This document shows positions 1 to 64,000 of a stretch of 64,000 bases of DNA, in pieces. The notes beneath the pieces are model-generated. The model was not told where the DNA came from. It did no database searches and was given only the letters and a program-made list of their open reading frames with translations. How positions within the stretch are numbered: the first letter of the stretch is position 1; each line of letters opens with the position of its first letter. The position numbers and the translations under genes were made by a program. This DNA is from Polyangiales bacterium (GTDB lineage Bacteria; Myxococcota_A; Polyangia; Polyangiales; Ga0077539): NCBI GenBank assembly GCA_046351535.1, contig JAXLYG010000005.1, positions 229,334 through 293,333 of the forward strand. Reading direction: 5' to 3'.

Positions 1-279
1 TCGTCGGGCCTCGGCGTGACCGCGCTCGGACCGCGCGCGCTGCCCTTCAGCGAGTTCTCGAACCCGGTGCTGCTCATCGACCTCGGGCTGAGCGGCCGCG
101 TGGGCCCCGTCGAGCTCGGCGTCTCGATGCGCAACCTCACCGACGCGCGCTGGGAAGACGGCGTCTTCAACTACGCCTCGAACTTCGATCCGTCGGTCAC
201 GGGCAGCCGCGTCCCCGCGCGCCACTTCTCCGCGGGCAGGCCCTTCACCGCACTCGCCTCGCTCACCCTGCACCTGTGA
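1..279 (+). CDS. C-terminal fragment of an outer-membrane beta-barrel protein (possibly TonB-dependent receptor-like); 5' end lies outside the window
   Basis: The frame is open from the window edge. The C-terminal stretch (…NLTDARWEDGVFNYASNFDPS…) resembles barrel strands of outer-membrane receptors. There are no catalytic motifs and the fragment is short. Confidence 0.3.
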   Translation, partial: SSGLGVTALGPRALPFSEFSNPVLLIDLGLSGRVGPVELGVSMRNLTDARWEDGVFNYASNFDPSVTGSRVPARHFSAGRPFTALASLTLHL

Positions 280-1058
280 TGGCTCCCATGAAGCGTCGCG
301 CTCGCATCGAAGTCACCGCCCTCTGCGGCCTCGCCGCGGCCCTCGTCGCCACCGCCCGCTGCGGCGACGCGGGCGACACGACGGGGCGCGTACGGGTGAC
401 GTTTCCTGTCACCGTGCGCGGCATCAACCCGACGTCGGACAACGCGACGGGGTGGCACGTCGTGGTCGAGGAGGCCCGCGTCGCGGTGGGCCCTCTGCGC
501 TGGTACGAGGGGCCGCCGATCTTCGCGCGGAGGCTCTTTCAATTCGGCGTCGCGTTCGCGCACCCGGGCCACTACGTGCCCGGCGAGGCCCTCGCGGACA
601 TCACCTCGCAGCGCGTGGTCGATCTCACCGCGGCGAGCCCGACGCCGCTCGAAGACGCCACGGGCGTGTCGGGCGACGCGCTCTCGGCGACCTTCGAACT
701 GCGCCCACCGGGGAGCGCGCTCGGCCCTTCGGCGGCGGGGCTCCACGGCCTCGCGCTCTGGACCCGCGGGACGGCCACGCGCGCGGGCGTCACCGTGCGC
801 TTCGAGGGCGGCGTCGCGGTCGACTACGCCGTGCGGGGAATCCCCGCGCGCGCGACCTTCGCGTCGGGCGGGAGCGCCGCCGTGGCCGTCGACCTCGCGC
901 AGTGGTTCGACCGCGCCGACTTCGCGACGCTCACCGCGGGCGCCGATGGGACCGCGCAGATCAGCGCCGGGAGCGAGGTCGCCAACGGGCTCTACCGCGG
1001 CGCCACGAGCGGCGCGGCGTACCTCTTCTCGTGGCGCGCCAGCGCGCCCGATCGCTGA
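276..1058 (+). CDS. hypothetical lipoprotein
   Basis: The N-terminus MMAPMKRRARIEVTALCGLAAALVA looks like a signal peptide with a Cys (lipobox-like). No recognisable enzymatic motif. The start overlaps the stop of the upstream fragment. Confidence 0.45.
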   Translation: MMAPMKRRARIEVTALCGLAAALVATARCGDAGDTTGRVRVTFPVTVRGINPTSDNATGWHVVVEEARVAVGPLRWYEGPPIFARRLFQFGVAFAHPGHYVPGEALADITSQRVVDLTAASPTPLEDATGVSGDALSATFELRPPGSALGPSAAGLHGLALWTRGTATRAGVTVRFEGGVAVDYAVRGIPARATFASGGSAAVAVDLAQWFDRADFATLTAGADGTAQISAGSEVANGLYRGATSGAAYLFSWRASAPDR

Positions 1059-1068
1059 GCGGAGAGCC

Positions 1069-1524
1069 CTAGAAAAACCGGTGCGCGAGGCGGATCGCGA
1101 AGGTGATGAGCCCCGCGGCGAGCGTCACCGAGAGCGTCGCCGTGGCGCCCGGGTGTGACAGCACGCGCGTCACGGGGAAGGCCCTCCGCGTCGCCCACGG
1201 CGCGGCGAGCGCGACCGCGACCGTGAGGAGAAAGAGCAGCGGCCCCATGAGGTGCGCCCCGAACGCGCGGAGCACGTGCCCGTGGGCCATGTTGGCGAAG
1301 CTCGTGGTGAGCCCGCAGCCCGGACACGGGACCCGCGTCATCGCTTCGAAGGTGCAGGGCGGGAGCCCGAGCTGCTGGTGCGATCCGAAGCCGCGGGGGT
1401 CGGGGCGCAGCCACGCGGAGACGATGAGCACCGCCCAGCTCCCGAGGCCCGCGATGAGCCAGAAGAGGCGCGTGAGCCACGGGGCGTCCTGGGGAGGCGC
1501 GGGGTATGCCGACTCCGTGGTCAT
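1069..1524 (-). CDS. DUF2752 family membrane protein
   Basis: Has the PCPGCGLT motif between hydrophobic segments that is characteristic of DUF2752, and multiple predicted TM helices. Confidence 0.6.
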   Translation of the reverse strand: MTTESAYPAPPQDAPWLTRLFWLIAGLGSWAVLIVSAWLRPDPRGFGSHQQLGLPPCTFEAMTRVPCPGCGLTTSFANMAHGHVLRAFGAHLMGPLLFLLTVAVALAAPWATRRAFPVTRVLSHPGATATLSVTLAAGLITFAIRLAHRFF

Positions 1525-1577
1525 CGGATGGCGGTTGTACCACCGCGGCGGGGGTGAGGGACGTTATCCTCCCGCGC

Positions 1578-2462
1578 GTGCGCGTCCTCCCTCTCGTGCT
1601 CTCGATCCTGGTGACCTCGCTCCCGATGGCGGCCTTCGCGCAAGACGCAGGCGTCGTCGACGCGCCGACCGTCAACCCGATGGGCGTGGTGATGGCCGCG
1701 CGCGGCGCCGCGACGCCGATCTTCAGCCACACGCGGCGGCACCGCAGGGCGCAGACCTTCGAAGAGACCCTCCGGATGCCCGTGGTGCGAGGCCGCTGCT
1801 ACGAGGTGCTCGGCTACGCGACGGGGGCCGCGCCCGTGTTCGCGCAGGTCGTCGCGGGCCACGCGCGCGTCGGCGACTCGCTCGCGATGACCAACTCCGT
1901 CGGGCGCGTCGCGCGGCAGCGCTTCTGCGCGACGGAGCCCGCGGAGCTCTACGGCATGGAGCTCCACGCCGAGGGAGACTCGTGGTGGTACCTCGCCGTG
2001 GTGCCCACGGACGCCGTCGCGGACGCGGGCGTGACGACACGCGCAGCGACCGCGCCCGTCGACGCGGGGAGCGTCTCGACGACGCCCGCGCGGCGCTATC
2101 CCGTGGGCGGCGGAGATGACTACGTCGCGCGGCAGATCCAGGGCTTCGCGCGGCAGCGGCCGGGGGTTGAAGGCGTGACCGAGACGGTGCGCGTGACGCT
2201 CCCCACCAACGGCGCGTACGAGGGCGCCGTGAGCATCCCGACGGGGCGCTGCGTTCACGTCGTCGCCGCGGGCGTTCCGAGCGTGGCGGACCTCGTCGTC
2301 GAGCTCGAAGACCCCGCGGGCCACCGCGTCGCGCAAGACGCCACGCGCCGCAACGTCGAGAGCGTGCGCCACTGCGCCTCGTACGCGGGCACGTTTCGCA
2401 TGCGCGTGCGCGTGTTCTCGGGGGCGGGGCTCGTGGGCGTGCAGGCGCTCCTCGAGCCGTAA
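1578..2462 (+). CDS. secreted hypothetical protein
   Basis: In-frame GTG followed by a signal-peptide-like stretch (RVLPLVLSILVTSLPMAAFAQD). Long ORF in a high-GC coding frame. No family motif recognised. The start codon is uncertain (ORF track opens at 1506). Confidence 0.4.
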   Translation: MRVLPLVLSILVTSLPMAAFAQDAGVVDAPTVNPMGVVMAARGAATPIFSHTRRHRRAQTFEETLRMPVVRGRCYEVLGYATGAAPVFAQVVAGHARVGDSLAMTNSVGRVARQRFCATEPAELYGMELHAEGDSWWYLAVVPTDAVADAGVTTRAATAPVDAGSVSTTPARRYPVGGGDDYVARQIQGFARQRPGVEGVTETVRVTLPTNGAYEGAVSIPTGRCVHVVAAGVPSVADLVVELEDPAGHRVAQDATRRNVESVRHCASYAGTFRMRVRVFSGAGLVGVQALLEP

Positions 2463-2476
2463 GAGACGCGCGGGTC

Positions 2477-3337
2477 TCAGTGCTTGCCGCGCTCGCCGTG
2501 GGTCTGCGCCGAGGCCTGTCGGCCGTGTGACGCGCGCGCGGGACGTCGCCGCGGGACCCTCCGCGCGCGCACGCCCTCGCGGCACTGGTTGTCTCCGTCG
2601 GGGCACTCGATGCGGACGTGAAAGTGGTTGTCGTGCGGCGAAACCCTGCGCGGTTGCAGGAGCGTGAGCGCCGCCTCGTTGATCACCGACGAGGCCACGC
2701 CGTGCTCCCGCGCGTACGCGAGGAGCCTCGCGCGCAGCGGCGCGGAGATGAAGATCCGCTCGACGCCCACCCTGCGCTCGGTGAGGAGCGCCTCGAGGAG
2801 GGCCCAGTTTCGCGCCGTGTCGAAGACGTAGCGCCCGTCGAGCGAGCGGCCGTTGGCGTCGAAGGAGACGTAATCATCGAGCTCGACGGAGGCGCCAGGG
2901 CCGCGCGCGGTCCAGAGGCGCGCGTAGAAGCCCACGTCGGCGTCGCGGCCGCTCTGGTGCGAGCGGTGATGCCCGATGGGGCCGCCGTGCTCGGCCGAGA
3001 GGTCGCCGACGGTGATCCGCACGCCGAAGCGTCGGCGCATCGAGGCGCCCACGCGCTCGAGCAGCGCGACGAGCTCTTCGGTGCCCCAGTGAAGGACGCG
3101 TCCGGGCATGAAGCGCACGCCGTCGCCCTCGGCGAGGTGACGCCCGTGGACGAGCGTCCCGCTGTTGGCCCACCCCAGCGACGCGCTCGGAGGGAGCCGC
3201 GGGCGAGACGGTCGCCGCTGCGTGGCCCTCCCGCGCGCCCGAGGGGCGTCGCCGTGCGTCTGCGCGTCGACGGAGGCGCCGAGCAGCAACGCCGCGAGCG
3301 CCGTGACCCAACCCAACGTCCGTGAAAAGCTCCGCAC
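2477..3337 (-). CDS. mepA: penicillin-insensitive murein endopeptidase (peptidase M74, MepA-like)
   Basis: Signal peptide, then the M74 metal-ligand motifs HWGTEEL, HRSHQSGRDADVGFY and HDNHFHVRIECP. Confidence 0.8.
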   Translation of the reverse strand: MRSFSRTLGWVTALAALLLGASVDAQTHGDAPRARGRATQRRPSRPRLPPSASLGWANSGTLVHGRHLAEGDGVRFMPGRVLHWGTEELVALLERVGASMRRRFGVRITVGDLSAEHGGPIGHHRSHQSGRDADVGFYARLWTARGPGASVELDDYVSFDANGRSLDGRYVFDTARNWALLEALLTERRVGVERIFISAPLRARLLAYAREHGVASSVINEAALTLLQPRRVSPHDNHFHVRIECPDGDNQCREGVRARRVPRRRPARASHGRQASAQTHGERGKH

Positions 3338-3407
3338 GGGGTAGACGCACTAGCAGAAGGGCTCAAACGCTCTCCAGTCTTCGACAACATACAAGACATT
3401 TGACAGG

Positions 3408-3424
3408 CTGCGCGAGCGTTCAGT
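3408..3424 (+). promoter_or_regulatory. candidate LexA (SOS) box 57 bp upstream of lexA
   Basis: CTGCGCGAGCGTTCAGT matches 14 of 17 positions of the myxobacterial LexA box CTRHAMRYBYGTTCAGS, including the conserved GTTCAG core. Confidence 0.3.
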
Positions 3425-3480
3425 AGCGTACCGATCTCCACGCGCCGGAGAGGCGTGTAGAAGGGACACCCGCGAGGCGT

Positions 3481-4188
3481 ATGCAACCACTCACCGAGCG
3501 TCAGGAAGCGATCCTCGAGTTCATCCGCCACTCGATCCGCGAGCGGGGCTACCCCCCCACGCTGCGCGAGATCGGCGCGCAGATGAACATCCGATCCACC
3601 AACGGCGTGAGCGATCACCTCCGCGCGCTCGAGCGCAAGGGCTACCTCCGCCGCGAGGACATGAAGTCTCGCGCGCTGCGCCCCACGACGCCCGACGCGC
3701 GCGTTCGCGTGGTCGACGGCGACGGCGAGGAGCCCGCGTACGACATCCACCTCGACAACGAGCCCGCGAACAACGTGATGAACATCCCCCTCGTCGGCCG
3801 CGTGGCCGCGGGGCCGCTCACCTTCGCGTCGCAGAACGTCGAGCAGCAGATCATGATGGACCCGTCGCTCCTCCGTGGCGCGTCGGGGGGCGAGACCTTC
3901 GCGCTGCGCGTCCGCGGCGACTCGATGATCGAGGCCGGCATCCACGAGGGCGACATCCTCTTCGTGCGCCGTCAGGAGGCCGCGAACCGCGCCGAGATCG
4001 TCGTGGCGCTCGTGGGCGACGAGGCCACGGTGAAGCGCTACTTCCCCGAGCGCGATCACATCCGTCTTCAGCCTGAGAACAAGCGCCTCGCGCCGATCTA
4101 CGTGCGCCGCACGGAGCTCAACGGCTTCCGCATCCTGGGTGTGGTGGTGGGCCTCTTCCGCTCGGTGACCTCGCTCAAGGCGACCTGA
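3481..4188 (+). CDS. lexA: LexA repressor (SOS regulator, S24 peptidase)
   Basis: N-terminal winged helix (ERQEAILEFIRHSIRERGYPPTLREIGAQMNIRSTNGVSDHLRALERKGYLRR). C-terminal S24 domain with the Ser (RGDSMIEAGI) and Lys (VKRYF) catalytic dyad and an Ala-Gly cleavage site (VAAGPL). Confidence 0.9.
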   Translation: MQPLTERQEAILEFIRHSIRERGYPPTLREIGAQMNIRSTNGVSDHLRALERKGYLRREDMKSRALRPTTPDARVRVVDGDGEEPAYDIHLDNEPANNVMNIPLVGRVAAGPLTFASQNVEQQIMMDPSLLRGASGGETFALRVRGDSMIEAGIHEGDILFVRRQEAANRAEIVVALVGDEATVKRYFPERDHIRLQPENKRLAPIYVRRTELNGFRILGVVVGLFRSVTSLKAT

Positions 4189-4856
4189 TGTTCGTGCCGC
4201 TGCTCGTCGGCTCCGCGCTCGCGGGGGCGGCCACGGTGGGCGGCCTCGTGCAGCACTACAAGCGACAGCTCGGCCCCATGACGCTCGCCGACGTGCGGGC
4301 CCTCACCACGCTCGAACCCACCCCCATCGCCCTCTGCCGCGAGGGCCTCGTGAAGATCGTCGGCACCCTCGGCTGCGACACGCCCGAGCGCAGCCTCTAC
4401 GGCGACGCGCTCGTGGCCGTTCGCGAGGTGCGCCACTACGCCACCGAGGGCCGCGGCGCCGCGGCGACGCGCGTGCTCTCTCGCGTCGACCGGTCGAGCG
4501 CGCCCTTCTGGATCGAAGACGACTCCGGTCGCATCAGCCTCGACCCCCTCGCCGCGCGCATCGACTACGAGCTCGACGAGAGCGAGCTCGAGCCCATGAT
4601 CGAAGAGCTTCGCCTGCGCGTGGGAGAGCGCGTCGTCGTGCTCGGAGACGCGCGCCGCGAGGTGACCGTCTCGCATCACCCCATGCGTCGCTCCGCCGTG
4701 CAGACCGAGCGGGGGCTGAACTTCGTCGCGCCGCCGCTGGTGACCTGGCGAACGGAGCCCGAGGTGTATCCGAAGCTGCTTCCGCCCGCGGGCTCGGCGG
4801 CGCTCTCGGCGAGCACCGTCGCGCTTGCCGTGCTCGGCGCGCTGCTGCGTCTGTAG
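4188..4856 (+). CDS. hypothetical membrane protein translationally coupled to lexA
   Basis: The ATG overlaps the lexA stop (ATGA at 4185-4188). N-terminal TM (MFVPLLVGSALAGAATVGGLV) and C-terminal TM (SAALSASTVALAVLGALLRL) flank a soluble middle domain. No known family recognised. Confidence 0.5.
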   Translation: MFVPLLVGSALAGAATVGGLVQHYKRQLGPMTLADVRALTTLEPTPIALCREGLVKIVGTLGCDTPERSLYGDALVAVREVRHYATEGRGAAATRVLSRVDRSSAPFWIEDDSGRISLDPLAARIDYELDESELEPMIEELRLRVGERVVVLGDARREVTVSHHPMRRSAVQTERGLNFVAPPLVTWRTEPEVYPKLLPPAGSAALSASTVALAVLGALLRL

Positions 4857-4919
4857 CGGGACTTCAGGGAGGGGGAGAGGGAGCGGCGGAGGCGGGCGGG
4901 AGATGTCCTGGGCGTCGCT

Positions 4920-7049
4920 TCAGGTGCCCGTGGCCGACACGTCGTCGTGCTCGGTCTCGTGCTCGTGCATCTCGCTGTCGTTGTCGTTCTCGACGCCGGG
5001 GTGACCGCCGCGACGCGCGTCGCAGAGGTTGATCTTGTAGTGCTTGGCGCGGAGGTAGAGCGTCGAGCGCGAGATGTCGAGCGCGGTGGCCGCGCGGCGC
5101 ATGTTGAAGCCCATCTGCACGAGGACGCGCTCGATGTGGGCGCGCTCGACGTCGGCGAGCGTGAGGGTCGTAGGCTCGAGGGCGCCGAGGAGCATCGCGG
5201 GGTTCTGCTGCGCGATCTGCACGGGCGTGGCGCGCTCGACGCGCGGCGGCTCGACGGGCGCGGGCTTCGCGGCGGCGCGCGGCGCGGGGGCAGGCGTGGA
5301 GATGGCGCGCGGCGCGGTGGCTTCGAGCGACTGACGCGCGCCGACGATGGCGTCGGCCGAGAGGGTGTCGCCGACGCCGAGCCACGCGCGCTCGAGCACG
5401 GTGCGCAGCTCGCGGAGGTTGCCGGGCCAGGTGTGCGCGGCGAGGAGCGACTCGGCCTCGGCGGGGAGCGCGGGCGCGTCGCGGCCGTACTCGCGGGCGA
5501 GGTCCGAGAGCACCGAGCGCGAGAGGTCGAGGAGCTCGGTCGGGCGGTCGCGGAGCGCGGGGAGCGAGACCACGAGCGCGGAGAGGCGCTGCAGGAGGTC
5601 GCTGGAGAAGCTCTTGCGGTAGGCCGCGCCGCGGAGGTCGTAGGGGCTCGTGGCGACGATCCGCACGTCGGGCGTCGTGGGCTTGACCGCGCCGACGCGG
5701 AGGAACGAGCGCGTCTCGAGGAGGTGCAGGAGCTTCGACTGCGAGCCCGCGTCGAGGGAGCCGATGTTGCGGAGCACCAGCGTGCCGCCCGCCGCCTGCT
5801 CGATGAGGCCGCGGCGCGCGCGGTCGGTGTGCGGCGCCGAGCCGGCTTCGAAGCCGAACATCACGCCGTCGAAGTCGCGCGGCGTGAGCGTCGCGCAGTC
5901 GCACTCGATGAAGGGCCCGCGGGCGCGCTCGCTCGACGCGTGGATCTCTCGCGCGACGAAGGCCTTGCCGGTGCCGCGCTCGCCCGTGATGAGCAGCGTG
6001 CAGCGCGACGAGGTCGCGAGCTCGACGACGGCCGCCGTGGCGCCGCGGTGCGCGTGCGGGCGTCGCGCGGCGTCTCCGTGCGAGGCGGTCTTCGCGGACA
6101 CCCACGCGCCGCCGACGAAGAGCGACGAGAGCGTCTCGATGAAGTGCGCGTCGGGGCGGTGGCCGTGCGCGCTGTAGAACACCACCACGCCGTCGGGGTG
6201 ACCGTCGCGGCCCACGGGCACGCCCACGGCCTCGAGGAGGCCCTCGGAGCGGTCGTTGAGCACGGTGCGGGCGACGGCGGCGTCTTCGCGGTCGAGCCCG
6301 TCGCTCCACTGCGGCGCGTGCGAGGCCCAGACGCGCGACGCGAGGCCCTGCGCGTTGGTGAGGGCGCCCCACCCGCGGCTGCCGTCGGGGCGCTGCGAGT
6401 ACACGGCCTCGCAGCGGAGGCTCTGCGAGGCGCGGTTCCACGACCAGCGCGCGGCGAGGCTCCAACCCATGAGCGTGCAGACCTCGTTGATCACGTCGCG
6501 GAGCATCTCGGGGCGGCCGTCGTCGCGGCTCATCGCGCGGGCCACGACGCGGGCCACGGCGCGCCTGCGGTCGGCCTGACGGACGTCGGTGATGTCGACC
6601 ATCTGGAGGAGGGCTCCCTGCGTGCCGGTGAGGGCGCAGGGCGTGAACGACACGGTGAACCACCCTTCGCCGCCGCGGGGGTGGCTCGCGGCTTCGAACT
6701 CCTGGAGCGACTTCGACCCGTGCAGCACCGCGCGGAGCGACTCTCGCGCGGACTCGACGGCGGCGTGATCGAAGCCCATCCCGCGACCGCAGGCGTGGGC
6801 GAAGCTGATCCCAACGGGCTCGCCGTGGTGCTCGGAGCGCTCGGCGAGGGCGCGCTTCCACGCGGCGTTGACCCAGCGCACGGTGCCCTTCGCGTCGATC
6901 ACCGCGGCGGGAGAAGGCAGCGCCTCGAGGGATGACCAGCGGGTCCGATCGGCCGTCGGGAGCGGGGCCTCGGCCTCGGAGGAGCGCTCGCCCGCGAGAC
7001 CCTCAAACTCCGCCGCGGACGCCGAACCCTCGTTGAAGATCATGGACAT
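4920..7049 (-). CDS. sigma-54-dependent transcriptional regulator family protein with N-terminal PAS and GAF domains and C-terminal Fis-type HTH; GAFTGA loop degenerate
   Basis: AAA+ sigma-54 activator core (LITGERGTGKAFVAREIH…, arginine-finger region, WPGNLRELRTVLERA) and C-terminal HTH (ISRSTLYLRAKHYKI). The start is taken at MSMIFNEGS (ATG at 7049, complement); the ORF is open up to 7145. Confidence 0.85.
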   Translation of the reverse strand: MSMIFNEGSASAAEFEGLAGERSSEAEAPLPTADRTRWSSLEALPSPAAVIDAKGTVRWVNAAWKRALAERSEHHGEPVGISFAHACGRGMGFDHAAVESARESLRAVLHGSKSLQEFEAASHPRGGEGWFTVSFTPCALTGTQGALLQMVDITDVRQADRRRAVARVVARAMSRDDGRPEMLRDVINEVCTLMGWSLAARWSWNRASQSLRCEAVYSQRPDGSRGWGALTNAQGLASRVWASHAPQWSDGLDREDAAVARTVLNDRSEGLLEAVGVPVGRDGHPDGVVVFYSAHGHRPDAHFIETLSSLFVGGAWVSAKTASHGDAARRPHAHRGATAAVVELATSSRCTLLITGERGTGKAFVAREIHASSERARGPFIECDCATLTPRDFDGVMFGFEAGSAPHTDRARRGLIEQAAGGTLVLRNIGSLDAGSQSKLLHLLETRSFLRVGAVKPTTPDVRIVATSPYDLRGAAYRKSFSSDLLQRLSALVVSLPALRDRPTELLDLSRSVLSDLAREYGRDAPALPAEAESLLAAHTWPGNLRELRTVLERAWLGVGDTLSADAIVGARQSLEATAPRAISTPAPAPRAAAKPAPVEPPRVERATPVQIAQQNPAMLLGALEPTTLTLADVERAHIERVLVQMGFNMRRAATALDISRSTLYLRAKHYKINLCDARRGGHPGVENDNDSEMHEHETEHDDVSATGT

Positions 7050-7323
7050 GACACATCCCTCCGCGCGCATCCGCACACGCGGATCGCAGCCTTGAAAACG
7101 CCCCGTCGAGGCATTCTGGCGGATCGACGAAACCGTTCCGTCCATCCGTGCGGAGGCTATGAGCGAGAGTCGTGCCGTCTCGATTTCCTACAGGTCGCCC
7201 GATGTCCGGACGGGGACATGTCCGTAGAAACGCCTCATCCGTAGGGGTTTTCCCGCGGTATCTCAGTCAGCATCTTGACGCCTGTCATGGAATTGACGAG
7301 CCGCTTTTTGACGCTTCGCTGGT

Positions 7324-7728
7324 TCAGTGACGCCCGAGGCCGATTCGCAAGACCACCGAGGCCCTGGGACCGACGGGGCCTCGCTGCGACCAGTCGAGCA
7401 GGGCATCGGCGAGACAGGCCGAGAGTCCGCGTGAGACGAGCGGCGGCGAGAGCGAGACCGTCGTGGCCGTGCCAGCGCGCGCGAGTCGGATGGTGGCCTC
7501 GATGACGCGCAGCCTCAGGAGCGGCGCGGGATCGCGGGCGTAGGCGTTCGACAGGCAGCGCTCGATGGCCGCGCGGTGCGACGCGACGGACTCCTGGGCG
7601 CCTCGCAGAGGGGCCCGCTCGACGCGAAGGAGCGAGACCTCCACGGGGGGCGTCGGGGGGTGAGGTTGCGCCATCGCCTCGCTCGCGAGCGTGAGGAACG
7701 CCGCGGTGGCTGCGCGCCGGGGGCTCAT
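7324..7728 (-). CDS. small secreted hypothetical protein
   Basis: Signal-peptide-like N-terminus (MSPRRAATAAFLTLASEAMAQ). Divergent from selB. No family motifs, so the call is weak. Confidence 0.3.
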   Translation of the reverse strand: MSPRRAATAAFLTLASEAMAQPHPPTPPVEVSLLRVERAPLRGAQESVASHRAAIERCLSNAYARDPAPLLRLRVIEATIRLARAGTATTVSLSPPLVSRGLSACLADALLDWSQRGPVGPRASVVLRIGLGRH

Positions 7729-7783
7729 CGCGCGCGAAGATACCCGACACCGGGAGGGCGAGGCGGCGGTATCGTCGCGCCCG

Positions 7784-9682
7784 ATGACAGCGACGCGGAG
7801 CGACCTCGTGATCGGCGTCGCCGGTCACATCGATCACGGCAAGACCGCGCTCGTACGAGCTCTCACGGGCGTCGACACCGACCGCCTCCCCGAAGAGAAG
7901 GCCCGCGGGATCACCATCGAGCTCGGCTTCGCGCCCCTCGCGCTCCCCGGCGGACGGCGCGCCGCCGTGATCGACATGCCCGGCCACGAGCGCTTCGTTC
8001 GCACGATGATCTCGGGCGCAGGCGGCGTCGACGTGATGCTCCTCGTGATCGCCGCCAACGAGGGGGTGATGCCCCAGACGCGGGAGCACCTCGCCATCGC
8101 GGGGCTCGTGGGCGTTCGCGCGGGCGTGTGTGCGCTCACCAAGTGCGACCTCGCCTCGCCCGACATCGTGGAGCTCGCCTCGGACGAGGTCCGCGAGGTG
8201 CTCGTGGGGAGCGCGCTCGAAGGCGCCGCGGTGATCCCCGTGAGCGCCCTCGCAGGGACGGGGATCGAAGCGCTACGAAAAGCGCTCGGCGCGGTGTCAC
8301 TGCCGCCGAGAGACTCGAGCGGACCGGCGCTCCTCCCCATCGATCGCGTGTTCGTGCGCAAGGGCTTCGGCGTGGTGGTGACGGGCACGCTGCTCTCGGG
8401 TGTGGTTCGTCTCGATGATGCGCTCCTCCTCGGCCCCATCGGTCCCGATCACCGCGCGGTGCCCGTGCGCGTGCGCGGGCTTCAGGTGCACGGCGAGGCC
8501 GCGACGGAGGTTCACGCGGGGACGCGCCTCGCGGTCAACCTCGCGGGCGTCGAACTGGCGGACGTTCCGCGCGGCGCGTGGCTGATGCATCCGACCGACG
8601 TGGCGCTCTCGCGGGTCTTCGACGCGACGGTCACCTCGCTGCCGCAGACGAAGCGCGACATGCTCCGCCGCGCGAAGCTCGAGGTCGACGTGGGCGCCAC
8701 GCACGCCCTCGCCACGCTCTCGTTTCTCAACGGTGAGGGACTCGCGCCGGGCAAGACCGGCCTCGCGCGCGTGACCACCGATCGTCCCCTCGCGCTGCGT
8801 CCGGGGGAGCGTCTCGTGTTGCGCGGACCTCCTTCGCTCGCGGGTGTCGGGAGCACCGTGGGCGGACTCACGGTGGTGCGTCCCGTGGCCGAGCGCGTTC
8901 GACGAAGGGCCGTCGCGCTCGACCGCGCGCAGCGGAGCGCGGCGGGCTCTCTCGCAGATCGCGCGCGGGTCGAGCTCGACGCCGTGGGCCTCCGCGGACT
9001 GTCTCGCGCGGAGCTCGTGGCGCGCGCGGGCTACAGGGTTTCAAAGGCCTCGACGGGGGACGGCGTGGTCTCCGTCGCGAACGATCGCTACGTGTCTCGC
9101 ACCGCGCTCGATGCGGTCTCTCGCGAGGTGCTCCAGGCGCTCAGTGATTTTCACGGGAAGAACCCCGCGGAGCGAGGGATCGATCGTCGCGCGCTCTCGT
9201 CGCTCGGCGATGACGCCGCGGTCGACCTCGTCGTCGCGGAGCTCGTGTCACAGAGCAAGATCACGCGCACCGGTGAGGTGATCGCGCGGGCGGGGTGGAA
9301 GCCCCGCGGGCTCGACGATGTCCCCTTCGTGGCGCAGGTGCGGGCCATGCTCGCGCGCGCCGGCCTCGCGTCGCCGCGCATCGCGGAGATGTCCGAGGCC
9401 TGCGGCGCGACCGTGAAGGAGGTCGAGCACGCCCTCAAGCGGCTCACCGAGCTCGGTCACGTGGTGAAGGTCTCGACCGAGCTCTACACCGACGCCGCCG
9501 CCATGAAGGACCTCGAAGCGCGCCTCGTCGCGTGGCTCGAAGCGAAGGGCTCCATCGACGCGCAGGGGTACAAAGACCTCACGGGGCTCTCGCGCAAATA
9601 CGTGATCCCCTACGCCGAGCACTTCGACGCGAAGAAGGTCACGCTGCGCCTCGGCGACACGCGCAAGCTCCGCGGGCGGTAG
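7784..9682 (+). CDS. selB: selenocysteine-specific translation elongation factor SelB
   Basis: GTPase G-motifs typical of SelB (VIGVAGHIDHGKTALVRALTG…DRLPEEKARGITIELGFA…DMPGHERF…TKCDL) and a long C-terminal extension of about 300 aa beyond the EF-Tu-like domains. The start is taken at MTATRSD (ATG 7784). Confidence 0.85.
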   Translation: MTATRSDLVIGVAGHIDHGKTALVRALTGVDTDRLPEEKARGITIELGFAPLALPGGRRAAVIDMPGHERFVRTMISGAGGVDVMLLVIAANEGVMPQTREHLAIAGLVGVRAGVCALTKCDLASPDIVELASDEVREVLVGSALEGAAVIPVSALAGTGIEALRKALGAVSLPPRDSSGPALLPIDRVFVRKGFGVVVTGTLLSGVVRLDDALLLGPIGPDHRAVPVRVRGLQVHGEAATEVHAGTRLAVNLAGVELADVPRGAWLMHPTDVALSRVFDATVTSLPQTKRDMLRRAKLEVDVGATHALATLSFLNGEGLAPGKTGLARVTTDRPLALRPGERLVLRGPPSLAGVGSTVGGLTVVRPVAERVRRRAVALDRAQRSAAGSLADRARVELDAVGLRGLSRAELVARAGYRVSKASTGDGVVSVANDRYVSRTALDAVSREVLQALSDFHGKNPAERGIDRRALSSLGDDAAVDLVVAELVSQSKITRTGEVIARAGWKPRGLDDVPFVAQVRAMLARAGLASPRIAEMSEACGATVKEVEHALKRLTELGHVVKVSTELYTDAAAMKDLEARLVAWLEAKGSIDAQGYKDLTGLSRKYVIPYAEHFDAKKVTLRLGDTRKLRGR

Positions 9683-9720
9683 ACACGCAACGCGCCCTCG
9701 GGCAGTCTCGCGCGCCCCGA

Positions 9721-10587
9721 GTGAGCAACGCCGATCCGTGGACCATCTCGCGCGTCACCGCGTGGACCGCCAAAGACCTCGCCTCCCGCGGGATCGAGTC
9801 GTCGCGGCTTGACGCCGAGCTGCTCATCGCGAGCGCGCTCGGCTGCAAGCGCCTCGACCTCTACCTCCGCTTCGATCAGCCCCTCGCCGACGCCGAGCTC
9901 GCGCGCATCCGCGGACTCGTCGAGCGACGTCGGAAGTTCGAGCCCGTCGCGTACATCCTCGGCGTGCGGGAGTTCTACGGGCGCACCTTCGCCGTCGACA
10001 ACCGCGTGCTCATCCCGAGGCCCGAGACCGAGGGCGTGATCGAGGCCGCGCTGGCGCTCCTCCCGCCGCGCGCCGAGGGCGTGCGACACCGCGTGCTCGA
10101 CGTGGGCACGGGCAGCGGCATCATCGCCGTGACCCTCGCGTGCGAGCGTCCCGACCTCGACGTCGACGCCGTCGAGCTCTCGCCCGCGGCGGCCGAGGTG
10201 GCGCGGTCGAACATCGCGCGCAACAACGTCTCCGACCGCGTGACGCTCTTCGAAGGCAGCCTCTATCGCCCCGTGGCCGATCGGCGCTACGCGATCATCG
10301 CGAGCAATCCGCCGTACATCGAGACCGCCGAGGTCGACACGCTCATGCCCGACGTGTCGAAGTACGAGCCGCGCCTCGCGCTCGACGGCGGACCCGACGG
10401 CGCCACGGTGCTCCGTCCGCTCATCGCGGGCGCCCGCGCGATGCTCGTCGAGGGCGGCTCGCTCCTCGTCGAAATCGGCTATGGGCAAGGTGATCTGGTG
10501 AGGGAGCTCGCGCGCGCCGCGGGCTTCACGAGCGTCGAGGTGCAGCCCGATCTGGCGCGCATCGAGCGCGTGCTCGTGGCGCGCTGA
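9721..10587 (+). CDS. prmC: release factor glutamine N5-methyltransferase PrmC/HemK
   Basis: SAM-binding motif (VLDVGTGSGIIAV), the NPPY catalytic motif (IIASNPPYI) and a HemK N-terminal domain. GTG start at 9721; the frame is open from 9295 across selB. Confidence 0.85.
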   Translation: MSNADPWTISRVTAWTAKDLASRGIESSRLDAELLIASALGCKRLDLYLRFDQPLADAELARIRGLVERRRKFEPVAYILGVREFYGRTFAVDNRVLIPRPETEGVIEAALALLPPRAEGVRHRVLDVGTGSGIIAVTLACERPDLDVDAVELSPAAAEVARSNIARNNVSDRVTLFEGSLYRPVADRRYAIIASNPPYIETAEVDTLMPDVSKYEPRLALDGGPDGATVLRPLIAGARAMLVEGGSLLVEIGYGQGDLVRELARAAGFTSVEVQPDLARIERVLVAR

Positions 10588-10597
10588 GACCGCCGGT

Positions 10598-11713
10598 TCA
10601 GTCGTCGGTCGATGCGGCGGCGCCCGTGGCGCCGAGGCCCGTCTCGATGCCGAGCTCGCGGCGCAGGCGCTCGGCCTGGTGGTGCGTGCGCAGCGGGACG
10701 AGCACCTCGTCGAGGTCGCCGTTGATGAAGCGGTCGAGCTTGTAGAGCGTGAGCTGGATGCGGTGATCGCTCACGCGGTTCTGCGGGAAGTTGTACGTGC
10801 GCACCTTCTCGGCGCGCTCGCCGGTGCCCACCATCGAGCGGCGGTCCGAGGTGATGAGCGCGTCCTGCTTCTTGCGCTCGATGTCGAGGAGCCGCGAGCG
10901 CAGCACCTTCATCGCCTGCGAGAGGTTCTTGATCTGCGAGCGCTCGTCCTGGCACTTCACGATGAGCCCCGACGGACGGTGGACCACCTGCACGGCGCTG
11001 TTCGTGGTGTTCACGCCCTGACCGCCCTTGCCGCCCGAGGCGGCCTTGGTGATCTGGAGGTCCTTCTCGTCGATGCGCACGTCGACCTCGTCGGCCTCGG
11101 GGAGCACCACCACCGTCGCCGTCGACGTGTGGACGCGCCCCTGCGCCTCCGTCGCGGGCACGCGCTGCACGCGGTGGACGCCTCCCTCGAAGCGCAGCGC
11201 GCTGTAGACCCCGTCGCCCGAGACGATCGCGATGATCTCGCGAAAGCCTCCGACGTCCGTCGTGGTCTCGCTCTGCACCTCGATCTTCCACCGGCGCTTC
11301 TCGCCGTAGCGGCAGTACATGCGAAAGAGGTCGGCGGCGAAGAGCGTGGCCTCGTCGCCCCCTTCGGCCGCGCGAATCTCGAGGATCACGTCGCGGTCGT
11401 CGTTGGGGTCGGGCGGCAGGAGCATGAACGTGAGCGAGCCTTCGAGCTCGGCCACCTCGCGTTCGAGGCCGGGGATCTCGTCGGCCACGAGGTCGCGGAG
11501 CTCGGGGTCCGCGAGGGCGGCGCGGTCCTCGTCGAGCTGCTTCTTGGCGGTCTTGTAGCGCGCGAACGAGGTGACCAGCGCCTCGAGCTGCGCGCGCTCG
11601 CGGGTGAGCTTTCGGTAGCGCGTGTTGTCGCTCGCGACGCCTGGTTCGCAGAGGAGCCTGTCGAGCTCATCGGCCCGGTGCACCAGCGCTTCGAGCTTGT
11701 CGATCGGGAGCAT
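10598..11713 (-). CDS. prfA: peptide chain release factor 1
   Basis: The PAT tripeptide anticodon motif (RVPATE) marks RF1 rather than RF2. GGQ motif (SGGKGGQGVNTT). 371 aa. Confidence 0.9.
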   Translation of the reverse strand: MLPIDKLEALVHRADELDRLLCEPGVASDNTRYRKLTRERAQLEALVTSFARYKTAKKQLDEDRAALADPELRDLVADEIPGLEREVAELEGSLTFMLLPPDPNDDRDVILEIRAAEGGDEATLFAADLFRMYCRYGEKRRWKIEVQSETTTDVGGFREIIAIVSGDGVYSALRFEGGVHRVQRVPATEAQGRVHTSTATVVVLPEADEVDVRIDEKDLQITKAASGGKGGQGVNTTNSAVQVVHRPSGLIVKCQDERSQIKNLSQAMKVLRSRLLDIERKKQDALITSDRRSMVGTGERAEKVRTYNFPQNRVSDHRIQLTLYKLDRFINGDLDEVLVPLRTHHQAERLRRELGIETGLGATGAAASTDD

Positions 11714-11817
11714 TGGAAGAGACCTTCTTCGTGCCGCACGGAGACGCCGCGGGGCAGTTCATCGAGGCGAGCAGTTGTGTGCGGGGGAATACGTGAGCGG
11801 GAGGCGCGCGGAGGGCG

Positions 11818-12879
11818 CTAGAGGCCGTACTCGGTCGAGAGGCGGGCGTAGTCCGCGAAGGTCTGCACCGTGGGCGTCTCGGGGGCGGGCGCGTTCTCGG
11901 CCTCGCGGGTGAGGGTCACGCGCAGCGCCGAGAGGGCGATCTCGACCTGATCGTCGGTGGGCTCCGCCGTCGAGAGACCCTGGACGAGGTAGCCCGGGTA
12001 GAGAAAGAGCTTCGCGATGGGGTTCTCGGTGAAGCGCGCGCCGAGGCGCTGGAGCTCGTACGAGAGTCCCGCGATGGGGAAGAGGAGCGGGATGCTGATG
12101 AAGATCGACAGGATCACGTTCGCGAGCCCGCCGTTGGCCGGGAGGATCAGCGGGAGGATCATCGCGAAGACCGCGACGGAGACCAGCACCACCACCATGA
12201 GGAAGGTCGTGCCGCAGCGGGCGTGGCGCGTCGAGTGGCGCTGCGCGTTGGCGACCGTGAGCTCCTCGCCCGACTCATAGGCGGCGATCGCCTTGTGCTC
12301 GGCGCCGTGATACTGAAAAACACGGAGCATCTCGGCGTTGCGGCGCATGAGCGAGATGAGGGTCACGAAGATCGCGAGCTTGAAGAAGCCCGCCAGGATG
12401 TGGAACCGCGGGTCGGCCATGCCGAGCGGGTGTCCGCTGAGCTGCCCCGTCGCCCACGTGAGGAGCTTCGGGAGCGCGACGAAGAGCGCGAGCGAGAACA
12501 CCACGCCGAGGCGCGACGCTGCGCCCGACTGGGAGTCCTCCGTGCGCTCCGACTCGGGGAGGTCTTTTTCGAACTGCTCGGCGCTGAAGCGAAGGGCTTC
12601 GTAGCCGTTGCGCATCGACTCGACGAGCACGAGACCCCCGCGCACGAAGGGGATCTTCATGATGGCCGTGGCGAAGCTGCTCTTCCACGGCTGCTCGCGC
12701 ACGACGATCTCGCTGTTGGCGCGGCGCACGGCGACGGCGAGGCAGCGCGGAGAGCGCATCATGACGCCCTCGATCACGGCCTGGCCGCCGACGTTGAGCC
12801 TCGGACACACGGAGGGGTCGCGGTACGGTACGCCCGCGTTGGGTGACTGGGATGGCATGGAGTGGCGGGAATCTAACAC
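11818..12879 (-). CDS. DUF1385 family protein (YqhQ-like)
   Basis: Conserved segments GGQAVIEGVMMR and YHGAEHKAIAAYE plus internal TM helices. Its position between rpmE and prfA is conserved in many bacteria. Confidence 0.75.
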   Translation of the reverse strand: MLDSRHSMPSQSPNAGVPYRDPSVCPRLNVGGQAVIEGVMMRSPRCLAVAVRRANSEIVVREQPWKSSFATAIMKIPFVRGGLVLVESMRNGYEALRFSAEQFEKDLPESERTEDSQSGAASRLGVVFSLALFVALPKLLTWATGQLSGHPLGMADPRFHILAGFFKLAIFVTLISLMRRNAEMLRVFQYHGAEHKAIAAYESGEELTVANAQRHSTRHARCGTTFLMVVVLVSVAVFAMILPLILPANGGLANVILSIFISIPLLFPIAGLSYELQRLGARFTENPIAKLFLYPGYLVQGLSTAEPTDDQVEIALSALRVTLTREAENAPAPETPTVQTFADYARLSTEYGL

Positions 12880-12957
12880 GCGATTTCTGGATCGCGAGGA
12901 GGCGGCAGGCGAAGCGTCGTCGGTGTGCCGCGACGGGCGCGTCCGACGGGGCGCCGA

Positions 12958-13188
12958 TTACTTCGCCGTCGCGGGGCGCGCGGCGCCGCCGATCTTCTCG
13001 TAGCGCTTCTTGAAGCGGTCGACGCGGCCGGCGGTGTCCATGATCTTCTGCTTGCCCGTGTAGAAGGGGTGGCAGGCGGCGCACACGTCGATGGAGAAAT
13101 CACCGCGCGTGGAGCGCGTCTTCACGGCGTTGCCGCAGGCGCAGGTGATCGTGCAGACGGGGTAATCGGGGTGAATGCCAGACTTCAT
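12958..13188 (-). CDS. rpmE: 50S ribosomal protein L31
   Basis: [48 protein letters not shown] is the classic L31 sequence with its C-x-C…C-x-x-C zinc motif. The ORF track extends it upstream artefactually. Confidence 0.9.
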
Positions 13189-13546
13189 GGTGTCCTCGGG
13201 AGTGGAGCTTTGTGGTGGCTGTGCCCCGTGACGCAGAGGCGTCGAAGGGGTTGTACACCGACGGGTGAATTCGCGAGCGGGGAGGGGTAACACCGCGCTT
13301 CGCCGCTGGCAAGAGCGTCGCGGGCGTTGCGCGGGGCGCGTGCGTCTCGCGATTGCCCCCACACGGGTGGGAGATCTTCGGCCGTACCGCAGGCCGATCA
13401 CCCGGTCGCGACGGCGGAGACGGATCGTACCGCGCGCCGATCCCACCAACCCTCTGCACGACGTTCCACCGTACTGCAGCCTATCCCCCCATCCCCTTGC
13501 CGTGGGTTGACAAGTCCCTCTGCGCCGCGAGAAAGCCACGCGACCG

Positions 13547-14467
13547 ATGGGTGACCCTGACCGCCTCCTCGCCGAGACGAGCCGCACGTTCGCGCTCTCG
13601 ATCCCCAGGCTGCCCGAGCCCGTGCGCGCCGAGGTGACCCTCGCGTACCTGCTCTTTCGCATCGCCGACACCTTCGAAGATGCCGCGCCGTGGCCCCGGG
13701 TGAAGCGACTCCGCGCGCTCGAAGACTTCGCCGCGCTCCTCGATCACCACGACCCCGCGCGCGCGAAGGAGCTCGTCGCCGCATGGCTTCGCGAGCCTCC
13801 GTGCGATCACGCGGGCTACCTCGAGCTCCTCGCCGAGACGCCCGACGTGCTCGAACGGACGCAGCGGCTCGACGCGCCCGCACGCGCCGTGGTGATCGGC
13901 CACGCGCTGCGAACGACCCACGGCATGGCGGGCTTCGTCGAGCGGAGCACCGAGAACGGATCGCTGCGCCTCCACGACCTCGCGGACCTGTCGCGGTACT
14001 GCTACGTCGTCGCGGGGATCGTGGGCGAGCTGCTCACGGATTTGTTTCTCCTCGCGGCGCCGTCGCTCGCGAAGGTCGAGCACGCGCTGCGGTCGAGGGC
14101 CGTGACCTTCGGCGAGGGCCTCCAGCTCGTGAACATCACGAAGGACGCCGACGACGACGCGCGCGACGGCCGGGTGTATCTGCCCGCGGGCGTTCCGCGG
14201 CGCGAGGTGCTCGACCTCGCGCGGCGCGACCTCGACGAGGCCGAGCGCTACGTGCGCGCGCTGCAATCGGGCGCGGCGCCGCGCGGCTTCGTGGAGTTCA
14301 CCGCGCTGCCGGTGATCCTCGCGCGCGCGGCGCTCGACGCGGTGGAGTCCCAGGGCCCCGGCGCGAAGGTCCCGCGGAGCTACGTGCTGGCGTCGGTGAT
14401 GGCACTCGACGCGCGCCTCGACGCGGAGACGGACGCGTTCACCGGGGCGGCGATCGCTACGCCTTGA
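13547..14467 (+). CDS. squalene/phytoene synthase family protein (HpnD/CrtB-like trans-isoprenyl diphosphate synthase head-to-head)
   Basis: Asp-rich substrate motifs ([10 protein letters not shown]; [18 protein letters not shown]) and the [13 protein letters not shown] segment typical of the SQS/PSY family. Confidence 0.75.
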
Positions 14468-15335
14468 GCGCGTCGATCACGCGCTGCGCCGCGCGGCCCG
14501 GGGCGCGATCGGCGCGGTGATACACGTGGGGGTGGTACGTGTGCGTGCTCCCCGCCTTCCAGCGGACGCGCGCGAGCGTGCCTCGGCGGAGCTCGCGGGT
14601 GATGAGGTGCTCGGGCATCCAGCCGAAGCCGAAGCCTTCGAGCAGCGCGGTCTTCTTCGCGTGAAAGTCGTTGAGGCTCACCACCGTCGAGACCGTCAGC
14701 GCCGACGTGCTGAGCCGCAGACGCGGATCGCTCCCCCGCACCACGAGGAGCACCTGCGCGTTGAGGTCTTCGTCGGTGACCGCCGCGCCCTTCGCCACGA
14801 GGGGGTGATCTTTGTGGGCCACCAGCAGCGCACGCAGCGGCGGCATCGCGACGCCCTTGAGCGTCACCGTCTGCGGCGGGAGCACCGAGATCATCAGGTC
14901 GGCCTCTCCGCGCACGAAGGTCTCTTCGACGCCGCCGAGGAACTCCGCGGTGACCGTGAGCCTCGTCGGGACGCGCTCCTTCGCGAGCGAGCCCACCACG
15001 CGCAGCACCGCGTCGGCGGGGACGATCCCGTCGAACACCACCCCGAGCCGCGGCTCCCACCCCGTGCGGATCACCTCGCAGAGCGCCTCGAGCTCGCGCT
15101 CCGCGTCGAGCATCTTGCGGCACTGCGCGAGCACCGCCTCGCCCGTCGCCGTGATCTTCGTGCGGTACCCCGTGCGGTCGAGAATGGTGAGTCCCGTCTG
15201 CTCTTCGAGCGTGCGCACGGCGTAGAGCACCGCGGTGTGCTGCTTGCGAAGCGCCGCCGCGGCCTTCGCGAAGGTCCCGTGGCGCGCGAGCGCGTCGAGC
15301 GCGCGTGCCTGGTCGAGCGTCACCACCATCGGCAC
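14457..15335 (-). CDS. LysR family transcriptional regulator
   Basis: N-terminal LysR HTH (LDQARALDALARHGTFAKAAAALRKQHTAVLYAVRTLEEQTGLTIL) and a C-terminal LysR substrate-binding domain. Confidence 0.85.
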   Translation of the reverse strand: MPMVVTLDQARALDALARHGTFAKAAAALRKQHTAVLYAVRTLEEQTGLTILDRTGYRTKITATGEAVLAQCRKMLDAERELEALCEVIRTGWEPRLGVVFDGIVPADAVLRVVGSLAKERVPTRLTVTAEFLGGVEETFVRGEADLMISVLPPQTVTLKGVAMPPLRALLVAHKDHPLVAKGAAVTDEDLNAQVLLVVRGSDPRLRLSTSALTVSTVVSLNDFHAKKTALLEGFGFGWMPEHLITRELRRGTLARVRWKAGSTHTYHPHVYHRADRAPGRAAQRVIDALKA

Positions 15336-15341
15336 GGGAGA

Positions 15342-15833
15342 CTACTTCACCTTGACGTGTTCGAAGACGTCGAGGTCGGCGCCGCGCACGATGAACGCGC
15401 GACCGAAGCCCTGCACGAACGACGCGCTCCCCTCGATGGTCGCGAGCTCGACGAAGTGAAAATCACCGAGACCCAGAAGCGTCTCGGCGATCGGATACTT
15501 CGCCCGGTACGCGCCCTCGACGCCGAGCGCGCGCGCCTCGTCGCGGGTGATGAAGCGCGCCGTCGCCCGCGCCAGCACACGGGTGAGCGCGTGGTTGCTG
15601 CGGGGGTCTCCCTCGCGCGGGCTCTCGTGGAGCATCCATGCGCAGCGGGGATCTCTGCGAAGCGCGCCGGTGTGCGGCGCGAGCTCGCTCACGAGCAGAA
15701 AGAGCCGCGTCGGACCGCGCAGCGCCACGAACGGAACCAGCGAGACCGACGGCCCCGCGTCGTCGACCGTACCCAGGCTCGCCACCGCCGCGCCGTCGAG
15801 GAGCGCACGCAACGCCTCGGAGGAGTTCGTCAT
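15342..15833 (-). CDS. pyridoxamine 5'-phosphate oxidase-like FMN-binding split-barrel protein
   Basis: Size of about 160 aa and the pattern (…ASLGTVDDAGPSVSLVPF…) are consistent with the PNPOx-like fold. No strong catalytic motif. Confidence 0.55.
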   Translation of the reverse strand: MTNSSEALRALLDGAAVASLGTVDDAGPSVSLVPFVALRGPTRLFLLVSELAPHTGALRRDPRCAWMLHESPREGDPRSNHALTRVLARATARFITRDEARALGVEGAYRAKYPIAETLLGLGDFHFVELATIEGSASFVQGFGRAFIVRGADLDVFEHVKVK

Positions 15834-15880
15834 CGACGAGAGCTTGTAGGCGATGGCCCGTTGCGTTTCAATCCGCGGCC

Positions 15881-18742
15881 ATGCGAACCCTGGCTCTCGT
15901 GACGATGGGCGTGCTCGGCGCGCTCGGCTGCTCCGACAACACCTCGACCCCGACCCCGACGACGGACGCCGCCGCCGATGTCGCCCGCGACGCGACGAGC
16001 GACTCCACCGTCGATGGCGGTGGCGTCGATGGGATCCCCGCTGCCGTGGCCGCGCACCCGCTGAGCGAGTCTGCCACCCGCTCGATGGGCCTCGATGGTC
16101 CGGTCGATGTCGTCTATGACCGCATGGGGTGGCCGCACGTCTACGCGTCGAGCCTGCGCGACGCCGCCGCGGTGCAGGGCTACATCATGGCCCGCGATCG
16201 CATGCCGCAGATGGAGATGCTCCGTCGCCTCGCGTCGGGCACGCTCGCCGAGCGCTTTGGCGTGCTCGTGTCGGACTCGTCGCTCGTCGATCGCGACCTC
16301 GCGGCGCGCGTGCTCGGGCTTCGACGCGCGGCCACCGCGATGTGGGCCGCCACGATGCCGGGGCGTGACAAGACGCTCCTCGAGAACTTCGCGCGCGGCG
16401 TGAACAAGTACCTCCAGGAGGTGCGCGACGGCTCCGTGACGCTGCCGTCGGAGACGGCCCTCGTGGTCGATCAGGACACGCCCGACTGGACCCCCATCGA
16501 CTCGCTCGTGATCGGTCGCTACCAGTCGTACTCGCTCTCGTACGACGCCAACGACGACGTCGACAGCTCGCTCCTGGCCGAGCGCGCCACGCGCGTGTTC
16601 GAGACCGCCGACGCGATGATGCAGCCCGCGCGCGCCGCGCGTCGGGGCTTTCTCGCGGACATCACCCGCTGGACGCCGCAGTCGCCCGTGGCGGTGGTGC
16701 CGAACTTCCTCCCGCGTCCCACCGGGGCGATGAGCACGTTCAGGCCCGACGTCGATCGGCCGTCGATCCCGCGCCGCGTGGTCGACGCGACGGCGAACTT
16801 CCGCAGGCTCTCGAATCAGCTCGCCGAGGTGTGGGGAGACGAGACCCGCGGGAGCAACAACTGGGTGGTGCACCCCTCGGCCTCGACGACGGGGCACGCG
16901 CTCCTCGCCAACGATCCGCACCTGTCGCTCACGTCGCCCGCGATCTGGTGGGGCAGCCACCTCACCGTCACGCGCGGCCCCGACGCCGTCGACGTCGCAG
17001 GGACGACCTTTCCGGGCATCCCCGGCGTGATCATCGGGTTCACGCCGCGCCTCGCGTGGGGCGTCACCACGGCGGGCTACGACGTCACCGACGTGTACGC
17101 CGAGACCGTCACGCCGGGCGCGAGCGGACAGCCCGACACCGTGCGCTTCAACGGCATGCAGGTGCCCATCGTGACGATGCCCGAGGCCGTGAACACGGGC
17201 AGCGGGACGTACATGGCGCCGCTCGAGTACGTGCCCCACCACGGCCCGATCATCCCCGACATCCGCAACGGTCGGATCATGCCGCGCACGGGCACGCGCG
17301 CCCTCACGATCAAGTGGACGGGGCACCAGCCCACGACGGAGCTCACGGCCTTTCTGAGCCTCGCGTACGCGCGCACCGCGGCCGAAGGCAAGACCGCCGT
17401 CAACGCGTTCGGCGTCGGCGCGCAGAACTTCGTCATCGCCGACATCGACGGGAACGTCGAGTACACCAGCCATTCGAACATCCCGATCCGCGCGGCGGGC
17501 GCGATGACCTGGTCGCCCACCAACCCCGCGGGCACGCACCCGTGCTCCATTCTCCCCGGCACGGGCGAGGCCGAGTGGACGGGCAACGTCGCGAACAACA
17601 ACATCCCGCAGGCGACGCTCTCGGCCACGCTGCCCTTCCTCGCGACGGCCAACAACGACCAGGCCGGCGTGACCTTCGACGGGAACCCCTTCGACTCCCC
17701 CGTGTACCTCGGGTGCTACTACCCGTCGGGCTGGCGCGCCGAGCGCATCACGACGCGCCTCCGCGCCCTCGGCACGCGCGTCTCCGTCGACGACATGAAG
17801 TCCATCCAGGCCGACGCGCAGGTCGAGGCGGGCGCGCGCTATCGGCCCTTCCTCGCGCAGGCCATGGCGCGACTCGAGATGGAGTGGACCACCGCGGGCA
17901 CGCAGCGCGACCTCTCCACGCTCGCCACGACGCTGCGTCCGCGGCAGGACCGCATCCGTGAGGCCGCGCGGCGCATCGCCGAGTGGACCCTCGACAGCCC
18001 CTCGGGCATGGAGACCGGCGTCACCGACGCGCAGCGCAGGGACTCCGTCGCGACGACGCTCTTTCACGCGTGGGTGGGCCAGGTGCTCAACGGGCTCTTC
18101 ACCGACGAGCTCGCGGCGCTCAACGAGGGGCAGTCGAGCGGCGTCGGCATCGACCGGCTGCGCGTGGCGCTCTACCTCCTCGAGCACCCGATGGACGCGC
18201 GCACCCGCGACGCCGCCACGGGCCAGAGCGCGCTCTGGGACGACATGACCACGGCGGACGTGAGCGAGACGCGAGACCTCATCCTCCTTCGCTCGCTCGA
18301 CGCTGCGCTCACGGGGCTCGCGACGGCGTACACGTCGCCCGACATGGCGATGTGGCTCTGGGGGCAGTTCCACACGGTGCAGTTCGACAGCATCATCCCG
18401 GGGCCGGGCGCGGGGCTCTCGATTCCGCCCGACCGCGACACGATGTTCCCGCGGGGCTTTCCGAGGCACGGCGGCATCGACGTGGTCGACGCGGCGAACT
18501 TCGGCCTCGGCGGGTTCTCGTGGGGCTTCGGCTCGGGCGCCTCGCAGCGCTTCGTCGTCGAGCTCACGCCCACGGGGCCGCAGGCCTTCAACGCCATCCC
18601 CGGCGGACAGAGCATGACGCGCGGCAACGCGCACTTCCGCGACGGCGCCGAGCTCTGGCGTCAGAACCAGTATCACCCCGTGCCACTCTCGACGACCGAC
18701 GTGGTCGCCGCGTCGGAGCGGCACATCCGCTTCACCCCCTGA
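15881..18742 (+). CDS. peptidase S45 family Ntn-hydrolase (penicillin/AHL acylase-like), secreted
   Basis: Signal peptide with Cys (MRTLALVTMGVLGALGCS). Conserved autoprocessing and nucleophile region GSNNWVVHPSASTTGHALLANDPHL typical of S45 acylases (PvdQ/QuiP/penicillin G acylase). Confidence 0.8.
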   Translation: MRTLALVTMGVLGALGCSDNTSTPTPTTDAAADVARDATSDSTVDGGGVDGIPAAVAAHPLSESATRSMGLDGPVDVVYDRMGWPHVYASSLRDAAAVQGYIMARDRMPQMEMLRRLASGTLAERFGVLVSDSSLVDRDLAARVLGLRRAATAMWAATMPGRDKTLLENFARGVNKYLQEVRDGSVTLPSETALVVDQDTPDWTPIDSLVIGRYQSYSLSYDANDDVDSSLLAERATRVFETADAMMQPARAARRGFLADITRWTPQSPVAVVPNFLPRPTGAMSTFRPDVDRPSIPRRVVDATANFRRLSNQLAEVWGDETRGSNNWVVHPSASTTGHALLANDPHLSLTSPAIWWGSHLTVTRGPDAVDVAGTTFPGIPGVIIGFTPRLAWGVTTAGYDVTDVYAETVTPGASGQPDTVRFNGMQVPIVTMPEAVNTGSGTYMAPLEYVPHHGPIIPDIRNGRIMPRTGTRALTIKWTGHQPTTELTAFLSLAYARTAAEGKTAVNAFGVGAQNFVIADIDGNVEYTSHSNIPIRAAGAMTWSPTNPAGTHPCSILPGTGEAEWTGNVANNNIPQATLSATLPFLATANNDQAGVTFDGNPFDSPVYLGCYYPSGWRAERITTRLRALGTRVSVDDMKSIQADAQVEAGARYRPFLAQAMARLEMEWTTAGTQRDLSTLATTLRPRQDRIREAARRIAEWTLDSPSGMETGVTDAQRRDSVATTLFHAWVGQVLNGLFTDELAALNEGQSSGVGIDRLRVALYLLEHPMDARTRDAATGQSALWDDMTTADVSETRDLILLRSLDAALTGLATAYTSPDMAMWLWGQFHTVQFDSIIPGPGAGLSIPPDRDTMFPRGFPRHGGIDVVDAANFGLGGFSWGFGSGASQRFVVELTPTGPQAFNAIPGGQSMTRGNAHFRDGAELWRQNQYHPVPLSTTDVVAASERHIRFTP

Positions 18743-18759
18743 GCGGACCTCGCATCCCG

Positions 18760-19001
18760 TCAGGCCTTCGAAGACCCCGCCCGCGACGCGATCTCCTCCG
18801 CCGCGGTCGAGAGGTCTTCGATGGCCGTGGTCTTGTCTCCGTGCAGGTACGCGCGGAGCCCGTAGGCCGCCGTGAGCGCGATCGAGATGTTCACGCCGCG
18901 CGACGAGAGCGCGTCGGCGACGTCGGCGTTCTTCAGCAGCGCGTCGAGGTCGTCGAACACCTCGTCGAGCTCTCGCAGGCCCTTCTCCGATGCACTCATT
19001 C

Positions 19002-19005
<4 letters not shown>
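18760..19005 (-). CDS. small hypothetical protein translationally coupled to gatB
   Basis: The ATG (19003-19005, complement) overlaps the gatB stop. 81 aa, acidic and helical (ELDEVFDDLDALLKNADVADAL). No family recognised. Confidence 0.35.
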
Positions 19006-20451
<1,446 letters not shown>

Positions 20452-20500
20452 GGGAGGCGCGGAGGATAGTTCCTCGCGGCGTCGCATCGCAACGCGCGGA

Positions 20501-22825
20501 TCACTCGACACCGCCGTCGGGGCGGAGGGTGACCGTGACGGCGCCCGAGAGGTCCGTGCGACGGAGGTCGACGCCGTGACGCCGCATGGCCGCGAGCACC
20601 GCGGGGTGAGGATGACCGAAGGGGGATGGGTGCCCCGCGCTCACGAGCGCCACGCGCGGACGGAGCACGTCGAGAAACGCGTCGCTGCTCGACGTGGCGC
20701 TCCCGTGATGACCGACCTTGAGCACATCGACGCGACCGAGCTGAGAGAGGATCAGCGACTCTCCCGCGCGTTCGAGGTCGCCGGGGAGGAGCGCGGAGGC
20801 GCGTCCGACGGTGATGCGGATCACGAACGACGCGTCGTTGGGGGGAGTCTCGTCGAGCGCCGAGGGACAGGGCGCGAGCACCTCGATCCACGCGCCGTGA
20901 AAGCGCCTCGGAGGACCGCACAGGGCACCCGGTCCGATCACGGGAACGTGCTTCTCCGAAGCTGTTTGAAGCGTCTCGCCGTAGGCTCCCGTGAAGCCGA
21001 GCGAACGGCCCTGGCCGGTGTCCCAGAGCGCGTCGACGCGGAGCGCGCGGAGCACCGCGGGGAGACCTCCCGCGTGATCGGGATGCGGGTGAGAGAGCAC
21101 CACCGCGACGAGGTGATCGCGCCTTCGAAGCGCGAGCCACGGAACCACCTCGCGCGCCCCCGGATCGGGACCTCCGGTGAGCGCGCCGCCGCCGTCGACG
21201 AGCATCGCTTCTCCGTCGGGGAGCTCGACCACGATCGCGTCTCCCTGACCGACGTCGATGGCCGTGATTCGCAGCGCTCCGTGTGGGTGGAGCCCGTGAC
21301 GGTGGATGGCCTCCAGCGCGCCGAGCGAGAGCGCGCACGCGAGCAGGAGCGCGAGCGTGTGTCGCAGCGAGCGACCGCACGAGGCCACGGCGAAGACCGT
21401 CGCGACGATCCACTCGGCGGGTGTCGGAGCGGGGGTCGCGATCGACGCGAACGGCAACCGCATCGCCACCGAAGGCAGCGCGAAGAGCACACCGAGGAGC
21501 CCTCCGACGGGCGTTCCAACGAGCGTCGCGAGGCTCAGCGGGAGAAGCGCGCCGAGCGCCGCCGCGACGAGCACCGCGGGGAGCAGGAGCGCCTCTCCCA
21601 CGGGCGCAGCGACGGCGTTCATCACGGTGGCCGTGAGCGGCGCGCGACCGAAGTGCCACGCGAGCGCAGGCGTGACCGCGATGCCCACGCGTACGCTCGC
21701 AGAGAGCGCGCCCACGAGCTCGCTTCGAAGATGTGACCCGAGGCTCGGAGACGCTTCTTGCGCGGGCTCCGAAGATCCGCGCGCGAGCGCCCACGACGCG
21801 ACGACCGAGAGCACCCAGCCCACGTCGACCACGAGCGACGGATCGCGCGCGGCCATCACGAGTGCCACGAGCGCCACCGCGCTCTCGCCGTGCGCGCGTC
21901 TGCCCGAGAGCGTCGCGAGGGCCGTGATCGTCGCCGTGAGCAGCGCGCGAAGGGACGACGGAGCCTCGCCCGTCACCACGACGAAGAAGCCCACGAGCGG
22001 GAGCGGGAGAATCCCTGCGACGCGCGGTGCGATGCCGCGAACGGCGAGCCAGCGGGCGCGCGTGAGCAGCGCGCGCATCACCGCGCCCGTGAGCGCGAGG
22101 AGCAGCGAGACGTGCGCGCCCGAGACCGCGAGGAGGTGCGCCATTCCCGTCTCTCGAAAGGCTTCGTGCTCGCGCGCATCGAGCCCCGTGCGGTCGCCGA
22201 AGAGGAGCGCCCTCGCGCGCGACGCGTGCTGCACCGAGAGCGACTTCGCGAGGGAGGCTTCGAGCGCGCGCCGGGTCACGAGGGCCGCGCGACGCACGAG
22301 ATCCATCGGCGAGGCGCGACGGGCGACGACCTCACACGCCGCGGAGTCGAGCGTCCAACGCAGCCCCTTCAGCACGCGCGAGAGTCCCGAAGGATCGCGC
22401 GGGGGATTGCGCATGGGGACGATCGCGCGCGCGGTGACCACGGCCTCGATCACGTCGCCCGGCATCGCGGCGCAGCGACCGGGCGGGAGGTGAAGCTCCG
22501 AGCGTCCGAAGCCATCGACCTCGACGACGCAGCGATCGCGCGCGCCGTCGGTCGCGCATCCGTCGAGGACACGTCCCCGCGCGAGGGCGGCCTCCGCGAC
22601 GGGAACCCTCGGCCACACGGGGACTTCGAGCGAAGACCGTCGCGCGCCGCCCGCGAGGAGCGCGGCCGCGAGGAGCAGCCACGACGAGGCGATTCCCCGG
22701 GCGCGGGCGACGAGCGCCACCCCCACGAGGGAGGCCGACACGATCGCGCATACGAGGGGAGGCGGGGCCCACGGGAGGGTCATCCCGAGCAGAAAGGCGG
22801 CGACGATGAGCGGGAGCGGCCCCAT
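20501..22825 (-). CDS. comEC: DNA internalization competence protein ComEC/Rec2 with C-terminal metallo-beta-lactamase domain
   Basis: Polytopic membrane competence domain. C-terminal MBL motifs (ITAIDVGQGDAIVVELPDGEAMLVDGG; SHPHPDHAGG; KVGHHGS). Confidence 0.85.
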   Translation of the reverse strand: MGPLPLIVAAFLLGMTLPWAPPPLVCAIVSASLVGVALVARARGIASSWLLLAAALLAGGARRSSLEVPVWPRVPVAEAALARGRVLDGCATDGARDRCVVEVDGFGRSELHLPPGRCAAMPGDVIEAVVTARAIVPMRNPPRDPSGLSRVLKGLRWTLDSAACEVVARRASPMDLVRRAALVTRRALEASLAKSLSVQHASRARALLFGDRTGLDAREHEAFRETGMAHLLAVSGAHVSLLLALTGAVMRALLTRARWLAVRGIAPRVAGILPLPLVGFFVVVTGEAPSSLRALLTATITALATLSGRRAHGESAVALVALVMAARDPSLVVDVGWVLSVVASWALARGSSEPAQEASPSLGSHLRSELVGALSASVRVGIAVTPALAWHFGRAPLTATVMNAVAAPVGEALLLPAVLVAAALGALLPLSLATLVGTPVGGLLGVLFALPSVAMRLPFASIATPAPTPAEWIVATVFAVASCGRSLRHTLALLLACALSLGALEAIHRHGLHPHGALRITAIDVGQGDAIVVELPDGEAMLVDGGGALTGGPDPGAREVVPWLALRRRDHLVAVVLSHPHPDHAGGLPAVLRALRVDALWDTGQGRSLGFTGAYGETLQTASEKHVPVIGPGALCGPPRRFHGAWIEVLAPCPSALDETPPNDASFVIRITVGRASALLPGDLERAGESLILSQLGRVDVLKVGHHGSATSSSDAFLDVLRPRVALVSAGHPSPFGHPHPAVLAAMRRHGVDLRRTDLSGAVTVTLRPDGGVE

Positions 22826-23031
22826 GCGGGGGCGCCCATCAGCCTCCGTGCCTCCTCACGAAAGCCTACGAAACAAGACCTTTGTGAGATCGTGGGGTGG
22901 CGGATCGGGTGGCGGCGGGGTGGCGATCGGGTGGCGGCCCGCCACCCCCTGGTCGAGCGTTCGTTGCATCCACGCAACGATGGCTGTCTCCCTGAGTTGA
23001 CCGGAAAAGAGCTTGACCTTGGGAGACCATA

Positions 23032-23075
23032 CCCTTACGTAAGGGGAGGTTCAGCCTCCAACCCTTACGCATGGG
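23032..23075 (+). promoter_or_regulatory. candidate operator: perfect 14-bp palindrome CCCTTACGTAAGGG plus a second CCCTTACGCATGGG half-site, downstream of TTGACC -35-like hexamers, immediately upstream of the MerR-type gene
   Basis: Palindrome read directly at 23032-23045 and related copy at 23062-23075. TTGACC hexamers at 22996 and 23013. Confidence 0.3.
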
Positions 23076-23083
23076 TGAGAGTT

Positions 23084-23647
23084 ATGACGGTCCGACTTCC
23101 GATCGCAGACACGACCTCCGAGCTGGCGCTTCGCCCGCCGCGCGAGGCTTCGTCTGCTGACGGGGTCGCGCCGGGCGAGCTCCTTCGCGTGGGCGACATC
23201 GCGCAGCGCACCAACAAGACCGTGCGCGCGCTGCACCTCTACGAGGAGCTCGGGCTGCTCCACCCCATCGAGCGCAGCAAAGGCGGCTTTCGCCTCTACG
23301 GCCCCGACGCCGTGGTGCGCGTGCGCTGGATCGCGAAGCTTCAGGACATGGGCTTCTCGCTGCCCGACATCAAAGAGCTGCTCCACGAGTGGGGCCGCTC
23401 GGGGTCGGCGACGGGCGCCATGACGCGCATCCGCGAGCTCTACCGCCAGAAGCTCGATGAGACCGACGCGCAGATCAAGAAGCTCCAGGCGTTGCGCCAC
23501 GAGCTCTCGTCGTCGGTCGACTACCTCGAGACCTGCGAGGTGTGCGACCCCGTGCGCCTCATCTCCGCTTGTCCACACTGTGAAATGCACGGCTGCGGAG
23601 CCCCCGACCTCGTCGCGGGGCTCCACGGCGCGCGGCCCTCGACGTGA
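23084..23647 (+). CDS. MerR family transcriptional regulator with C-terminal Cys cluster (CEVCDP…CPHCEMHGC)
   Basis: MerR HTH ([28 protein letters not shown]) and coiled-coil dimerisation helix. C-terminal C-x2-C…C-x2-C-x3-C, a likely metal or Fe-S sensing site. It lies directly upstream of iscS. Confidence 0.75.
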
Positions 23648-23667
23648 CCCCGAAGGATCACCTGAAC

Positions 23668-24900
23668 ATGGCCCTCAAGCTCCCGATCTACATGGACTAC
23701 CACGCCACCACGCCCGTCGATCCGCGCGTGCTGGAGACCATGCTCCCGTACTTCACCGAGAAGTTCGGCAACGCCGCGTCGCGCTCGCACCGCTTCGGCT
23801 GGGAGGCCGAAGAGGCCGTCAGCTACGCCCGCGAGCAGGTGGCCACGCTCATCGGCGCCGACAAGCCCGAGGAGATCGTCTTCACCTCGGGCGCGAGCGA
23901 GAGCAACAACCTCGCGCTCAAGGGCGTGGCCGAGTTCTACCGCGACAAGGGCGACCACATCATCACCACGAAGGTCGAGCACAAGGCCGTGCTCGACACC
24001 TGCAAGCGCCTCGAGAAGCAGGGCTTCAAGGTCACCTACCTCGACGTCGACAAGACCGGCATCGTCTCGCCCGAGGCCGTGCGCGAGGCCATCACCGACA
24101 AGACCATCCTCGTGTCGGTGATGCTCGCCAACAACGAGGTCGGCACCATCCAGCCCATCGCGGACATCGGCAAGATCTGCAAGGACCGCGGCGTGCTCTT
24201 TCACGTCGACGCCGTGCAGGGCCTCGGCAAGACCGAGTTCGACGTGCGCGCGATGGGCGTCGACCTCGCCTCGCTCACGGCGCACAAGATCTACGGGCCG
24301 AAGGGCGTGGGCGCGCTCTACGTCCGTCGCTCGCGTCCGCGCGTGCGCATCGCGGCGCAGATCGACGGCGGCGGACACGAGCGCGGCATGCGCTCGGGCA
24401 CGCTCAACGTCACGGGCATCGTGGGCTTCGGCAAGGCCTGCGAGGTGCTCACGAAGACGTGGCGCGACGAGGTCGTTCGCATCCGCGCGCAGCGCGACCG
24501 GCTCTCGAAGCGGATCTTCGAAGGGCTCGACGAGGTGTACCTCAACGGCCCCGCGCTCGATGGTCCGTCGCGGCTGCCCAACAACCTCAACGTGTCGTTC
24601 GCCTACGTCGAGGGCGAGGGGCTGATGATGGCCATCAAAGACGTGGCCGTCTCGTCGGGGAGCGCGTGCACCAGCTCGTCGCTCGAGCCCTCGTATGTGC
24701 TCCGCGCGCTCGGCGTCGACGAGGAGCTCGCGCACACGAGCATCCGCTTCGGGCTCGGGCGATTCACCACCGACGAGGAGGTCGACTTCGTGGCCGACCT
24801 GGTGATCTCGAAGGTGAAGAAGCTCCGCGACCTCTCGCCGCTCTACGAGATGGCGAAGGAGGGCATCGACATCAAGAACATCCAGTGGGCCGCCCACTGA
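23668..24900 (+). CDS. iscS: cysteine desulfurase IscS
   Basis: PLP-lysine region ([18 protein letters not shown]) and the active-site Cys loop ([17 protein letters not shown]). Strongly IscS/NifS-like throughout. Confidence 0.92.
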
Positions 24901-24936
24901 TCACCGTCTTCGCAACGAACTGAAGGACACCGCGCC

Positions 24937-25335
24937 ATGGCGTACAGCGACAAGGTCATCGAGCACGCAGAGAACCCCAGGAACGTGGGGACGCTCGACA
25001 AGGAAGATCCCAACGTGGGCACCGGGCTCGTCGGCGCGCCGGCGTGCGGCGACGTGATGCGGCTGCAGATCAAGGTCGGCGACGGCGGCGTGATCGAGGA
25101 CGCCAAGTTCAAGACCTTCGGCTGCGGCTCGGCCATCGCCAGCTCGTCGCTCGCGACGGAGTGGCTCAAGGGCCGCACGCTCGACGAGGCCGAGACCATC
25201 AAGAACACCGACATCGTGGCGGAGCTCAACCTCCCGCCCGTGAAGATCCACTGCTCGGTGCTCGCCGAAGACGCCATCAAGAGCGCCATCGACGACTACC
25301 GCAAGAAGCAGGCTGCGCGTCGGGCGCAGGGCTGA
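24937..25335 (+). CDS. iscU: Fe-S cluster assembly scaffold IscU
   Basis: GAPACGDVMRLQIKV, the LPPVK HscA-binding motif, and conserved Cys and His ligands (KIHCSVLAEDAI). Confidence 0.92.
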   Translation: MAYSDKVIEHAENPRNVGTLDKEDPNVGTGLVGAPACGDVMRLQIKVGDGGVIEDAKFKTFGCGSAIASSSLATEWLKGRTLDEAETIKNTDIVAELNLPPVKIHCSVLAEDAIKSAIDDYRKKQAARRAQG

Positions 25336-25350
25336 GAGGAGACGGCGACG

Positions 25351-25743
25351 ATGGACGCGCAGACGACACCCGCAGCGACCCCCGCGGCGACCCCCGAGCG
25401 GCGCGAGGAGAAGGTCCTCTCGATCTCGGTCTCTCCCAAGGCCGTGGTGAAGGCGAAGGAGGCGCTCGCGAAGCGCGGCACTCCGACGGCGATGCTGCGA
25501 CTCGGCGTGCGCGGCGGCGGCTGCTCGGGCTTCGGCTACGTGATCGAGTTCGCCGACGAGCCGGGCGCGCGCGACAAGGTCTTCGAGTTCGACGGGCTCA
25601 AGGTGGTCATCGACCCGAAGTCCCTCGTGCTCCTCAACGGCGCGACCCTCGACTACGAGACCAAGCTCATGGGCCACGGCTTCAAGTTCGTGAACCCCAA
25701 CGAGAAGACCTCGTGCGGCTGCGGCGAGAGCTTTACCGTCTGA
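25351..25743 (+). CDS. iscA: Fe-S cluster insertion protein IscA/HesB family
   Basis: GGGCSGFGY and C-terminal SCGCGESF Cys ligands. Confidence 0.85.
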   Translation: MDAQTTPAATPAATPERREEKVLSISVSPKAVVKAKEALAKRGTPTAMLRLGVRGGGCSGFGYVIEFADEPGARDKVFEFDGLKVVIDPKSLVLLNGATLDYETKLMGHGFKFVNPNEKTSCGCGESFTV

Positions 25744-25768
25744 GCCCGCGCTGCGTCGCGGTACATCG

Positions 25769-26278
25769 ATGAACGACCCCTTCGCCACGCTCGGCGTCCC
25801 CGCCCGCTTCTCCTTCGCGACCGGCGAGCTCGAACAGCGTCACAGAGACCTCTCGCGCGCCCTGCACCCCGACCGCTACGTGAACGCGCCTTCGAGCGAG
25901 CGACGCGTGGCGCTCGAGCGCGCGGTCTCGGTCAACGACGCCTTTCGCGCGCTCAAAGACCCGCTCACCAGGGCGCAGTCGCTCCTCGCACTCCACGGCC
26001 TCTCGATCCGCGAAGGCGAGCGCGCCGCCCCGGCGCTCCTCATGGAGATCATGGAGCTGCGCGAGGAGCTCGACGCCGTTCGCACGAAGCCCGAGCGTGT
26101 GGCCTCGCTGCGCGCGCAGGTCGACGCCCACGTCGCCGCCCAGGAGCGCGTCGTCGCCGAGGTCTTCGACCGCGAGGGACCCATCGACGCGAAGGCGCTC
26201 TCGCGCGCCCGCGACGCCGTCGTGAAGCTCCGGTATTACAAGCGCTTCCAGGAAGAGGCCGACGCCCTCGACGAGTGA
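25769..26278 (+). CDS. hscB: Fe-S assembly co-chaperone HscB (J-domain)
   Basis: J-domain with HPD (LSRALHPDRY) and a C-terminal helical HscB domain, between iscA and hscA. Confidence 0.8.
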   Translation: MNDPFATLGVPARFSFATGELEQRHRDLSRALHPDRYVNAPSSERRVALERAVSVNDAFRALKDPLTRAQSLLALHGLSIREGERAAPALLMEIMELREELDAVRTKPERVASLRAQVDAHVAAQERVVAEVFDREGPIDAKALSRARDAVVKLRYYKRFQEEADALDE

Positions 26279-26341
26279 CCCTCGCGTCGCCGCTCTCGCT
26301 GCGAACTCAAATCTCTCTCAACGATCGGCTGAGCTCTCATC

Positions 26342-28288
26342 ATGGCCCTCTTGCAGATCTTCGACCCCAAGGCCCGCGCGGTCCCCATCGGCATCGACCT
26401 CGGGACCACCAACTCCCTCGTCGCCTACGTCGTCGATGGTCGCCCCGAGTGCATCACCGATTGCAACCTCTCGGCGCTCCTCCCGAGCGTGGTTCACTAC
26501 GGCCCCCACAGCGTCATCGTCGGCGACGACGCGCGCGCCCTCGCGGCGGAGAATCCCCGCGAGACCCTCGTCTCGGTGAAGCGCTTCATGGGCCGCGGCG
26601 CGGACGATCCCGAGACCCGCAGGCTCGGCCCCTACGACTTCGTCTCGCCGCGTGAGGGAGAGTCCAACACCGTGCGCTTCATGGTGCGCGGTCGCGAGGT
26701 CACCCCCGTCGAGGTCTCCGCCGAGATTCTCAAGGTGCTCAAGGCCCGCGCGGAGGATCACCTCCGCACCGTGGGCGGCGCGGTGATCACCGTGCCCGCG
26801 TACTTCGACGACGCGCAGCGACAGGCCACCCGCGACGCCGCGCGCCTCGCCGGACTCGAAGTGCTGCGCCTCCTCAACGAGCCCACCGCCGCGGCCCTCG
26901 CCTACGGCCTCGACAAGGGGCGCACCGCGGGGACCTTCGCCGTCTACGACCTCGGCGGAGGCACCTTCGACATCACCATCCTCTCGCTCGACGACGGCGT
27001 TTTTCAGGTCCGTTCGACGGGCGGAGACTCGCAGCTCGGCGGCGACGACATGGACCGCGCCGTCGCCACCGCGGCGCTCCGCGAGATGGGCGTCACGGAC
27101 CTCGATGCTGCCTCGCCGGGGCTCGTGCGCAGGGCGCTCGACGCGGCGCGCGCGGCCAAGCACCGGCTCACCGCAGAGACCTCCACCACGCTCACCATCG
27201 CGCGCGATGACGGAACGGACTTCTCCCAGACGCTCACGCGCGAGGCCTTCGACGCGCTCGTGCGACCCGTCGTCGAGCGCACCGGACCGGCTTGCAGAAG
27301 GGCGCTCCGCGACGCGGGCGTGAAGCCCGAGGAGCTCGACGGGGTGATCCTCGTGGGCGGCTCGACGCGCGTCCCGCTCGTGCGATCGTTCGTGGCCGAA
27401 CTGTTCAAGCGTCAGCCCCTCGCGGACATCGACCCCGATCAGGTCGTCGCCGCGGGCGCCGCGCTCCAGGCCGACATGCTCGCGGGCGAGGGGCCCCGAG
27501 AGGACGCGCTGATTCTCGACGTGATCCCGCTCTCGCTCGGCATCGAGACGATGGGCGGCGTGGCCGAGAAGATCCTCCCGAGGAACACCACGATCCCCGC
27601 GGGGCGCGCGCAGCTCTTCACCACGTACTCCGATCAGCAGACGGGCTTCGTCATCCACGTCGTGCAGGGCGAGCGAGAGCTCGCCGCCGACAACCGCTCG
27701 CTCGCGACCTTCACGCTCAAGGGAATCCCCCAGATGCCCGCGGGCGCCGCGAGGCTCGAGGTGACCTTCCGCGTCGACGCCGACGGGCTCCTCTCGGTCA
27801 CCGCGAAGGAGCTCACCACGGGCGTCGAGCAGCACGTCGAGGTGAAGCCCTCGTACGGACTCGAAGCCGACGACGTGGAGCGCATGCTCATGGAGTCCTT
27901 CGAACACGCCGAGGAGGACATCGCCGCGCGGCAGCTCCGCGAGCGCACCGTCGAGGCCGAGCAGGTGATCGCCGCGACCCACAAAGCCCTCTCGCTCGAC
28001 GGAGACCTCCTCGACGAGGACGAGCGCGCCGAGCTCGACGGCGCCCTCGCGGCGCTTCGAAAGGCCGTGGAGAAGGGTGACTCCACGGGCATTCACCTCC
28101 GCACCGAGGCGCTCGATCGCGCGGCCCTCCCGCTCGCCGAGCGCAGGATGAACCGCGCCGTGAAGCGGGCGATGTCTGGCCACGAGCTCCAGGAGTTCGA
28201 GCGCGAGCTCAAGGATCGGCCCGCGCACCCGCACCTCGTGGAGCCCCACGACCACGACCACGGCCACGACCACGATCACGCGCACTGA
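26342..28288 (+). CDS. hscA: Fe-S assembly chaperone HscA (Hsp70 family) with His/Asp-rich C-terminal tail
   Basis: Hsp70 signatures ([13 protein letters not shown]; [14 protein letters not shown]; [11 protein letters not shown]). The C-terminus ends [13 protein letters not shown]. Confidence 0.9.
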
Positions 28289-28302
28289 GAGAGGACCATC
28301 TG

Positions 28303-28680
28303 ATGAGCGTCGTGCGCTTTCTCAACACCGAAACGGGCCCCGTCGAAGTCGAGGTCCCCGTCGGAACGAGCATCCTCCAGGCCGCGCAGAAGGGACACGT
28401 CCCCGAGGGGAGCGCGTGCGGCGGCGTCTGCGCGTGCTCGACCTGCCACGTCTACGTGCGCGAGGGATCGAAGCTCCTGAGCGAGGCCGAAGACGAGGAG
28501 CTCGACATCCTCGACAAGGCCTTCGGCGTCGAGCTGACCTCGCGCCTCGGCTGTCAGGCGAAGATCGAGCGCGAGGGGACGCTCGTCGTCGAGCTCACGC
28601 GCGAGAGCGTCGACACCTGGTACAACGAGCACCCGCAGGAGCGTCACGCCCGCGACGCGCGGCTGAAGAAGGGCTCCTGA
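28303..28680 (+). CDS. fdx: [2Fe-2S] ferredoxin, adrenodoxin-type (isc Fdx)
   Basis: Cys ligands C-x5-C-x2-C…C (GSACGGVCACSTCHV … LGCQ). Confidence 0.85.
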   Translation: MSVVRFLNTETGPVEVEVPVGTSILQAAQKGHVPEGSACGGVCACSTCHVYVREGSKLLSEAEDEELDILDKAFGVELTSRLGCQAKIEREGTLVVELTRESVDTWYNEHPQERHARDARLKKGS

Positions 28681-28688
28681 GCGACGCG

Positions 28689-29327
28689 CTACAGGTGAAA
28701 GCCGAGCTGCGCCGAGCCCGCGAGCTGGACCCCGATGGAGTCTCCGGTCTGCTCGAAGTTGACCGTGGTGGGTGAGGCGCTGCGCGTGAGGTTGAGCACG
28801 TAGACGTCGAGGCCCACGCCGAGCGTGAAGTAGCGCCCGAGCCAGAAGTCGACGCCCGCTCCGCCCGAGAGCGTCCAGCCGCGCACCGAGGGGCACGCCG
28901 TCGAGGTCGACGTGGGGTTGCAGTGCGCGAGCGAGCTCGACACGCGCAGGTCGCCGAGCCACGCGTAGCCGAAGCCGAGGCGCGCGTAGGGCTGCACCAC
29001 GGGGATGGGAAGCCTCAGCTCGACCATCCCGCCGAGCGTGCCGATGTCGTACGAGGTGAAGCGCGAGAAATCGCTGTGCGCGCCGAAGGCCACGGGGCCG
29101 AAGCGCAGCCCGAGGGTGCCGCCGAAATGGCTGCCCCACTCGCGCGACTCGTTCACGCCGGGCAGGAGCGCGTCGTTCGAGAACGCGAGCACGTTGGCGT
29201 AGGCGAAGCCCACCTGCGCGTCGACGAAGGGCGTGTCGGTGCTCGAGTCTTTGTGGGCGTACGCGGCGCTCGACGCGAGCGAGAGGCCGAGCGTGACGGA
29301 CGCCGCGAGGAGGCTCCGCGCGCTCAT
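28689..29327 (-). CDS. outer-membrane beta-barrel protein (OmpA-like/OmpW-like small barrel)
   Basis: Signal peptide (MSARSLLAASVTLGLSLASSAAYA) and alternating amphipathic strands rich in aromatics and Gly. The C-terminus has the terminal motif expected of barrel proteins. Confidence 0.55.
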   Translation of the reverse strand: MSARSLLAASVTLGLSLASSAAYAHKDSSTDTPFVDAQVGFAYANVLAFSNDALLPGVNESREWGSHFGGTLGLRFGPVAFGAHSDFSRFTSYDIGTLGGMVELRLPIPVVQPYARLGFGYAWLGDLRVSSSLAHCNPTSTSTACPSVRGWTLSGGAGVDFWLGRYFTLGVGLDVYVLNLTRSASPTTVNFEQTGDSIGVQLAGSAQLGFHL

Positions 29328-29518
29328 GACGGCCGCCTCACGACGGCGGCGAGGTCTTCTTCGGTGGGGGCCTCGTCACGCACGGGGATGCTGTACGCGC
29401 CGCCGATCCAGCGCCCGAGGTCGACGGTGCGGCAGCGCACCGAGCAGAAGGGGAACGCGGGGTTCTCGGGGCGCCTCGCGGTGACCTCGGCCTGGCAGAT
29501 CGGACAGCGTGAGCTCAT
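29324..29518 (-). CDS. yacG: DNA gyrase inhibitor YacG (zinc-binding)
   Basis: CPICQ…FPFCSVRCRTVDLGRWIGG matches the YacG zinc-ribbon signature. 64 aa. Confidence 0.7.
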   Translation of the reverse strand: MSSRCPICQAEVTARRPENPAFPFCSVRCRTVDLGRWIGGAYSIPVRDEAPTEEDLAAVVRRPS

Positions 29519-29566
29519 CGCCCGAGTGTACCCCAGAGAGCTATGACGCAGGGCTTTTGTGAGCCT

Positions 29567-30991
29567 CTACCGCGCTTCGAATGCGGCCGAATCGACCCAC
29601 AGACCGTGGAATCCGAAGGGCACGCGCTGCGGCATGAGCACCCGCGCGAGGGGGCGCTGCGTGAGCGTTCGCGCGTCGAGGATCACGAGCTCGCTGCGCT
29701 GCTCGCGCTCGTCCCAGACGAAGGTCATGAGGTAGCCGTCGTCTTCGGTCGATGAGGGCGTTCGGGGCACGAACACGGCCTCGCCGCCGTAGCGTCCTCG
29801 CCCCCACGCGTGCGCCTCGGAGCTGCCGGTCGAGAGGTCGTACTTGATCACCGCGTCGATCCACGGGCGGCCGTCGCGGCGCGAGGGGTCGACGCGCGCC
29901 GTGTAGACCATGCGCGTCGGAGCGCCCGTCACGCCGTCGTGGATGCGCGGGAAATCACTGCCCACGTCGTCGAGCGGCTCCTCGTGCACGGCGCCCGTCG
30001 AGAGGTCGAAGCGCCATCGGTGGAGCCGTCCCGTCTCGGAGGGAGCGCCCTCGTTCGTGACGGCGTTGGAGAGCACGTCGGTGCGGTCCATGCGGCACGC
30101 GACGAGCACCACGGAGTCGTCTTCTTCCCATGCGTTGGCGGTGTGGAAGACCATGCACGACGGCGCGTCGAACCAACGCACGTCGGCGTCGCCTCCGCCG
30201 CGCGGGAGCACGCCGAAGCGCGACCCCATCTCGGGCTTGAACACGATGGGAAAGCGCCCCTCGCTCATGCGCTCGTGTTCGAAGACCAGCGGGAGGTCCA
30301 TGATCACCGCGTAGCGCTCGGTGATCGCGAAGTCGTGCATCATCACGGGGGCGCGCAGCGAGAGTTCCGCGGCGTGGGTGAGGGTTCCGTCGGGCGCGAC
30401 CTCGCCGTAGGTGAGAAACGGCGGCCAGAACTGGTACCCGAAGGTGATCATCTCGCCCGTCGCGGGGTCGATCTTGGGGTGCGCCGTGAAGGGCAGCGGC
30501 CACGACCCCTCGAAGTCGTAGAGCCCCACGGTGTCGAGCGACGGGAGGCGCAGCTCGTAGGCGCCGGTGGCCTCCATCAGCGCGAGGAGCTTCGATCCGT
30601 GGTGGATCATCGCGGTGTTCGCCGTGTGCTTGATGAGGATCCCTTCGGGGGGATCGGTCGCGAGCGGCGACGCGAGGCCGCCCCAGAGCGCGCGCCCCGC
30701 GTCGTGTTCGAGCTGCCACGGGCGCGTGCGGACCCATCGGTTGCGGTACGACGCGCGGCCCTTCGAGAGCCGCACGGCGTGGATCATTCCGTCGCCGTCG
30801 AACCAGTGATAGGCGCCGTCGGGATCGAACTGCGGGTTCGGTCCGTTACGGAGGAACACGCCGTCGAGGTCGCGCGGGATCTCGCCGATCACCGTGGGAT
30901 TGTCGGCGTCGACCTCGCGACGAACGGGCGCGAAGTTGCCTGAGAGAAAGGCTTGAGCAGAGTCTCCGCTGGTACGCATCACCCGCCACAC
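29567..30991 (-). CDS. carotenoid cleavage oxygenase family (RPE65/apocarotenoid oxygenase-like)
   Basis: N-terminal FLSGNFAPVRREV…NGPNP, and the four conserved His that are iron ligands spaced through a seven-bladed propeller-sized protein (HWFDGDGMIH… etc.). Confidence 0.8.
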   Translation of the reverse strand: MWRVMRTSGDSAQAFLSGNFAPVRREVDADNPTVIGEIPRDLDGVFLRNGPNPQFDPDGAYHWFDGDGMIHAVRLSKGRASYRNRWVRTRPWQLEHDAGRALWGGLASPLATDPPEGILIKHTANTAMIHHGSKLLALMEATGAYELRLPSLDTVGLYDFEGSWPLPFTAHPKIDPATGEMITFGYQFWPPFLTYGEVAPDGTLTHAAELSLRAPVMMHDFAITERYAVIMDLPLVFEHERMSEGRFPIVFKPEMGSRFGVLPRGGGDADVRWFDAPSCMVFHTANAWEEDDSVVLVACRMDRTDVLSNAVTNEGAPSETGRLHRWRFDLSTGAVHEEPLDDVGSDFPRIHDGVTGAPTRMVYTARVDPSRRDGRPWIDAVIKYDLSTGSSEAHAWGRGRYGGEAVFVPRTPSSTEDDGYLMTFVWDEREQRSELVILDARTLTQRPLARVLMPQRVPFGFHGLWVDSAAFEAR

Positions 30992-31167
30992 TACCGCACG
31001 CGCGGCGAGGCTTGAACGCGTAAGTGATTACGCACGCACCGCGGCGTGGTCGCCCACTTGCAGTCACCACACGATCACGGCACCCTCTCGATCCGCGTCG
31101 ACTCGCGGCGGTGGTGGAGCCGCGAACCCTCCGTCGACGCAACGCTTCGAACAAAGGACTCGCGCGC

Positions 31168-31932
31168 ATGAAGCAACCGCTCTCTCATCGCCACGTGATG
31201 GCTGCGACCCTCGGGCTCATGGGGGCGCTCGCGAGCGCAGAGAGCGCGGCGCAGGGCGTGAACCCCGCGGTGGCTCCCGCGACGGCCACCGTAGCGACCG
31301 CGGCTGCCACCGCCGCGCCGAGAGAGACGCCCGCGGCGACGCCCGATCGACCCGCTGCCCAGCCCGAGGCGGTCACCGTGACCGAGGTGCCCGTCGACGG
31401 GATCCTCGTGCGCAGGGGCCGCTCCGAGACCGTGATCAACGCGCCGATGGACGTGGTCGTGCGCGCGATGACCGACTACACGCGCTACAGCGAGTTCATG
31501 CCGCACGTGCGCGAGAGCCGCGTCGTGCGTCGCAACCGCAGCGCGACCGACGTCTACGTGCAGGTGCCGCTCGGCGGATCGCTCGGCGTGATCTGGGCGC
31601 TGCTGCGCATCGACGCGCACCGTCAGGCCGACCGCGTCGACCTCGTGGGCCAGACCGTCGACAGCAACATGGACCGCTTCGAGACCCGGTCGGTCATCGA
31701 GCGCGTCCCCGGCCCCGAGACGCGCACGCGCGTGGTGTTCGAAGTGCTGGCCCTGCCGCGGCTGCCCTTCCCCTCGTCGGTGTTCACCCGCGAGATGCGC
31801 GACGCGGCGCGCACGGTGGCGAACAACCTCCGCACGCGCGTCGAGCGTCAGCTCGCGATCAACACCCTGCCCACGCCCGCGGGCGCCCCCGCCGGCGCGC
31901 AGGTTCCGCCGAACGCCACGTCGAGCCGCTGA
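31168..31932 (+). CDS. secreted SRPBCC (START/Bet v1-like, polyketide-cyclase-like) domain protein
   Basis: Signal peptide (MKQPLSHRHVMAATLGLMGALASAESAAQG) and an Ala/Thr-rich linker. The C-terminal 150 aa resemble the Polyketide_cyc2/SRPBCC fold by pattern. Family-level only. Confidence 0.5.
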   Translation: MKQPLSHRHVMAATLGLMGALASAESAAQGVNPAVAPATATVATAAATAAPRETPAATPDRPAAQPEAVTVTEVPVDGILVRRGRSETVINAPMDVVVRAMTDYTRYSEFMPHVRESRVVRRNRSATDVYVQVPLGGSLGVIWALLRIDAHRQADRVDLVGQTVDSNMDRFETRSVIERVPGPETRTRVVFEVLALPRLPFPSSVFTREMRDAARTVANNLRTRVERQLAINTLPTPAGAPAGAQVPPNATSSR

Positions 31933-32007
31933 AGGCGCTCTCCCCGCGCTTTCGCGCGTCTACGCGGGTTGCCCGCGGTCACTTCGCCCCCCATTGACTC
32001 CCATTGC

Positions 32008-32036
32008 CTTGACCCCCCATCGACGGGGGTGTTAGA
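32008..32036 (+). promoter_or_regulatory. candidate sigma-70-type promoter of the atp operon (TTGACC, 17 bp, TTAGAA)
   Basis: Read directly, about 100 bp upstream of the first atp gene. Flanked by C-rich direct repeats CCCCCCATTGAC and CCCCCCATCGAC. Confidence 0.25.
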
Positions 32037-32133
32037 AGCGCGCGCGTTCGAGGGATCGGCGCATCGGGTGTTTCACGAAAACACCTCAATTGCCCGAAGC
32101 TCGACGCGGTGTCGTCCCCCGCCGGAGCCCTTC

Positions 32134-32607
32134 ATGCCCGCACCGTTCCTGCTGCTCGTCGCCAACGAGCGACCGCTGATCAACATCGACGTCACGCTGC
32201 TGCTGAACCTCGGCGTGTGGCTGGCGTTGTTCTTCTTCCTCCGCGCGGTGCTGTGGAAGCCCATGCTCGACCTCATCGAGGCGCGCGAGGCTGGCACCGA
32301 GGGAGCTCGCAAGCTCGCCGCCTCGCTCGAACACGACGCGAAAGAACTCCGCGAGAGGCTCACGAAGGAGCTCTCCGCCGCGCGCGTCTCGGCCGCGGCC
32401 GACCGCGACGCCCTGCGCGCCGAAGGGGCGAAGCGCGACGCCGAGCTCACCGCGAAGGTCCGCGACGAGGTGAACGCCCAGGTCGGCAGCCAGCGCGCCG
32501 AGATCGCCGCCCAGAAGATCAAGGTCCGCGGCGAGATCATGGCCCTCGTTCCCGCGCTCGCGACCGACATCGCGACGAAGGTTCTCCGTCGGGAGGTGCG
32601 CTCGTGA
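32134..32607 (+). CDS. F0F1 ATP synthase subunit b' (second b-type stator subunit)
   Basis: Single N-terminal TM (LNLGVWLALFFFLRAVLWKP) followed by a long charged helix. It is the first gene of the atp block. Confidence 0.7.
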   Translation: MPAPFLLLVANERPLINIDVTLLLNLGVWLALFFFLRAVLWKPMLDLIEAREAGTEGARKLAASLEHDAKELRERLTKELSAARVSAAADRDALRAEGAKRDAELTAKVRDEVNAQVGSQRAEIAAQKIKVRGEIMALVPALATDIATKVLRREVRS

Positions 32608-33332
32608 AGCGCTCGATCATCACGTTCGCCATCGCCCTGGCGCTCGCCGCGCCGGCCGCCTACGCGCAGGAGCACGGCTCCGAGGGAACGCCCTCCGGTG
32701 AGCACGCCGAGGGCCCCGCGCAGAATCACGAAGAGCACGGGCTCACCGAGGGCTTTCACGCCCCCGAGGCGCCCTTCAACATGGCGAACCCCTCGCCCGC
32801 GCCGGTGGTGACCGCGCACGGTGAGATCAAGGGACCGCCGCCCTTCATCGGCCCGCTGATCAACTTCGCGATCCTGGTGGTGCTCGGGTACATGGCGGTC
32901 AAGCGCCAGGTGAACCCCGCGCTCAACGCGCGTCGCGCGGCCGTCGAGACCGAGATCGCGGAGGCGAAGCGCCTCCACGACGAGGCCCAGGCGCTGCACC
33001 GCGAGTACAGCGATCGCCTCGAGAACCTCAAGGGCGAGGTCGCGGCGCTCAAGGCCGACTTCGTCAAGCAGGGCGAGGCCGAGCGCGACCGCATCATCGC
33101 CGAGGCGCAGGCCCGCGGCGAGAAGATGCGCGCCGAGGGCGTGATGGTGATCGAGCAGGAGATGCGGTCGCTCCGCGAAGAGCTGCGCCGTGAGGCCGTG
33201 CTCGCCGCCGTGAGCGCCGCGGAAGAGACCGTGCGCAAGAACGTGACCCCCGCGGACCAGACGAGGCTCGTCGACGAGTTCGTCCAGGCCATCGAGCGCG
33301 AGACCCAGTCGAACCGAGGAGCGAGCGCGTGA
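32604..33332 (+). CDS. atpF: F0F1 ATP synthase subunit b
   Basis: GTG start overlapping the upstream stop. TM (GPLINFAILVVLGYMAV) then a coiled-coil rich in A/E/R. An N-terminal extension with a signal-like segment. Confidence 0.7.
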   Translation: MKRSIITFAIALALAAPAAYAQEHGSEGTPSGEHAEGPAQNHEEHGLTEGFHAPEAPFNMANPSPAPVVTAHGEIKGPPPFIGPLINFAILVVLGYMAVKRQVNPALNARRAAVETEIAEAKRLHDEAQALHREYSDRLENLKGEVAALKADFVKQGEAERDRIIAEAQARGEKMRAEGVMVIEQEMRSLREELRREAVLAAVSAAEETVRKNVTPADQTRLVDEFVQAIERETQSNRGASA

Positions 33333-33868
33333 GCACCCCCGTCGCCCGGCGCTACGCCAAGGCCCTCTACATGATCGGCGTCGAGGAGAACCGCCTCGAC
33401 GCGCTCACCCGCGAGGTGAAGAACCTCGCCGACGTGGTGCGTTCGAGCCACGAACTCTCCGTGCTCCTCTCGAACCCCGTCATCGCGCAGGAGACCCGCC
33501 GCGCGGTGATGAACGACATCCTCACGCGCGTCGGCGTGTCGCCCACGGCGCGCAACTTCACCCTGCTCCTCACGGACCGCCGCCGCGGCGCGATGCTCCC
33601 GGCCGTGGCCGAGGCCCTCTCCTCCCTCAGCGACGAGCGCGCGGGGAAGGTGCAGGCCGAGGTCACGAGCGCGACGCCCCTCTCGGAAGCGCAGCTCCAG
33701 AAGGTCCGCGGGGCGCTCGAGAAGCTCACGGGCAAGACCGTGGCGATCACGCACAAGGTCGACGCGTCGCTCATCGGGGGCATGGTCACCCGCATCGGCG
33801 ACAAGGTCTACGACGGCAGCCTGAGGGCGCGGCTCGACGAGCTCCGCCAGATGGCCGCCTCCAACTGA
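33329..33868 (+). CDS. atpH: F0F1 ATP synthase subunit delta (OSCP)
   Basis: [10 protein letters not shown]… delta/OSCP N-terminus. About 179 aa. Overlaps the atpF stop. Confidence 0.85.
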
Positions 33869-33938
33869 TTTTTCACCCAACGCAACTGAGCGCCCGACGC
33901 CGATGAGCGAGGCGGGCGGCACGAGACCGAGGCACACG

Positions 33939-35618
<1,680 letters not shown>

Positions 35619-35664
35619 TGTCTGCGCGCGGCACTGACCGCGCGCGCGTCCATCGAGGAGCATC

Positions 35665-36567
35665 ATGCCGTCGCTGAAAGCCATTCGCCGACGCATCACG
35701 TCGGTCAAGAACACGCAGAAGATCACCCGCGCCATGAAGATGGTCGCGGCGGCTCGACTGCGCCGCGCCACGCAGCGCATCTCAGAGCTGCGCCCGTACG
35801 CCAAGCGCACCGTCGAGGTGCTCCGCTCGGTGGCCCGCGGCGCGAGCGGAGGCGCGGATGACAACGTTCACCCGCTCCTCGCCGAGCGCCCGGTGAAGAA
35901 GGTGCTGCTCGTGGTCTTCACGAGCGACCGCGGCCTCGCCGGAGCGTTCAACTCCACGATGATCCGCATGGCCACGGCGAAGCTCCGCGAGCTCACCGAG
36001 CAGGGCCTCGAGGTCTCGCTCGCCACGGTGGGCCGCAAGGGGCGCGACTTCTTCCGCCGCCGCGGCGCCACGATCGCGCACGAGTACACGGGTCTGCCCG
36101 AGGGCAACAAGGCGAAGTCCGACGAGATCGCGCGGGTGTTCATCCACGAGTTCACGTCGGGCGAGTTCGACCAGGTGCTGCTGCTGTTCAGCGAGTTCAA
36201 GAGCGCGATCAGCCAGAAGCCCGTGCTCCAGCAGGTGCTGCCCATCGACACGGGCGCGGGCGCGACGGCGGCGACCGACGAGGCCCACGCGGGTCCTCGC
36301 ACGCTCGTCGACTTCATCTACGAGCCGTCGCGCGAGGCGCTGCTCGAGCGCCTTTTGCCCATGTACGTCGAGACGGCCGTGTACCGCGCGATGCTCGACT
36401 CGAGCGCGAGCGAGCACGGCGCCCGCATGACGGCGATGGACAACGCGACCACCAACGCCAAGAAGATGATCAGCACCCTGACGCTCCAGTACAACCGCGC
36501 CCGCCAGGCCGCGATCACCAAGGAGCTCATGGAGATCATCGGCGGCGCCGAGGCCATCAAGGAGTGA
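35665..36567 (+). CDS. atpG: F0F1 ATP synthase subunit gamma
   Basis: MPSLKAIRRRITSVKNTQKITRAMKMVAAARLRRA… and the C-terminal …ITKELMEIIGGAEAI are gamma-subunit hallmarks. Confidence 0.9.
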   Translation: MPSLKAIRRRITSVKNTQKITRAMKMVAAARLRRATQRISELRPYAKRTVEVLRSVARGASGGADDNVHPLLAERPVKKVLLVVFTSDRGLAGAFNSTMIRMATAKLRELTEQGLEVSLATVGRKGRDFFRRRGATIAHEYTGLPEGNKAKSDEIARVFIHEFTSGEFDQVLLLFSEFKSAISQKPVLQQVLPIDTGAGATAATDEAHAGPRTLVDFIYEPSREALLERLLPMYVETAVYRAMLDSSASEHGARMTAMDNATTNAKKMISTLTLQYNRARQAAITKELMEIIGGAEAIKE

Positions 36568-36675
36568 CGCGACGTCGCTCCTCGTCTCCCCTCCCGCGCG
36601 TGTAGCGGGTCAACTCCCATCCTGCGGTTTCTTTGACGGTGAGGGCGCGACTGGTGTGCAGTCGCTCCCCTCAAC

Positions 36676-37254
36676 GTGGCGTCCGAGAAGTCATCCAGCG
36701 CGTCGGTCGATGATGGTGTGTTCGCGCTCATCGCGCTGAGCATCGCGGGCTTCGTCGCGGACCACGTCCTCAAGCTCCCCGCGATGGAGAACCTCTACCT
36801 CCCGCTCGACGGGGGAAAGTGGTTCCAATACGCCACGGCGATCTTCTGCCACGGCGACTGGGAGCACCTCTCGGGCAACCTCTTCTTTCTCTTTCTCTTC
36901 GGCCGACTCGTCGAGGAGCGCATCGGCTCCGTGGGCGTCGTGCTGGCCTTTCTGGGATGCGGCCTCGGGGCCAACGTCATCTCCGCGTGGATGCTCCACG
37001 AGGGCACGCTCATCGGCGCGTCGGGCGCGGTGTTCGGGCTCTTCATCGTGAGCGTTCTGCTGCGCCTGAAGTTCGAATGGCGGAGGCTCCTCGAGGTGCT
37101 CATCCTCGGCCAGTTCGTCGTCGCGCAGGTGATGGAGGAGACCGAGCGCCTCGGCGTTCAAGACGGCGTGTCGCACCTCACGCACGTCGGCGGCGCGATC
37201 ACCGGCGCGGTCTTCGTCGCGGCCATCACGCGCATCATCAACGTGAAGGACTGA
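36676..37254 (+). CDS. rhomboid family intramembrane serine protease
   Basis: Catalytic GASGAVFG serine motif and a downstream His (SHLTHVGGAITG) in TM helices. Rhomboid-like HxxxN region (HLSGNLFFL). The start codon is uncertain. Confidence 0.65.
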   Translation: MASEKSSSASVDDGVFALIALSIAGFVADHVLKLPAMENLYLPLDGGKWFQYATAIFCHGDWEHLSGNLFFLFLFGRLVEERIGSVGVVLAFLGCGLGANVISAWMLHEGTLIGASGAVFGLFIVSVLLRLKFEWRRLLEVLILGQFVVAQVMEETERLGVQDGVSHLTHVGGAITGAVFVAAITRIINVKD

Positions 37255-37397
37255 GACCCGCGGCGGAGCGGAAGGCGCCTTCCGCCCGAGTGGCAGGCGC
37301 CTTCTGGTGGAGCGACGCTTCGAAACGCCGACGCCCCGCCGCGCATCGCTGCGTGGACGGGGCGTCGTCGGGCGCGATCACGCGCGCGCGGTGATGG

Positions 37398-39308
<1,911 letters not shown>

Positions 39309-39465
39309 CGCGATTCTCTCCTCGTTGATGCCCGCGCTGCGGGCGTTTGTTGCGCTTGTTTTCGTGAGGCCGCGCGCAACCTAGCCATCGATCACAACGC
39401 GTCAAGAGACGTGCCAAGGGCTTTTCAAACGCAGTGAAGCCTTGACATTCCGCGCGATGCGACAG

Positions 39466-39894
39466 TCATCGACGGCGCTCGATCACGGCGCGCGAGGCCC
39501 TCACGCGGAGCGCGCTCGCGTCGCCCTCGACCCCCTCGATCACCCCGACGCCACCGCGGATCTCCGCCCGACAGCCGCGCGCTTCGAGGAGCATCGCGCG
39601 CTCGCCGTCTCCCGCGACGACGAGGGCCCCGTCGCCGAGGCGCGCTTCGAAGACCGTGAGGGGGTGGGTGCCCGCGCGCGCGAAGACCTCGCGTCCGTCG
39701 CAGCGGAGGCTGTAGCCGATGACCTGCGCGCCGAGCGTCACGCGCTCGTGGGAGACGACACCGTCTGCGTAGCGCGCGACCACGACCGCGCGGGGCCTCG
39801 GGACGCGCGCGAGGCGCAGGATCCCGACGCCCGTGAGGGCCGCGACGGCCGCGACGGAGGCGAGGGCGCGCAGCGCGAGGTCACGCGCCGACAC
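39466..39894 (-). CDS. small membrane-anchored hypothetical protein (last gene of the FHA-GGDEF/ZnR-TPR string)
   Basis: N-terminal TM anchor (LASVAAVAALTGVGILRL). The start lies 7 bp from the stop of the upstream TPR gene. No family recognised. Confidence 0.4.
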   Translation of the reverse strand: MSARDLALRALASVAAVAALTGVGILRLARVPRPRAVVVARYADGVVSHERVTLGAQVIGYSLRCDGREVFARAGTHPLTVFEARLGDGALVVAGDGERAMLLEARGCRAEIRGGVGVIEGVEGDASALRVRASRAVIERRR

Positions 39895-39900
39895 GGCCCG

Positions 39901-42900
39901 TCACTGGTGGATCATGTCCGAGAGGATCAGCGCCGCGGAGTTGTAGTTGGGCGTCCCCTGCGGCACGAGGCGGAGGTATTCGATGTAGAGCGCGCGGGCG
40001 GCGCCGGTGTTGTGGTTGTCGCGCTCGATGTCGGCGAGGGCGCGCGTGGCCTGCACGTACCACGACGGCACGGGGGTCACGCCCGCGCCGCGCGCGCGAG
40101 CCTCCTGGAACGCGCTCCGCGCCGCGCCGACCTCGCCCGCGTCGGAGAGGAGCCGACCGAGGTTGTAGTGCCAGTCGCCGTGGCGGTTGTCGTGGTCGAT
40201 GGCGAAGCGGTAGAGCCTGATCGACTCGGGCCTGCGCCCGAGGGCGTCGTCGATGTCGGCCCAGGTCGCGTAGGCGGCCCAGAAGCGCGGGTCGAGCTGC
40301 GTGGCGCGGTTGATGTCCGCGAGCGCGTTGGCCGCGTCGCCGCGGTACAGCCTGATCTCCGCGCGCACCCAGTATCCGCGGGGGAAGGCCGCGTCGAGCT
40401 CGATGGACTGCTCGGCGAGCTGGAGCGCGCGCTGCACGTCGCCGACCTTGCGGTGCGCCTCGGCGGCGTAGGCCTTGAAGTCCGCGCGCTGCGGGTTGAG
40501 CTCGATGGCGCGGTCGAGGTAGTGCGCGGCGTCGACGAAGTTGTCGGCGCCGAGGAGCGCGCGGCCCATGATGTACTGCGCGTCGGCGTTGGTGGGCTGG
40601 TCGACCACGACGGAGCGGAGCATCTGGTCGGCGTCGCCGTAGTTGCCGAGCGCGACGAGCGTGGCGGCCACGCGGTTGATGAGCTCGATGTTGGTCGGGT
40701 CGCGCGCGAGGGCCTCGCGGAACGTGCTGAGCGCCTGCGGGAGCTCGCCGCGCGCCTCGGCCAGGAGCCCGCGCGCCATCGCGAGGCCGGGGTAGTTGGG
40801 GTCGGCGTGCGTGACGAATTCGAACTCGGTCTGCGCGTCGTTGAGGCGCTGCATGCGGCGCAGCACGTCGCCGAGGGCGAAGTGCGAGCGGATGTCGCCG
40901 GGCTCGCGCTGCACGGCGATGCGGAGCTCGGCCTCGGCGCCGGCGAGGTCGCCGCGGGCGAGGCGTCCGTGGGCGAGGGCGCGGTGGATCGCGGCGTTCT
41001 CGGGGACGCGCGCGCGGGCCTCGAGGAGCACCTGGTCGGCCGCGTCGGGGCGCTGCACCACGAGGAGCAGCTCGCTCAGCGACACGTACGCGTCGAGGTT
41101 CTCGGGCTGGAGCCTGATGGCCTCGCGGAAGGCCTGCTGCGCGAGGGTGCGCTGGTCGGTGGTGGCCGCGAGGGCCTTGCCGAGCCAGTAGTGCAGGCGC
41201 CCGTCGTTGGGGTGCTCGTGCACGGCGGGCTCGATGATCGACTTGGCCTCGGTGGCCTGGTTGAGCGCGAGGCTCGACTGCGCGATGCCGATGACCGCGT
41301 CGAGGTTCGCGTGGTCGGCGCTGTACGCGTTGCGGAAGCGCGCATGGGCGTCGGCGAAGTTCCCCTGGCGGTAGAGGATGGCGCCGATGCCGACGAGGGC
41401 GGAGGCCGAGCGGGGGTCGAGCTCGAGGGCGCGTTGAAAGCGCGTCTGCGCGGCGCTCACGTGGTCGCGCATGAGCTCGATCTGCCCGGCCACGACGCAC
41501 GCCTCGGCGCGCTCGCTCACCGACGCGCCCGAGGGGTTGGCGCCCGCGCCTGCGTTCGCGGGGCGCGGCCGCGCGCCGGGCGCAGGGCGGCCGTCGCTCA
41601 CGCGGTCACGCAGCAGCTCGAGGGCCCTGTCTCGCTCGGGTTCGAAGCGCGCGAGGAGCTTCGCCAGGAGGATGCGCGCGCCCGCGTGGCGGGTCTCCGC
41701 GCGGAGCACCTCCTCGGCCTCGCGGCGCGCCGTCTCGTGGTCGCCGCGGGCCTGCGACGCGAGCGCGAGGAAGTACCGCGAGCGCGGCGACGGGTGGCGC
41801 TGCCGCCCCTGCTGCGCGAAGCGGAGCCACTGCTCCTGATCGTTGAGCCGCTCGGCGGCGAGCGTGGCGAGGTCGCGGCCCGCGGGGTCGAGCTTGGCGA
41901 GGCGGAGGGCCTCGCGCGCGTTGCCGCGCACGAGCGCGTCGGAGGCCTTCGCGAGGTTGAGGTAGCGCATGCCGGGCGGCGCCTCGGCGAGCTGCGTGAG
42001 CACCTGGCGCGCGCGTCCGATGCGCGACGGGTCGGGGCCGAAGCGCGCGGCGACGAAGTTGTTCGCGTACACGATGTACGCTTGAAGCTCCTTCACCTGC
42101 GGGACGCGCGAGAGGGCGTCGTCGAGGCGGTTGAGCGACCGCATCGCGCGCTCGTACGTGTCGTGCTCGAGCGACCGGTCGACCTGCTGCACCACGCGGT
42201 TCGCGTCGGCGAGGCGCTCGTCTCCGTGCAGCTCCTCGTCGATCCAGTTCTTGCCGAAGGCGCCGTAGGGCGTGAGCGCGAGGGCGGCGCCGCCGAGGAT
42301 CGTGACCGCCGCGAAGCCGAGGGCTCCGTACGCGAGGTAGATCGCCTTGAACGGGAGCTTGAACGCCGGGCCCTTGCTCTCGGTCTTCTTCGTGCCGAAG
42401 CGCGCGCCCTTCTCGGGCTTGTCCGAGGCCTTCTCGGGCGCCTTCGTGGGAGGCTCGAACTCGCCCTGCGGCGGGGGCAGCAGCGAGTCGGGCATCGGCG
42501 GCGCGCGCAGCAGATCGTCGCTGAGCGGCGCGGGCTGCATCGAGTTCGACGACTGCGGGAAGACGCTCTGCATCGTCGGGTCGAAGGGGTTCTCGAGCGG
42601 CGGCAGCGACGGGTCGTGGAGCGCGGCGGGGCCCTCGCTCGGGTGCACGAAGCCGAAGGAGGGCGGGTCGGCCTCGTCGTCCATGGGGCCGAGGTCGAGC
42701 TCGCCGAAGCCCGCGCCGTGCGTGGGCGGCGGCGGCGGCGCGGGCGCCGCGTCGAGCGCGGGGAACTCGGGCGTCACGGGGAACTGCGAGACGGGCAGCG
42801 CGCGCGGCGCGGGCTCGGGGTTCGCAGCGGCCGCAGCGGCCTTTCGCGCGATCACGTTGTCGGGGTCGAGCTCGCTGCGCCGCGCGGACTTGGGGCTGCG

Positions 42901-44088
42901 CGCGCTCGCGGGGAGCGCCACGCCGCCCGACAGCACCGGGAGGTCGTCGGCGTTGGCCGAGACGGTGAAAGCCTTTCGTTCGAGGCCGATGCGGCCGAGG
43001 CGCGCGCCGCGCTCGGTGGTCATCGTGGGCGAGGTCACCACGGGCGGGAGCGGGTCGGGCTCCACCGCAGGGAGCGCCGCGCCGAAGTTCGAGAGGTCGA
43101 ACGCGGCGGGGAGCGCCTCGGTGCTCGAAGGGAGATCGACGGGGTCGGGGAGTCCGACGCTGAGCACGTCGGGCAGCGCGGCCGAGGGCGAGGGGAGCGC
43201 CGCCGAAGGCACGGGCAGCCCCGCCGCGGGCGCAGGGAGCCCCGCTGCGGGCGAGGGGAGCCCCGCGGCGAGCGAGGGGAGCCCCGCGGCGAGCGAGGGG
43301 AGCCCTGCGGCGAGCGAGGGGAGGCCCGCGGTGACAGCCGACGGGAGGTTCTTCGACGACGGGATCGGGAGGTCGTCGTCGGGGCCGAGGGGGAGGTCGG
43401 CCTCGTCGATGTCGAAGTCGTCGGGAGGCAGCGTCGCGGGCTGCGAAGACGCCAGCGCGGGCGCGGGCTGCGCGGCCTTCGAACCGTACTCGGGCGTCGG
43501 GATCTTCTTGCGCGCGAAGCTCTCGATGATGGGCTCCGCGCTCGCGAGGGCGTGCGCGGGGGCGCCGGGGATCCCTGCGGACGAGGGGAAGGAGCGGCGC
43601 GCGGAGGGGTCGACGGAGCCGCTGAAATCGATCACGGCGGGCAGCTCCGCGCGCTCGACGGAGGTCGGCAGGTCGAGGGCGAAGTCGCGCGTCGCGGGGA
43701 GCGCCGCGGGCTCGGCGACGCTCGGCAGATCGAGCGAGAAATCGCGCGTCGCGGGCAGGTCGACGAGGTCCTTGGGCATCGGGAGCGACGCGTAGGGGTC
43801 GAGCGGCAGCGGGAGGTCCGCGCCCGAGCCGAGGAGCGTCGCGGGCCCCGTGGCCTCACCCGCCTTCGAGAGCGAGATCGACGGCGGAGGCGCGCCCCTG
43901 GGGACTCCCGCGGCCGGGGCGGCCTTCGCGGCCGGAGGCGGCGGCGGAGGCGCGACGGCGCCCGCTGGACGCTTCACCAGGAACGACGTGTTGCACTTGG
44001 GGCAACGCATCTGCATCCCGCTGCGGGGGACGCGGCGCTCGTCGACCTCAAAGGGGCTCTGACACTCCTGGCAGCGAACCTCGAACAT
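39901..44088 (-). CDS. large multidomain protein: N-terminal MJ0042-type zinc ribbon, Pro/Ala-rich repeat region, single TM segment, C-terminal extended TPR-repeat domain
   Basis: N-terminus MFEVRCQECQSPFEVDERRVPRSGMQMRCPKCNTSFLVK carries the paired C-x2-C zinc-ribbon pattern. It is followed by a low-complexity LP(S/A)xAAG heptad array, then a TM helix (AIYLAYGALGFAAVTILGGAALAL). The last roughly 800 aa are TPR-like Ala/Leu/Tyr-rich repeats. Confidence 0.75.
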   Translation of the reverse strand: MFEVRCQECQSPFEVDERRVPRSGMQMRCPKCNTSFLVKRPAGAVAPPPPPPAAKAAPAAGVPRGAPPPSISLSKAGEATGPATLLGSGADLPLPLDPYASLPMPKDLVDLPATRDFSLDLPSVAEPAALPATRDFALDLPTSVERAELPAVIDFSGSVDPSARRSFPSSAGIPGAPAHALASAEPIIESFARKKIPTPEYGSKAAQPAPALASSQPATLPPDDFDIDEADLPLGPDDDLPIPSSKNLPSAVTAGLPSLAAGLPSLAAGLPSLAAGLPSPAAGLPAPAAGLPVPSAALPSPSAALPDVLSVGLPDPVDLPSSTEALPAAFDLSNFGAALPAVEPDPLPPVVTSPTMTTERGARLGRIGLERKAFTVSANADDLPVLSGGVALPASARSPKSARRSELDPDNVIARKAAAAAANPEPAPRALPVSQFPVTPEFPALDAAPAPPPPPTHGAGFGELDLGPMDDEADPPSFGFVHPSEGPAALHDPSLPPLENPFDPTMQSVFPQSSNSMQPAPLSDDLLRAPPMPDSLLPPPQGEFEPPTKAPEKASDKPEKGARFGTKKTESKGPAFKLPFKAIYLAYGALGFAAVTILGGAALALTPYGAFGKNWIDEELHGDERLADANRVVQQVDRSLEHDTYERAMRSLNRLDDALSRVPQVKELQAYIVYANNFVAARFGPDPSRIGRARQVLTQLAEAPPGMRYLNLAKASDALVRGNAREALRLAKLDPAGRDLATLAAERLNDQEQWLRFAQQGRQRHPSPRSRYFLALASQARGDHETARREAEEVLRAETRHAGARILLAKLLARFEPERDRALELLRDRVSDGRPAPGARPRPANAGAGANPSGASVSERAEACVVAGQIELMRDHVSAAQTRFQRALELDPRSASALVGIGAILYRQGNFADAHARFRNAYSADHANLDAVIGIAQSSLALNQATEAKSIIEPAVHEHPNDGRLHYWLGKALAATTDQRTLAQQAFREAIRLQPENLDAYVSLSELLLVVQRPDAADQVLLEARARVPENAAIHRALAHGRLARGDLAGAEAELRIAVQREPGDIRSHFALGDVLRRMQRLNDAQTEFEFVTHADPNYPGLAMARGLLAEARGELPQALSTFREALARDPTNIELINRVAATLVALGNYGDADQMLRSVVVDQPTNADAQYIMGRALLGADNFVDAAHYLDRAIELNPQRADFKAYAAEAHRKVGDVQRALQLAEQSIELDAAFPRGYWVRAEIRLYRGDAANALADINRATQLDPRFWAAYATWADIDDALGRRPESIRLYRFAIDHDNRHGDWHYNLGRLLSDAGEVGAARSAFQEARARGAGVTPVPSWYVQATRALADIERDNHNTGAARALYIEYLRLVPQGTPNYNSAALILSDMIHQ
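43186..43332. repeat. about 7 tandem copies of a 21-bp unit (GAGCGAGGGGAGCCCCGCGGC and variants) inside the ZnR-TPR gene, encoding heptapeptide repeats (AAGLPSL)n
   Basis: Direct tandem repeats read in sequence. The last four units are nearly identical. Confidence 0.6.
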
Positions 44089-44186
44089 CCTCTGACTCCA
44101 TGGCGGCCCTCGGGACGAGTGTGCCGCGGTCGACGATGCTCTCTCGTCACGGCTCGCTTGTGAAGCGCCGTTCGATGATTGCGCTC

Positions 44187-45137
44187 TCAGCGGCAGACGC
44201 GATTACGTCCACCCTGCTTCGCGCGGTAGAGGGCCTCGTCGGCCCGTTGAAAGAGCGCCTCGGCGTCGCCCGCGTCGGCGGGGAACGAGGCCACCCCGAT
44301 GGAGATCCCGGGTTTGAGCTCGACGCCCTCGCGCTCGTAGTGGTGGCTGTTGACCGCCGCGCGGATCTCTTCGGCCACGGTCGCGGCGCCGTCGGTGTTG
44401 GTGAGGGGCAGGGCCGCGCAGAACTCGTCGCCGCCGAAGCGCGAGCCGATCCCGCGCTCGCCGACCACGCGGCCGATGAGCCTGCCCGTCTCGCCGATGG
44501 TGTACGCGCCGAAGAGGTGCCCGTGGCGGTCGTTGATGGCCTTGATGCCGTCCATGTCCATCACGAGGAGGGCCACGGGGCGCCCCGAGGCGCGCGCGGC
44601 CTCGACGAGGAGGCCGAGCTCCTGGTCGAAGCGCCGACGGACGAAGAGCCCCGAGAGGTCGTCGATGTTCAGGAGCCGCTGGAGCTGCTCGTCGTAGTCC
44701 TGCTCGATGCGGTCCATGAGTTCGAAGCGCAGCACGGTGCGCCCGAGCACGACCTTGTCGCCGTGGGCGAGGGGCGCCTCGGTGCACTTGACGCCGTTGA
44801 CGGTCATGCCGTTGGTGCTCCCGAGGTCGACGATGCTCCACGCGTCGCCGCGGTCCTCGATGCGCGCGTGGCGCCAGGAGATCCCCGCGTCGGAGAGCAC
44901 GAGCTCGTTGGTCGGGTCGCGGCCGAGGGTGGCGTTGCCGGCGAGGCGCTTTCGCGTGCCCACCTCGTTGCCCGACATCACCACCACGGCGGGGCGTCGC
45001 GCGTCTTTGAGGGCCGTGCTGAGCTCCTCACGGATGCGTCCGTCGTCGAGGGGGAGCGTGCGCAGCGACTCGGGCGCTCCGGCGCGAGCGGGCTGCGCGC
45101 CGGGTGTCTTTCGGGGACCAGCGGGTTCGTCAGGCAT
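44187..45137 (-). CDS. FHA domain-containing diguanylate cyclase (FHA-GGDEF)
   Basis: FHA domain signatures (ATLGRDPTNELVLSDAGISWRHARI… GSTNGMTVNGV). GGDEF domain with an intact RFGGDEF active site and RxxD-like I-site context. The start is taken at MPDEPAG; the ORF is open to 45221. Confidence 0.8.
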   Translation of the reverse strand: MPDEPAGPRKTPGAQPARAGAPESLRTLPLDDGRIREELSTALKDARRPAVVVMSGNEVGTRKRLAGNATLGRDPTNELVLSDAGISWRHARIEDRGDAWSIVDLGSTNGMTVNGVKCTEAPLAHGDKVVLGRTVLRFELMDRIEQDYDEQLQRLLNIDDLSGLFVRRRFDQELGLLVEAARASGRPVALLVMDMDGIKAINDRHGHLFGAYTIGETGRLIGRVVGERGIGSRFGGDEFCAALPLTNTDGAATVAEEIRAAVNSHHYEREGVELKPGISIGVASFPADAGDAEALFQRADEALYRAKQGGRNRVCR

Positions 45138-45226
45138 TGCGGCGCCCGGGAGACTACACCGCCCCGCGCGGCTGCGACACGCGTTCCGTCGCCTCGCGCG
45201 GGTGATAGCCTCCGCGCCCACCGAAC

Positions 45227-46195
45227 ATGGGACTCAGGATTCACACGAAGACCGCGGAGGGCTTTCAGACCCTCACCGACGCCTCCGAGGTCGCCCGCCT
45301 CGTGGCCTCGGAGACCTTCTTCTGGCTCGACCTCGACGGCGACGACGAGACGATGCGCGCGGTCCTGCACCGTGATTTGAAGCTCCACGCCCTCGCCGTC
45401 GAAGACATCTTTCAAGAGCGCATCATCCCCAAGGTCGAGGACTACGGCGACTACCTCTACGTGGTGGTCCACGGCATCGCGTGCGACCGCGACGACCCCG
45501 AGGACCTGCACACCATGGAGGTCGACCTGGTGCTCTCTCCGCGCTGGGTGGTCTCGCACCACCACGGCGGCATGAGCGCCACCGACGAGGTGCTCGAAGA
45601 GTGCCGCCGCAACGCGCGCATCTTCGACAAGGGCGCGGGCTTCATCGCCCACGCCATCATGGACCACGTCGTCGACTACTACATCCCGGTCATCGACACC
45701 TTCGACCGCTACGTCGACGAGGTCGAGAGCGCCGTCGTCGCCAACCCCCAGCAGACCGTGCTCCAGCGCATCTTTCGCCTGAAGCGCTCGCTCCAGCGCC
45801 TGCGCCGCATCGCGATGCACCAGCGCGAGGTGCTCCTGCGCCTCTCGCGCGGCGAGTTCGACCAGATCCCCGAGAAGGCCCTGCCCTTCTTCCGCGACAT
45901 CCACGACCACTTCGTGCGGGTCTCGGACCTCGCCGACGGCTACCGCGAGCTCCTCTCGGGGGCCCTCGACGCGTACCTCTCGGTGGTCTCGAACCGCATG
46001 AACGAGGTGATGAAGACCCTCACCCTCGTGGCCACCATCATGCTCCCGCTGACCTTCATCGCGGGCGTCTACGGGATGAACTTCGAACACATGCCCGAGC
46101 TCCACTGGGCGCTCGGGTACCCCTTCGCGCTCGCGCTGATGGCCCTCGTGGCCCTTGGGATGGGCCTCTGGTTCCGCTACAAGCGTTGGCTCTGA
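45227..46195 (+). CDS. corA: magnesium/cobalt transporter CorA
   Basis: C-terminal two TM helices with the YGMNF (GMN) signature, and a cytoplasmic N-terminal CorA domain. Confidence 0.85.
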   Translation: MGLRIHTKTAEGFQTLTDASEVARLVASETFFWLDLDGDDETMRAVLHRDLKLHALAVEDIFQERIIPKVEDYGDYLYVVVHGIACDRDDPEDLHTMEVDLVLSPRWVVSHHHGGMSATDEVLEECRRNARIFDKGAGFIAHAIMDHVVDYYIPVIDTFDRYVDEVESAVVANPQQTVLQRIFRLKRSLQRLRRIAMHQREVLLRLSRGEFDQIPEKALPFFRDIHDHFVRVSDLADGYRELLSGALDAYLSVVSNRMNEVMKTLTLVATIMLPLTFIAGVYGMNFEHMPELHWALGYPFALALMALVALGMGLWFRYKRWL

Positions 46196-46851
46196 TGACC
46201 GGACGCACCGCATGGATCGCTGGCGCCACGGGCCTCGTGGGCGCGCACCTCGTCGACCTCCTCCTCGAAGACCCGCTCTTCGAAGGCGTCGCGACGCTCG
46301 GCCGACGCCCCCTCGACCGCGCGCACCCCAAGCTCTCGCAGCACACGGTGGACTTCGCGGCCCTCGACGCCGCCGCGCTCCCGCCCGTCACCGACGCCTT
46401 CTGCGCGCTCGGCACGACGATCAAGAAGGCCGGGAGCAAGGAGGCCTTTCGCGCCATCGACCACGACGCGGTGCTCGCCTTCGCGAAGGCCGCGAAGGCC
46501 CGGGGCGCGACGCGCTTCTACGTCGTCACGGCCCTCGGCGCCGACGCGCGCTCGTGGGTCTTCTACAACCGCGTGAAGGGCGAGGTCGAGGCCGCCCTCG
46601 GCGCCATGGGCTTCGCCTCCCTCGCCGTCGCGCGCCCGTCGCTGCTCACGGGCGAGCGCGCCGAGCACCGCGCGGGCGAGCGCGTCGCGCAGGCCGTCAC
46701 CGACGCCCTCGCGCCGATCATCAAGCACTTCGACGCGCGGCCCATCCACGGACGCGACGTGGCCCTCGCGCTGCGCAACATCGCCCACGATCCGCCGGGC
46801 GGGACGCGGGTGTACCTCTCCGTCGAGCTCCACGCGCGCGCGGCGAAGTAG
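46195..46851 (+). CDS. NAD(P)-binding Rossmann-fold oxidoreductase (atypical SDR/NmrA-like)
   Basis: The ATG overlaps the corA stop. N-terminal AWIAGATGLVGAHLV glycine-rich dinucleotide-binding motif. About 218 aa. Confidence 0.65.
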   Translation: MTGRTAWIAGATGLVGAHLVDLLLEDPLFEGVATLGRRPLDRAHPKLSQHTVDFAALDAAALPPVTDAFCALGTTIKKAGSKEAFRAIDHDAVLAFAKAAKARGATRFYVVTALGADARSWVFYNRVKGEVEAALGAMGFASLAVARPSLLTGERAEHRAGERVAQAVTDALAPIIKHFDARPIHGRDVALALRNIAHDPPGGTRVYLSVELHARAAK

Positions 46852-46858
46852 CGCGTCG

Positions 46859-48391
46859 CTACGGTCGCCGGGCGGGCGCGCGCGAGGCCGAGAGCGTCAT
46901 GGCCGTGAGCGTCGCGGCGGCGATGGCGCCGTACGCGACGGCGCCCGCGATGAAGGTCGCGCGCACGTCGCCGACGTCGCCCGCGCCGCGCGTTCCGATG
47001 AACGTGTCGGCCGCGGCGAGGGCCGCCCACGTGGGCGAGATCGCGAGCACGATCGAGGGGTGACGGATGCCGTTGCCGTGGCCGCCGAACCCGACCAGGA
47101 GCGCGATGAGCCACGCGCCCACGAAGGTCACGAAGAGCGCCACCGCGCCGGCCACGCGCGCCGTGGAGGGCCCCGCCGCGCCGCGCAGCGAGACGAGGCC
47201 CATGAAGCCTCCGAGCGCGGCGACGTAGAGGGCGGCCCAGAGGCCCGCGAGGAGCATCTCGGGGTCCGTTCCCACGAGCGCGAGGGGCGCGCAGAGGCAG
47301 CTCAGCCCGCCGAGCATCACGACGAACCACACCGAGGCCACGCGCGACGGAGGCATGAGCGCGCGCGCGACGGGCCCCGGCTGCTCGCGGGTCATGCGCC
47401 GCGAGACCTCGACGGGCGCGCCCACGAAGGCGAAGAGCATCGCCGTCGAGGCGAGGGCCGAGAGCGTCACGAAGAAGAGGCACCAGCCGCCGCGGTCGCT
47501 CGCGCTCGACGAGGTCCAGCGCGTCGCCACCACGAGGAGGGCGAGCGTGAGGGGCGACGCGAAGACGCCCCAGCGCTTGAGCGGGAGCGTGCGGTCCTGC
47601 GTGGGCTCCATGAGCCCGCCGTGCGCGACGGCGTAGAAGAGCCACGAGGGCGCGACCACGAACCACAGCGGGACGAGCACGAGCCACAGCGCGTAGAGCC
47701 GGTCGAAGGGCAGCGCGAAGTACGCGTCGGCGAAGAAGAACGGGCCCTCGAAGCTCAGCGCGTGGTGCCGCGCGAAGTCGTGCCCCACGGCCGAGAGCAT
47801 CCCCCCGAGGAACATCGCGCCGAGCACCGAGAGCGGCACCGTGGCGCCGACGGCCTTGCGCGTCGCGTCGGTGGTCGACGACACCGCCACGCCGAAGGTC
47901 ACGCCCACGGCGCCGAAGGCCAGCACGTAGACCGTCGAGACGACGAGGTGGCCGAGCGTCACGCCGCCGAAGAGCGTCGCCACGCCGAGCATGGGCATCG
48001 ACGCGAGGGGGATGAACGCCATCGCGATGAAGACCGCCGCGAGCTTGCCCGCCACGACGCGCCGCGGACCGAGCGCCGAGAGGCTGAGCGCGTCGAAGGT
48101 GCGGCCCTCGCGCTCCTGCACGATCGTCGTGGCGCCGAAGGTCGGACCCACGAACGACATCACCAGGAAGGTGCCGCCGTAGAAGAGCTGAAAGAGGATC
48201 TTGCCCGCCTCCGACGAGTCGGAGCTGTCGGCGATGGTCACCGCGCTCGTCACCACCGTGATGCCCACGACGATGAGCGCCACCACCACGGAGCGGACGT
48301 AGAGCGGCGTGCGGAGCACCGCGAGGAGCTCCTTTCGCACGATGGGGTTGGGGTCGCGCCACCACCCGAAGAGGCGATCTCCGAGGCTCAT
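46859..48391 (-). CDS. ABC-2 type transporter permease, unusually long (about 510 aa, 12 or more TM helices)
   Basis: Highly hydrophobic polytopic protein immediately downstream of, and overlapping, the ABC ATPase gene. Start at MSLGDRLFGWW. Confidence 0.65.
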   Translation of the reverse strand: MSLGDRLFGWWRDPNPIVRKELLAVLRTPLYVRSVVVALIVVGITVVTSAVTIADSSDSSEAGKILFQLFYGGTFLVMSFVGPTFGATTIVQEREGRTFDALSLSALGPRRVVAGKLAAVFIAMAFIPLASMPMLGVATLFGGVTLGHLVVSTVYVLAFGAVGVTFGVAVSSTTDATRKAVGATVPLSVLGAMFLGGMLSAVGHDFARHHALSFEGPFFFADAYFALPFDRLYALWLVLVPLWFVVAPSWLFYAVAHGGLMEPTQDRTLPLKRWGVFASPLTLALLVVATRWTSSSASDRGGWCLFFVTLSALASTAMLFAFVGAPVEVSRRMTREQPGPVARALMPPSRVASVWFVVMLGGLSCLCAPLALVGTDPEMLLAGLWAALYVAALGGFMGLVSLRGAAGPSTARVAGAVALFVTFVGAWLIALLVGFGGHGNGIRHPSIVLAISPTWAALAAADTFIGTRGAGDVGDVRATFIAGAVAYGAIAAATLTAMTLSASRAPARRP

Positions 48392-49389
48392 CACGGCCCT
48401 CCCTGCGCGGCGCTTGCGGGCGCGTCCGGCGGGGCGCTCGGCGTCGCGGGGCGCGTGACGTCCATGAAGATCCGCTCGAGGTCTCTGCGCTCGGGCTCGA
48501 CGGCCACGAGGCACAATCCCTCGCTCCCGAGCGCCGCGACGATCTCCGAGAGGCGCCACTCGTCGCCCTCGAAGTGCACCTCGTAGCGACCGCCGCCGCT
48601 CGCGTCGAGGCCCGGCTCCTCGATGCGCTCGACGCCCTTCACGAAGCTGAAGCGCGCGGCGACCTCGCGCACGCGCTCGGCGTCACGCAGCACCGTGACC
48701 TTCACCCTGCGACCGGGGCGCAGCGCGGCCTGCACGTCCTCGATGGGCCCCGCCGTCGCGAGGCGGCCGCGCTCCAGGATGCCGATCCAGGTGCACATGT
48801 CCGCGAGCTCCGTGAGGATGTGCGACGAGAGGAAGATGGTCTTCCCCATGCGCCCGAGCTCCGCGAGGAGCATTCGAAGCTCGATGCGCGCGCGCGGATC
48901 GAGGTCGCTCGCGGGCTCATCGAGGATGAGCACCTGCGGGTCGTGGAGCAGCGTCCGCGCGAGGAGGAGGCGCTGCTTCTGCCCCTTCGAGAGCGCGGCC
49001 ACCTCGCGGTCTCGGAGGTGGCCCACCTCGGTGAGCTCGAGCACGTTGTCGACGGTGCGCGCGCGCTTCGACGGCGCGATGCCCATCGCGCTCGCGAAGA
49101 AGTCGAGGTACTCGCCCGCCGTGATGCGATCGTAGACGCCCGCGAGGTCGGGCATGTAGCCCATGATCCGCCGCACGCCCGCGGGGTCTTCGACCACGTC
49201 GATGCCGCCGACGAGGGCCGTCCCGCTCGTCGGCGCCTGGAGCGTCGCGAGGATGCGGATGGTCGTCGTCTTGCCCGCGCCGTTGGGCCCGATGAAGCCA
49301 AAAACAGCGCCCTTCGGCACCTTGAAGGTCACGTCGTGGAGCACCACGTGGTCTCCGAACGCGTGCGTGAGCTGCCTGCACTCGATCAC
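48391..49389 (-). CDS. ABC transporter ATP-binding protein
   Basis: Walker A GPNGAGKTT, signature LSKGQKQRL, Walker B LILDEPASDLD and an H-loop. GTG start at 49389. The ORF track fuses it with the upstream gene. Confidence 0.85.
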   Translation of the reverse strand: MIECRQLTHAFGDHVVLHDVTFKVPKGAVFGFIGPNGAGKTTTIRILATLQAPTSGTALVGGIDVVEDPAGVRRIMGYMPDLAGVYDRITAGEYLDFFASAMGIAPSKRARTVDNVLELTEVGHLRDREVAALSKGQKQRLLLARTLLHDPQVLILDEPASDLDPRARIELRMLLAELGRMGKTIFLSSHILTELADMCTWIGILERGRLATAGPIEDVQAALRPGRRVKVTVLRDAERVREVAARFSFVKGVERIEEPGLDASGGGRYEVHFEGDEWRLSEIVAALGSEGLCLVAVEPERRDLERIFMDVTRPATPSAPPDAPASAAQGGP

Positions 49390-51335
49390 GGCGCGCCTCC
49401 CTCTCCAGCGTCGTTCGCGCTCGCCGCGTCGTCGGGCGTCGACGCCGTGGCGACCTCCGCCGCGGGCTCGTCGGGCTCGTAGTCGCTCCGTCGCGTGTTG
49501 AGCCGCGCGCTGTAGGCCCCCACGCGGTCGGGGTCGGGCACCTCGTCGGGGATCACCACGCGCACCACCGCGGCGGTCTCTGTGGGAGAGAAGCCCAGCG
49601 CGCGCGTCCAGCCCTTCGTCTCGTCGGTGATCCGCGCGAGCGCGAAGAGCTGGAGCGCGCCGCGCGCCCGCGTCGCGGGGCCCATCATCCGGTTGATGAA
49701 CACCCGGTCGAGGGTGCCCGTCGCGCGCGGGAACATCCCTTCGTAGGTGGCCTGCGCGAAGGGGGGATCGATGCGTCCGACGACGGTGGCGCCGGGCGCC
49801 GCGGCGCCGGGGCGCGACACCACCGCGCCGTCGCTGAGGAGCGCGATGTCGGTGAGCGTCCACGGCGAGTCGTTGATGACGCGCAGCGTGCGGCCGTCGC
49901 GCGCGATGCGGATCCCGCGGCCCGCGTCGACGACGCGCTCGGAGTACGCGAGGCCCGTCTCCCAGAGCCCGAGGCGCACGCGCTCGACGGAGAGCGTGCG
50001 GCCGTCCCAGCGCATCGCGGCCGAGGTGTTGTTCGTCCCCGTGGCGTAGAGCGCGAGGCCCTCGCTCGGCGGGGTCACCGAGAGGGTGCGCGCGACGCCG
50101 GCGTTGAGCCCCGCGAACACGCGCTCGACGGCCTCGTTCGAGCCCGCGCCGAGGTCGTACACGGCCAGCACCCGCGCCGTGCTCGCGCTCGTGCGCGTGA
50201 GACGCGCCGCCGCCACGATGATCGCCAGCACCGCGAAGGCCGCGAGCGGCAGGCGCACGAAGACCTTGAGCGGCGCGCGGCTCTTGCGGTTGCGCGCGAG
50301 CGCGACGCCCACCGCGACGATGTACAGCGTGAGGAGCAGCGTCACCGGGATGAGCAGCCCGCGCACGTCGGCCTTCGGTCGGAACGCGCGCGTGACGTCG
50401 TCGTCGCCCGAGCGCGCGAAGCGGCGGAAGAGCGAGAGCTCGCCGGGCGCGATCATCCCGCCGCCCGCGCCGTCGGCGAAGTCGGTGAAGTCTCGCAGCG
50501 CGGCGTCGGCGCGCGTGTCGTGGGCCCACCCCTCGGCCGAGAGGTCGTAGGGGATCACGCCCGCCACGCCGAGGCCCACGTGCACGACGGCGCCCCATCG
50601 ACGCGGCAGGAGCCGCGGGCCCGAGACGCGCCCGTCGCCGTCGTCGGTCACCGCGCCCAGGAGCCCGGTGAACCACGGGTCGCGCAGGTCCGCCGTCGTG
50701 CGGGGCGCCACGGCGAGAAAGCCGCCCGCGTTGACCCACTGCCGCAGCGTTCGCTTCGCCTCGGGGGGCAGCGCGAGGATGGCCCCGGAGCCCGCCACGA
50801 TCGCGTGCGCGCCGCTGAACGCGCTGGCAAACGGCGGCAGGAGCGCGTCGCCGCTCGTGGGGTCCGTGAGCATCGTCGCGGCGAGGATGCGGGCCTGCGA
50901 CGCCTCCGAAGGGTTGATCGATTGGATCGCGGCGGTGACCCGTCCGCCCAGGCCGAGCACGCCGATGAAGGTCGGCGCGACCGCGCTCGAGCCGCTGCCG
51001 GCGAACGAGATCGAGCTCCGCGCGCCGAGGTCTTCGAGGGCGACGTCGCCGTTGTCGTAGGGCCCCACGGGCGCGGGCACGACGAAGCTCCGCGTCGACC
51101 CCGCGGCGAGGCTCACGGGCTGCCGCACGCGCGCCTCGCCGTAGGGCCACGACGTGCGGATCGTCGTCGTGAGGTCTCCCCGCACGCTCGTGTGCGGCCG
51201 CGCGGTCACCACGACGCTCTGCACCGCGTCGGGGCGCGACGGGTACGCGAAGAGCCCCCTCGCCTCGAGCTCCTGCGCGCTGGCGGGCGCGCACCCCGCG
51301 AGCGCCGCGAGGGCCGTGAGAACCCGCGCCCTCAT
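49386..51335 (-). CDS. large lipobox-bearing hypothetical membrane protein downstream of MoxR
   Basis: Signal peptide with Cys (MRARVLTALAALAGCAPASAQ). Two central TM helices (LLIPVTLLLTLYIVAVGVALA; VRLPLAAFAVLAIIVAAA). The start overlaps the moxR stop and the stop overlaps the ABC ATPase start. Confidence 0.5.
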   Translation of the reverse strand: MRARVLTALAALAGCAPASAQELEARGLFAYPSRPDAVQSVVVTARPHTSVRGDLTTTIRTSWPYGEARVRQPVSLAAGSTRSFVVPAPVGPYDNGDVALEDLGARSSISFAGSGSSAVAPTFIGVLGLGGRVTAAIQSINPSEASQARILAATMLTDPTSGDALLPPFASAFSGAHAIVAGSGAILALPPEAKRTLRQWVNAGGFLAVAPRTTADLRDPWFTGLLGAVTDDGDGRVSGPRLLPRRWGAVVHVGLGVAGVIPYDLSAEGWAHDTRADAALRDFTDFADGAGGGMIAPGELSLFRRFARSGDDDVTRAFRPKADVRGLLIPVTLLLTLYIVAVGVALARNRKSRAPLKVFVRLPLAAFAVLAIIVAAARLTRTSASTARVLAVYDLGAGSNEAVERVFAGLNAGVARTLSVTPPSEGLALYATGTNNTSAAMRWDGRTLSVERVRLGLWETGLAYSERVVDAGRGIRIARDGRTLRVINDSPWTLTDIALLSDGAVVSRPGAAAPGATVVGRIDPPFAQATYEGMFPRATGTLDRVFINRMMGPATRARGALQLFALARITDETKGWTRALGFSPTETAAVVRVVIPDEVPDPDRVGAYSARLNTRRSDYEPDEPAAEVATASTPDDAASANDAGEGGAP

Positions 51336-52324
51336 CGCGCGACCTCGGGCACCGACGCGATCACCTCGTCGACGATGGCGTCGGCCGTGGCGCCGTCGGT
51401 CTCTCCCTCGAACGAGAGGATGAGCCTGTGCCGCAGCGCCGGGAGCGTCACCCGCCGCAGGTCTTCGAAGGACACCTGCGCGCGCCCCGCGAGGAGCGCC
51501 GCGGCCTTGCTCGCGAGCACGAGGCTCTGCCCGCCGCGCACGCCGGGACCGAAGCGCAGCTGCCGCTTCGCGCGCTCGTGACATTGACTGTCACTCGGGT
51601 CGAGGGCCCTGAGGGCGCGCGCGACCCAGTCGACCAGGGGCGACGCGATGACCACGTCGCGGCAGAGCGCTCTCGCGGAGATCAGCTCCGCGGCGCTCAT
51701 CACGGGGGCGGGCATCGCGCGCTCGGAGCCCGTGGTGCGCGTGAGGATCTCGACCATCGTGGCGGTGTCGGGCCGCGGAACGACGGTCTTGAGCAGAAAG
51801 CGATCGAGCTGCGCCTCGGGGAGCGGATAGGTCCCCTCCATCTCGATGGGGTTCTCGGTGGCGATGACGGTGAAGGGCTCGTCGAGCGCGTGGCGCGCGC
51901 CCGCGAGGGTCACCTGGTGCTCCTGCATCGCCTCGAGGAGCGCGCTCTGCGTTCGAGGCGTCGCGCGGTTGATCTCGTCGGCGAGGACGAGCTGCGCGAA
52001 CACCGGGCCGCGCACGAGTTCGAAGCGCCGTCGGCCGTGCTCGTCTTCGGAGACGACCTGCGTGCCCGTGACGTCGGCGGGCATGAGGTCGGGCGTGAAC
52101 TGGATTCGCGCGAAGCGCAGCGAGAGGGCCGCCGAGAGGGCCTTCACGAGCAGCGTCTTGCCGAGCCCGGGGACGCCTTCGAGCAGGCAGTGTCCGCCCG
52201 CGAGCATGCAGAGCAGCACCTCGTCGACGACGGCGCGCTGCCCGACGATCACCTCTCCGACGGCCGCGCGCACTCGCGCGATCGCGGCGCCCACCTCATC
52301 GATCGCGTCGCTCATCAGCGACAC
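51332..52324 (-). CDS. MoxR-like AAA+ ATPase
   Basis: Walker A GVPGLGKT, Walker B and sensor regions, and the characteristic MoxR N-terminal helix (VIVGQRAVVDEVLLCMLAGGHCLLEGVPGLGKTLL). Confidence 0.85.
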   Translation of the reverse strand: MSLMSDAIDEVGAAIARVRAAVGEVIVGQRAVVDEVLLCMLAGGHCLLEGVPGLGKTLLVKALSAALSLRFARIQFTPDLMPADVTGTQVVSEDEHGRRRFELVRGPVFAQLVLADEINRATPRTQSALLEAMQEHQVTLAGARHALDEPFTVIATENPIEMEGTYPLPEAQLDRFLLKTVVPRPDTATMVEILTRTTGSERAMPAPVMSAAELISARALCRDVVIASPLVDWVARALRALDPSDSQCHERAKRQLRFGPGVRGGQSLVLASKAAALLAGRAQVSFEDLRRVTLPALRHRLILSFEGETDGATADAIVDEVIASVPEVAR

Positions 52325-52388
52325 AGGGAATCGCGCGTTTGCGCGCCGAGGTCAACGGCCGTCGGCGCGAGCGGTCGAAGGCGACGGG

Positions 52389-53339
52389 TCAGTGGCCCGC
52401 GTGCGGATCGGGCGCGGCGCCCGCGGCGGCGGGCGCGGGGGGAGAGGGCGTGCGGCTCACGGTGATGCGCTGCTCGGCGGGGTTGAGGTGCCCGGGGGCG
52501 CGCTCGCCGTTGGCGCCGAGGAGGTCGAGCGCGATGGTGTGCTCTCCGTCCGGGAGGTTCTCGATGTAGTAGGGGACCCACGACGGGAGCTCGGGCATGG
52601 CCGTCCCGTCGATGGTGGGGCGCACGCGGAAGCCCGTCGCGCTGATCTGCGCCGCGGGCACGTTGGCGAGGTAGAAATCGAGCAGGATGCGGTTGGCGCC
52701 CGCGCCCTCGATGCGGCCCTTGGGGCGCGAGTAGGTGAGCATCGGGGCCCGGGGGTTGAAGTGCAGGTCCCGCGAGGCCGCGCCGACGTGAAAGACCACC
52801 ATGGCGTAGGCGCCGTCGGTCTTCACGGTCTCGTGCGTCTCCCACCCGGGGAAGGCGCGGAGCACATGGGTGCCCTGCGCGAGGTGCTCGAGCGCGACGG
52901 GCCGCGACGGGTCATCGATGCGCTGGTAGGGCTGATCGTCGAGCACGAGGTGGATGTGGCGCATGTCCTGGGCGTTGGCGGTGTCGCGCCAGCCCGTGAC
53001 GTTGAGCCTCACCTCGACGCGATCCTCGCGGATCGTGGCGTTGTTGGCGGGCGCCGTGATGCGCACGCGCGGCGAGGGCGAGGGCACCTCTCGGCGCTCT
53101 CCGGCCACGATGGCGACGGGCGGCAGCGGCGCCGGAGCGACGGCCGTCGCGGCGTCTGCGGGCGCGGCGCTCGACGCGTCGGGGTCGTTCGAAAGCATCG
53201 AGACGCCCGCGTCGACCGCGCCGCCGGAGCTCGCGGCGGTGTTCGGCGTCGCGGTGTTGTTCGATGTCGAGGCGCTGCACCCGACCCACGCGGCGAGGGC
53301 CGCGGCGGGCACGAGGATCCATGCCGAGCGAGTGGACAT
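52389..53339 (-). CDS. hypothetical lipoprotein (first gene of the MoxR/ABC string)
   Basis: Lipoprotein signal (LAAWVGCSAST), a Ser/Ala/Pro-rich linker and then a beta-rich domain. No family recognised. Confidence 0.5.
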   Translation of the reverse strand: MSTRSAWILVPAAALAAWVGCSASTSNNTATPNTAASSGGAVDAGVSMLSNDPDASSAAPADAATAVAPAPLPPVAIVAGERREVPSPSPRVRITAPANNATIREDRVEVRLNVTGWRDTANAQDMRHIHLVLDDQPYQRIDDPSRPVALEHLAQGTHVLRAFPGWETHETVKTDGAYAMVVFHVGAASRDLHFNPRAPMLTYSRPKGRIEGAGANRILLDFYLANVPAAQISATGFRVRPTIDGTAMPELPSWVPYYIENLPDGEHTIALDLLGANGERAPGHLNPAEQRITVSRTPSPPAPAAAGAAPDPHAGH

Positions 53340-53475
53340 TTGAGGTTCTCCAGCGATGTGGTTGGGGAGTCTTGAGTGGTGCGCGTCGGGCGCGTGTGGC
53401 GCAGTCGCATAACGCTGTCGCCCGCGAGGCGCAATCGGTGAATCAGCGCGGGGCGCGGGTGTGTCGCAGGGCGCC

Positions 53476-54954
53476 TCAGCCCTCGCCCTCGGGGGGCGGG
53501 TCTTCGATCCCGCCGATGTGCGCGTCGGCGTAGCCGTGGTCGTCGTGGGCGAGGTTCTCGAACTTGGTGAGCTCGCGGATGAAGCGCAGGCGGATGGTGT
53601 CCGTGGGGCCGTTTCGCTGCTTGGCGATGATGATCTCCGCGATGCCCTTGTCCTCGGTGTCGCGGTTGTAGACCTCGTCGCGGTAGATGAACATGACGAC
53701 GTCGGCGTCCTGCTCGATGGCGCCCGACTCGCGGAGGTCGGCGAGCATGGGGCGCTTGTCCTTGCCGGGCCGGGTCTCGCAGCCGCGGTTGAGCTGCGAG
53801 AGCGCGATGATCGGGACGTCGAGCTCCTTGGCGAGGCCCTTGAGCCCGCGCGAGATCTCGGAGATCTCTCGCTCGCGCGAGTCCATGCGCTCGCGGCTGG
53901 CCTTCATGAGCTGGAGGTAGTCGATGATGATGAGCGACATGTCGCGCTCGCTCTTGATGCGCCGCGCCTTGGCGCGCAGCTCGAGGAGCGTCAGGTCGCC
54001 CGAGTCGTCGATGTAGATGGGCAGCGAGTGGAGCTTGTTGGCCGAGGCCGTGAGCGCGGTGACGTCGTCCTGCGTGAGGAGGTTCGAGCGCAGTCGCGAC
54101 TGGTCGATGCGCGCGTCGGCGCACATGAGGCGGTTGGCGAGCTCGATGCGCGGCATCTCGAGCGAGAAGAGCAGCACGGGCTTCTTCGACGTCTCCGCCG
54201 CGGCGCTCGTGATGTTCAAGACGAAGCTCGTCTTCCCCATGGCGGGGCGGGCCGCGATGATGATGAGCTGGCCGCCGTGCATGCCCGAGGTGAGCGTGTC
54301 GAGGTCGCGGAAGCCCGTCTCCGTGCCCGAGATGCGCGCCCCTCGCACGAGGGTGTTCTCGATGCGTTCGAAGGCCTCGAGGATCACCTGCTCCAGCGGG
54401 ACGAGCGTGCTCTTCGAACGCTTCTGCGCGACCTCGAAGACCTTCGCCGCCGCGGAGTCGAGGAACTCGTCGGCCGTGCCGTGATCGCCGTAGCCGCGCG
54501 CGACGATCTCGTGCGCGACCTCGATCATCTTCCGCACGCCAGCCTGGTCGGCCACGATGCGCGCGTGCGACTCGATGTGGGCGATCGTCGGGATCGTGTC
54601 GGTCAGCTCGCCGAGGTACTGCGCGCCGCCGACCGTGTTGAGGCGCTCGCGGGCCCGGAGCTCCGCGGCGAGCGTGACGATGTCGACGGGCTCCCTGCGC
54701 GCCGAGATCGCTTGAATGGCCTCGTAGATGACGCCGTGCGCGGGGTGATAGAAGTCCGCCGCGGTGACCGTCGACTCGACGGTGGCCATCGCGGAGTTGT
54801 CGAGCAGGATGCCGCCGAGCACCGCGCGCTCGGCGTCGAGGTCGTGGGGGGGCACGCGCCCGTGCGCGGAGGCCGCGGCGGAGAGCTGTGCTGCCGCGTG
54901 GACGAGGGCGTCCTTGGCGTTCTTGTCGCGGCGGTCTCGGTCAGCGTAGGCCAT
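53476..54954 (-). CDS. dnaB: replicative DNA helicase DnaB
   Basis: Walker A ARPAMGKTSF, LIIIDYLQLM, and the RecA-like and N-terminal DnaB domains. Start at MAYADRD; the ORF track over-extends to 55521. Confidence 0.9.
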   Translation of the reverse strand: MAYADRDRRDKNAKDALVHAAAQLSAAASAHGRVPPHDLDAERAVLGGILLDNSAMATVESTVTAADFYHPAHGVIYEAIQAISARREPVDIVTLAAELRARERLNTVGGAQYLGELTDTIPTIAHIESHARIVADQAGVRKMIEVAHEIVARGYGDHGTADEFLDSAAAKVFEVAQKRSKSTLVPLEQVILEAFERIENTLVRGARISGTETGFRDLDTLTSGMHGGQLIIIAARPAMGKTSFVLNITSAAAETSKKPVLLFSLEMPRIELANRLMCADARIDQSRLRSNLLTQDDVTALTASANKLHSLPIYIDDSGDLTLLELRAKARRIKSERDMSLIIIDYLQLMKASRERMDSREREISEISRGLKGLAKELDVPIIALSQLNRGCETRPGKDKRPMLADLRESGAIEQDADVVMFIYRDEVYNRDTEDKGIAEIIIAKQRNGPTDTIRLRFIRELTKFENLAHDDHGYADAHIGGIEDPPPEGEG

Positions 54955-55103
54955 GGGTGGGTACTGAACGCATGGCACGCATCGGGTCGGCTTGTAAACT
55001 TTCTGACGAACTCGGGGCGGGCGGAGGGGCGGTGCGCGGCGGAGCGCTGAGGGGCGGAGGGGCGCTGGGAGCGCCTCGTCGGTGCGCGCGTCTGGCGGGG
55101 CGA

Positions 55104-56069
55104 TCAGGCGGTGTGGGCGCCGTTCACGGGGGCGCTCACGGCTTCGACCGCGCTCGCGCTCTTGACGGCCTCGTGGAGCATGCGCTCGATGGGGCTGCGC
55201 GCGCGGGCGACGTCGCCCTCGATCGCGAGGCCACCACACGCGGCGACCTTCTCGGCCACCGAGGGAGAGCCGGGGCCGCCGACGAACCAGGGGATCCCGC
55301 CGCACGCCTTCGCGTACGCCTCGACGAGGGGCGCGGACGCGACCGGGTCGAGGGTGCGCGAGAGCGAGAGCCCGACGCCCGTGGGGCGCAGCCGTCGCAC
55401 CGCGTCGGCCACCGCGTCGGGCGGCGTGCGCACGCCGAGGGTGATCGTGGCGATGCCCCACGACGCGAGGCGAAGGGCCACGCCGTAGATGGGCAGGAGG
55501 TGGTCCTCTTCGGCGAAGCACCCGAGGAGCACCGTGCGGGTGGCGTCGTCGGGATTGGTGAGCCTGACCATGGCCCGCACCGAGTCGCCGATGCAGCTCG
55601 ACGCGAGGTGCTCCTGCGCGACGGAGAGCTCTCCGTCGTGCCAGAGCTCGCCCACGCGGCGCAGCGCGGGCGAGAAGACCCGCTCGAACACCGCCGTCGA
55701 CGACCCGAGGTACTGCGCCCGGGCGACCTCGCGCTCGATGGACCTCGCGTCGAAGGCCATGATCGCGTCGATCAGCCGTTGAGAGGCCACGACGAAGGGG
55801 TCTCCGTCGGCCACCGAGAGCGTCGCCGCGCCGTCTTCGCTGGTCTTCACCACGCGGGCGGCCTCGGCGATCGACATGCCGTTCGAGCAGAGGTCGCGCA
55901 GCTTGCGGACCATCGCCACGTCGCGGTCGCTGTAGAGCCGATAGGCCGACGCGGTGCGCGCGGGCGTCGGAATGCCGTAGCGCCGCTCCCAGGCCCTCAG
56001 CGTCGGAGAGGGGACCCCCGTCATCTCTGAGACCACCTGGATCCTGAATCTGCCGCTCACATCACTCAT
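55104..56069 (-). CDS. MerR family transcriptional regulator with C-terminal cobalamin (B12)-binding domain (CarH/LitR-like light-responsive regulator)
   Basis: MerR HTH (FRIQVVSEMTGVPSPTLRAWERRYGIP…). The C-terminal Rossmann-like B12-binding module includes an E/D-x-H motif (FAEEDHLLPIYG). Confidence 0.65.
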   Translation of the reverse strand: MSDVSGRFRIQVVSEMTGVPSPTLRAWERRYGIPTPARTASAYRLYSDRDVAMVRKLRDLCSNGMSIAEAARVVKTSEDGAATLSVADGDPFVVASQRLIDAIMAFDARSIEREVARAQYLGSSTAVFERVFSPALRRVGELWHDGELSVAQEHLASSCIGDSVRAMVRLTNPDDATRTVLLGCFAEEDHLLPIYGVALRLASWGIATITLGVRTPPDAVADAVRRLRPTGVGLSLSRTLDPVASAPLVEAYAKACGGIPWFVGGPGSPSVAEKVAACGGLAIEGDVARARSPIERMLHEAVKSASAVEAVSAPVNGAHTA

Positions 56070-56196
56070 AGTAGGAGTACTCCCAACTGAGATGAACCGA
56101 GCGCCGGGTCCGTTGCACGACGGATGGAACGAAAGTTCGACCGCCGCGCCGGAGCGTCATCCCCTCCGCACGGCGTGATATGGGCTCCCCTCGCCC

Positions 56197-57189
56197 GTGA
56201 GCCGCCTGACCGACCCCGTTCACCTCGCCGCCAAGGCCGCCGTGGCCGCCTCCCTCGCGGTGGCCGTCGCCCACGCGACGCGCGTCCCCGACGCGCTCTC
56301 GTCGGGCTTCGCCGCGCTCGTGTGCGTCACGCCGACGGCCTACGGCGGGCTCCGTCGCGGGCTCGAGCAGCTCGGCGGCGCCACGATCGCGGGCGCCTCG
56401 ACGGGCCTCGTGCTCGGGCTCTGGCCCGGCGCGCGGAGCGGCTACGCCTCGGCCTCCGCGGTGCTCCTCTCCGTGGGGCTCACGGCGTGGGCCTGCGATC
56501 GGCTCCGCTGGACGAGCGGCTTCACCGTCGCGGGCTTCACCTCGCTCTACCTCGTGCTCCTGCCCTTCGCGAGCTTCTCCGAGGCCCTGCGCGTGCGCGT
56601 CGCCGCGGTGCTGGTCGGCGCCTTCGCGGCCACGGTGGTCAACCTCGCGGTCTCGGCCGTCTCGTCGCGCTCGATCCGTGATCGCAGGGTGAGGCTCGCG
56701 CGAGCGACCGTGGCGTCATGCCTCGACCTCACGGCCACCGCGTGCCTCTCGACCGCGCGCCGCGCCGCGGCCTCCGACGGGTGGAGGCCCGCGTTCGAGG
56801 CCGTCGAGGAGCTCCGCGCGGACCTCGCCGCGCAGTCTCGCGAGGTGCTCCTCCCGCAGCGCCGCGCGGTGCGTGGTGCGGCGATGCGCGGGCTCGAGGT
56901 GGCCGACGCGCTCGCCGACGTGGCCCACCTCGGGCGCCACGTGGCGCTCCTGCTCGAAGAGTCCGAGCGGCTCGAAGCGACGCTCGCCGAGGCCCTCGCG
57001 CTCGCGGTGACCGCGCTCACCACGAGCGGGCCGGTGGGCGCCGCGAGCGCGGCCCTCGAAGCCGCGGCGGAGGGCGTCACGGACCCCGCGCTCGCCTCGG
57101 CCGCGAGGCGCATGGCGTCGGCGCTGCGAGCCTCGGAGGGCCTAGCGACAGCGGACGGGCGTGGTGCGGTACACGACCGGCGCGCCTGA
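56197..57189 (+). CDS. hypothetical membrane protein (FUSC/aromatic acid exporter-like N-terminal TM bundle plus cytoplasmic helical domain)
   Basis: Four to five N-terminal TM helices followed by an Ala/Leu/Arg-rich helical domain. Family assignment is from the pattern only. Confidence 0.4.
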   Translation: MSRLTDPVHLAAKAAVAASLAVAVAHATRVPDALSSGFAALVCVTPTAYGGLRRGLEQLGGATIAGASTGLVLGLWPGARSGYASASAVLLSVGLTAWACDRLRWTSGFTVAGFTSLYLVLLPFASFSEALRVRVAAVLVGAFAATVVNLAVSAVSSRSIRDRRVRLARATVASCLDLTATACLSTARRAAASDGWRPAFEAVEELRADLAAQSREVLLPQRRAVRGAAMRGLEVADALADVAHLGRHVALLLEESERLEATLAEALALAVTALTTSGPVGAASAALEAAAEGVTDPALASAARRMASALRASEGLATADGRGAVHDRRA

Positions 57190-58227
57190 GGGGAGCGTGA
57201 GCGTCACGCGGTAGGTGGTGTTCTCCGCGGGCGTCCACCCCGACGGGCGCCACGCGACGGCGCTGCTGTTGCCGTAGTTCCCCGTGGACGAGACGGGCGA
57301 TGTCGCGAGCACCGCGTCGGTGGCGTCGTTGCGCACCTCGACGCGGGCGCCGGAGACGTCGCGCGTGCCCGTCTGCGCGTGCCACACGCCGCCGGCGAAG
57401 GCCTCCATCGGCGAGGGCCCGGGGTTGGGCCACGCCACCACCGTCGGGACGATCGTCGCCCTCGACGCGCGAAAGGTCTGGAGGCACGACGCGCGGTTGG
57501 TCGCGCCGAACCACGTGGGCCCGAGGTTGGGCGCGAACACCCAGCGGCGGTGACCGAGCTCCTGCCCCGTCTCGTTGGCGTAGAGGTCGACGGACTCCGC
57601 GGGCGTGCTCGTGCCGAGCGCGAGGTTCGACGAGCCCGCCGCCGCCGCGCCCGCGGCCGAGTAGCAGCGCCACGACGACGGAGGCATGTGACTGAGCGAT
57701 CCGTTGACGGTCATCATCACGGCGCAGGCCTGCTGCTGCGCGGCGAGCGAAGGGTCGGCGCCCGCGGCCGACTCGCCCGCCATCCAGCGGTAGGCGTTGA
57801 GCACGCGCATCGCGTCGTCGTGGGCGGTCATCGAGAGCGTGCCCGGATCGCACTGGGTGGGGCCCGCGGTCCAGACGGTCCGCGCGCGGAGGGCGCGGTC
57901 TGCGAGCCAGCGCGCGCAGACCTCGTCGCGCGTGCGTGACTGGGGGTCTCCCGGCGGCGGCGGCGAGGTGTCGACGAGGGGCGCGACGTCGGGCAGCGCG
58001 GTGTCCCTCGGCGGCGCGATGTCCCTCGGCGGCGCGGTGTCTGCGCGGGCCACGTCGATCACGGCGGGCGCGTCGGCGGGGGCGACGTCGATCGCGGCGG
58101 GCGCGTCGATCGCGGCGGAGGTATCGCGCGGCTCCGCGTCGAGGGAGGCGTCGTCGGCCTGGTCGCCGAGCGCCCCGGTGCCCTGACATCCGGCGACGAG
58201 GAGCGAGGCCAGGAGGAGGGCGCGCAT
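57142..58227 (-). CDS. secreted lipoprotein with Asp/Pro-rich repeat linker and a CAP (SCP/PR-1-like) domain
   Basis: Lipoprotein signal (MRALLLASLLVAGCQG). CAP-like motif order N-x-x-R (LNAYR), SH, then GHRRWVF reminiscent of GHYTQVVW. Moderate support. Confidence 0.45.
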   Translation of the reverse strand: MRALLLASLLVAGCQGTGALGDQADDASLDAEPRDTSAAIDAPAAIDVAPADAPAVIDVARADTAPPRDIAPPRDTALPDVAPLVDTSPPPPGDPQSRTRDEVCARWLADRALRARTVWTAGPTQCDPGTLSMTAHDDAMRVLNAYRWMAGESAAGADPSLAAQQQACAVMMTVNGSLSHMPPSSWRCYSAAGAAAAGSSNLALGTSTPAESVDLYANETGQELGHRRWVFAPNLGPTWFGATNRASCLQTFRASRATIVPTVVAWPNPGPSPMEAFAGGVWHAQTGTRDVSGARVEVRNDATDAVLATSPVSSTGNYGNSSAVAWRPSGWTPAENTTYRVTLTLPSGAPVVYRTTPVRCR

Positions 58228-58308
58228 CGCATCGACGATGTCTCTCTCGCGGCGCTCGCCGTCAAGAAGCGCTCGCGCGCGGGGCGTCGACAGGCGAACC
58301 TCGCGCGC

Positions 58309-59058
58309 ATGGCGCTCGTGCTGCATCGGTTTCCGCTGAGTCACTTCTCCGAGAAGGCCCGCGCCGCGATGGACTTCAAGGGCCTCGACTACGAGCTCGT
58401 CGACCACGCGGCGGGCCCCGATCAGCTCGCGCTCTATCGCCTCTCGGGCCAGCGCAAGGCGCCCGTGCTCGTGCACGACCGCGAGGTGATCACCGACGCG
58501 ACTGCGATCGCGCTGCACCTCGACCGCGCGTTCCCCGGCGGCGAGGGGCGGAGGGCGCTGCTGCCCGGCGACATCGCGAAGCGCCGCGCGGCGCTCGACC
58601 TGACGGCCCGCATCGACGAGGTCTGCGGCGTCCACACGCAGACGCGCGCCCTCGACGCGGCGTCGCGCGACGCGGCGCTCTTCAGGGAGCTCGCGCGGGT
58701 GATCCTCGGCGTCGAGGGCGCCGCGCTCACGGCCGCGCGCGGGATCTCGCTGGCCTCTCGCGTCGCGCTCGCGCTCCCCGCGGGGCGACGCACGCTCGAC
58801 GAGGCCCGACGCGCCGTCGACGCCCTCCTGATCGAGCTCGGGGAGCGCCTCGAACAGAGCGCGTTTCTGCTCGGTGACGCGCCGACCCTCGCCGACGTGA
58901 CCGCCGCCTCGCTGGCCTTCTACCTGAAGTTCCCCGAGACCCGTCACCTGGCGCGGCCGTCGCTCGCGGGGCGCGGCGTCGAGCGCGTCTACGCGGACCC
59001 CCGGCACCGCCGCTTCTTCGCGTGGCGCGAGGCCTTCTATCGGGAGCTTCTCCGTTGA
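58309..59058 (+). CDS. glutathione S-transferase family protein
   Basis: Thioredoxin-like N-terminal domain (VLHRFPLSHFSEKARAAMDFKGLDYELV… KAPVLV) and a helical C-terminal domain. Confidence 0.7.
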   Translation: MALVLHRFPLSHFSEKARAAMDFKGLDYELVDHAAGPDQLALYRLSGQRKAPVLVHDREVITDATAIALHLDRAFPGGEGRRALLPGDIAKRRAALDLTARIDEVCGVHTQTRALDAASRDAALFRELARVILGVEGAALTAARGISLASRVALALPAGRRTLDEARRAVDALLIELGERLEQSAFLLGDAPTLADVTAASLAFYLKFPETRHLARPSLAGRGVERVYADPRHRRFFAWREAFYRELLR

Positions 59059-59214
59059 GCGATGTCACGCTCCACGAACCCTCCTCGAAGACGCCGCGCA
59101 TCGCATCCCTCTGCGCACTCAATGGACAATCCCCGCAGCGACGCCGTCCTGCGTTGAACACCTACACCGCGGTACCGCCCGCGACATCGATTGATGGGAG
59201 TCCGTGTCATTCCG

Positions 59215-59290
59215 TTCATCTTAATTTGATGTCATTTGAGAGATGAGCATTGAAGCCTGGAGATGATTGTCGCTAGATCGTCATCGTCGT
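59215..59290 (+). other. AT-rich island (about 40% GC in a roughly 70% GC background) about 90 bp upstream of the pilin gene; likely promoter or regulatory region
   Basis: TCTTAATTTGATGTCATTTGAGAGATGAGCATTGAAGCCTGGAGATGATTGTCGCTAGATCG. It contains a weak sigma-54-like GG-N11-GC element (TGGAGATGATTGTCGC). Confidence 0.35.
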
Positions 59291-59378
59291 ATCGACGTCG
59301 TCTCGCGCCGCGTCCACGACGAGCATCTGCCAGCGGCGGATGCGAAGCCCCCACATCGCCGTCTCTCTGGAGGACCTC

Positions 59379-59879
59379 ATGAAGCGTTCGCTGAAGCGTC
59401 TGGCCGCCGGTTTCACCCTCGTCGAGCTGATGATCGTCGTGGTCATCCTGGGCATCCTCGCGGCGGTCGCCATTCCCGCCTTCACCCGCTACGTGAAGCG
59501 TTCGAAGACCGCGGAAGCCACGGGCAACATCACCAAGATCTACCAGGGACAGCTCACGTACTTTCAGGCCGCCCTCGAGCGCGGGACGCAGACCTACGTG
59601 AACTCCACCGCGATGCCGACGGCCCTCCCCGGCGCCGCGAAGTACCCCGCGAACGTCTCTCAGTGGGCCGCCGACGTGAACTGGACCGCCATCGGCTTCT
59701 CGCTCGATGCCGCGCACTACTACCAGTACATCTCGCCCGGCGGCACGTCGGCCTTCACCGCCCGCGCGGTGGGCAACCTCGACGGAGACGCCACCTACTC
59801 GACCTTTCAGCGCACCGGCGTGATCACCTCGGGCGAGCTCCAGGGCTCGAACCTCGCGATCACCAACGAGCTCGACTGA
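59379..59879 (+). CDS. type IV pilin / pseudopilin (prepilin N-terminal cleavage-methylation domain)
   Basis: [11 protein letters not shown]|[22 protein letters not shown] is the canonical prepilin leader, with the G/F cleavage site and Glu+5. Confidence 0.8.
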
Positions 59880-60012
59880 CGCGCGGCGGCGCTCCGCCGT
59901 CGCGGCGCGTCATCGGACATCGGGGCTTTTCACTTCAGACAACGCAACCATGCAACCCCGCCGGGTCGCTCTCTTCAACGGAGCGCGACCCCGCTGCGGG
60001 CTGCGAGTCTCT

Positions 60013-60834
60013 TTACAGATCGACGAGCTCGACCTCGGGCACCGGGTGACCGAGGAAGCGCGCCGCCACGTCGGCGAAGCTCTGGGGCCTGTCGGTGACC
60101 ATGAGCTCCAGCGTCCCCCCGCGGTCGTCGGCGAGGGAGGTGCGGCCCATGTTGCGCGAGGCGATGAGGGTGGCGAGCTCCAGGGCCGTCGCCTCGGCGC
60201 TGTCGACGACGCGGGCGTGGGGGCCGAGCACCGCGCGAGAGACGTTCTCGATGGTGTCGCGGAGCACGGGGTAGTGCGTGCATCCGAGCACGACGGTGTC
60301 GACGTCGAGGGGCGCGAGCGGCGTGAGGTAGCGCTCCACCGCGAGGCGGGGCACCTCTCCGTCGAGCCATCCCTCTTCGACCAGCGGGACGAGCAGCGGG
60401 GCCGCGCGGCAGTGGACCTCGGCGCGGGTGCTCACGGCGGCGACGGCGCGCGGATAGGCACCCGACGCGACCATGCCGTGCGTGCCGATGACGCCGATGC
60501 GGTGCGTCGAGGTGGCGGCCACGGCGGCGCGCGCGCCGGGCTCGATCACCCCGAGCACCGGGATGTCGAGCTCGACGCGGAGCATGTCGAGCGCCACGGC
60601 GCTCACGGTGTTGCAGGCCACGAGCAGGAGCTTGATGCCCCGCGCCACGAGGAGGTCGGCGCAGGCGCGGGAGTACCGCAGGATCGTCCGCGCGGAGCGG
60701 GCGCCGTAGGGCACGCGCGCGGTGTCTCCGAGGTAGAGGACGTTCTCGGCGGGGAGGAGCCGTCGGACCTGGCGCACGACGGTGAGCCCTCCGAGGCCCG
60801 AGTCGAACACGCCGATGGGGAGCGCGGTGCTCAT
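60013..60834 (-). CDS. murI: glutamate racemase
   Basis: IGVFDSGLGGLTV and the two catalytic Cys regions (VLGCTHYP). Confidence 0.9.
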   Translation of the reverse strand: MSTALPIGVFDSGLGGLTVVRQVRRLLPAENVLYLGDTARVPYGARSARTILRYSRACADLLVARGIKLLLVACNTVSAVALDMLRVELDIPVLGVIEPGARAAVAATSTHRIGVIGTHGMVASGAYPRAVAAVSTRAEVHCRAAPLLVPLVEEGWLDGEVPRLAVERYLTPLAPLDVDTVVLGCTHYPVLRDTIENVSRAVLGPHARVVDSAEATALELATLIASRNMGRTSLADDRGGTLELMVTDRPQSFADVAARFLGHPVPEVELVDL

Positions 60835-60865
60835 CGTGGCGGGCGTGCGAGGGGCGGCCGTCGCG

Positions 60866-61135
60866 TCACTCGACCTCGACGAGGGGGTCTCCCTCGGCCA
60901 CGGCCTGCGACTCGGTCACGAAGATCTTCGAGACGGTGCCCGCGACCTCGGACTCGACGGGCATCTCCATCTTCATCGACTCGAGGATCGAGACGACGGT
61001 GCCCTCCTCGATCCGCTCGCCGACCTTGACTTCGATCTTCCAGACGGTGCCGGTGATGTGCGCTGCGATGGTGGTTGCCACGGGTGTTGCTTCTCTCGCG
61101 GTTGAGGGGTGTCGGGGGCGCCGGAAGCTACGCAA
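60866..61135 (-). CDS. stand-alone biotinyl/lipoyl-domain protein (biotin carboxyl carrier-like)
   Basis: E-S-M-K-M-E biotinylation motif (VVSILESMKMEMPVESE) in a hybrid-barrel-sized ORF of about 70-89 aa. No carboxylase subunit is adjacent. Confidence 0.6.
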   Translation of the reverse strand: MRSFRRPRHPSTAREATPVATTIAAHITGTVWKIEVKVGERIEEGTVVSILESMKMEMPVESEVAGTVSKIFVTESQAVAEGDPLVEVE

Positions 61136-61162
61136 TGAAGGGCCCCGCGCGCAAGGTCCCGT

Positions 61163-63349
61163 CTAGATCGACGGGGTGAAGCGGAAGCGCGAGCTGGCGG
61201 GCATCACGCACGAGTACGTGGTGGTGCCCGCGGGGCAGGCGCCCAAGCCCGCCGAGCCGGCCTGGTTCTCGATGCCCGCGACGGCCGCGGTGGCGTTGGT
61301 CATCGTCGAGTAGAGCAGGTCGATCGAGAGGTCGCTCTCGTTGAACACCGCTTCGAAGCTCATCTGCGAGGCGGGCGTCGACGAGTAGTTCCGCACGTTG
61401 CTCCACTGGACGACGAAGTGGCGGTTGGGCGTGACGCCCGTCGTCGCGATGCAGATGCCGTCGGTCTGGGTCACGAGGTCGCGCCACTGGAGCGCCACCA
61501 CGCCGTTGGGCGAGAAGGTCGACGGGAGCGAGCCCGAGAGGTTCGACGACGCGCCCGTGCCGAAGAAGAGGTAGCCGTTGGTGTCGACGGTGATCGGCGA
61601 GCCCATCGGCACGCTCACGCCCCAGTACCTGAAATCAAAGGGCATGGTGGTGACCGAGACGGCGTCGTCGGTGCTCGTGAGCACCGTGCGGTGACCCGCC
61701 GCCGTGCACGCGTCGAGGAACACCGCGTCGATGGGCGGCGTGGTCCGGGTGTATCGCATGGGCACCGCGGCGCAGGCGCCCGCGCGGCACGCCTGGCCCG
61801 TGGGGCACACCGTGTTGCACGCGCCGCAGTTCGCAGTGTCGGTCTGGAGAAAGCGGCACACGCCGCCGCACGAGGTCGCGTCGGGCGGGCACTCGGGGCC
61901 CGCGACGGAGCTCGACGCGTCGCAGTACCCGATGGTCTCCATCGAGGTCGGAGAGCCCGCGAGCTGAGAGCCCCGCGAGTGGTGGAAGTACCAGCGCTGC
62001 GGACCCGGCGCGAGCGTGAAGTTGCACATGTTCCCGAGGTTCGAGAACTGCGACACGGGGGTCACCGGACCCGACGGCAGCGGGCGCCGCGCGATGGTCA
62101 TCGCGTCGGCCACGTAGACCACGTAGGCGATCCCCGCGGAGCGCTCGGCCACGCCCCAGAACGCCCACCCCGTGCACGCACCGCGCGGCGGCAGCGTCGA
62201 GGCCCCGAGGTCGAGCACCGCGCCCGACGGAAGGTCGATGTTGTAGGCCCGTCCCGCCGCGAGGACGATGAGCCGGTCCCACCCCGAGAAGAAGCCCACC
62301 GCGCTCGCCGCCGCGCCGCCCGTGATCGCGATCGACGACGAGAGCATCACCGAGCGCGTCGTGAGCGCGCCCGTCGTCCCGTCGATCTCGCGCAGCGCGA
62401 CGGCCGTCCCGCCGGGCGGCGCGAGCGGAACGCCCATCGCGTCGACGAAGGTGTAGACCACGCCCGTGCGCAGGTTGCTCACGATGGCATCGTAGCGCGC
62501 GCTCACGGCCACGCCTTCGAGCGAGGCGACGTTGAAGCGCCCCGTCGCCGTCTGGCCCGTGTAGAAGATCTGCGAGTTGCCGAGCGCGATGCCGCCGCGG
62601 TCGGCGCCCGTCACCGACGCGTGCTCCGACGAGCGGCAGTTGTTGGTGCCGAGCCACTGCACCCTGAAGTCGGGTCCCGGCGGCGCGCCCGCGGAGCACG
62701 TCCCGCCCGAGCACGTGTTGCCCGCGGGGCAGGGCCTCGCGCACGCGCCGCAGTTCTGCGCGTCGGTGGTGAGCGTCCTGCACGCGCCCGCGCAGTTGGT
62801 CTGCCCCGCGGGGCAGGTGATCATGCAGCTCCCGCCCGAGCACGACTGGCCCGACGGGCACGCGACGCCGCAGCCGCCGCAGTTCATCGGGTCGCTCATC
62901 GTGTCGCGGCACGTCCCCGCGCAGAGCGCCTGCCCCCCGCTGCACGCGCACACGCCCGCCACGCAGCGCTGCCCCGTGGCGCACGCGCGCCCGCACGCGC
63001 CGCAGTTCATCGGGTCGCTCGTCGTGTCGCGACAGCTCCCCGCGCAGTCGGTGAGGCCCGTCGAGCAGCGCGACACGTCCGTCGCCACGTCGGGCGTCAC
63101 GGGCACGTCGGGCGCCACGACGTCGGGCGTCACGGGCACGTCGTCGCCCTGCACGTCGTCGGTGACCATCGTGTCGTCGGCGACCATCGTGTCGTCGGTG
63201 ACCATCGTGTCGTCGGAGACCATCGCGTCGGTGCCGACTACCACGTCGTCCGCGGGCTGCGGGGCGGGGTCGTTGAGCTGCTGCGCGCAGGCGGAGAGCG
63301 AGGCGACGGCGATCAGCGTGAGGGCGCTGCAAGCATTGGGGGTTCTCAT
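61163..63349 (-). CDS. secreted protein with N-terminal acidic DDTMVT repeats, five copies of a roughly 38-aa cysteine-rich repeat, and a large C-terminal beta-rich domain
   Basis: Signal peptide (MRTPNACSALTLIAVASLSACAQQ). Repeat pattern C-x-G-x-C-R-D/T-x3-D-x2-NCG-x-CG-x2-C-x2-G-Q-x-C-x-G-G-x-C occurs four times in tandem plus once near the C-terminus. Confidence 0.65.
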   Translation of the reverse strand: MRTPNACSALTLIAVASLSACAQQLNDPAPQPADDVVVGTDAMVSDDTMVTDDTMVADDTMVTDDVQGDDVPVTPDVVAPDVPVTPDVATDVSRCSTGLTDCAGSCRDTTSDPMNCGACGRACATGQRCVAGVCACSGGQALCAGTCRDTMSDPMNCGGCGVACPSGQSCSGGSCMITCPAGQTNCAGACRTLTTDAQNCGACARPCPAGNTCSGGTCSAGAPPGPDFRVQWLGTNNCRSSEHASVTGADRGGIALGNSQIFYTGQTATGRFNVASLEGVAVSARYDAIVSNLRTGVVYTFVDAMGVPLAPPGGTAVALREIDGTTGALTTRSVMLSSSIAITGGAAASAVGFFSGWDRLIVLAAGRAYNIDLPSGAVLDLGASTLPPRGACTGWAFWGVAERSAGIAYVVYVADAMTIARRPLPSGPVTPVSQFSNLGNMCNFTLAPGPQRWYFHHSRGSQLAGSPTSMETIGYCDASSSVAGPECPPDATSCGGVCRFLQTDTANCGACNTVCPTGQACRAGACAAVPMRYTRTTPPIDAVFLDACTAAGHRTVLTSTDDAVSVTTMPFDFRYWGVSVPMGSPITVDTNGYLFFGTGASSNLSGSLPSTFSPNGVVALQWRDLVTQTDGICIATTGVTPNRHFVVQWSNVRNYSSTPASQMSFEAVFNESDLSIDLLYSTMTNATAAVAGIENQAGSAGLGACPAGTTTYSCVMPASSRFRFTPSI
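63085..63240. repeat. tandem 18-bp repeats (GACCATCGTGTCGTCGGT, 4 copies) and an adjacent roughly 21-bp repeat (CACGTCGGGCGTCACGGGCACG) within the 5' region of the Cys-rich protein gene
   Basis: Read directly. They encode the DDTMVT and PDV(P)VT peptide repeats. Confidence 0.55.
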
Positions 63350-63834
63350 GGAGAGCGACGTGACGCTATCGCGGCCACGCGCGGAGTAAAGCCCATCGCG
63401 GGGCAACGCACCTCCCCCGCCGCGCCGCTGTGCAACGGGGCGCACGCGCTTGACGTGTTCGACCGCGGAGGATATCTCTCGCGCCTCCCGCCATGGTCCC
63501 CCGTGCGCCCACGACCAACGCCATCACGCGCCGCTCGAAGAGCGTCGCGACGGCGGCGTCGTATGTGCGCCCGGTGCTGGAGTTGATCCTCGCACGCTGA
63601 GCGAGCGGGAGCGCGGTTCGAGAGCGTTCGCCTGACGTCCCCGCTGCGGGTCCGCGCGTCGTGCGCCGTCCCGCTCCCGCCGCTCTGCGAATGACTGCAC
63701 CGCGATGACGGCGCACCCATCCCTCCGCGTGGGGGGAGTCGGCGCCGACGTCGCGCGCGGCCCCGCGACGACACCTCAAGGCATCGCATCAACGCGGTCA
63801 CTCCTCGCATCGAGTGGCCGTGACGGAGACCGTC

Positions 63835-64000
63835 ATGACTCGCAACACCACGATCGAACGCGTCCGCAACCTCGGCGTCATGGCCCACATCGACGCGGGC
63901 AAGACCACGCTCTCCGAGCGCGTGCTCTTCTACGCGGGGCGCATCCATCGCATGGGCGACGTGCACGAGGGGACCACCACCCTCGACCACCACCCCATCG
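63835..64000 (+). CDS. elongation factor G family GTPase, N-terminal fragment (continues beyond the window)
   Basis: [40 protein letters not shown] is the EF-G G1 motif and N-terminal context. Confidence 0.8.

What the first reader, a model, noticed from the sequence alone, without database searches (positions are those of the whole stretch)
3408..4856. lexA is translationally coupled to a two-TM membrane protein, a candidate SOS-controlled division inhibitor, behind a candidate LexA box
The lexA stop overlaps the ATG of a 222-aa protein with N- and C-terminal TM helices and no recognisable family, so it is co-transcribed and likely LexA-autoregulated. Small or medium membrane proteins under LexA control are repeatedly SOS cell-division inhibitors in other lineages (YneA, SidA/DidA, ChiZ-like), and none is characterised for myxobacteria. 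A 14/17 match to the myxobacterial LexA box CTRHAMRYBYGTTCAGS lies 57 bp upstream of lexA.
Basis: partly seen in the sequence, partly recalled or inferred. Interest (0 to 1): 0.6.

Follow-up and report, generated by a model that had tools for sequence, protein, structure and literature searches.

The report
SOS repressor operon with GIDE-like membrane protein
The DNA-damage repressor gene lexA is fused into one self-regulated operon with a two-pass membrane protein that is a distant bacterial relative of the mitochondrial MUL1/GIDE domain, and this pairing is kept in 24 of 25 related uncultured myxobacterial genomes, which gives that protein family its first functional context; what the protein does is still untested.

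Summary
A canonical lexA (3481-4188) ends in TGATG, which starts a 222-aa protein (4188-4856) with N- and C-terminal membrane helices.

The 14/17 match to the myxobacterial LexA box is not above chance on its own (15 sites found, 17.5 expected). Comparative genomics supports it. CTG-N7-GTTCAG lies between a TTGACA -35 and a TAGCGT -10 in 24/24 orthologous lexA promoters. All substitutions fall at box positions 4-8, and the flanks have diverged.

lexA followed by ORF2 is conserved in 24/25 genomes, down to 42% protein identity. Fifteen of these keep the TGATG overlap.

"No recognisable family" is wrong. ORF2 is a sub-threshold, distant relative of the BAM/GIDE domain (PF12483). Its middle domain is a confident OB-fold, predicted to face the cytoplasm.

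The division-inhibitor idea is plausible by analogy only, and the architecture differs from all known SOS inhibitors.

A murein endopeptidase (M74) is divergently linked to lexA in 24/24 loci.

Verdict: a real, conserved, probably LexA-autoregulated operon with a new partner family. Its function is inferred, not shown.

The parts
3400..3405 (+). -35 hexamer TTGACA of the lexA promoter
   Evidence: A perfect TTGACA. TTGAC[A/G/C] is conserved in all aligned orthologous upstream regions while the flanks diverge. The strict consensus scanner reported no promoter here because the -10 is weak.
3408..3423 (+).
   Evidence: It is the only CTG-N7-GTTCAG in the 64-kb window. The motif is present at the lexA promoter in 24/24 loci. 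The 16-mer is identical in 16 loci, has 1 change in 3 and 2 changes in 5. All changes fall at positions 4-8, so CTG and GCGTTCAG are invariant. It matches the EMSA-tested M. xanthus box at 14/17 (PMC9705874).
3424..3429 (+). -10-like hexamer TAGCGT, 18 nt after the -35
   Evidence: TA[G/C][G/C]GT is conserved in the orthologous promoters. Only T1, A2 and T6 match the consensus, so this assignment is inferred.
3481..4188 (+). lexA, 235 aa, canonical self-cleaving SOS repressor
   Evidence: TIGR00498 E=4e-61, PF01726 and PF00717. The cleavage site and the Ser/Lys dyad align with PDB LexA structures.
4186..4190 (+). TGATG stop/start overlap (translational coupling junction)
   Evidence: Read directly from the sequence. 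The identical overlap occurs in 15 of 25 related loci, with an AGG/GGA-rich stretch 8-12 nt upstream.
4188..4856 (+). ORF2, 222 aa, two-TM BAM/GIDE-like protein
   Evidence: 51 homologues, nearly all 218-223 aa. Mean column identity is 70%, and M1, F2 and P4 are invariant. dN/dS is 0.07 against the closest relative. AlphaFold pLDDT is 78 overall and about 90 in the core.
4197..4253 (+). TM helix 1 (residues about 4-22)
   Evidence: Hydropathy and AlphaFold helix 3-28. There are no K/R residues before it and 3.0 K+R on average just after it, which predicts an N-out orientation.
4272..4775 (+). Soluble middle domain (residues 29-196): a short helix plus an OB-fold beta-barrel with extensions; acidic (pI 5.2); predicted cytoplasmic
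4788..4850 (+). TM helix 2 (residues about 201-221), preceded by the invariant TWRTEPEVYP motif
2477..3337 (-). Divergent neighbour: Peptidase_M74 (MepA-like murein endopeptidase) with a signal-peptide-like N-terminus. It is conserved context, not shown to be co-regulated.
   Evidence: PF03411 E=2.9e-21. It lies divergent from lexA in 24/24 lexA-bearing loci.

Best explanation
This is a conserved two-gene SOS operon.

SHOWN from sequence and comparison:
- A canonical LexA repressor gene is followed, usually with a TGATG stop/start overlap, by a 222-aa protein with two membrane helices.
- Its middle domain is an OB-fold related to the BAM/GIDE domain.
- The single promoter carries an invariant CTG-N7-GTTCAG element between its -35 and -10 hexamers.

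INFERRED:
- LexA binds that element and blocks RNA polymerase, so both genes are autoregulated.
- After DNA damage, RecA-stimulated LexA self-cleavage lifts repression. ORF2 then rises together with new LexA, in roughly fixed proportion because of the coupling.
- ORF2 inserts in the inner membrane as a helical hairpin, with both tips in the periplasm and the acidic OB domain in the cytoplasm.

MOST LIKELY ROLE (analogy only):
- ORF2 is a membrane-anchored SOS effector that delays septation or septal wall synthesis while DNA is repaired. It would act through its membrane hairpin and/or OB domain on a divisome component.
- It would be switched off again when LexA re-accumulates.

My confidence is about 0.85 for the operon and the LexA-operator part, and about 0.3 for the division-checkpoint role. 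The score given is for the whole chain.
For: Operon:
- The stop/start overlap is read.
- lexA lies immediately upstream on the same strand in 24/25 genome loci, down to 42% ORF2 identity. The overlap is kept in 15 loci and the gap is 25 nt or less in 5 more.
- The gene downstream of ORF2 is not conserved, and in the window it is convergent.

Operator:
- It is a footprint in the promoter spacer of 24/24 orthologues, with CTG and GCGTTCAG invariant. Changes occur only at positions 4-8, the positions that are degenerate in the EMSA-verified M. xanthus box (PMC9705874).
- Seven genomes carry a second, inverted copy 10 nt downstream.
- Outgroup lexA promoters carry GAAC-N4-GTTCAG at the same position.

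Protein:
- The gene is real and under purifying selection.
- The fold is predicted with confidence and is an OB-fold.
- It is related to GIDE.

lexA linkage is specific to this subfamily. The nearest outgroup relatives, P0057 and P0059, are not next to lexA.

Analogy: genes next to lexA repeatedly encode membrane-bound SOS division inhibitors, namely YneA, SosA, ChiZ and DivS (PMC6851548). From my own knowledge, Pseudomonas has a lexA-sulA operon.
Against: - There is no experimental or expression data. All carriers are uncultured MAGs.
- The architecture does not fit known SOS membrane inhibitors. ORF2 has 222 aa, two TM helices, no LysM domain and a large domain predicted to be cytoplasmic.
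- Tight coupling to lexA implies appreciable basal synthesis, which is awkward for a division inhibitor.
- In the most divergent loci (L023, L025) ORF2 has its own promoter-like GCGCACTACAAT. In L024 it is unlinked from lexA and has no box.
- The M. xanthus lexA mutant is not filamentous, and its LexA regulon holds no division genes (PMC9705874).
- No second box was found in the window. However, the part of the window sampled holds no other SOS genes either, so the box's regulon-wide use could not be checked.
Confidence: 0.3

Rival explanations
1. ORF2 is an SOS-induced envelope or membrane-maintenance factor, not a division inhibitor. It is co-induced with LexA and stabilises or remodels the inner membrane or cell wall during damage-induced growth without division. 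This would resemble E. coli lexA-dinF or the SOS-envelope link of Caulobacter HigX.
For: - The neighbourhood is envelope-rich. An M74 murein endopeptidase lies divergent from lexA in 24/24 loci.
- In outgroup Polyangia, lexA is followed by DUF4398 in all 3 loci examined, and by an OmpA-like gene as well in 2 of them.
- Distant relatives are fused to LemA membrane proteins.
- SOS-envelope coupling has precedent (PMC13384398). The lexA-dinF operon is from my own knowledge.
Against: - There is no enzymatic or transport domain, and the OB domain is predicted cytoplasmic.
- Nothing links the M74 gene's regulation to the box. The box sits about 70 nt upstream of the M74 start codon and beyond separate conserved motifs.
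Confidence: 0.25
2. ORF2 is a stoichiometric partner that modulates the SOS switch itself. A membrane-anchored OB-fold protein would bind LexA, its cleavage fragments or RecA, and so tune induction or recovery, in the way RecX or DinI act on RecA.
For: - Translational coupling by TGATG, conserved in 15/25 loci, is typical of proteins made in fixed ratio with a partner.
- The domain is predicted to face the cytoplasm, where LexA and RecA are.
- The lexA link is specific to this subfamily.
Against: - The domain is acidic (pI 5.2), so DNA binding is unlikely.
- The coupling is lost in four loci and the linkage in one.
- No complex prediction could be run.
Confidence: 0.15
3. ORF2 is a passenger gene. 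It is a general BAM/GIDE-type membrane protein that landed downstream of lexA in the ancestor of this clade and has stayed by inertia, with no SOS-specific role.
For: - All carriers form one clade of Polyangiales-like MAGs, so the 24 loci are not independent.
- Outgroup relatives live in unrelated contexts.
- L024 has lost the linkage.
Against: - The linkage survives while ORF2 identity falls to 42%, the intergenic DNA is fully diverged and the downstream gene is replaced.
- The exact overlap is kept in 15 loci.
Confidence: 0.15
4. The conserved spacer element is not a LexA operator. It would be a site for another regulator, or a promoter-intrinsic element.
For: - The 14/17 match is at chance level.
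- No second copy was found next to another SOS gene.
- The exact 16-mer is common in unrelated metagenomic DNA.
Against: - Spacer sequence is normally free to vary. Here 11 of 16 positions are invariant across 24 genomes, and the variable positions are those degenerate in the verified M. xanthus box (PMC9705874).
- lexA autoregulation is near-universal.
- Outgroups carry a GAAC-N4-GTTC-type LexA box in the same slot.
Confidence: 0.1

Closest known systems
Gram-positive lexA-adjacent SOS division inhibitors (YneA, SosA, ChiZ, DivS) and Caulobacter SidA/DidA
   Same: They are membrane-anchored and lack any enzymatic domain. The Gram-positive inhibitors (YneA, SosA, ChiZ, DivS) are encoded next to lexA and are under LexA control, as is inferred here. 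Synteny with lexA has been used to predict such inhibitors (PMC6851548).
   Different: The Gram-positive inhibitors are divergently transcribed from lexA, not co-transcribed with it. All of these inhibitors are small (29-165 aa; sizes from my own knowledge) and single-pass, with extracytoplasmic tails and often a LysM domain. ORF2 has 222 aa, two TM helices and a predicted cytoplasmic OB-fold, with no LysM domain and no sequence similarity.
lexA-sulA operon of Pseudomonas and lexA-dinF operon of E. coli (own knowledge, not tested here)
   Same: In both, a second gene lies downstream of lexA in one LexA-autoregulated transcript. One encodes a division inhibitor and the other a membrane protein.
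   Different: ORF2 has no SulA or MATE domain hit. The overlap-type coupling and the partner family are different.
BAM/GIDE domain (Pfam PF12483) of MUL1/MAPL and its prokaryotic homologues
   Same: The TM-domain-TM layout is the same, and the prokaryotic forms lack the RING domain (PMC4457424). Members give consistent weak hits to the same part of the Pfam profile. hhalign gives 95% probability to a protein that passes the Pfam threshold.
   Different: The window protein scores 12.9 bits against a cut-off of 23.6, so it is a sister or outlier family and not a Pfam member. No prokaryotic BAM/GIDE protein has an assigned function, and none has been linked to lexA (PMC4457424).
Myxococcus xanthus LexA box CTRHAMRYBYGTTCAGS
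   Same: The CT...GTTCAG frame and its length are the same, the site lies at the lexA promoter, and it is an imperfect palindrome. The M. xanthus box was verified by gel shift (PMC9705874).
   Different: Three positions depart from the consensus: G for A5, A for Y8 and T for S17. The left half (GCGC) is far from GAAC. The lineage consensus derived here is CTG-N5-GCGTTCAG.

Membership tests
LexA repressor (TIGR00498) | N-terminal LexA winged-helix DNA-binding domain plus C-terminal S24 peptidase domain, scoring above the equivalog cut-off | tested here: met
   206 bits against a cut-off of 111. PF01726 E=1.7e-27 and PF00717 E=1.3e-29.
LexA repressor (TIGR00498) | Ala-Gly cleavage site and Ser/Lys catalytic dyad | tested here: met
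   VAAGP, GDSM and VKR align with T. maritima and E. coli LexA structures.
LexA repressor (TIGR00498) | Binds an operator in its own promoter (autoregulation) | not testable with these tools
   Only the conserved candidate operator can be shown. Binding needs an EMSA.
Myxobacterial LexA box | Match to CTRHAMRYBYGTTCAGS beyond chance | tested here: not met
   The match is 14/17. The window holds 15 such sites against 17.5 expected.
Myxobacterial LexA box | Conservation at orthologous SOS promoters, with variation confined to the degenerate positions | tested here: met
   Present in 24/24 lexA promoters. Substitutions occur only at positions 4-8.
Myxobacterial LexA box | Presence upstream of other SOS genes (recA, uvrA, imuAB-dnaE2) in the same genome | tested here: inconclusive
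   There is no other copy in the window, but the sampled part of the window holds no other SOS genes. The metagenome scan was uninformative.
BAM/GIDE (PF12483) | Score above Pfam's gathering threshold | tested here: not met
   12.9 bits against 23.6 for the window protein. 35/36 family members hit below threshold, with a best E of 1.4e-5.
BAM/GIDE (PF12483) | Profile-level homology to bona fide members | tested here: met
   The family profile finds the GIDE+LemA proteins P0068 (E=5e-16) and P0073 (E=1e-13). These score 36.9 and 45.5 bits on PF12483. hhalign gives 95.2% probability over 133 columns.
BAM/GIDE (PF12483) | Domain flanked by two transmembrane helices | tested here: met
   layout as described in PMC4457424.
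SOS membrane division inhibitors (YneA/SosA/ChiZ/DivS/SidA/DidA) | LexA- or DNA-damage-dependent expression | not testable with these tools
   Inferred from the shared promoter with a candidate operator. No expression data are available.
SOS membrane division inhibitors (YneA/SosA/ChiZ/DivS/SidA/DidA) | Small single-pass membrane protein with an extracytoplasmic C-terminus, often with LysM | tested here: not met
   222 aa, two TM helices, no LysM hit, and a middle domain predicted cytoplasmic by the positive-inside rule.
SOS membrane division inhibitors (YneA/SosA/ChiZ/DivS/SidA/DidA) | Overproduction blocks septation | not testable with these tools
   Needs an experiment.
SulA (cytoplasmic FtsZ inhibitor) | SulA/RecA-like fold or a Pfam SulA hit | tested here: not met
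   No such hit in Pfam or NCBIfam. The predicted fold is an OB-barrel.
Anti-phage defence effectors (PADLOC) | Match to any defence-system model | tested here: not met
   No families hit by ORF2. PHROGs gives only a 13-bit hit to the TM helix.

The most novel reading that the evidence does not exclude
A prokaryotic BAM/GIDE-type protein is a LexA-controlled DNA-damage checkpoint effector. It would be a new, structurally distinct family of SOS division or envelope inhibitor: a two-TM hairpin with a cytoplasmic OB-fold. That would give the first function for the bacterial relatives of the MUL1/MAPL intermembrane domain, and the first SOS checkpoint protein in Myxococcota.
Probability: 0.2. Interest if true: 0.7.

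Novelty: new variant of a known kind. Interest (0 to 1): 0.45.

Why it matters
SOS-linked division and envelope control is known in a handful of lineages, and each uses an unrelated small protein. None is known in Myxococcota, where the one studied LexA regulon (M. xanthus) is small and holds no division genes (PMC9705874).

Prokaryotic BAM/GIDE proteins are widespread, but I found no assigned function for any of them (PMC4457424). A subfamily locked into the lexA operon offers a concrete, testable context for the domain: DNA damage.

The work also defines the lineage's LexA operator as CTG-N5-GCGTTCAG. That motif can be used to predict the SOS regulon of these uncultured Polyangiales.

If ORF2 turns out to be a passenger gene, the finding reduces to an ordinary autoregulated lexA.

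Tried and rejected
- The consensus match as evidence. The 14/17 match is at chance level and was replaced by the phylogenetic footprint.
- The strict sigma-70 and terminator scan of 3200-5100 found nothing, because the -10 matches only 3/6.
- Searching the window for further boxes gave none (GCTGCGCGAGCGTTCAGT with 3 or fewer mismatches, and CTG-N7-GTTCAG). This is uninformative, because the ten large genes sampled between 13.5 and 59 kb are housekeeping genes.
- The metagenome scan with the exact 16-mer gave 120+ hits. Only 2 were lexA promoters and the rest were unrelated contexts, so it told nothing about other SOS genes.
- A PDB sequence search with the family profile gave no hit.
- ORF2 gave nothing useful in NCBIfam, PADLOC or PHROGs.
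- Nearest outgroup relatives (P0057, P0059) were checked for lexA linkage. There is none, so the link is specific to this subfamily.
- L024 was checked for a box in front of its unlinked ORF2 copy. None was convincing.
- 5'-UTR hairpins upstream of lexA have z-scores of -1.5 to +0.1 and are not distinguishable from GC-rich background.
- Literature searches found no functional study of a bacterial BAM/GIDE protein.
- A sigma-54 or sigma-70 reading of the extra conserved intergenic blocks, attempted by eye, was not convincing. They are left unexplained.
Full report
**What is in the sequence.** The + strand carries a 235-aa ORF at 3481-4188 and a 222-aa ORF at 4188-4856. The TGA of the first shares its last base with the ATG of the second (TGATG). 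The first ORF is a canonical LexA. It matches TIGR00498 at E=4e-61, above the equivalog cut-off, and carries the LexA_DNA_bind and Peptidase_S24 domains. Its Ala-Gly cleavage motif, GDSM serine and VKR lysine align with solved LexA structures. The second ORF is hydrophobic only at its two ends. AlphaFold models it as helix 3-28, a beta-rich core and helix 201-221, with pLDDT 78 overall and about 90 in the core. The next gene downstream is a convergent sigma-54 activator, so lexA and ORF2 form a two-gene unit.

**The candidate LexA box.** CTGCGCGAGCGTTCAGT at 3408-3424 does match the published Myxococcus consensus at 14 of 17 positions. That level of match is expected 17.5 times in this window and was found 15 times. 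As read, it is therefore not evidence. The evidence comes from comparison.

- I fetched 25 genomic loci encoding ORF2 relatives and extracted the DNA upstream of their lexA genes.
- The block TTGAC(A/G/C)-GG-CTGnnnnnGCGTTCAG-TA(G/C)(G/C)GT stands out as an island in intergenic regions that are otherwise unalignable. Mean column identity is 38%.
- The 16-mer is identical in 16 loci and has one or two changes in 8. Every change falls at positions 4-8.
- Those are positions that the EMSA-verified M. xanthus consensus leaves degenerate (PMC9705874).
- The element fills the spacer between a perfect -35 (3400-3405) and a weak -10 (3424-3429). Promoter function alone does not constrain sequence there, and a bound repressor at that position would exclude RNA polymerase.
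- Seven genomes add a second, inverted CTG-N7-GTTCAG 10 nt downstream.
- Three outgroup Polyangia lexA genes were examined. Two carry GAAC-N4-GTTCAG in the same slot and the third keeps only the GTTCAG half.

I could not show the box in front of other SOS genes. The window has no other copy but also no other SOS gene among those sampled. A metagenome scan with the exact 16-mer returned almost only unrelated DNA.

**Conservation of the pairing.** lexA lies immediately upstream of the ORF2 homologue, on the same strand, in 24 of 25 loci. ORF2 identity across these falls from 98% to 42%. The junctions are as follows.

| Junction between lexA and ORF2 | Loci |
|---|---|
| TGATG overlap retained | 15 |
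| Gap of 4-25 nt | 5 |
| Gap of 42-147 nt | 4 |
| No lexA upstream (L024) | 1 |

Two of the four loci with wide gaps have a promoter-like GCGCACTACAAT in front of ORF2. L024 has lost lexA altogether and shows no box. The gene after ORF2 is not conserved. The closest relatives outside the 222-aa family (P0057, P0059) are not near lexA. The linkage is therefore a derived trait of this subfamily. All carriers are MAGs labelled Polyangiales, Myxococcota or Deltaproteobacteria, so the loci are phylogenetically related and are not independent observations. The window itself is 98-99% identical to a Myxococcota MAG contig.

**What ORF2 is.** It is a real gene. It has 51 homologues, nearly all 218-223 aa long. 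The first residues are invariant and the juxtamembrane motifs HYRxQLGPMT and TWRTEPEVYP are conserved. dN/dS is 0.07 against the nearest relative. Ratios for distant pairs are inflated by GC3 saturation.

- The window protein gives only a 12.9-bit hit to Pfam GIDE (cut-off 23.6).
- However, 35 of 36 family members hit the same part of that profile, with a best E of 1.4e-5.
- A profile search of 1.84 billion representatives found 335 relatives, only 12 of them below 1e-30.
- These include roughly 750-aa GIDE+LemA fusion proteins that pass Pfam's GIDE threshold.
- hhalign links the family to one of them at 95% probability over 133 columns.

ORF2 is thus a divergent sister of the BAM/GIDE domain, with the same TM-domain-TM layout described for MUL1/MAPL and its prokaryotic homologues (PMC4457424). 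I found no functional study of a bacterial member.

**How it probably works.** The shown parts are the operon structure, the conserved promoter element and the protein architecture. The inferred parts are these: LexA represses the operon through the spacer element, DNA damage de-represses it, and ORF2 is made in step with LexA and sits in the inner membrane.

For the function I commit to an SOS effector that delays septation or septal wall synthesis, at about 0.3. The reasons are that genes next to lexA repeatedly encode membrane-bound division inhibitors (PMC6851548; PMC9578287) and that ORF2 has no catalytic or transport domain. The counter-arguments are serious.

- The size, the two helices and the cytoplasmic OB domain are unlike any known SOS inhibitor.
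- Tight coupling to lexA implies basal expression.
- M. xanthus shows no LexA-dependent filamentation (PMC9705874).

Three rivals remain open: an envelope-maintenance role (0.25), a stoichiometric modulator of LexA or RecA (0.15) and a passenger gene (0.15).

**Context worth noting.** A Peptidase_M74 (MepA-like murein endopeptidase, 2477-3337, minus strand) is divergent from lexA in all 24 lexA-bearing loci. This recalls the divergent lexA neighbours of Gram-positive bacteria, one of which (ChiZ) was reported to be a wall hydrolase (PMC6851548). Two further invariant blocks lie between it and the lexA -35 and are unexplained. In outgroup Polyangia, lexA is instead followed by DUF4398 in all three loci examined, and by an OmpA-like gene as well in two of them. 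Envelope genes beside lexA may therefore be a wider theme in this class.

**Verdict.** This is a new variant of a known kind, namely a lexA-linked SOS membrane protein drawn from a protein family not previously tied to the SOS response. Interest is moderate.

Noticed in passing
window 2477-3337 (-): A Peptidase_M74 (MepA-like, penicillin-insensitive murein endopeptidase) with a signal-peptide-like N-terminus is transcribed divergently from lexA. The arrangement is conserved in 24/24 lexA-bearing related loci. By position it parallels the divergent lexA neighbours of Gram-positive bacteria (yneA, sosA, chiZ).
   Followed up: partly
window 3351-3356 (TAGCAG) and 3374-3386 (CCA-N7-GACA): Two further blocks are conserved in all 19 aligned M74-lexA intergenic regions (invariant columns give TAnCA in the first block and A...G.C in the second). 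They lie upstream of the lexA -35. They may be the M74 promoter (TGnTA on the minus strand, close to its GTG start, possibly a leaderless transcript) or another regulator's site. Unexplained.
   Followed up: partly
L008 3232-3247, L009, L012, L013, L015, L016, L017 (also L056, L071): One sub-clade carries a second, inverted CTG-N7-GTTCAG exactly 10 nt (9 nt in L015 and L017) downstream of the first, so the lexA promoter has two operators. CTGAAC is conserved although the CTG...CAG ends could also pair as a hairpin.
   Followed up: partly
L154, L155, L156 (lexA at 4001 in each): Outgroup Polyangia LexA proteins (56-59% identical) are followed by DUF4398 in all three loci. An OmpA-like gene follows as well in L154 and L156. 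None has ORF2 or M74. L154 and L155 carry TTGAC..GAAC-N4-GTTCAG in the promoter spacer, a Cheo-box-like palindrome. L156 keeps only the GTTCAG half.
   Followed up: partly
L028 7342-8265, L029 7112-8035, L025 about 4666-5559: In the most divergent loci a third co-directional ORF of about 300 aa overlaps the end of ORF2 (by 4 nt in L028 and L029). The L028 and L029 products have no Pfam hit; the L025 ORF is known only from ORF listing. It is absent from the window.
   Followed up: no
L023 3907-4000, L025 3856-4000, L024 3960-4000: The distant sub-clade has a conserved GCGCACTACA(A/C)T immediately upstream of ORF2, which looks like its own -10. In L024 the gene is unlinked from lexA and starts with GTG.
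   Followed up: partly
P0068, P0073 and about 40 other hits: Many distant relatives are 700-830-aa proteins with two GIDE-like stretches. The two that were scanned (P0068, P0073) also carry a C-terminal LemA domain. This architecture may bear on what bacterial BAM/GIDE domains do.
   Followed up: no
L034, L046, L047, L053, L055, L088, L090 and others; L058, L078, L098, L122, L136-L138: The exact 16-mer CTGCGCGAGCGTTCAG recurs in unrelated metagenome contigs within two repeated contexts: 'aagctgtactacCTGCGCGAGCGTTCAGgcaagtc' and '...GTTCAGgaatgtccc'. These are probably conserved coding or RNA elements of other organisms.
   Followed up: no
window 3440-3461: A GC-rich hairpin (CACGCGCC...GGCGTGT) lies in the lexA 5' leader just before a GAAGGGA stretch. 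Hairpins of different sequence occupy the same place in close relatives, but the folding z-scores are unremarkable (-1.5 to +0.1).
   Followed up: yes
window 26333-28285 (+) and 37401-39380 (-): Two full-length Hsp70/DnaK paralogues lie about 9 kb apart. A 1433-aa zinc-ribbon plus TPR protein lies at 39904-44202.
   Followed up: no

Follow-up and report, generated by a model that had tools for sequence, protein, structure and literature searches.

How is Fe-S cluster assembly regulated in bacteria whose isc operon begins with a gene of the MerR family? Fe-S cluster production must match cellular demand, and in every well-studied solution that we know of the task falls to a cluster-carrying regulator, namely IscR or RisR of the Rrf2 family, or SufR. 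In a search of the full-text literature, no account of a MerR-type regulator of isc turned up. Such a gene heads the isc genes in the 64-kb stretch of DNA analysed here (the window). The answer favoured below, to which we give an even chance, is that its product is a dedicated, autoregulated ISC feedback regulator that acts as a dimer on dyads in its promoter and represses in its Fe-S-loaded form.

The regulator and its place in the isc operon

The features of the locus are collected in Table 1. The regulator is identical (100%) to the protein P0001, 'MerR family DNA-binding protein [Polyangiales bacterium]', and was found to match the Pfam domains MerR_1 (54.3 bits, cut-off 21.6), MerR (37.3 bits, cut-off 28.2) and MerR-DNA-bind (52.9 bits, cut-off 25.4), with no Rrf2 match. 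The AF2 model has a MerR fold over residues 30-150, with which Foldseek agrees, and the top PDB matches are SoxR, CueR and CadR. By its winged helix-turn-helix, the recognition helix of which is nearly invariant throughout the regulator family, and by its long dimerisation helix, the protein belongs to the MerR family (COG0789). Its highest-scoring NCBIfam profiles are CueR (score 64, cut-off 147), ZntR (59, cut-off 168) and SoxR (TIGR01950; 55, cut-off 117), followed by CadR-PbrR (53, cut-off 151) and MerR (50, cut-off 151); none of these five curated equivalog cut-offs was reached, and all were missed by far.

Table 1. Coordinates of the promoter, regulator and isc features in the window
Feature	Positions	Strand	Basis or remark
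Distal TTGACC hexamer	22997-23002	+	Conserved only in closest relatives (L001, L002, L004)
CTTGACC, predicted -35	23012-23018	+	[CT]TTGAC upstream in 63/64 promoters
Putative operator O1, GACCATAC-CCTTAC-GTAAGGGG	23025-23046	.	Degenerate 8-6-8 dyad containing the palindrome at 23032-23045
TACGTA, predicted -10, within O1	23036-23041	+	17-bp spacer
Putative operator O2, ACCCTTAC-GCATGG-GTGAGAGT	23061-23082	.	16/16 to degenerate consensus
MerR-family regulator gene, 187 aa	23084-23647	+	Translation, Pfam, NCBIfam, AF2 model, PDB matches
N-terminal peptide V-R-L-P-I-A, residues 3-8	23090-23107	+	Conservation
Winged helix-turn-helix DNA-binding domain, residues 35-101	23186-23386	+	Pfam MerR_1 match
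Long dimerisation helix, residues 109-150	23408-23533	+	AF2 helix, pLDDT ~85-97; Pfam MerR-DNA-bind 77-142
Candidate sensor motif C151-x2-C154-D-P-x6-C163-x2-C166-x2-H169	23534-23590	+	Conservation in family
iscS	23668-24900	+	Passes curated cut-off
iscU	24937-25335	+	Passes curated cut-off
iscA	25351-25743	+	Reaches the TIGR00049 subfamily cut-off; under the IscA equivalog cut-off
hscB	25769-26278	+	Passes curated cut-off (TIGR00714)
hscA	26342-28288	+	Passes curated cut-off
fdx	28303-28680	+	Under fdx_isc cut-off (86.8 vs 132.1)

A shorter gene start at an internal GTG (V36) was ruled out by the conservation, at the protein level and with synonymous codon changes, of the N-terminal M-x-x-R-L-P-I. 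In A1, the residues M1, L5 and P6 show no variation, and a phi-[RKQ]-L-P-phi motif, its codons varying synonymously, was observed in 63 of the 80 related loci. The AF2 model predicts this N-terminal peptide to be disordered.

The regulator gene is followed on the same strand, after 20 nt, by an isc block spanning 23668-28680, and no terminator-like site was detected between the two. The first-pass annotation had placed a MerR-family gene at the head of the isc operon, and the related loci bear this out: in 80 of 80, merR directly precedes iscS-iscU-iscA-hscB-hscA-fdx, as far as the contigs extend. These loci are all from Myxococcota, mostly Polyangiales, Polyangiaceae and Sandaracinaceae, with protein identity down to about 50%. 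Among four distant family members whose neighbourhoods were examined, two (P0277 and P0291) are encoded in front of a full isc set, one (P0358) in front of a desulfurase gene and iscA, and one (P0271) in front of iscA alone. No metal efflux genes were found near the regulator locus. Judged by gene order, the regulator gene occupies, on a MerR scaffold, the place in the isc operon that is held by iscR in Proteobacteria. The family comprises about 190 clusters at 50% identity, and at least one cultured, completely sequenced species, Labilithrix luteola (strain DSM 27648, locus L062), has the regulator.

A candidate sensor motif behind the dimerisation helix

SoxR is a [2Fe-2S] redox sensor whose cluster sits where the dimerisation helix ends, the same place at which CueR and ZntR bind their metals. 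In the AF2 model of the present regulator, the first Cys pair comes straight after this helix, in a region that is weakly modelled (pLDDT 54-68). A C-terminal Cys cluster with a spacing different from that of SoxR had been pointed out in the first-pass annotation. The different spacing is evident (C-x2-C-x8-C-x2-C-x2-H here vs C-x2-C-x-C-x5-C in SoxR), but the cluster itself had to be redrawn: four Cys are conserved in orthologues (C151, C154 and C166 invariant, C163 at least 90%), whereas the fifth, C171, is not conserved in relatives, and a His (H169, at least 90%) belongs to the motif. The candidate ligand set is then four Cys and one His, not five Cys. The family consensus reads C-x2-C-[DE]P-x6-C-x2-C-x2-H. 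The motif was found in 306 of 364 family sequences, of which 257 have an 8-residue loop and 207 have the His at +3; in distant members the loop separating the Cys pairs ranges from 6 to 16 residues. No Pfam family covers the motif in a search of the Cys tail, nor does any solved structure, and a single family member showed a weak, sub-threshold similarity to the zinc-finger family zf-UBR (E = 0.013). ZntR and CadR use a Cys where the dimerisation helix begins, and this Cys is missing from the regulator.

What might this site bind? Regulators that are encoded together with Fe-S assembly genes, such as IscR, RisR and SufR, are Fe-S proteins themselves (PMC9973013). Sensing by the present regulator probably proceeds through the Cys/His site with an Fe-S cluster as cofactor, and C-x2-C-[DE]P-x6-C-x2-C-x2-H at the SoxR position would then be a previously undescribed cluster-binding motif. 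An unlikely alternative, still to be taken seriously, leaves operator and regulator as described and has the four Cys bind structural or redox zinc, the signal being thiol oxidation and Zn release. The zinc-knuckle switches RsrA and those of the Hsp33 type are models for such behaviour. CxxC-x8-CxxC is widespread among Zn(Cys)4 sites, knuckle-type sites tolerate loop variation such as that seen in distant members, and the zf-UBR similarity points the same way. However, a plain Zn(Cys)4 knuckle would need neither the [DE]P nor the near-invariant His three residues past the last Cys. The motif also sits at the SoxR cluster position, and the regulator's strict association with Fe-S assembly genes best fits the sensing of a pathway product.

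Putative operator dyads and promoter geometry

A perfect palindrome and a second half-site had been noted before the regulator gene. Both were located (CCCTTACGTAAGGG at 23032-23045, and CCCTTACG), together with a related sequence, CCCTTACGCATGGG, at 23062-23075; allowing up to two mismatches, no further match occurs in the window, where 0.03 would be expected by chance. As for the proposal that the palindrome is an operator, the region proved to be conserved and promoter-specific, but the conserved unit is not the 14-mer. Relatives conserve a 22-bp dyad of 8-6-8 form, ACyCTyAC-N6-GTrAGrGT, usually in two copies per promoter, and the 14-bp palindrome was dropped as the operator unit; in the window it results from an N6 spacer, CCTTAC, that repeats the half-site. 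By hand count, the fit of O1 to the dyad consensus is poor (12/16), and a good dyad is present at the equivalent position in relatives, for example ACCCTTAC-CCGTAC-GTAAGGGT in L009. O2 ends 1 nt short of the ATG and is the sole dyad match of at least 13/16 in the window.

At this same threshold, 145 matches were counted in 16 kb of sequence upstream of merR and 9 in 917 kb of flanks, a roughly 900-fold enrichment per base across 80 genomes. The distant loci L201-L203 keep the dyads, again solely before merR. A metagenome scan, limited to perfect dyad sites, returned at least 120 loci. Among the matches listed, 12 contigs have merR beside the dyad (merR-isc promoters), one further locus (L099) is probably another such promoter interrupted by the contig end, and the remainder are chance matches in low-GC DNA or part of an unrelated, REP-like hairpin. 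A wider regulon was considered and set aside, with no recurrent second dyad target among the metagenome matches listed and, beyond the 9 flank matches above, no additional dyad in the window or the 917 kb of flanks. In its size and its ACyCT...AGrGT ends, the dyad matches the sites of ZntR (ACTCTGGAGTCGACTCCAGAGT) and of firmicute MerR (ACCGTGTAC-N4-GTACAGGGT) (PMC1526738), and can be regarded as a MerR-type operator that the regulator presumably binds.

Both TTGACC hexamers of the first-pass annotation are present, but relatives conserve only the second (23013-23018), in the form CTTGAC; the distal one is probably not the -35. A TA lies exactly 17 nt beyond [CT]TTGAC in 49 of 63 promoters. 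TACGTA, a weak -10, was observed at this spacing in 18 of 20 related loci (L001-L019, L023), and its counterparts in other clades are TAGATA or TAAGTA, at the same 17 nt. A generic sigma-70 and terminator scan of 22700-23800 returned nothing. In 59 of 63 promoters a dyad lies over the spacer/-10 or downstream. The placement of the operator differs between clades, and the position of the dyad relative to the -35 is constant within each. Some loci carry an additional dyad immediately before the -35, which in L201 is the only dyad, so activation from this site is possible.

For COG0789 regulators that have been characterised, activation nearly always proceeds from within a 19-20-bp spacer (PMC1526738). 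The canonical MerR geometry, in which the dyad lies inside such a spacer, was not found here, the predicted spacer being 17 bp in 49 of 63 loci. The departure from the characterised regulators is a point against the favoured reading. A predicted 17-bp-spacer promoter with dyads on or beyond its -10 suggests autorepression and not classic MerR activation. The site geometry thus suggests repression rather than spacer remodelling in the manner of SoxR or MerR.

This geometry bears directly on the idea of a conventional MerR metal sensor, responding to Fe(II) as Fe(Cys)4 or to Zn, Cd or Cu that harm Fe-S clusters, and activating isc by DNA remodelling. Such a sensor is improbable, although the top sequence profiles are those of CueR, ZntR, CadR and MerR, and the size and ends of the dyad are those of heavy-metal MerR operators. 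Moreover, six loci (L020-L022, L024 and L033 of type B, and L018) do have the dyad in the spacer, beginning 1-2 nt after the TTGAC[AG] hexamer. Against this stand the wide margins by which the named equivalog cut-offs are missed, the absent ZntR/CadR Cys and the lack of metal efflux among nearby genes; the 17-bp spacer is conserved, and in most loci the dyads lie over the -10 or beyond it, where untwisting cannot activate.

Could an Rrf2 regulator encoded elsewhere, such as a RisR or IscR homologue beside suf, be the main controller, with the MerR protein accessory or unrelated? The precedent is Myxococcus xanthus, in which no regulator gene accompanies the isc operon; RisR, encoded at suf, represses it in trans (PMC9973013). 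In addition, the view of the source genome spans 64 kb, and positions 23013-23029 match a RisR box with one mismatch. This match is, however, within chance (4 observed vs 8.6 expected), its core GAC-N7-GTC is broken, and it is unconserved in relatives. A search of 64 promoters for the RisR box TkGAC-N7-GTCCw gave no full box and 1 core box vs 3.25 expected, and the sole conserved promoter motif is the MerR-like dyad. The absence of an Rrf2-type IscR from the locus, as proposed at first, was upheld by tblastn: IscR and NsrR queries revealed no Rrf2 gene, be it in the window (best E = 1.5) or up to 7 kb away in the 80 loci. With no such gene nearby and no RisR box, RisR/Rrf2 control was set aside; an Rrf2 regulator encoded elsewhere is improbable as the main controller, though it could also act on this operon, as RisR does in M. 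xanthus. Finally, a palindrome that is a chance feature or another element, such as a terminator or repeat, is already refuted by its rarity in the window, the enrichment upstream of merR and the position relative to the -35 fixed in each clade, despite the perfect dyad copy inside the REP-like hairpin of other high-GC contigs.

A putative ISC feedback circuit and its relatives

How would an autoregulated ISC feedback regulator of this kind work? From its fold, the protein would dimerise via the long helix, and the conservation, specificity and MerR-like shape of the 22-bp dyads suggest that these are bound by its helix-turn-helix. Judged by the geometry, with O1 over the predicted -10 and O2 over the short leader in front of the ATG, the bound protein would block transcription of merR and iscSUA-hscBA-fdx. 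The operator geometry would in this way turn the MerR scaffold into a plain repressor. The Cys/His motif that follows the dimerisation helix would most likely be supplied with an Fe-S cluster by the ISC machinery, and the cluster-loaded regulator would repress. When clusters are scarce or damaged, under iron limitation or by oxidants, repression would be lost and the operon turned on. This feedback logic would be the same as that of holo-IscR and holo-RisR.

What distinguishes the regulator from known systems? Escherichia coli SoxR, which leads the PDB matches (2zhg, 34% identity across about 115 residues), shares the fold, four Cys right after the dimerisation helix and a palindromic operator of about 20 bp. 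Unlike in SoxR, the dyad of the regulator does not lie in a 19-20-bp spacer, the putative target is its own isc operon instead of soxS or efflux genes, and repression, as suggested by geometry, is likely instead of activation. The metal sensors ZntR, CadR, PbrR, CueR and MerR are closest by sequence profile and share a 21-22-bp dyad with ACyCT...AGrGT ends; their metal site lies where the dimerisation helix ends, like the candidate site here. They differ from the regulator in Cys pattern, in promoter geometry (a 17-bp spacer here, with the dyad outside it or over the -10) and in being linked to efflux and detoxification, whereas the regulator is linked to Fe-S assembly genes.

IscR, the Rrf2 regulator of Proteobacteria, uses C92, C98, C104 and H107 as ligands. 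The regulator resembles IscR in its place, as the product of the first isc gene with a putative operator of its own in the promoter, as well as in a Cys/His set ending in C-x2-H and, putatively, in autoregulation and the expected Fe-S feedback; however, its MerR fold is unrelated to the Rrf2 winged helix, and the operators differ. RisR of M. xanthus comes from the same phylum and controls the same iscSUA-hscBA-fdx operon, as the regulator putatively does, but it is encoded at suf rather than isc, belongs to another protein family and has a box that is not in the regulator's promoters. The RisR operator overlaps the -10 and transcription start, and the holo form represses (PMC9973013); the regulator would be alike in both respects. 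The regulator shares with SufR the recruitment of a non-Rrf2 family within an Fe-S assembly operon. SufR has an ArsR/DeoR-type fold and controls SUF, not ISC. It is a Cys-ligated regulator inside the suf operon of cyanobacteria and actinobacteria (PMC9973013).

A fuller reading, which we put forward only tentatively, is that a MerR protein was recruited, independently of Rrf2 (IscR, RisR) and SufR, as an Fe-S-sensing ISC repressor with a new motif, repressor geometry and an N-terminal handle. If true, a MerR-family isc regulator would add a further independent recruitment and a new candidate cluster- or metal-binding motif, as well as an example of a MerR scaffold at a promoter with a normal 17-bp spacer. 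Closely related bacterial classes would then wire ISC differently, Myxococcia with RisR in trans and this lineage with a cis-encoded MerR protein. With about 190 clusters in the family, a sharply defined operator and the cultured L. luteola, the hypothesis is directly testable.

The conserved, disordered N-terminal phi-R-L-P-phi-phi peptide of the Polyangia clade could, by analogy with the LPPVK of IscU, be a handle for the chaperones HscA/HscB, or else one for a protease. Maturation or turnover of the regulator would in either case be tied to the machinery under its control. SoxR has a K/R-L-P peptide near its N-terminus, like that of the regulator.

The isc operon and its regulator gene

As proposed in the first-pass annotation, the isc block is headed by a MerR-family protein: the 187-aa translation scores above threshold against Pfam MerR_1, MerR and MerR-DNA-bind, and its gene lies 20 nt from iscS on the same strand, with no terminator-like site found between the two in a scan. 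Given the divergent comEC upstream and a gene on the opposite strand 3' of fdx, the unit is merR-iscSUA-hscBA-fdx. An identical protein on record (P0001) is named 'MerR family DNA-binding protein [Polyangiales bacterium]'. The scores of the regulator against the NCBIfam models for CueR, ZntR, SoxR, CadR-PbrR and MerR (50-64 bits) are all below the cut-offs (117-168), and its Cys spacing departs from that of SoxR, as had been noted. The regulator thus belongs to the MerR family but, because of these scores and its Cys motif, is not SoxR, CueR, ZntR, CadR or MerR proper. The C-terminus of HscA (28250-28288) carries a His/Asp-rich tail, unusual for HscA, that could bind metal.

Features of the merR-isc locus (window positions)
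Feature	Position	Strand	Remark
comEC	20501-22825	minus	divergent, upstream of regulator gene
Predicted promoter	CTTGACC 23012-23018; TACGTA 23036-23041	+	17-nt spacer
O1 dyad	23025-23046		GACCATAC-CCTTAC-GTAAGGGG; left half degenerate
O2 dyad	23061-23082		ACCCTTAC-GCATGG-GTGAGAGT; full consensus match, ends 1 nt before ATG
MerR-family regulator gene	23084-23647	+	187 aa
iscS	23668-24900	+
iscU	24937-25335	+
iscA	25351-25743	+
hscB	25769-26278	+
hscA	26342-28288	+
fdx	28303-28680	+	ISC-type ferredoxin

Relatives were sought in one genome per species (GTDB), and the best 80 of the 585 found were examined. These 80 belong to Myxococcota only (Polyangiales, Polyangiaceae, Sandaracinaceae, Labilithrix luteola DSM 27648). 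In all of them iscS-iscU-iscA-hscB-hscA-fdx directly follows the MerR gene, to the limit of each contig, and this synteny persists where the regulator is only about 50% identical; a conserved MerR-family gene thus heads the isc operon. When 1.84 billion cluster representatives were searched with a profile, 193 clusters matched at E <=1e-30. Four members more distant from the window protein were looked up: a full isc set lies 3' of P0277 and P0291, iscA only is downstream of P0271, and P0358 is followed by a cysteine desulfurase, iscA and an Hsp70-like gene. Together, these neighbourhoods make linkage to Fe-S assembly genes a trait of the whole regulator family. The locus headed by P0358, the most distant member looked at (L204, 5185-9005), is a non-standard cluster that also encodes an unannotated 211-aa protein and in which the Hsp70-like protein is short and no iscU was called; it could be an ISC-like system in reduced or variant form.

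Putative operator dyads and predicted promoter

The perfect palindrome, the second related site and the TTGACC hexamers reported earlier ahead of the gene are all present: the 14-bp palindrome CCCTTACGTAAGGG at 23032-23045, CCCTTACGCATGGG at 23062-23075, and TTGACC at 22997-23002 and 23013-23018. The two sites are the only matches at up to two mismatches in 64 kb, where 0.03 are expected. The site region is conserved in relatives, but the conserved unit is not the 14-mer: alignment of 64 upstream regions yielded a 22-bp dyad, ACyCTyAC-N6-GTrAGrGT (8-6-8), mostly in two copies. The perfect palindrome of the window arises because the O1 spacer, CCTTAC, repeats the half-site; at the equivalent position relatives have clean dyads, such as ACCCTTAC-CCGTAC-GTAAGGGT in the related locus L009.

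The dyad is highly specific to the regions upstream of merR. At 13 or more of 16 positions, the 16 kb upstream of merR contains 145 matches and the surrounding 917 kb only 9; at 15 or more the counts are 74 and 0. Dyads are retained, solely in front of merR, in the distant loci L201-L203, and no dyad was found upstream in L204. The size of the dyad and its ACyCT...AGrGT ends agree with operators published for the metal-sensing MerR group, including those of ZntR (ACTCTGGAGTCGACTCCAGAGT), firmicute MerR (ACCGTGTAC-N4-GTACAGGGT) and CueR (ACCTTCCC-N5-TGGAAGGT) (PMC1526738). Considering also the invariant recognition helix, the MerR protein would be the obvious binder.

A perfect dyad, ACCCTTACTGCGCAGTAAGGGT, is also present at the tip of an inverted repeat of far greater length (...ctcACCCTTACTGCGCAGTAAGGGTgag...) in metagenome contigs of high GC content (L100, L101, L109, L130 with two copies, L140, L153, L156, L159, L164, L179 and L181). 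No merR gene was found near these copies, and the repeat has the look of a REP- or MITE-like hairpin with no relation to the operator.

A [CT]TTGAC element occurs in 63 of the 64 upstream regions, followed exactly 17 nt later by TA in 49 of the 63 (TACGTA, TAGATA, TAAGTA and similar); a generic sigma-70 scan of the promoter region gave no match. The dyads lie in the predicted promoter, at places that differ between clades. In the clade of the window the first dyad spans the spacer and -10, and another follows about 36 bp later; Sandaracinaceae-type loci have one perfect dyad 12-15 nt past the predicted -10, and Polyangiaceae-type loci have one abutting the -35 on its upstream side and another downstream. 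In total, a dyad overlies the spacer/-10 or lies 3' of it in 59 of 63 promoters. This differs from the defining MerR arrangement, in which the dyad is centred in a 19-20-bp spacer (PMC1526738), so that the family's hallmark geometry is missing from the predicted promoter. The placement is, on these predicted elements, that of a repressor, as Permina et al. likewise concluded for a CadR-type site whose promoter has a 17-bp spacer (PMC1526738). The upstream dyad of some clades leaves room for activation. It is the sole dyad in L201 (5934-6910), a 47% GC bioreactor contig with only an IscA-type gene 3' of the regulator, where it lies just upstream of the -35 (centre about -50), a position that would suit activation better than repression.

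Cysteine cluster, fold and N-terminal peptide

In two protein alignments of the family (A1, 28 sequences; A2, 103 sequences), C151, C154, P156 and C166 are invariant, and C163 and H169 are at least 90% conserved. The conservation expected of the Cys cluster therefore holds for these four cysteines but not for the fifth, C171, which varies (C, Y, E, H, D, Q, S). The motif [YF]L-x2-C-x2(3)-C-...-C-x2-C is carried by 306 of 364 family sequences, with an 8-residue loop between the Cys pairs in 257 of the 306; [DE]P comes directly after the second Cys in 167 sequences, and a His stands at +3 from the final Cys in 207 and no more than 5 residues from it in 272. The recognition helix and a C-terminal P-[ED]-L-V-A-G tail are also conserved.

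The AlphaFold2 model (with A2) shows a confident MerR fold for residues 30-150, with a winged helix-turn-helix, a dimerisation helix (109-150) and a disordered N-terminus. The Cys region is poorly defined (pLDDT 54-68), which is to be expected when a metal site is modelled with neither its metal nor the partner chain. The first Cys pair is placed by the model at the extreme end of the dimerisation helix, the place of the cluster or metal in SoxR, CueR, ZntR and MerR; a conserved Cys4-His motif thus occupies the usual MerR sensor position. Foldseek against the PDB ranked SoxR-DNA (2zhg, 34% identity) first, then CueR, CadR, MtaN and PbrR, and BLASTP against E. coli SoxR gave 34% identity over 116 residues, ending just before the Cys region. 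For the Cys tail, no Pfam family matched, and a profile search of all PDB sequences found no chain covering it.

The N-terminal peptide M-x(1-4)-[RKQ]-L-P-[ILV] is invariant in A1 and present in 63 of 80 loci, and has no counterpart in L201-L204. Its R, L and P codons vary freely at synonymous positions, which indicates that the peptide is under selection and the annotated start codon right. Residues 3-8 (23090-23107) form a disordered phi-[RKQ]-L-P-phi-phi peptide conserved in the Polyangia clade. It is similar to the KLP of the SoxR N-terminus and, more loosely, to LPPVK, the motif through which IscU binds HscA and which the IscU of the window also has; the peptide might act as a handle for a chaperone or a protease.

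Proposed control of the operon and flanking repeats

The regulator would bind the dyads as a dimer and repress its own operon; its Cys/His site would take up an Fe-S cluster delivered by ISC, and cluster loss under iron limitation or oxidative stress would relieve repression. Binding and regulation of the operon are very probable, and repression is somewhat favoured as the main effect. An Fe-S cluster as cofactor, in keeping with the linkage to Fe-S assembly genes, has at best an even chance; its chief rival is a switch based on zinc or thiol redox chemistry, with the MerR scaffold unchanged. Less likely are a conventional metal-activated MerR mechanism and dominant control by a distant Rrf2 regulator elsewhere in the genome. 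The precedent for the latter is Myxococcus xanthus, where the same operon is without a regulator gene and holo-RisR (Rrf2, encoded at suf) represses isc in trans through a box, TkGAC-N7-GTCCw, over the -10 (PMC9973013). Here, the full RisR box occurs in 0 of 64 promoters, the GAC-N7-GTC core once against 3.25 expected, and the RisR-like match at 23013-23029, which has one mismatch, lacks conservation and is no more than chance would give. The suggested replacement of Rrf2-type IscR by a MerR protein stands insofar as tblastn with IscR and NsrR gave no match within the 64-kb window or the 80 loci.

The proposed feedback control of Fe-S assembly works most like that of IscR and RisR, while in appearance the regulator is most like SoxR (MerR fold, four Cys after the dimerisation helix). 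No account of a MerR-type isc regulator came up in full-text literature searches, and the RisR paper gives only Rrf2 and ArsR-like SufR regulators as recruited to Fe-S operons (PMC9973013). The system is of solid interest for the Fe-S homeostasis and MerR-family fields.

The comEC-merR intergenic region contains GGGTGGCGG four times in direct and once in inverted orientation (CCGCCACCC) at 22894-22948. In at least 11 related loci, GGTGGCGG/CCGCCACC are clustered 95-250 nt upstream of merR, where they are about 10 times as dense as elsewhere (35 per 24 kb versus 136 per 909 kb). The repeats could serve as a site for a further factor or form a structural part of the divergent promoters. An imperfect hairpin, AGCGTTCGTTGC / GCAACGATGGCT, with 12-nt arms and a 6-nt loop, sits at 22956-22985, immediately 5' of the distal TTGACC.

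What the first reader, a model, noticed from the sequence alone, without database searches (positions are those of the whole stretch)
46859..53339. Lipoprotein, MoxR AAA+ ATPase, lipobox-bearing membrane protein, ABC ATPase and oversized ABC-2 permease as one overlapping gene string
Five minus-strand genes with overlapping stop and start codons (moxR/membrane protein, membrane protein/ABC ATPase, ABC ATPase/permease). MoxR ATPases usually partner with VWA/DUF58 proteins. Here the partners are a 650-aa lipoprotein with two central TM helices and an ABC-2 exporter whose permease is about twice the normal length. The set resembles auxiliary-component ABC systems (GldA/F/G-like) fused to a MoxR chaperone module. 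I do not recognise it as a described system.
Basis: inference. Interest (0 to 1): 0.7.

Follow-up and report, generated by a model that had tools for sequence, protein, structure and literature searches.

The report
MoxR-linked ABC-2 exporter cassette, Polyangiales
Four translationally coupled genes (a MoxR chaperone ATPase, a novel periplasmic scaffold protein, an ABC ATPase and a 12-helix ABC-2 permease) form a cassette conserved across Polyangia myxobacteria, and it is a trimmed form of a larger, undescribed operon that joins an ABC exporter to a Bat-like MoxR/DUF58/VWA module.

Summary
The genes are real and the three stop/start overlaps are as described. Four of the five genes form a conserved cassette: MoxR, a 649-aa membrane protein (B), an ABC ATPase and a 510-aa ABC-2 permease. 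It has the same order and strand in 69/70, 77/77 and 72/72 informative Polyangia loci, including Sorangium cellulosum So ce56, and in two loci of a second subclade, one probably planctomycete. The upstream lipoprotein is not a member. It follows dnaB across Polyangiales, with or without the cassette.

About half of the relatives continue with DUF58, BatA/VWA and VWA/GATase1_like genes. The "missing" VWA partners therefore belong to the fuller eight-gene operon and are absent from this locus.

The most likely function is an envelope ABC-2 exporter or mechanotransducer with a periplasmic scaffold, assembled or remodelled by MoxR. The substrate is unknown. I rate it a new variant of known kinds, of moderate interest.

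The parts
51332..52324 (-). MoxR-type AAA+ ATPase (MRP-like). 330 aa from the GTG start, or 327 aa from the ATG at 52315.
   Evidence: Pfam AAA_3 E 7e-63 and AAA_lid_2 E 1e-15. Walker A GVPGLGKT, Walker B LADEINR and the QLDRF arginine are intact (sequence). 59% identical to the MoxR of the eight-gene operon in L014. Lies directly upstream of B in 69/70 Polyangia loci and 5/6 window-clade loci.
49386..51335 (-). Protein B, 649 aa. Signal peptide; Ig-like beta-sandwich (about 22-110); ThuA/GATase1-like alpha/beta domain (about 122-290); TM hairpin (325-349 and 355-380) joined by a basic loop; C-terminal double beta-sandwich plus a small alpha/beta subdomain (386-596); acidic disordered tail.
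48391..49389 (-). ABC ATPase of the DrrA/GldA-like (ABC-2 type) group, 332 aa, with a C-terminal extension of about 100 aa.
   Evidence: Pfam ABC_tran E 4e-28. NCBIfam drrA subfamily 222.5 bits (cut-off 312) and GldA 207.9 bits (cut-off 402.6). Walker A GPNGAGKTT, signature LSKGQKQR, Walker B VLILDEP and H-loop SSH are intact. GTGA overlap with B.
46859..48394 (-). ABC-2 family permease, 510-511 aa, about 12 TM segments. The N-terminal half is a recognisable ABC-2 domain. The C-terminal six-TM half is conserved within the family but matches no known model.
   Evidence: Pfam ABC2_membrane_3 41.7 bits (cut-off 31.6) and ABC2_membrane_2 36.7 bits (cut-off 27.2), both within residues 18-230 only. 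Hydropathy. The C-terminal half alone has no Pfam hit. hhalign of the N-half against the C-half gives probability 0.4%. Homologous over residues 13-435 to the 597-aa permease of L014. No PDB sequence relative.
52389..53339 (-). Neighbouring His-rich lipoprotein (Lp), 316 aa. Probably co-transcribed here, but not a conserved member of the cassette.
   Evidence: Lipobox Cys21 is conserved in at least 90% of 16 homologs. His128, His158 and His267 are invariant, with an RHIHLVLD motif and a DPHAGH tail. 91 homolog clusters. Follows dnaB in L094 and L095, where the cassette is not adjacent. 64-nt gap to moxR. Absent from all 80 main-clade loci.

Best explanation
The unit is a four-gene, translationally coupled cassette (moxR, B, ABC ATPase, 12-TM ABC-2 permease) of a Polyangiales (Myxococcota) genome.

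Shown:
- The ATPase and permease are an ABC-2-type pair with intact catalytic motifs.
- B is a bitopic hairpin protein. Both of its large domains face the periplasm: Ig-like plus ThuA/GATase1-like on the N side, and a double beta-sandwich on the C side. It has no conserved catalytic triad.
- The four genes travel together across Polyangia and in a second, probably planctomycete, subclade.
- In about half of the relatives they lie between a conserved upstream gene ('U') and DUF58, BatA/VWA and VWA/GATase1_like genes. That makes an eight-gene Bat-like operon.

Inferred:
- The ATPase and permease form an inner-membrane exporter, or an ATP-driven mechanotransducer.
- B is its periplasmic accessory scaffold, playing the role GldG plays for GldA/GldF.
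- The cytoplasmic MoxR hexamer assembles or remodels the membrane complex. In full-length operons it would do so through the DUF58/VWA adaptors.
- In this lineage, as in Sorangium, the DUF58/BatA/VWA genes are not at the locus. MoxR therefore acts either directly on cytoplasmic parts of the transporter or through adaptors encoded elsewhere.

The substrate is unknown. An envelope component (glycan, lipid or lipoprotein) is the most plausible class.
For: - Gene structure and overlaps.
- Domain assignments.
- B family size and coherence.
- B fold. Weak DUF4350 signal in 22 of 63 relatives.
- The Ig plus GATase1-like module of B aligns to a module of the operon's own VWA/GATase1_like protein (hhalign E 2.5e-4).
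- Synteny: MoxR adjacent in 69/70, ABC in 77/77 and permease in 72/72 informative Polyangia loci. DUF58 follows in 34/63. BatA follows in 25/57 and the VWA/GATase1_like gene in 23/57 (L083 reassigned by eye because its hits overlap).
- Window clade: MoxR 5/6, ABC 6/6, permease 5/5, DUF58 0/5.
- Second subclade with the full eight-gene order.
- Orthology of all four proteins to those of the eight-gene operon (59%, 27-35%, 50% and 29% identity).
- Taxon: the 92%-identity cluster includes a protein annotated as Polyangiales bacterium.
- Precedents in the literature: DUF4350/GldG-like extracytoplasmic proteins occur in operons with MoxR and vWA proteins in archaea (PMC5898192). GldF and GldG are needed for membrane localisation of GldA (PMC9127263).
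Against: - No experiment bears on this family.
- Both large domains of B are periplasmic. Only a loop of about 5-12 residues faces the cytoplasm, where MoxR sits, so direct MoxR-B contact is unlikely.
- The cassette can exist without an adjacent moxR (the L001-L003 lineage and L068). MoxR may therefore be dispensable or act in trans.
- Most of the conserved synteny lies within one class (Polyangia), where vertical inheritance inflates the counts. The second-phylum evidence is two loci, and the taxon of one is inferred only from neighbouring PSD/PSCyt domains.
Confidence: 0.6

Rival explanations
1. It is an ortholog of the Bacteroidota gliding-motility transporter GldA/GldF/GldG.
For: The ATPase matches the GldA model over its full length (207.9 bits) and has an LSKG-type signature like GldA. 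B has a GldG/GIFT-class fold.
Against: - The GldA score is about half the 402.6-bit cut-off, and the generic drrA subfamily scores higher.
- B and the permease hit no GldG, GldF or ABC_transp_aux model at E<=0.1.
- B has a central TM hairpin and an extra C-terminal domain, unlike GldG.
- The permease is twice the length of GldF.
- From general knowledge, myxobacteria glide with Agl/Glt machinery, not T9SS/Gld.
Confidence: 0.04
2. The ABC pair is not a substrate exporter. It is a mechanotransducer that uses ATP hydrolysis to drive conformational work in B's periplasmic domains, in the manner of FtsEX, MacB or LolCDE.
For: - B has two large periplasmic domains that look non-catalytic, held by a TM hairpin next to the permease.
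- The permease has an extra conserved six-TM domain of unknown role.
- Loss of functional GldA destabilises the envelope lipoproteins GldJ and GldK, rather than revealing a known transported substrate (PMC9127263).
Against: Known mechanotransducers belong to the type VII (MacB/FtsX) fold, not to ABC-2. Nothing here distinguishes transport from mechanotransmission.
Confidence: 0.2
3. The ATPase and permease are an ordinary DrrAB-type drug or metabolite efflux pump. MoxR and B are merely neighbours.
For: The best NCBIfam hit is the drrA subfamily. Polyangia are rich in secondary metabolites (general knowledge).
Against: - The 4-nt overlaps and fixed gene order hold in more than 70 loci and in a second subclade.
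- The drrA score is below its cut-off.
- No biosynthetic genes flank the cassette in this window or in the examined loci.
- The permease architecture (12 TM) is unlike DrrB.
Confidence: 0.08
4. It is a Bat (Bacteroides aerotolerance)-type system proper, or a MoxR-vWA conflict/defence system.
For: Relatives carry DUF58, BatA and VWA genes directly downstream. The MoxR also passes the bpMoxR model cut-off (39.7 bits).
Against: - This locus and this 64-kb window contain no DUF58, BatA, VWA, TPR or BatD gene.
- AAA_3 scores far higher than bpMoxR (210.7 against 39.7 bits).
- There is no beta-propeller or effector gene.
- PADLOC gives only generic P-loop cross-hits.
- Canonical Bat operons have no ABC transporter and no B (PMC5700661).
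Confidence: 0.08

Closest known systems
GldA/GldF/GldG ABC transporter of Flavobacterium johnsoniae (COG3225-type ABC-2 system with an auxiliary component)
   Same: An ABC-2-class ATPase and permease are paired with a large, membrane-anchored, periplasm-facing accessory protein. That protein has a GATase1/flavodoxin-like (GIFT/DUF4350-class) domain. The substrate is unknown in both cases.
   Different: - No protein reaches the Gld model cut-offs.
- B has a signal peptide plus a central TM hairpin and an extra C-terminal double beta-sandwich, instead of N- and C-terminal anchors.
- The permease is 12-TM (510 aa) against about 240 aa for GldF.
- A MoxR gene is translationally coupled upstream.
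- The taxon is Myxococcota.
Bat-like MoxR-DUF58-BatA/VWA operons (Bacteroides batI, Borrelia bb0170-0176, Rhizobium RL3499-3502)
   Same: An MRP-type MoxR leads the operon. In about half of the relatives, DUF58, BatA-N/VWA and VWA/GATase1_like genes follow on the same strand. The products are predicted to be envelope-associated.
   Different: - Canonical Bat operons have no ABC transporter and no B-family protein.
- In this family three genes (B, ATPase, permease) are inserted between moxR and DUF58.
- The locus studied here lacks every Bat component except MoxR.
Archaeal and actinobacterial DUF4350 (arCOG01314) - MoxR - vWA neighbourhoods, predicted to be a secretion or membrane-remodelling complex (Makarova et al. 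2015, PMC5898192)
   Same: A membrane-anchored extracytoplasmic flavodoxin/GATase1-like protein related to GldG is encoded next to a MoxR ATPase and Ig-domain proteins.
   Different: - Those proteins match DUF4350 at threshold and have a single C-terminal TM.
- No ABC transporter is part of those neighbourhoods.
- Here the vWA partner is absent from the locus and an ABC-2 pair is present.

Membership tests
MoxR AAA+ ATPases (MRP-like, Pfam AAA_3) | AAA_3 core plus AAA_lid_2, with intact Walker A, Walker B and arginine finger | tested here: met
   AAA_3 210.7 bits (cut-off 27) and AAA_lid_2 57.5 bits. Motifs read from the translation.
MoxR AAA+ ATPases (MRP-like, Pfam AAA_3) | Adjacent DUF58/VWA partner gene | tested here: not met
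   No DUF58, BatA or VWA hit anywhere in the 64-kb window by tblastn at E<1e-5. It is present downstream in 34 of 63 related loci.
ABC-2 type exporter (ATPase plus ABC2_membrane permease) | ABC_tran ATPase with intact motifs, and a permease above an ABC2_membrane gathering score | tested here: met
   ABC_tran 99.2 bits. ABC2_membrane_3 41.7 bits against a 31.6 cut-off and ABC2_membrane_2 36.7 bits against 27.2.
GldA/GldF/GldG gliding transporter | GldA equivalog score (TIGR03522) at or above 402.6 bits | tested here: not met
   207.9 bits.
GldA/GldF/GldG gliding transporter | Accessory protein matches GldG or ABC_transp_aux, and the permease matches GldF | tested here: not met
   B and the permease have 0 NCBIfam families at E<=0.1. 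There is no ABC_transp_aux hit in B or in 63 relatives.
DUF4350 (PF14258) / GATase1-like extracytoplasmic scaffold domains | Sequence match at the Pfam gathering score (30.4 bits) | tested here: not met
   The window protein has no hit. 22 of 63 relatives hit below threshold, best E 2.3e-4.
DUF4350 (PF14258) / GATase1-like extracytoplasmic scaffold domains | Class-I GATase/ThuA-like alpha/beta fold without a catalytic triad | tested here: met
Bat (aerotolerance) operon | MoxR plus DUF58 plus BatA/BatB VWA membrane proteins (plus TPR/BatD/BatE) | tested here: not met
   Only MoxR is present at this locus. Relatives carry DUF58, BatA and VWA genes.
Bacterial lipoproteins (for protein B) | Conserved lipobox cysteine | tested here: not met
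   The LAGC Cys is not conserved in the 10-sequence alignment: it is absent in P0005 and P0007-P0009, and W precedes the Cys in P0001-P0004 and P0006. The A-x-A-Q site is conserved instead.
Anti-phage defence systems (PADLOC) | A specific model hit on any of the five proteins | tested here: not met
   Only generic P-loop cross-hits.

The most novel reading that the evidence does not exclude
The cassette is the minimal form of a previously undescribed envelope machine that spans at least two phyla. In it, a Bat-like MoxR/DUF58/VWA module is physically coupled to an ABC-2 transporter through a new family of periplasmic ThuA/DUF4350-like scaffold proteins. If that is right, the long-unexplained MRP-type MoxR/Bat systems would gain a concrete, testable client: assembly or gating of an ABC exporter complex. 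GldG-like and DUF4350-like proteins would be unified as the shared interface between MoxR systems and ABC-2 transporters.
Probability: 0.3. Interest if true: 0.6.

Novelty: new variant of a known kind. Interest (0 to 1): 0.42.

Why it matters
MRP-type MoxR ATPases and Bat-like operons are widespread, and they affect envelope integrity and stress tolerance. Their clients are still unknown. GldG-type accessory proteins of ABC-2 transporters are just as obscure.

This family places a MoxR, a GldG-like-fold scaffold and an ABC-2 transporter in one translationally coupled unit. In fuller versions it also places the DUF58/BatA/VWA set there. That gives a specific hypothesis: MoxR/VWA systems assemble or regulate an ABC exporter complex. 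The hypothesis can be tested in genetically tractable Sorangium or Polyangium strains that carry the same cassette.

The work also defines a protein family of about 300 representative clusters that has no Pfam or NCBIfam model.

Tried and rejected
- Foldseek against afdb50 was not available.
It ran with the subclade alignment A4. As a result the 80 named loci sample only one subclade.
- Internal duplication of the long permease: hhalign of the N-half against the C-half on 77 sequences gave probability 0.4%, so I rejected it as undetectable.
- The C-terminal half of the permease against Pfam gave nothing. The permease and its profile against PDB sequences gave nothing.
- B as a fusion of a GldG-like and a DUF4340-like protein: no DUF4340 hit in 63 members, so this is unsupported.
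- Lp related to the conserved upstream gene 'U' of the eight-gene operon: BLASTP found no similarity.
- Defence-system membership: PADLOC found nothing specific.
- The first AF2 model of B, built from 10 sequences, was poor in the C-terminal half (pLDDT 56). It was superseded by the 147-sequence model.
- Foldseek against PDB gave only weak beta-sandwich matches.
- The sigma-70 promoter scan found nothing. It is uninformative at 73% GC.
- Literature searches for a description of the cassette found none.
Full report
**Observation.** The region has about 73% G+C. A third-position GC frame plot and translations show five consecutive minus-strand genes. An independent GC3-based gene call agrees. 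The genes are:
- a lipoprotein, Lp (52389-53339);
- MoxR (51332-52324, or to 52315 from the ATG that gives the 327 aa seen in homologs);
- a 649-aa protein, here called B (49386-51335);
- an ABC ATPase (48391-49389);
- a long ABC-2 permease (46859-48394, or to 48391).

The junction sequences confirm three overlaps. MoxR/B overlap as ATGA and B/ABC as GTGA. ABC/permease overlap as GTGA, or as TGATG if the ATG start is used. Lp and moxR are separated by 64 nt, with no terminator-like site. Upstream lie dnaB (53476-54954) and a CarH-like MerR/B12 regulator. Downstream, convergent, are an NAD-binding protein gene and corA.

**Domain content.**
- MoxR matches Pfam AAA_3 (E 7e-63) and AAA_lid_2.
- The ATPase matches ABC_tran. 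It is nearest to the drrA subfamily (222.5 bits) and GldA (207.9 bits) models, but below both cut-offs (312 and 402.6 bits).
- The permease passes ABC2_membrane_3 and ABC2_membrane_2, but only over residues 18-230.
- B and Lp match nothing at threshold.
- The catalytic motifs of both ATPases are intact.
- Hydropathy gives about 12 TM segments in the permease. In B it gives a signal sequence plus two central TM helices joined by a basic loop (ARNRKSRAPLK). Both large domains of B should therefore be periplasmic.
- The LAGC lipobox of B is not conserved in homologs, while an A-x-A-Q site is.

**What B is.** A word-indexed search found only nine relatives, at 92-34% identity. A full profile search found 293 representative clusters, 169 of them at E<=1e-10 and nearly all 630-790 aa. 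They share motifs such as WVxxGGxLAV and LWET.

Of 63 members, 22 give sub-threshold DUF4350 hits at the GG motif, and no other family recurs.

With a 147-sequence alignment, AlphaFold2 gives pLDDT 90.6 and pTM 0.89. The model has five parts:
- an Ig-like sandwich (about 22-110);
- an alpha/beta domain (about 122-290);
- a TM hairpin;
- a beta-rich C-terminal region (386-596);
- a disordered acidic tail.

The invariant residues are glycines and one Asn, and there is no Cys/His/Glu triad. The domain therefore looks like a non-catalytic scaffold.

This is the fold class that Makarova et al. linked to GldG and DUF4350 in archaeal MoxR/vWA neighbourhoods (PMC5898192).

**Conservation.**
- In the window's own clade, MoxR-B-ABC-permease with 4-nt overlaps recurs down to 49% B identity (L004, L006-L009).
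- In the most divergent member (34% identity; L001-L003), moxR is absent. Lp is separated from B by glyoxalase and AraC genes on the other strand.
- A genome scan with a distant subclade found 146 relatives. The 80 best are all Polyangia or unclassified Myxococcota MAGs. They include Sorangium cellulosum So ce56 and So0157-2, Polyangium fumosum, Chondromyces apiculatus, Minicystis rosea and Byssovorax.
- tblastn mapping of these loci shows MoxR directly upstream of B in 69/70, ABC in 77/77 and the permease in 72/72 informative loci.
- DUF58 follows the permease in 34/63 loci. BatA/VWA follows in 25/57 and a roughly 1000-aa VWA/GATase1_like protein in 23/57. A conserved gene with no Pfam match, 'U', precedes moxR in 43/64.
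- Cultivated Sorangium, Polyangium, Chondromyces and Minicystis have the four-gene form, like this window.
- Two loci of the second sequence subclade show the full order: U'-MoxR-B-ABC-permease-DUF58-BatA-VWA/GATase1_like. They are L096, whose neighbours carry planctomycete PSD/PSCyt domains, and L097.
- All four window proteins are homologous to those of the eight-gene operon, at 59%, 27-35%, 50% and 29% identity.
- The window's closest B cluster contains a protein annotated as Polyangiales bacterium.

**Lp.** Lp has 91 homolog clusters, a conserved lipobox Cys, and invariant histidines with a C-terminal DPHAGH tail. It sits after dnaB in loci where the cassette is 9 kb away or absent. None of the 80 main-clade loci has it, and it is unrelated to 'U'. 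I treat it as a neighbour, not a component.

**The permease.** Profile-profile comparison of its halves finds no duplication (probability 0.4%). The C-terminal half has no Pfam or PDB sequence relative, yet it is conserved across clades.

**Mechanism.**

Shown:
- an intact ABC-2 ATPase/permease pair;
- a periplasm-facing, non-catalytic scaffold protein of the GldG/DUF4350 fold class;
- a MoxR that is nearly always translationally coupled to them;
- frequent continuation of the operon into DUF58/BatA/VWA genes.

Inferred:
- B serves the transporter as GldG serves GldA/GldF. GldF and GldG are needed for GldA membrane localisation, and GldA function is needed for the stability of envelope lipoproteins (PMC9127263).
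- MoxR, with DUF58/VWA adaptors where they are present, assembles or remodels the complex from the cytoplasmic side.
- B exposes only a short loop to the cytoplasm. MoxR's direct target is therefore more likely the ATPase, the permease, or adaptors encoded elsewhere.
- A weak profile match (E 2.5e-4) links B's Ig plus GATase1-like module to a module of the operon's own VWA/GATase1_like protein. This fits a shared scaffold architecture.

Rivals:
- A mechanotransducer rather than an exporter. Not excluded.
- A GldAFG ortholog. Model cut-offs are not met.
- A DrrAB-type efflux pump with unrelated neighbours. The conserved coupling argues against it.
- A Bat or defence system proper. The components are absent here, and PADLOC is negative.

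**Comparison with the known, and novelty.** The parts are known kinds: MRP-type MoxR, ABC-2 exporter, a GATase1/DUF4350-like scaffold and Bat-like VWA genes. Pairwise links are already in the literature: GldG with ABC-2, and DUF4350 with MoxR/vWA. I could not find any description of the combination in one operon. That combination has a new model-less scaffold family and a 12-TM permease. This locus is a reduced four-gene variant of it.

I therefore rate it a new variant of a known kind. Interest is moderate, because function is wholly inferred and the locus itself is the less informative, trimmed form.

Noticed in passing
window 52389-53339 (-): Lp is a conserved lipoprotein, probably built of two Ig-like modules. 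His128, His158 and His267 are invariant, with an RHIHLVLD motif, a GTHVLRAFPGWETHE motif and a C-terminal DPHAGH tail, which suggests a periplasmic metal-binding protein. It follows dnaB across Polyangiales.
   Followed up: partly
L006 1241-4231 versus window 53476-54954 (-): The DnaB ortholog in a related MAG carries an intein with a LAGLIDADG homing endonuclease (996 aa). The window's DnaB (about 492 aa) has no intein.
   Followed up: no
window 55104-56069 (-); L001 1845-5376: A CarH-like MerR/B12-binding regulator lies upstream of dnaB. In L001 it sits beside phytoene synthase and desaturase-type genes, the usual arrangement for light-induced carotenogenesis in myxobacteria.
   Followed up: no
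L014 18108-21227 and orthologs in 23 other loci: The VWA/GATase1_like protein of about 1000 aa in the eight-gene operons contains, N-terminal to its VWA domain, an Ig plus GATase1-like module. That module aligns to B residues 40-209 (hhalign E 2.5e-4, probability 43%), so B may derive from, or share a module with, this Bat-like protein.
   Followed up: partly
L001 8509-9815: In the most divergent lineage of the window clade, moxR is replaced by glyoxalase and AraC-family genes on the opposite strand. B, the ABC ATPase and the permease remain intact and overlapping. A second locus (L068) also lacks an adjacent moxR.
   Followed up: partly
L014 6851-8866; L096 7145-8956: A conserved gene of 600-670 aa with no Pfam match ('U') precedes moxR in 43 of 64 informative Polyangia loci and in L096. 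In Sorangium a homolog lies about 5-6 kb downstream of the permease on the opposite strand. It is absent from the window.
   Followed up: partly
window 21306-22493 (+): This ORF has an unusually high second-position GC (0.76, against about 0.45-0.6 for its neighbours). It may encode a low-complexity Ala/Gly/Pro-rich product, or it may be a miscalled frame.
   Followed up: no
window 39901-45221 (-): A 1395-aa zinc-ribbon/TPR protein and an FHA-GGDEF protein flank corA downstream of the cassette. The whole neighbourhood, from the CarH-like gene and dnaB to corA, FHA-GGDEF and the TPR gene, is syntenic in related MAGs.
   Followed up: no
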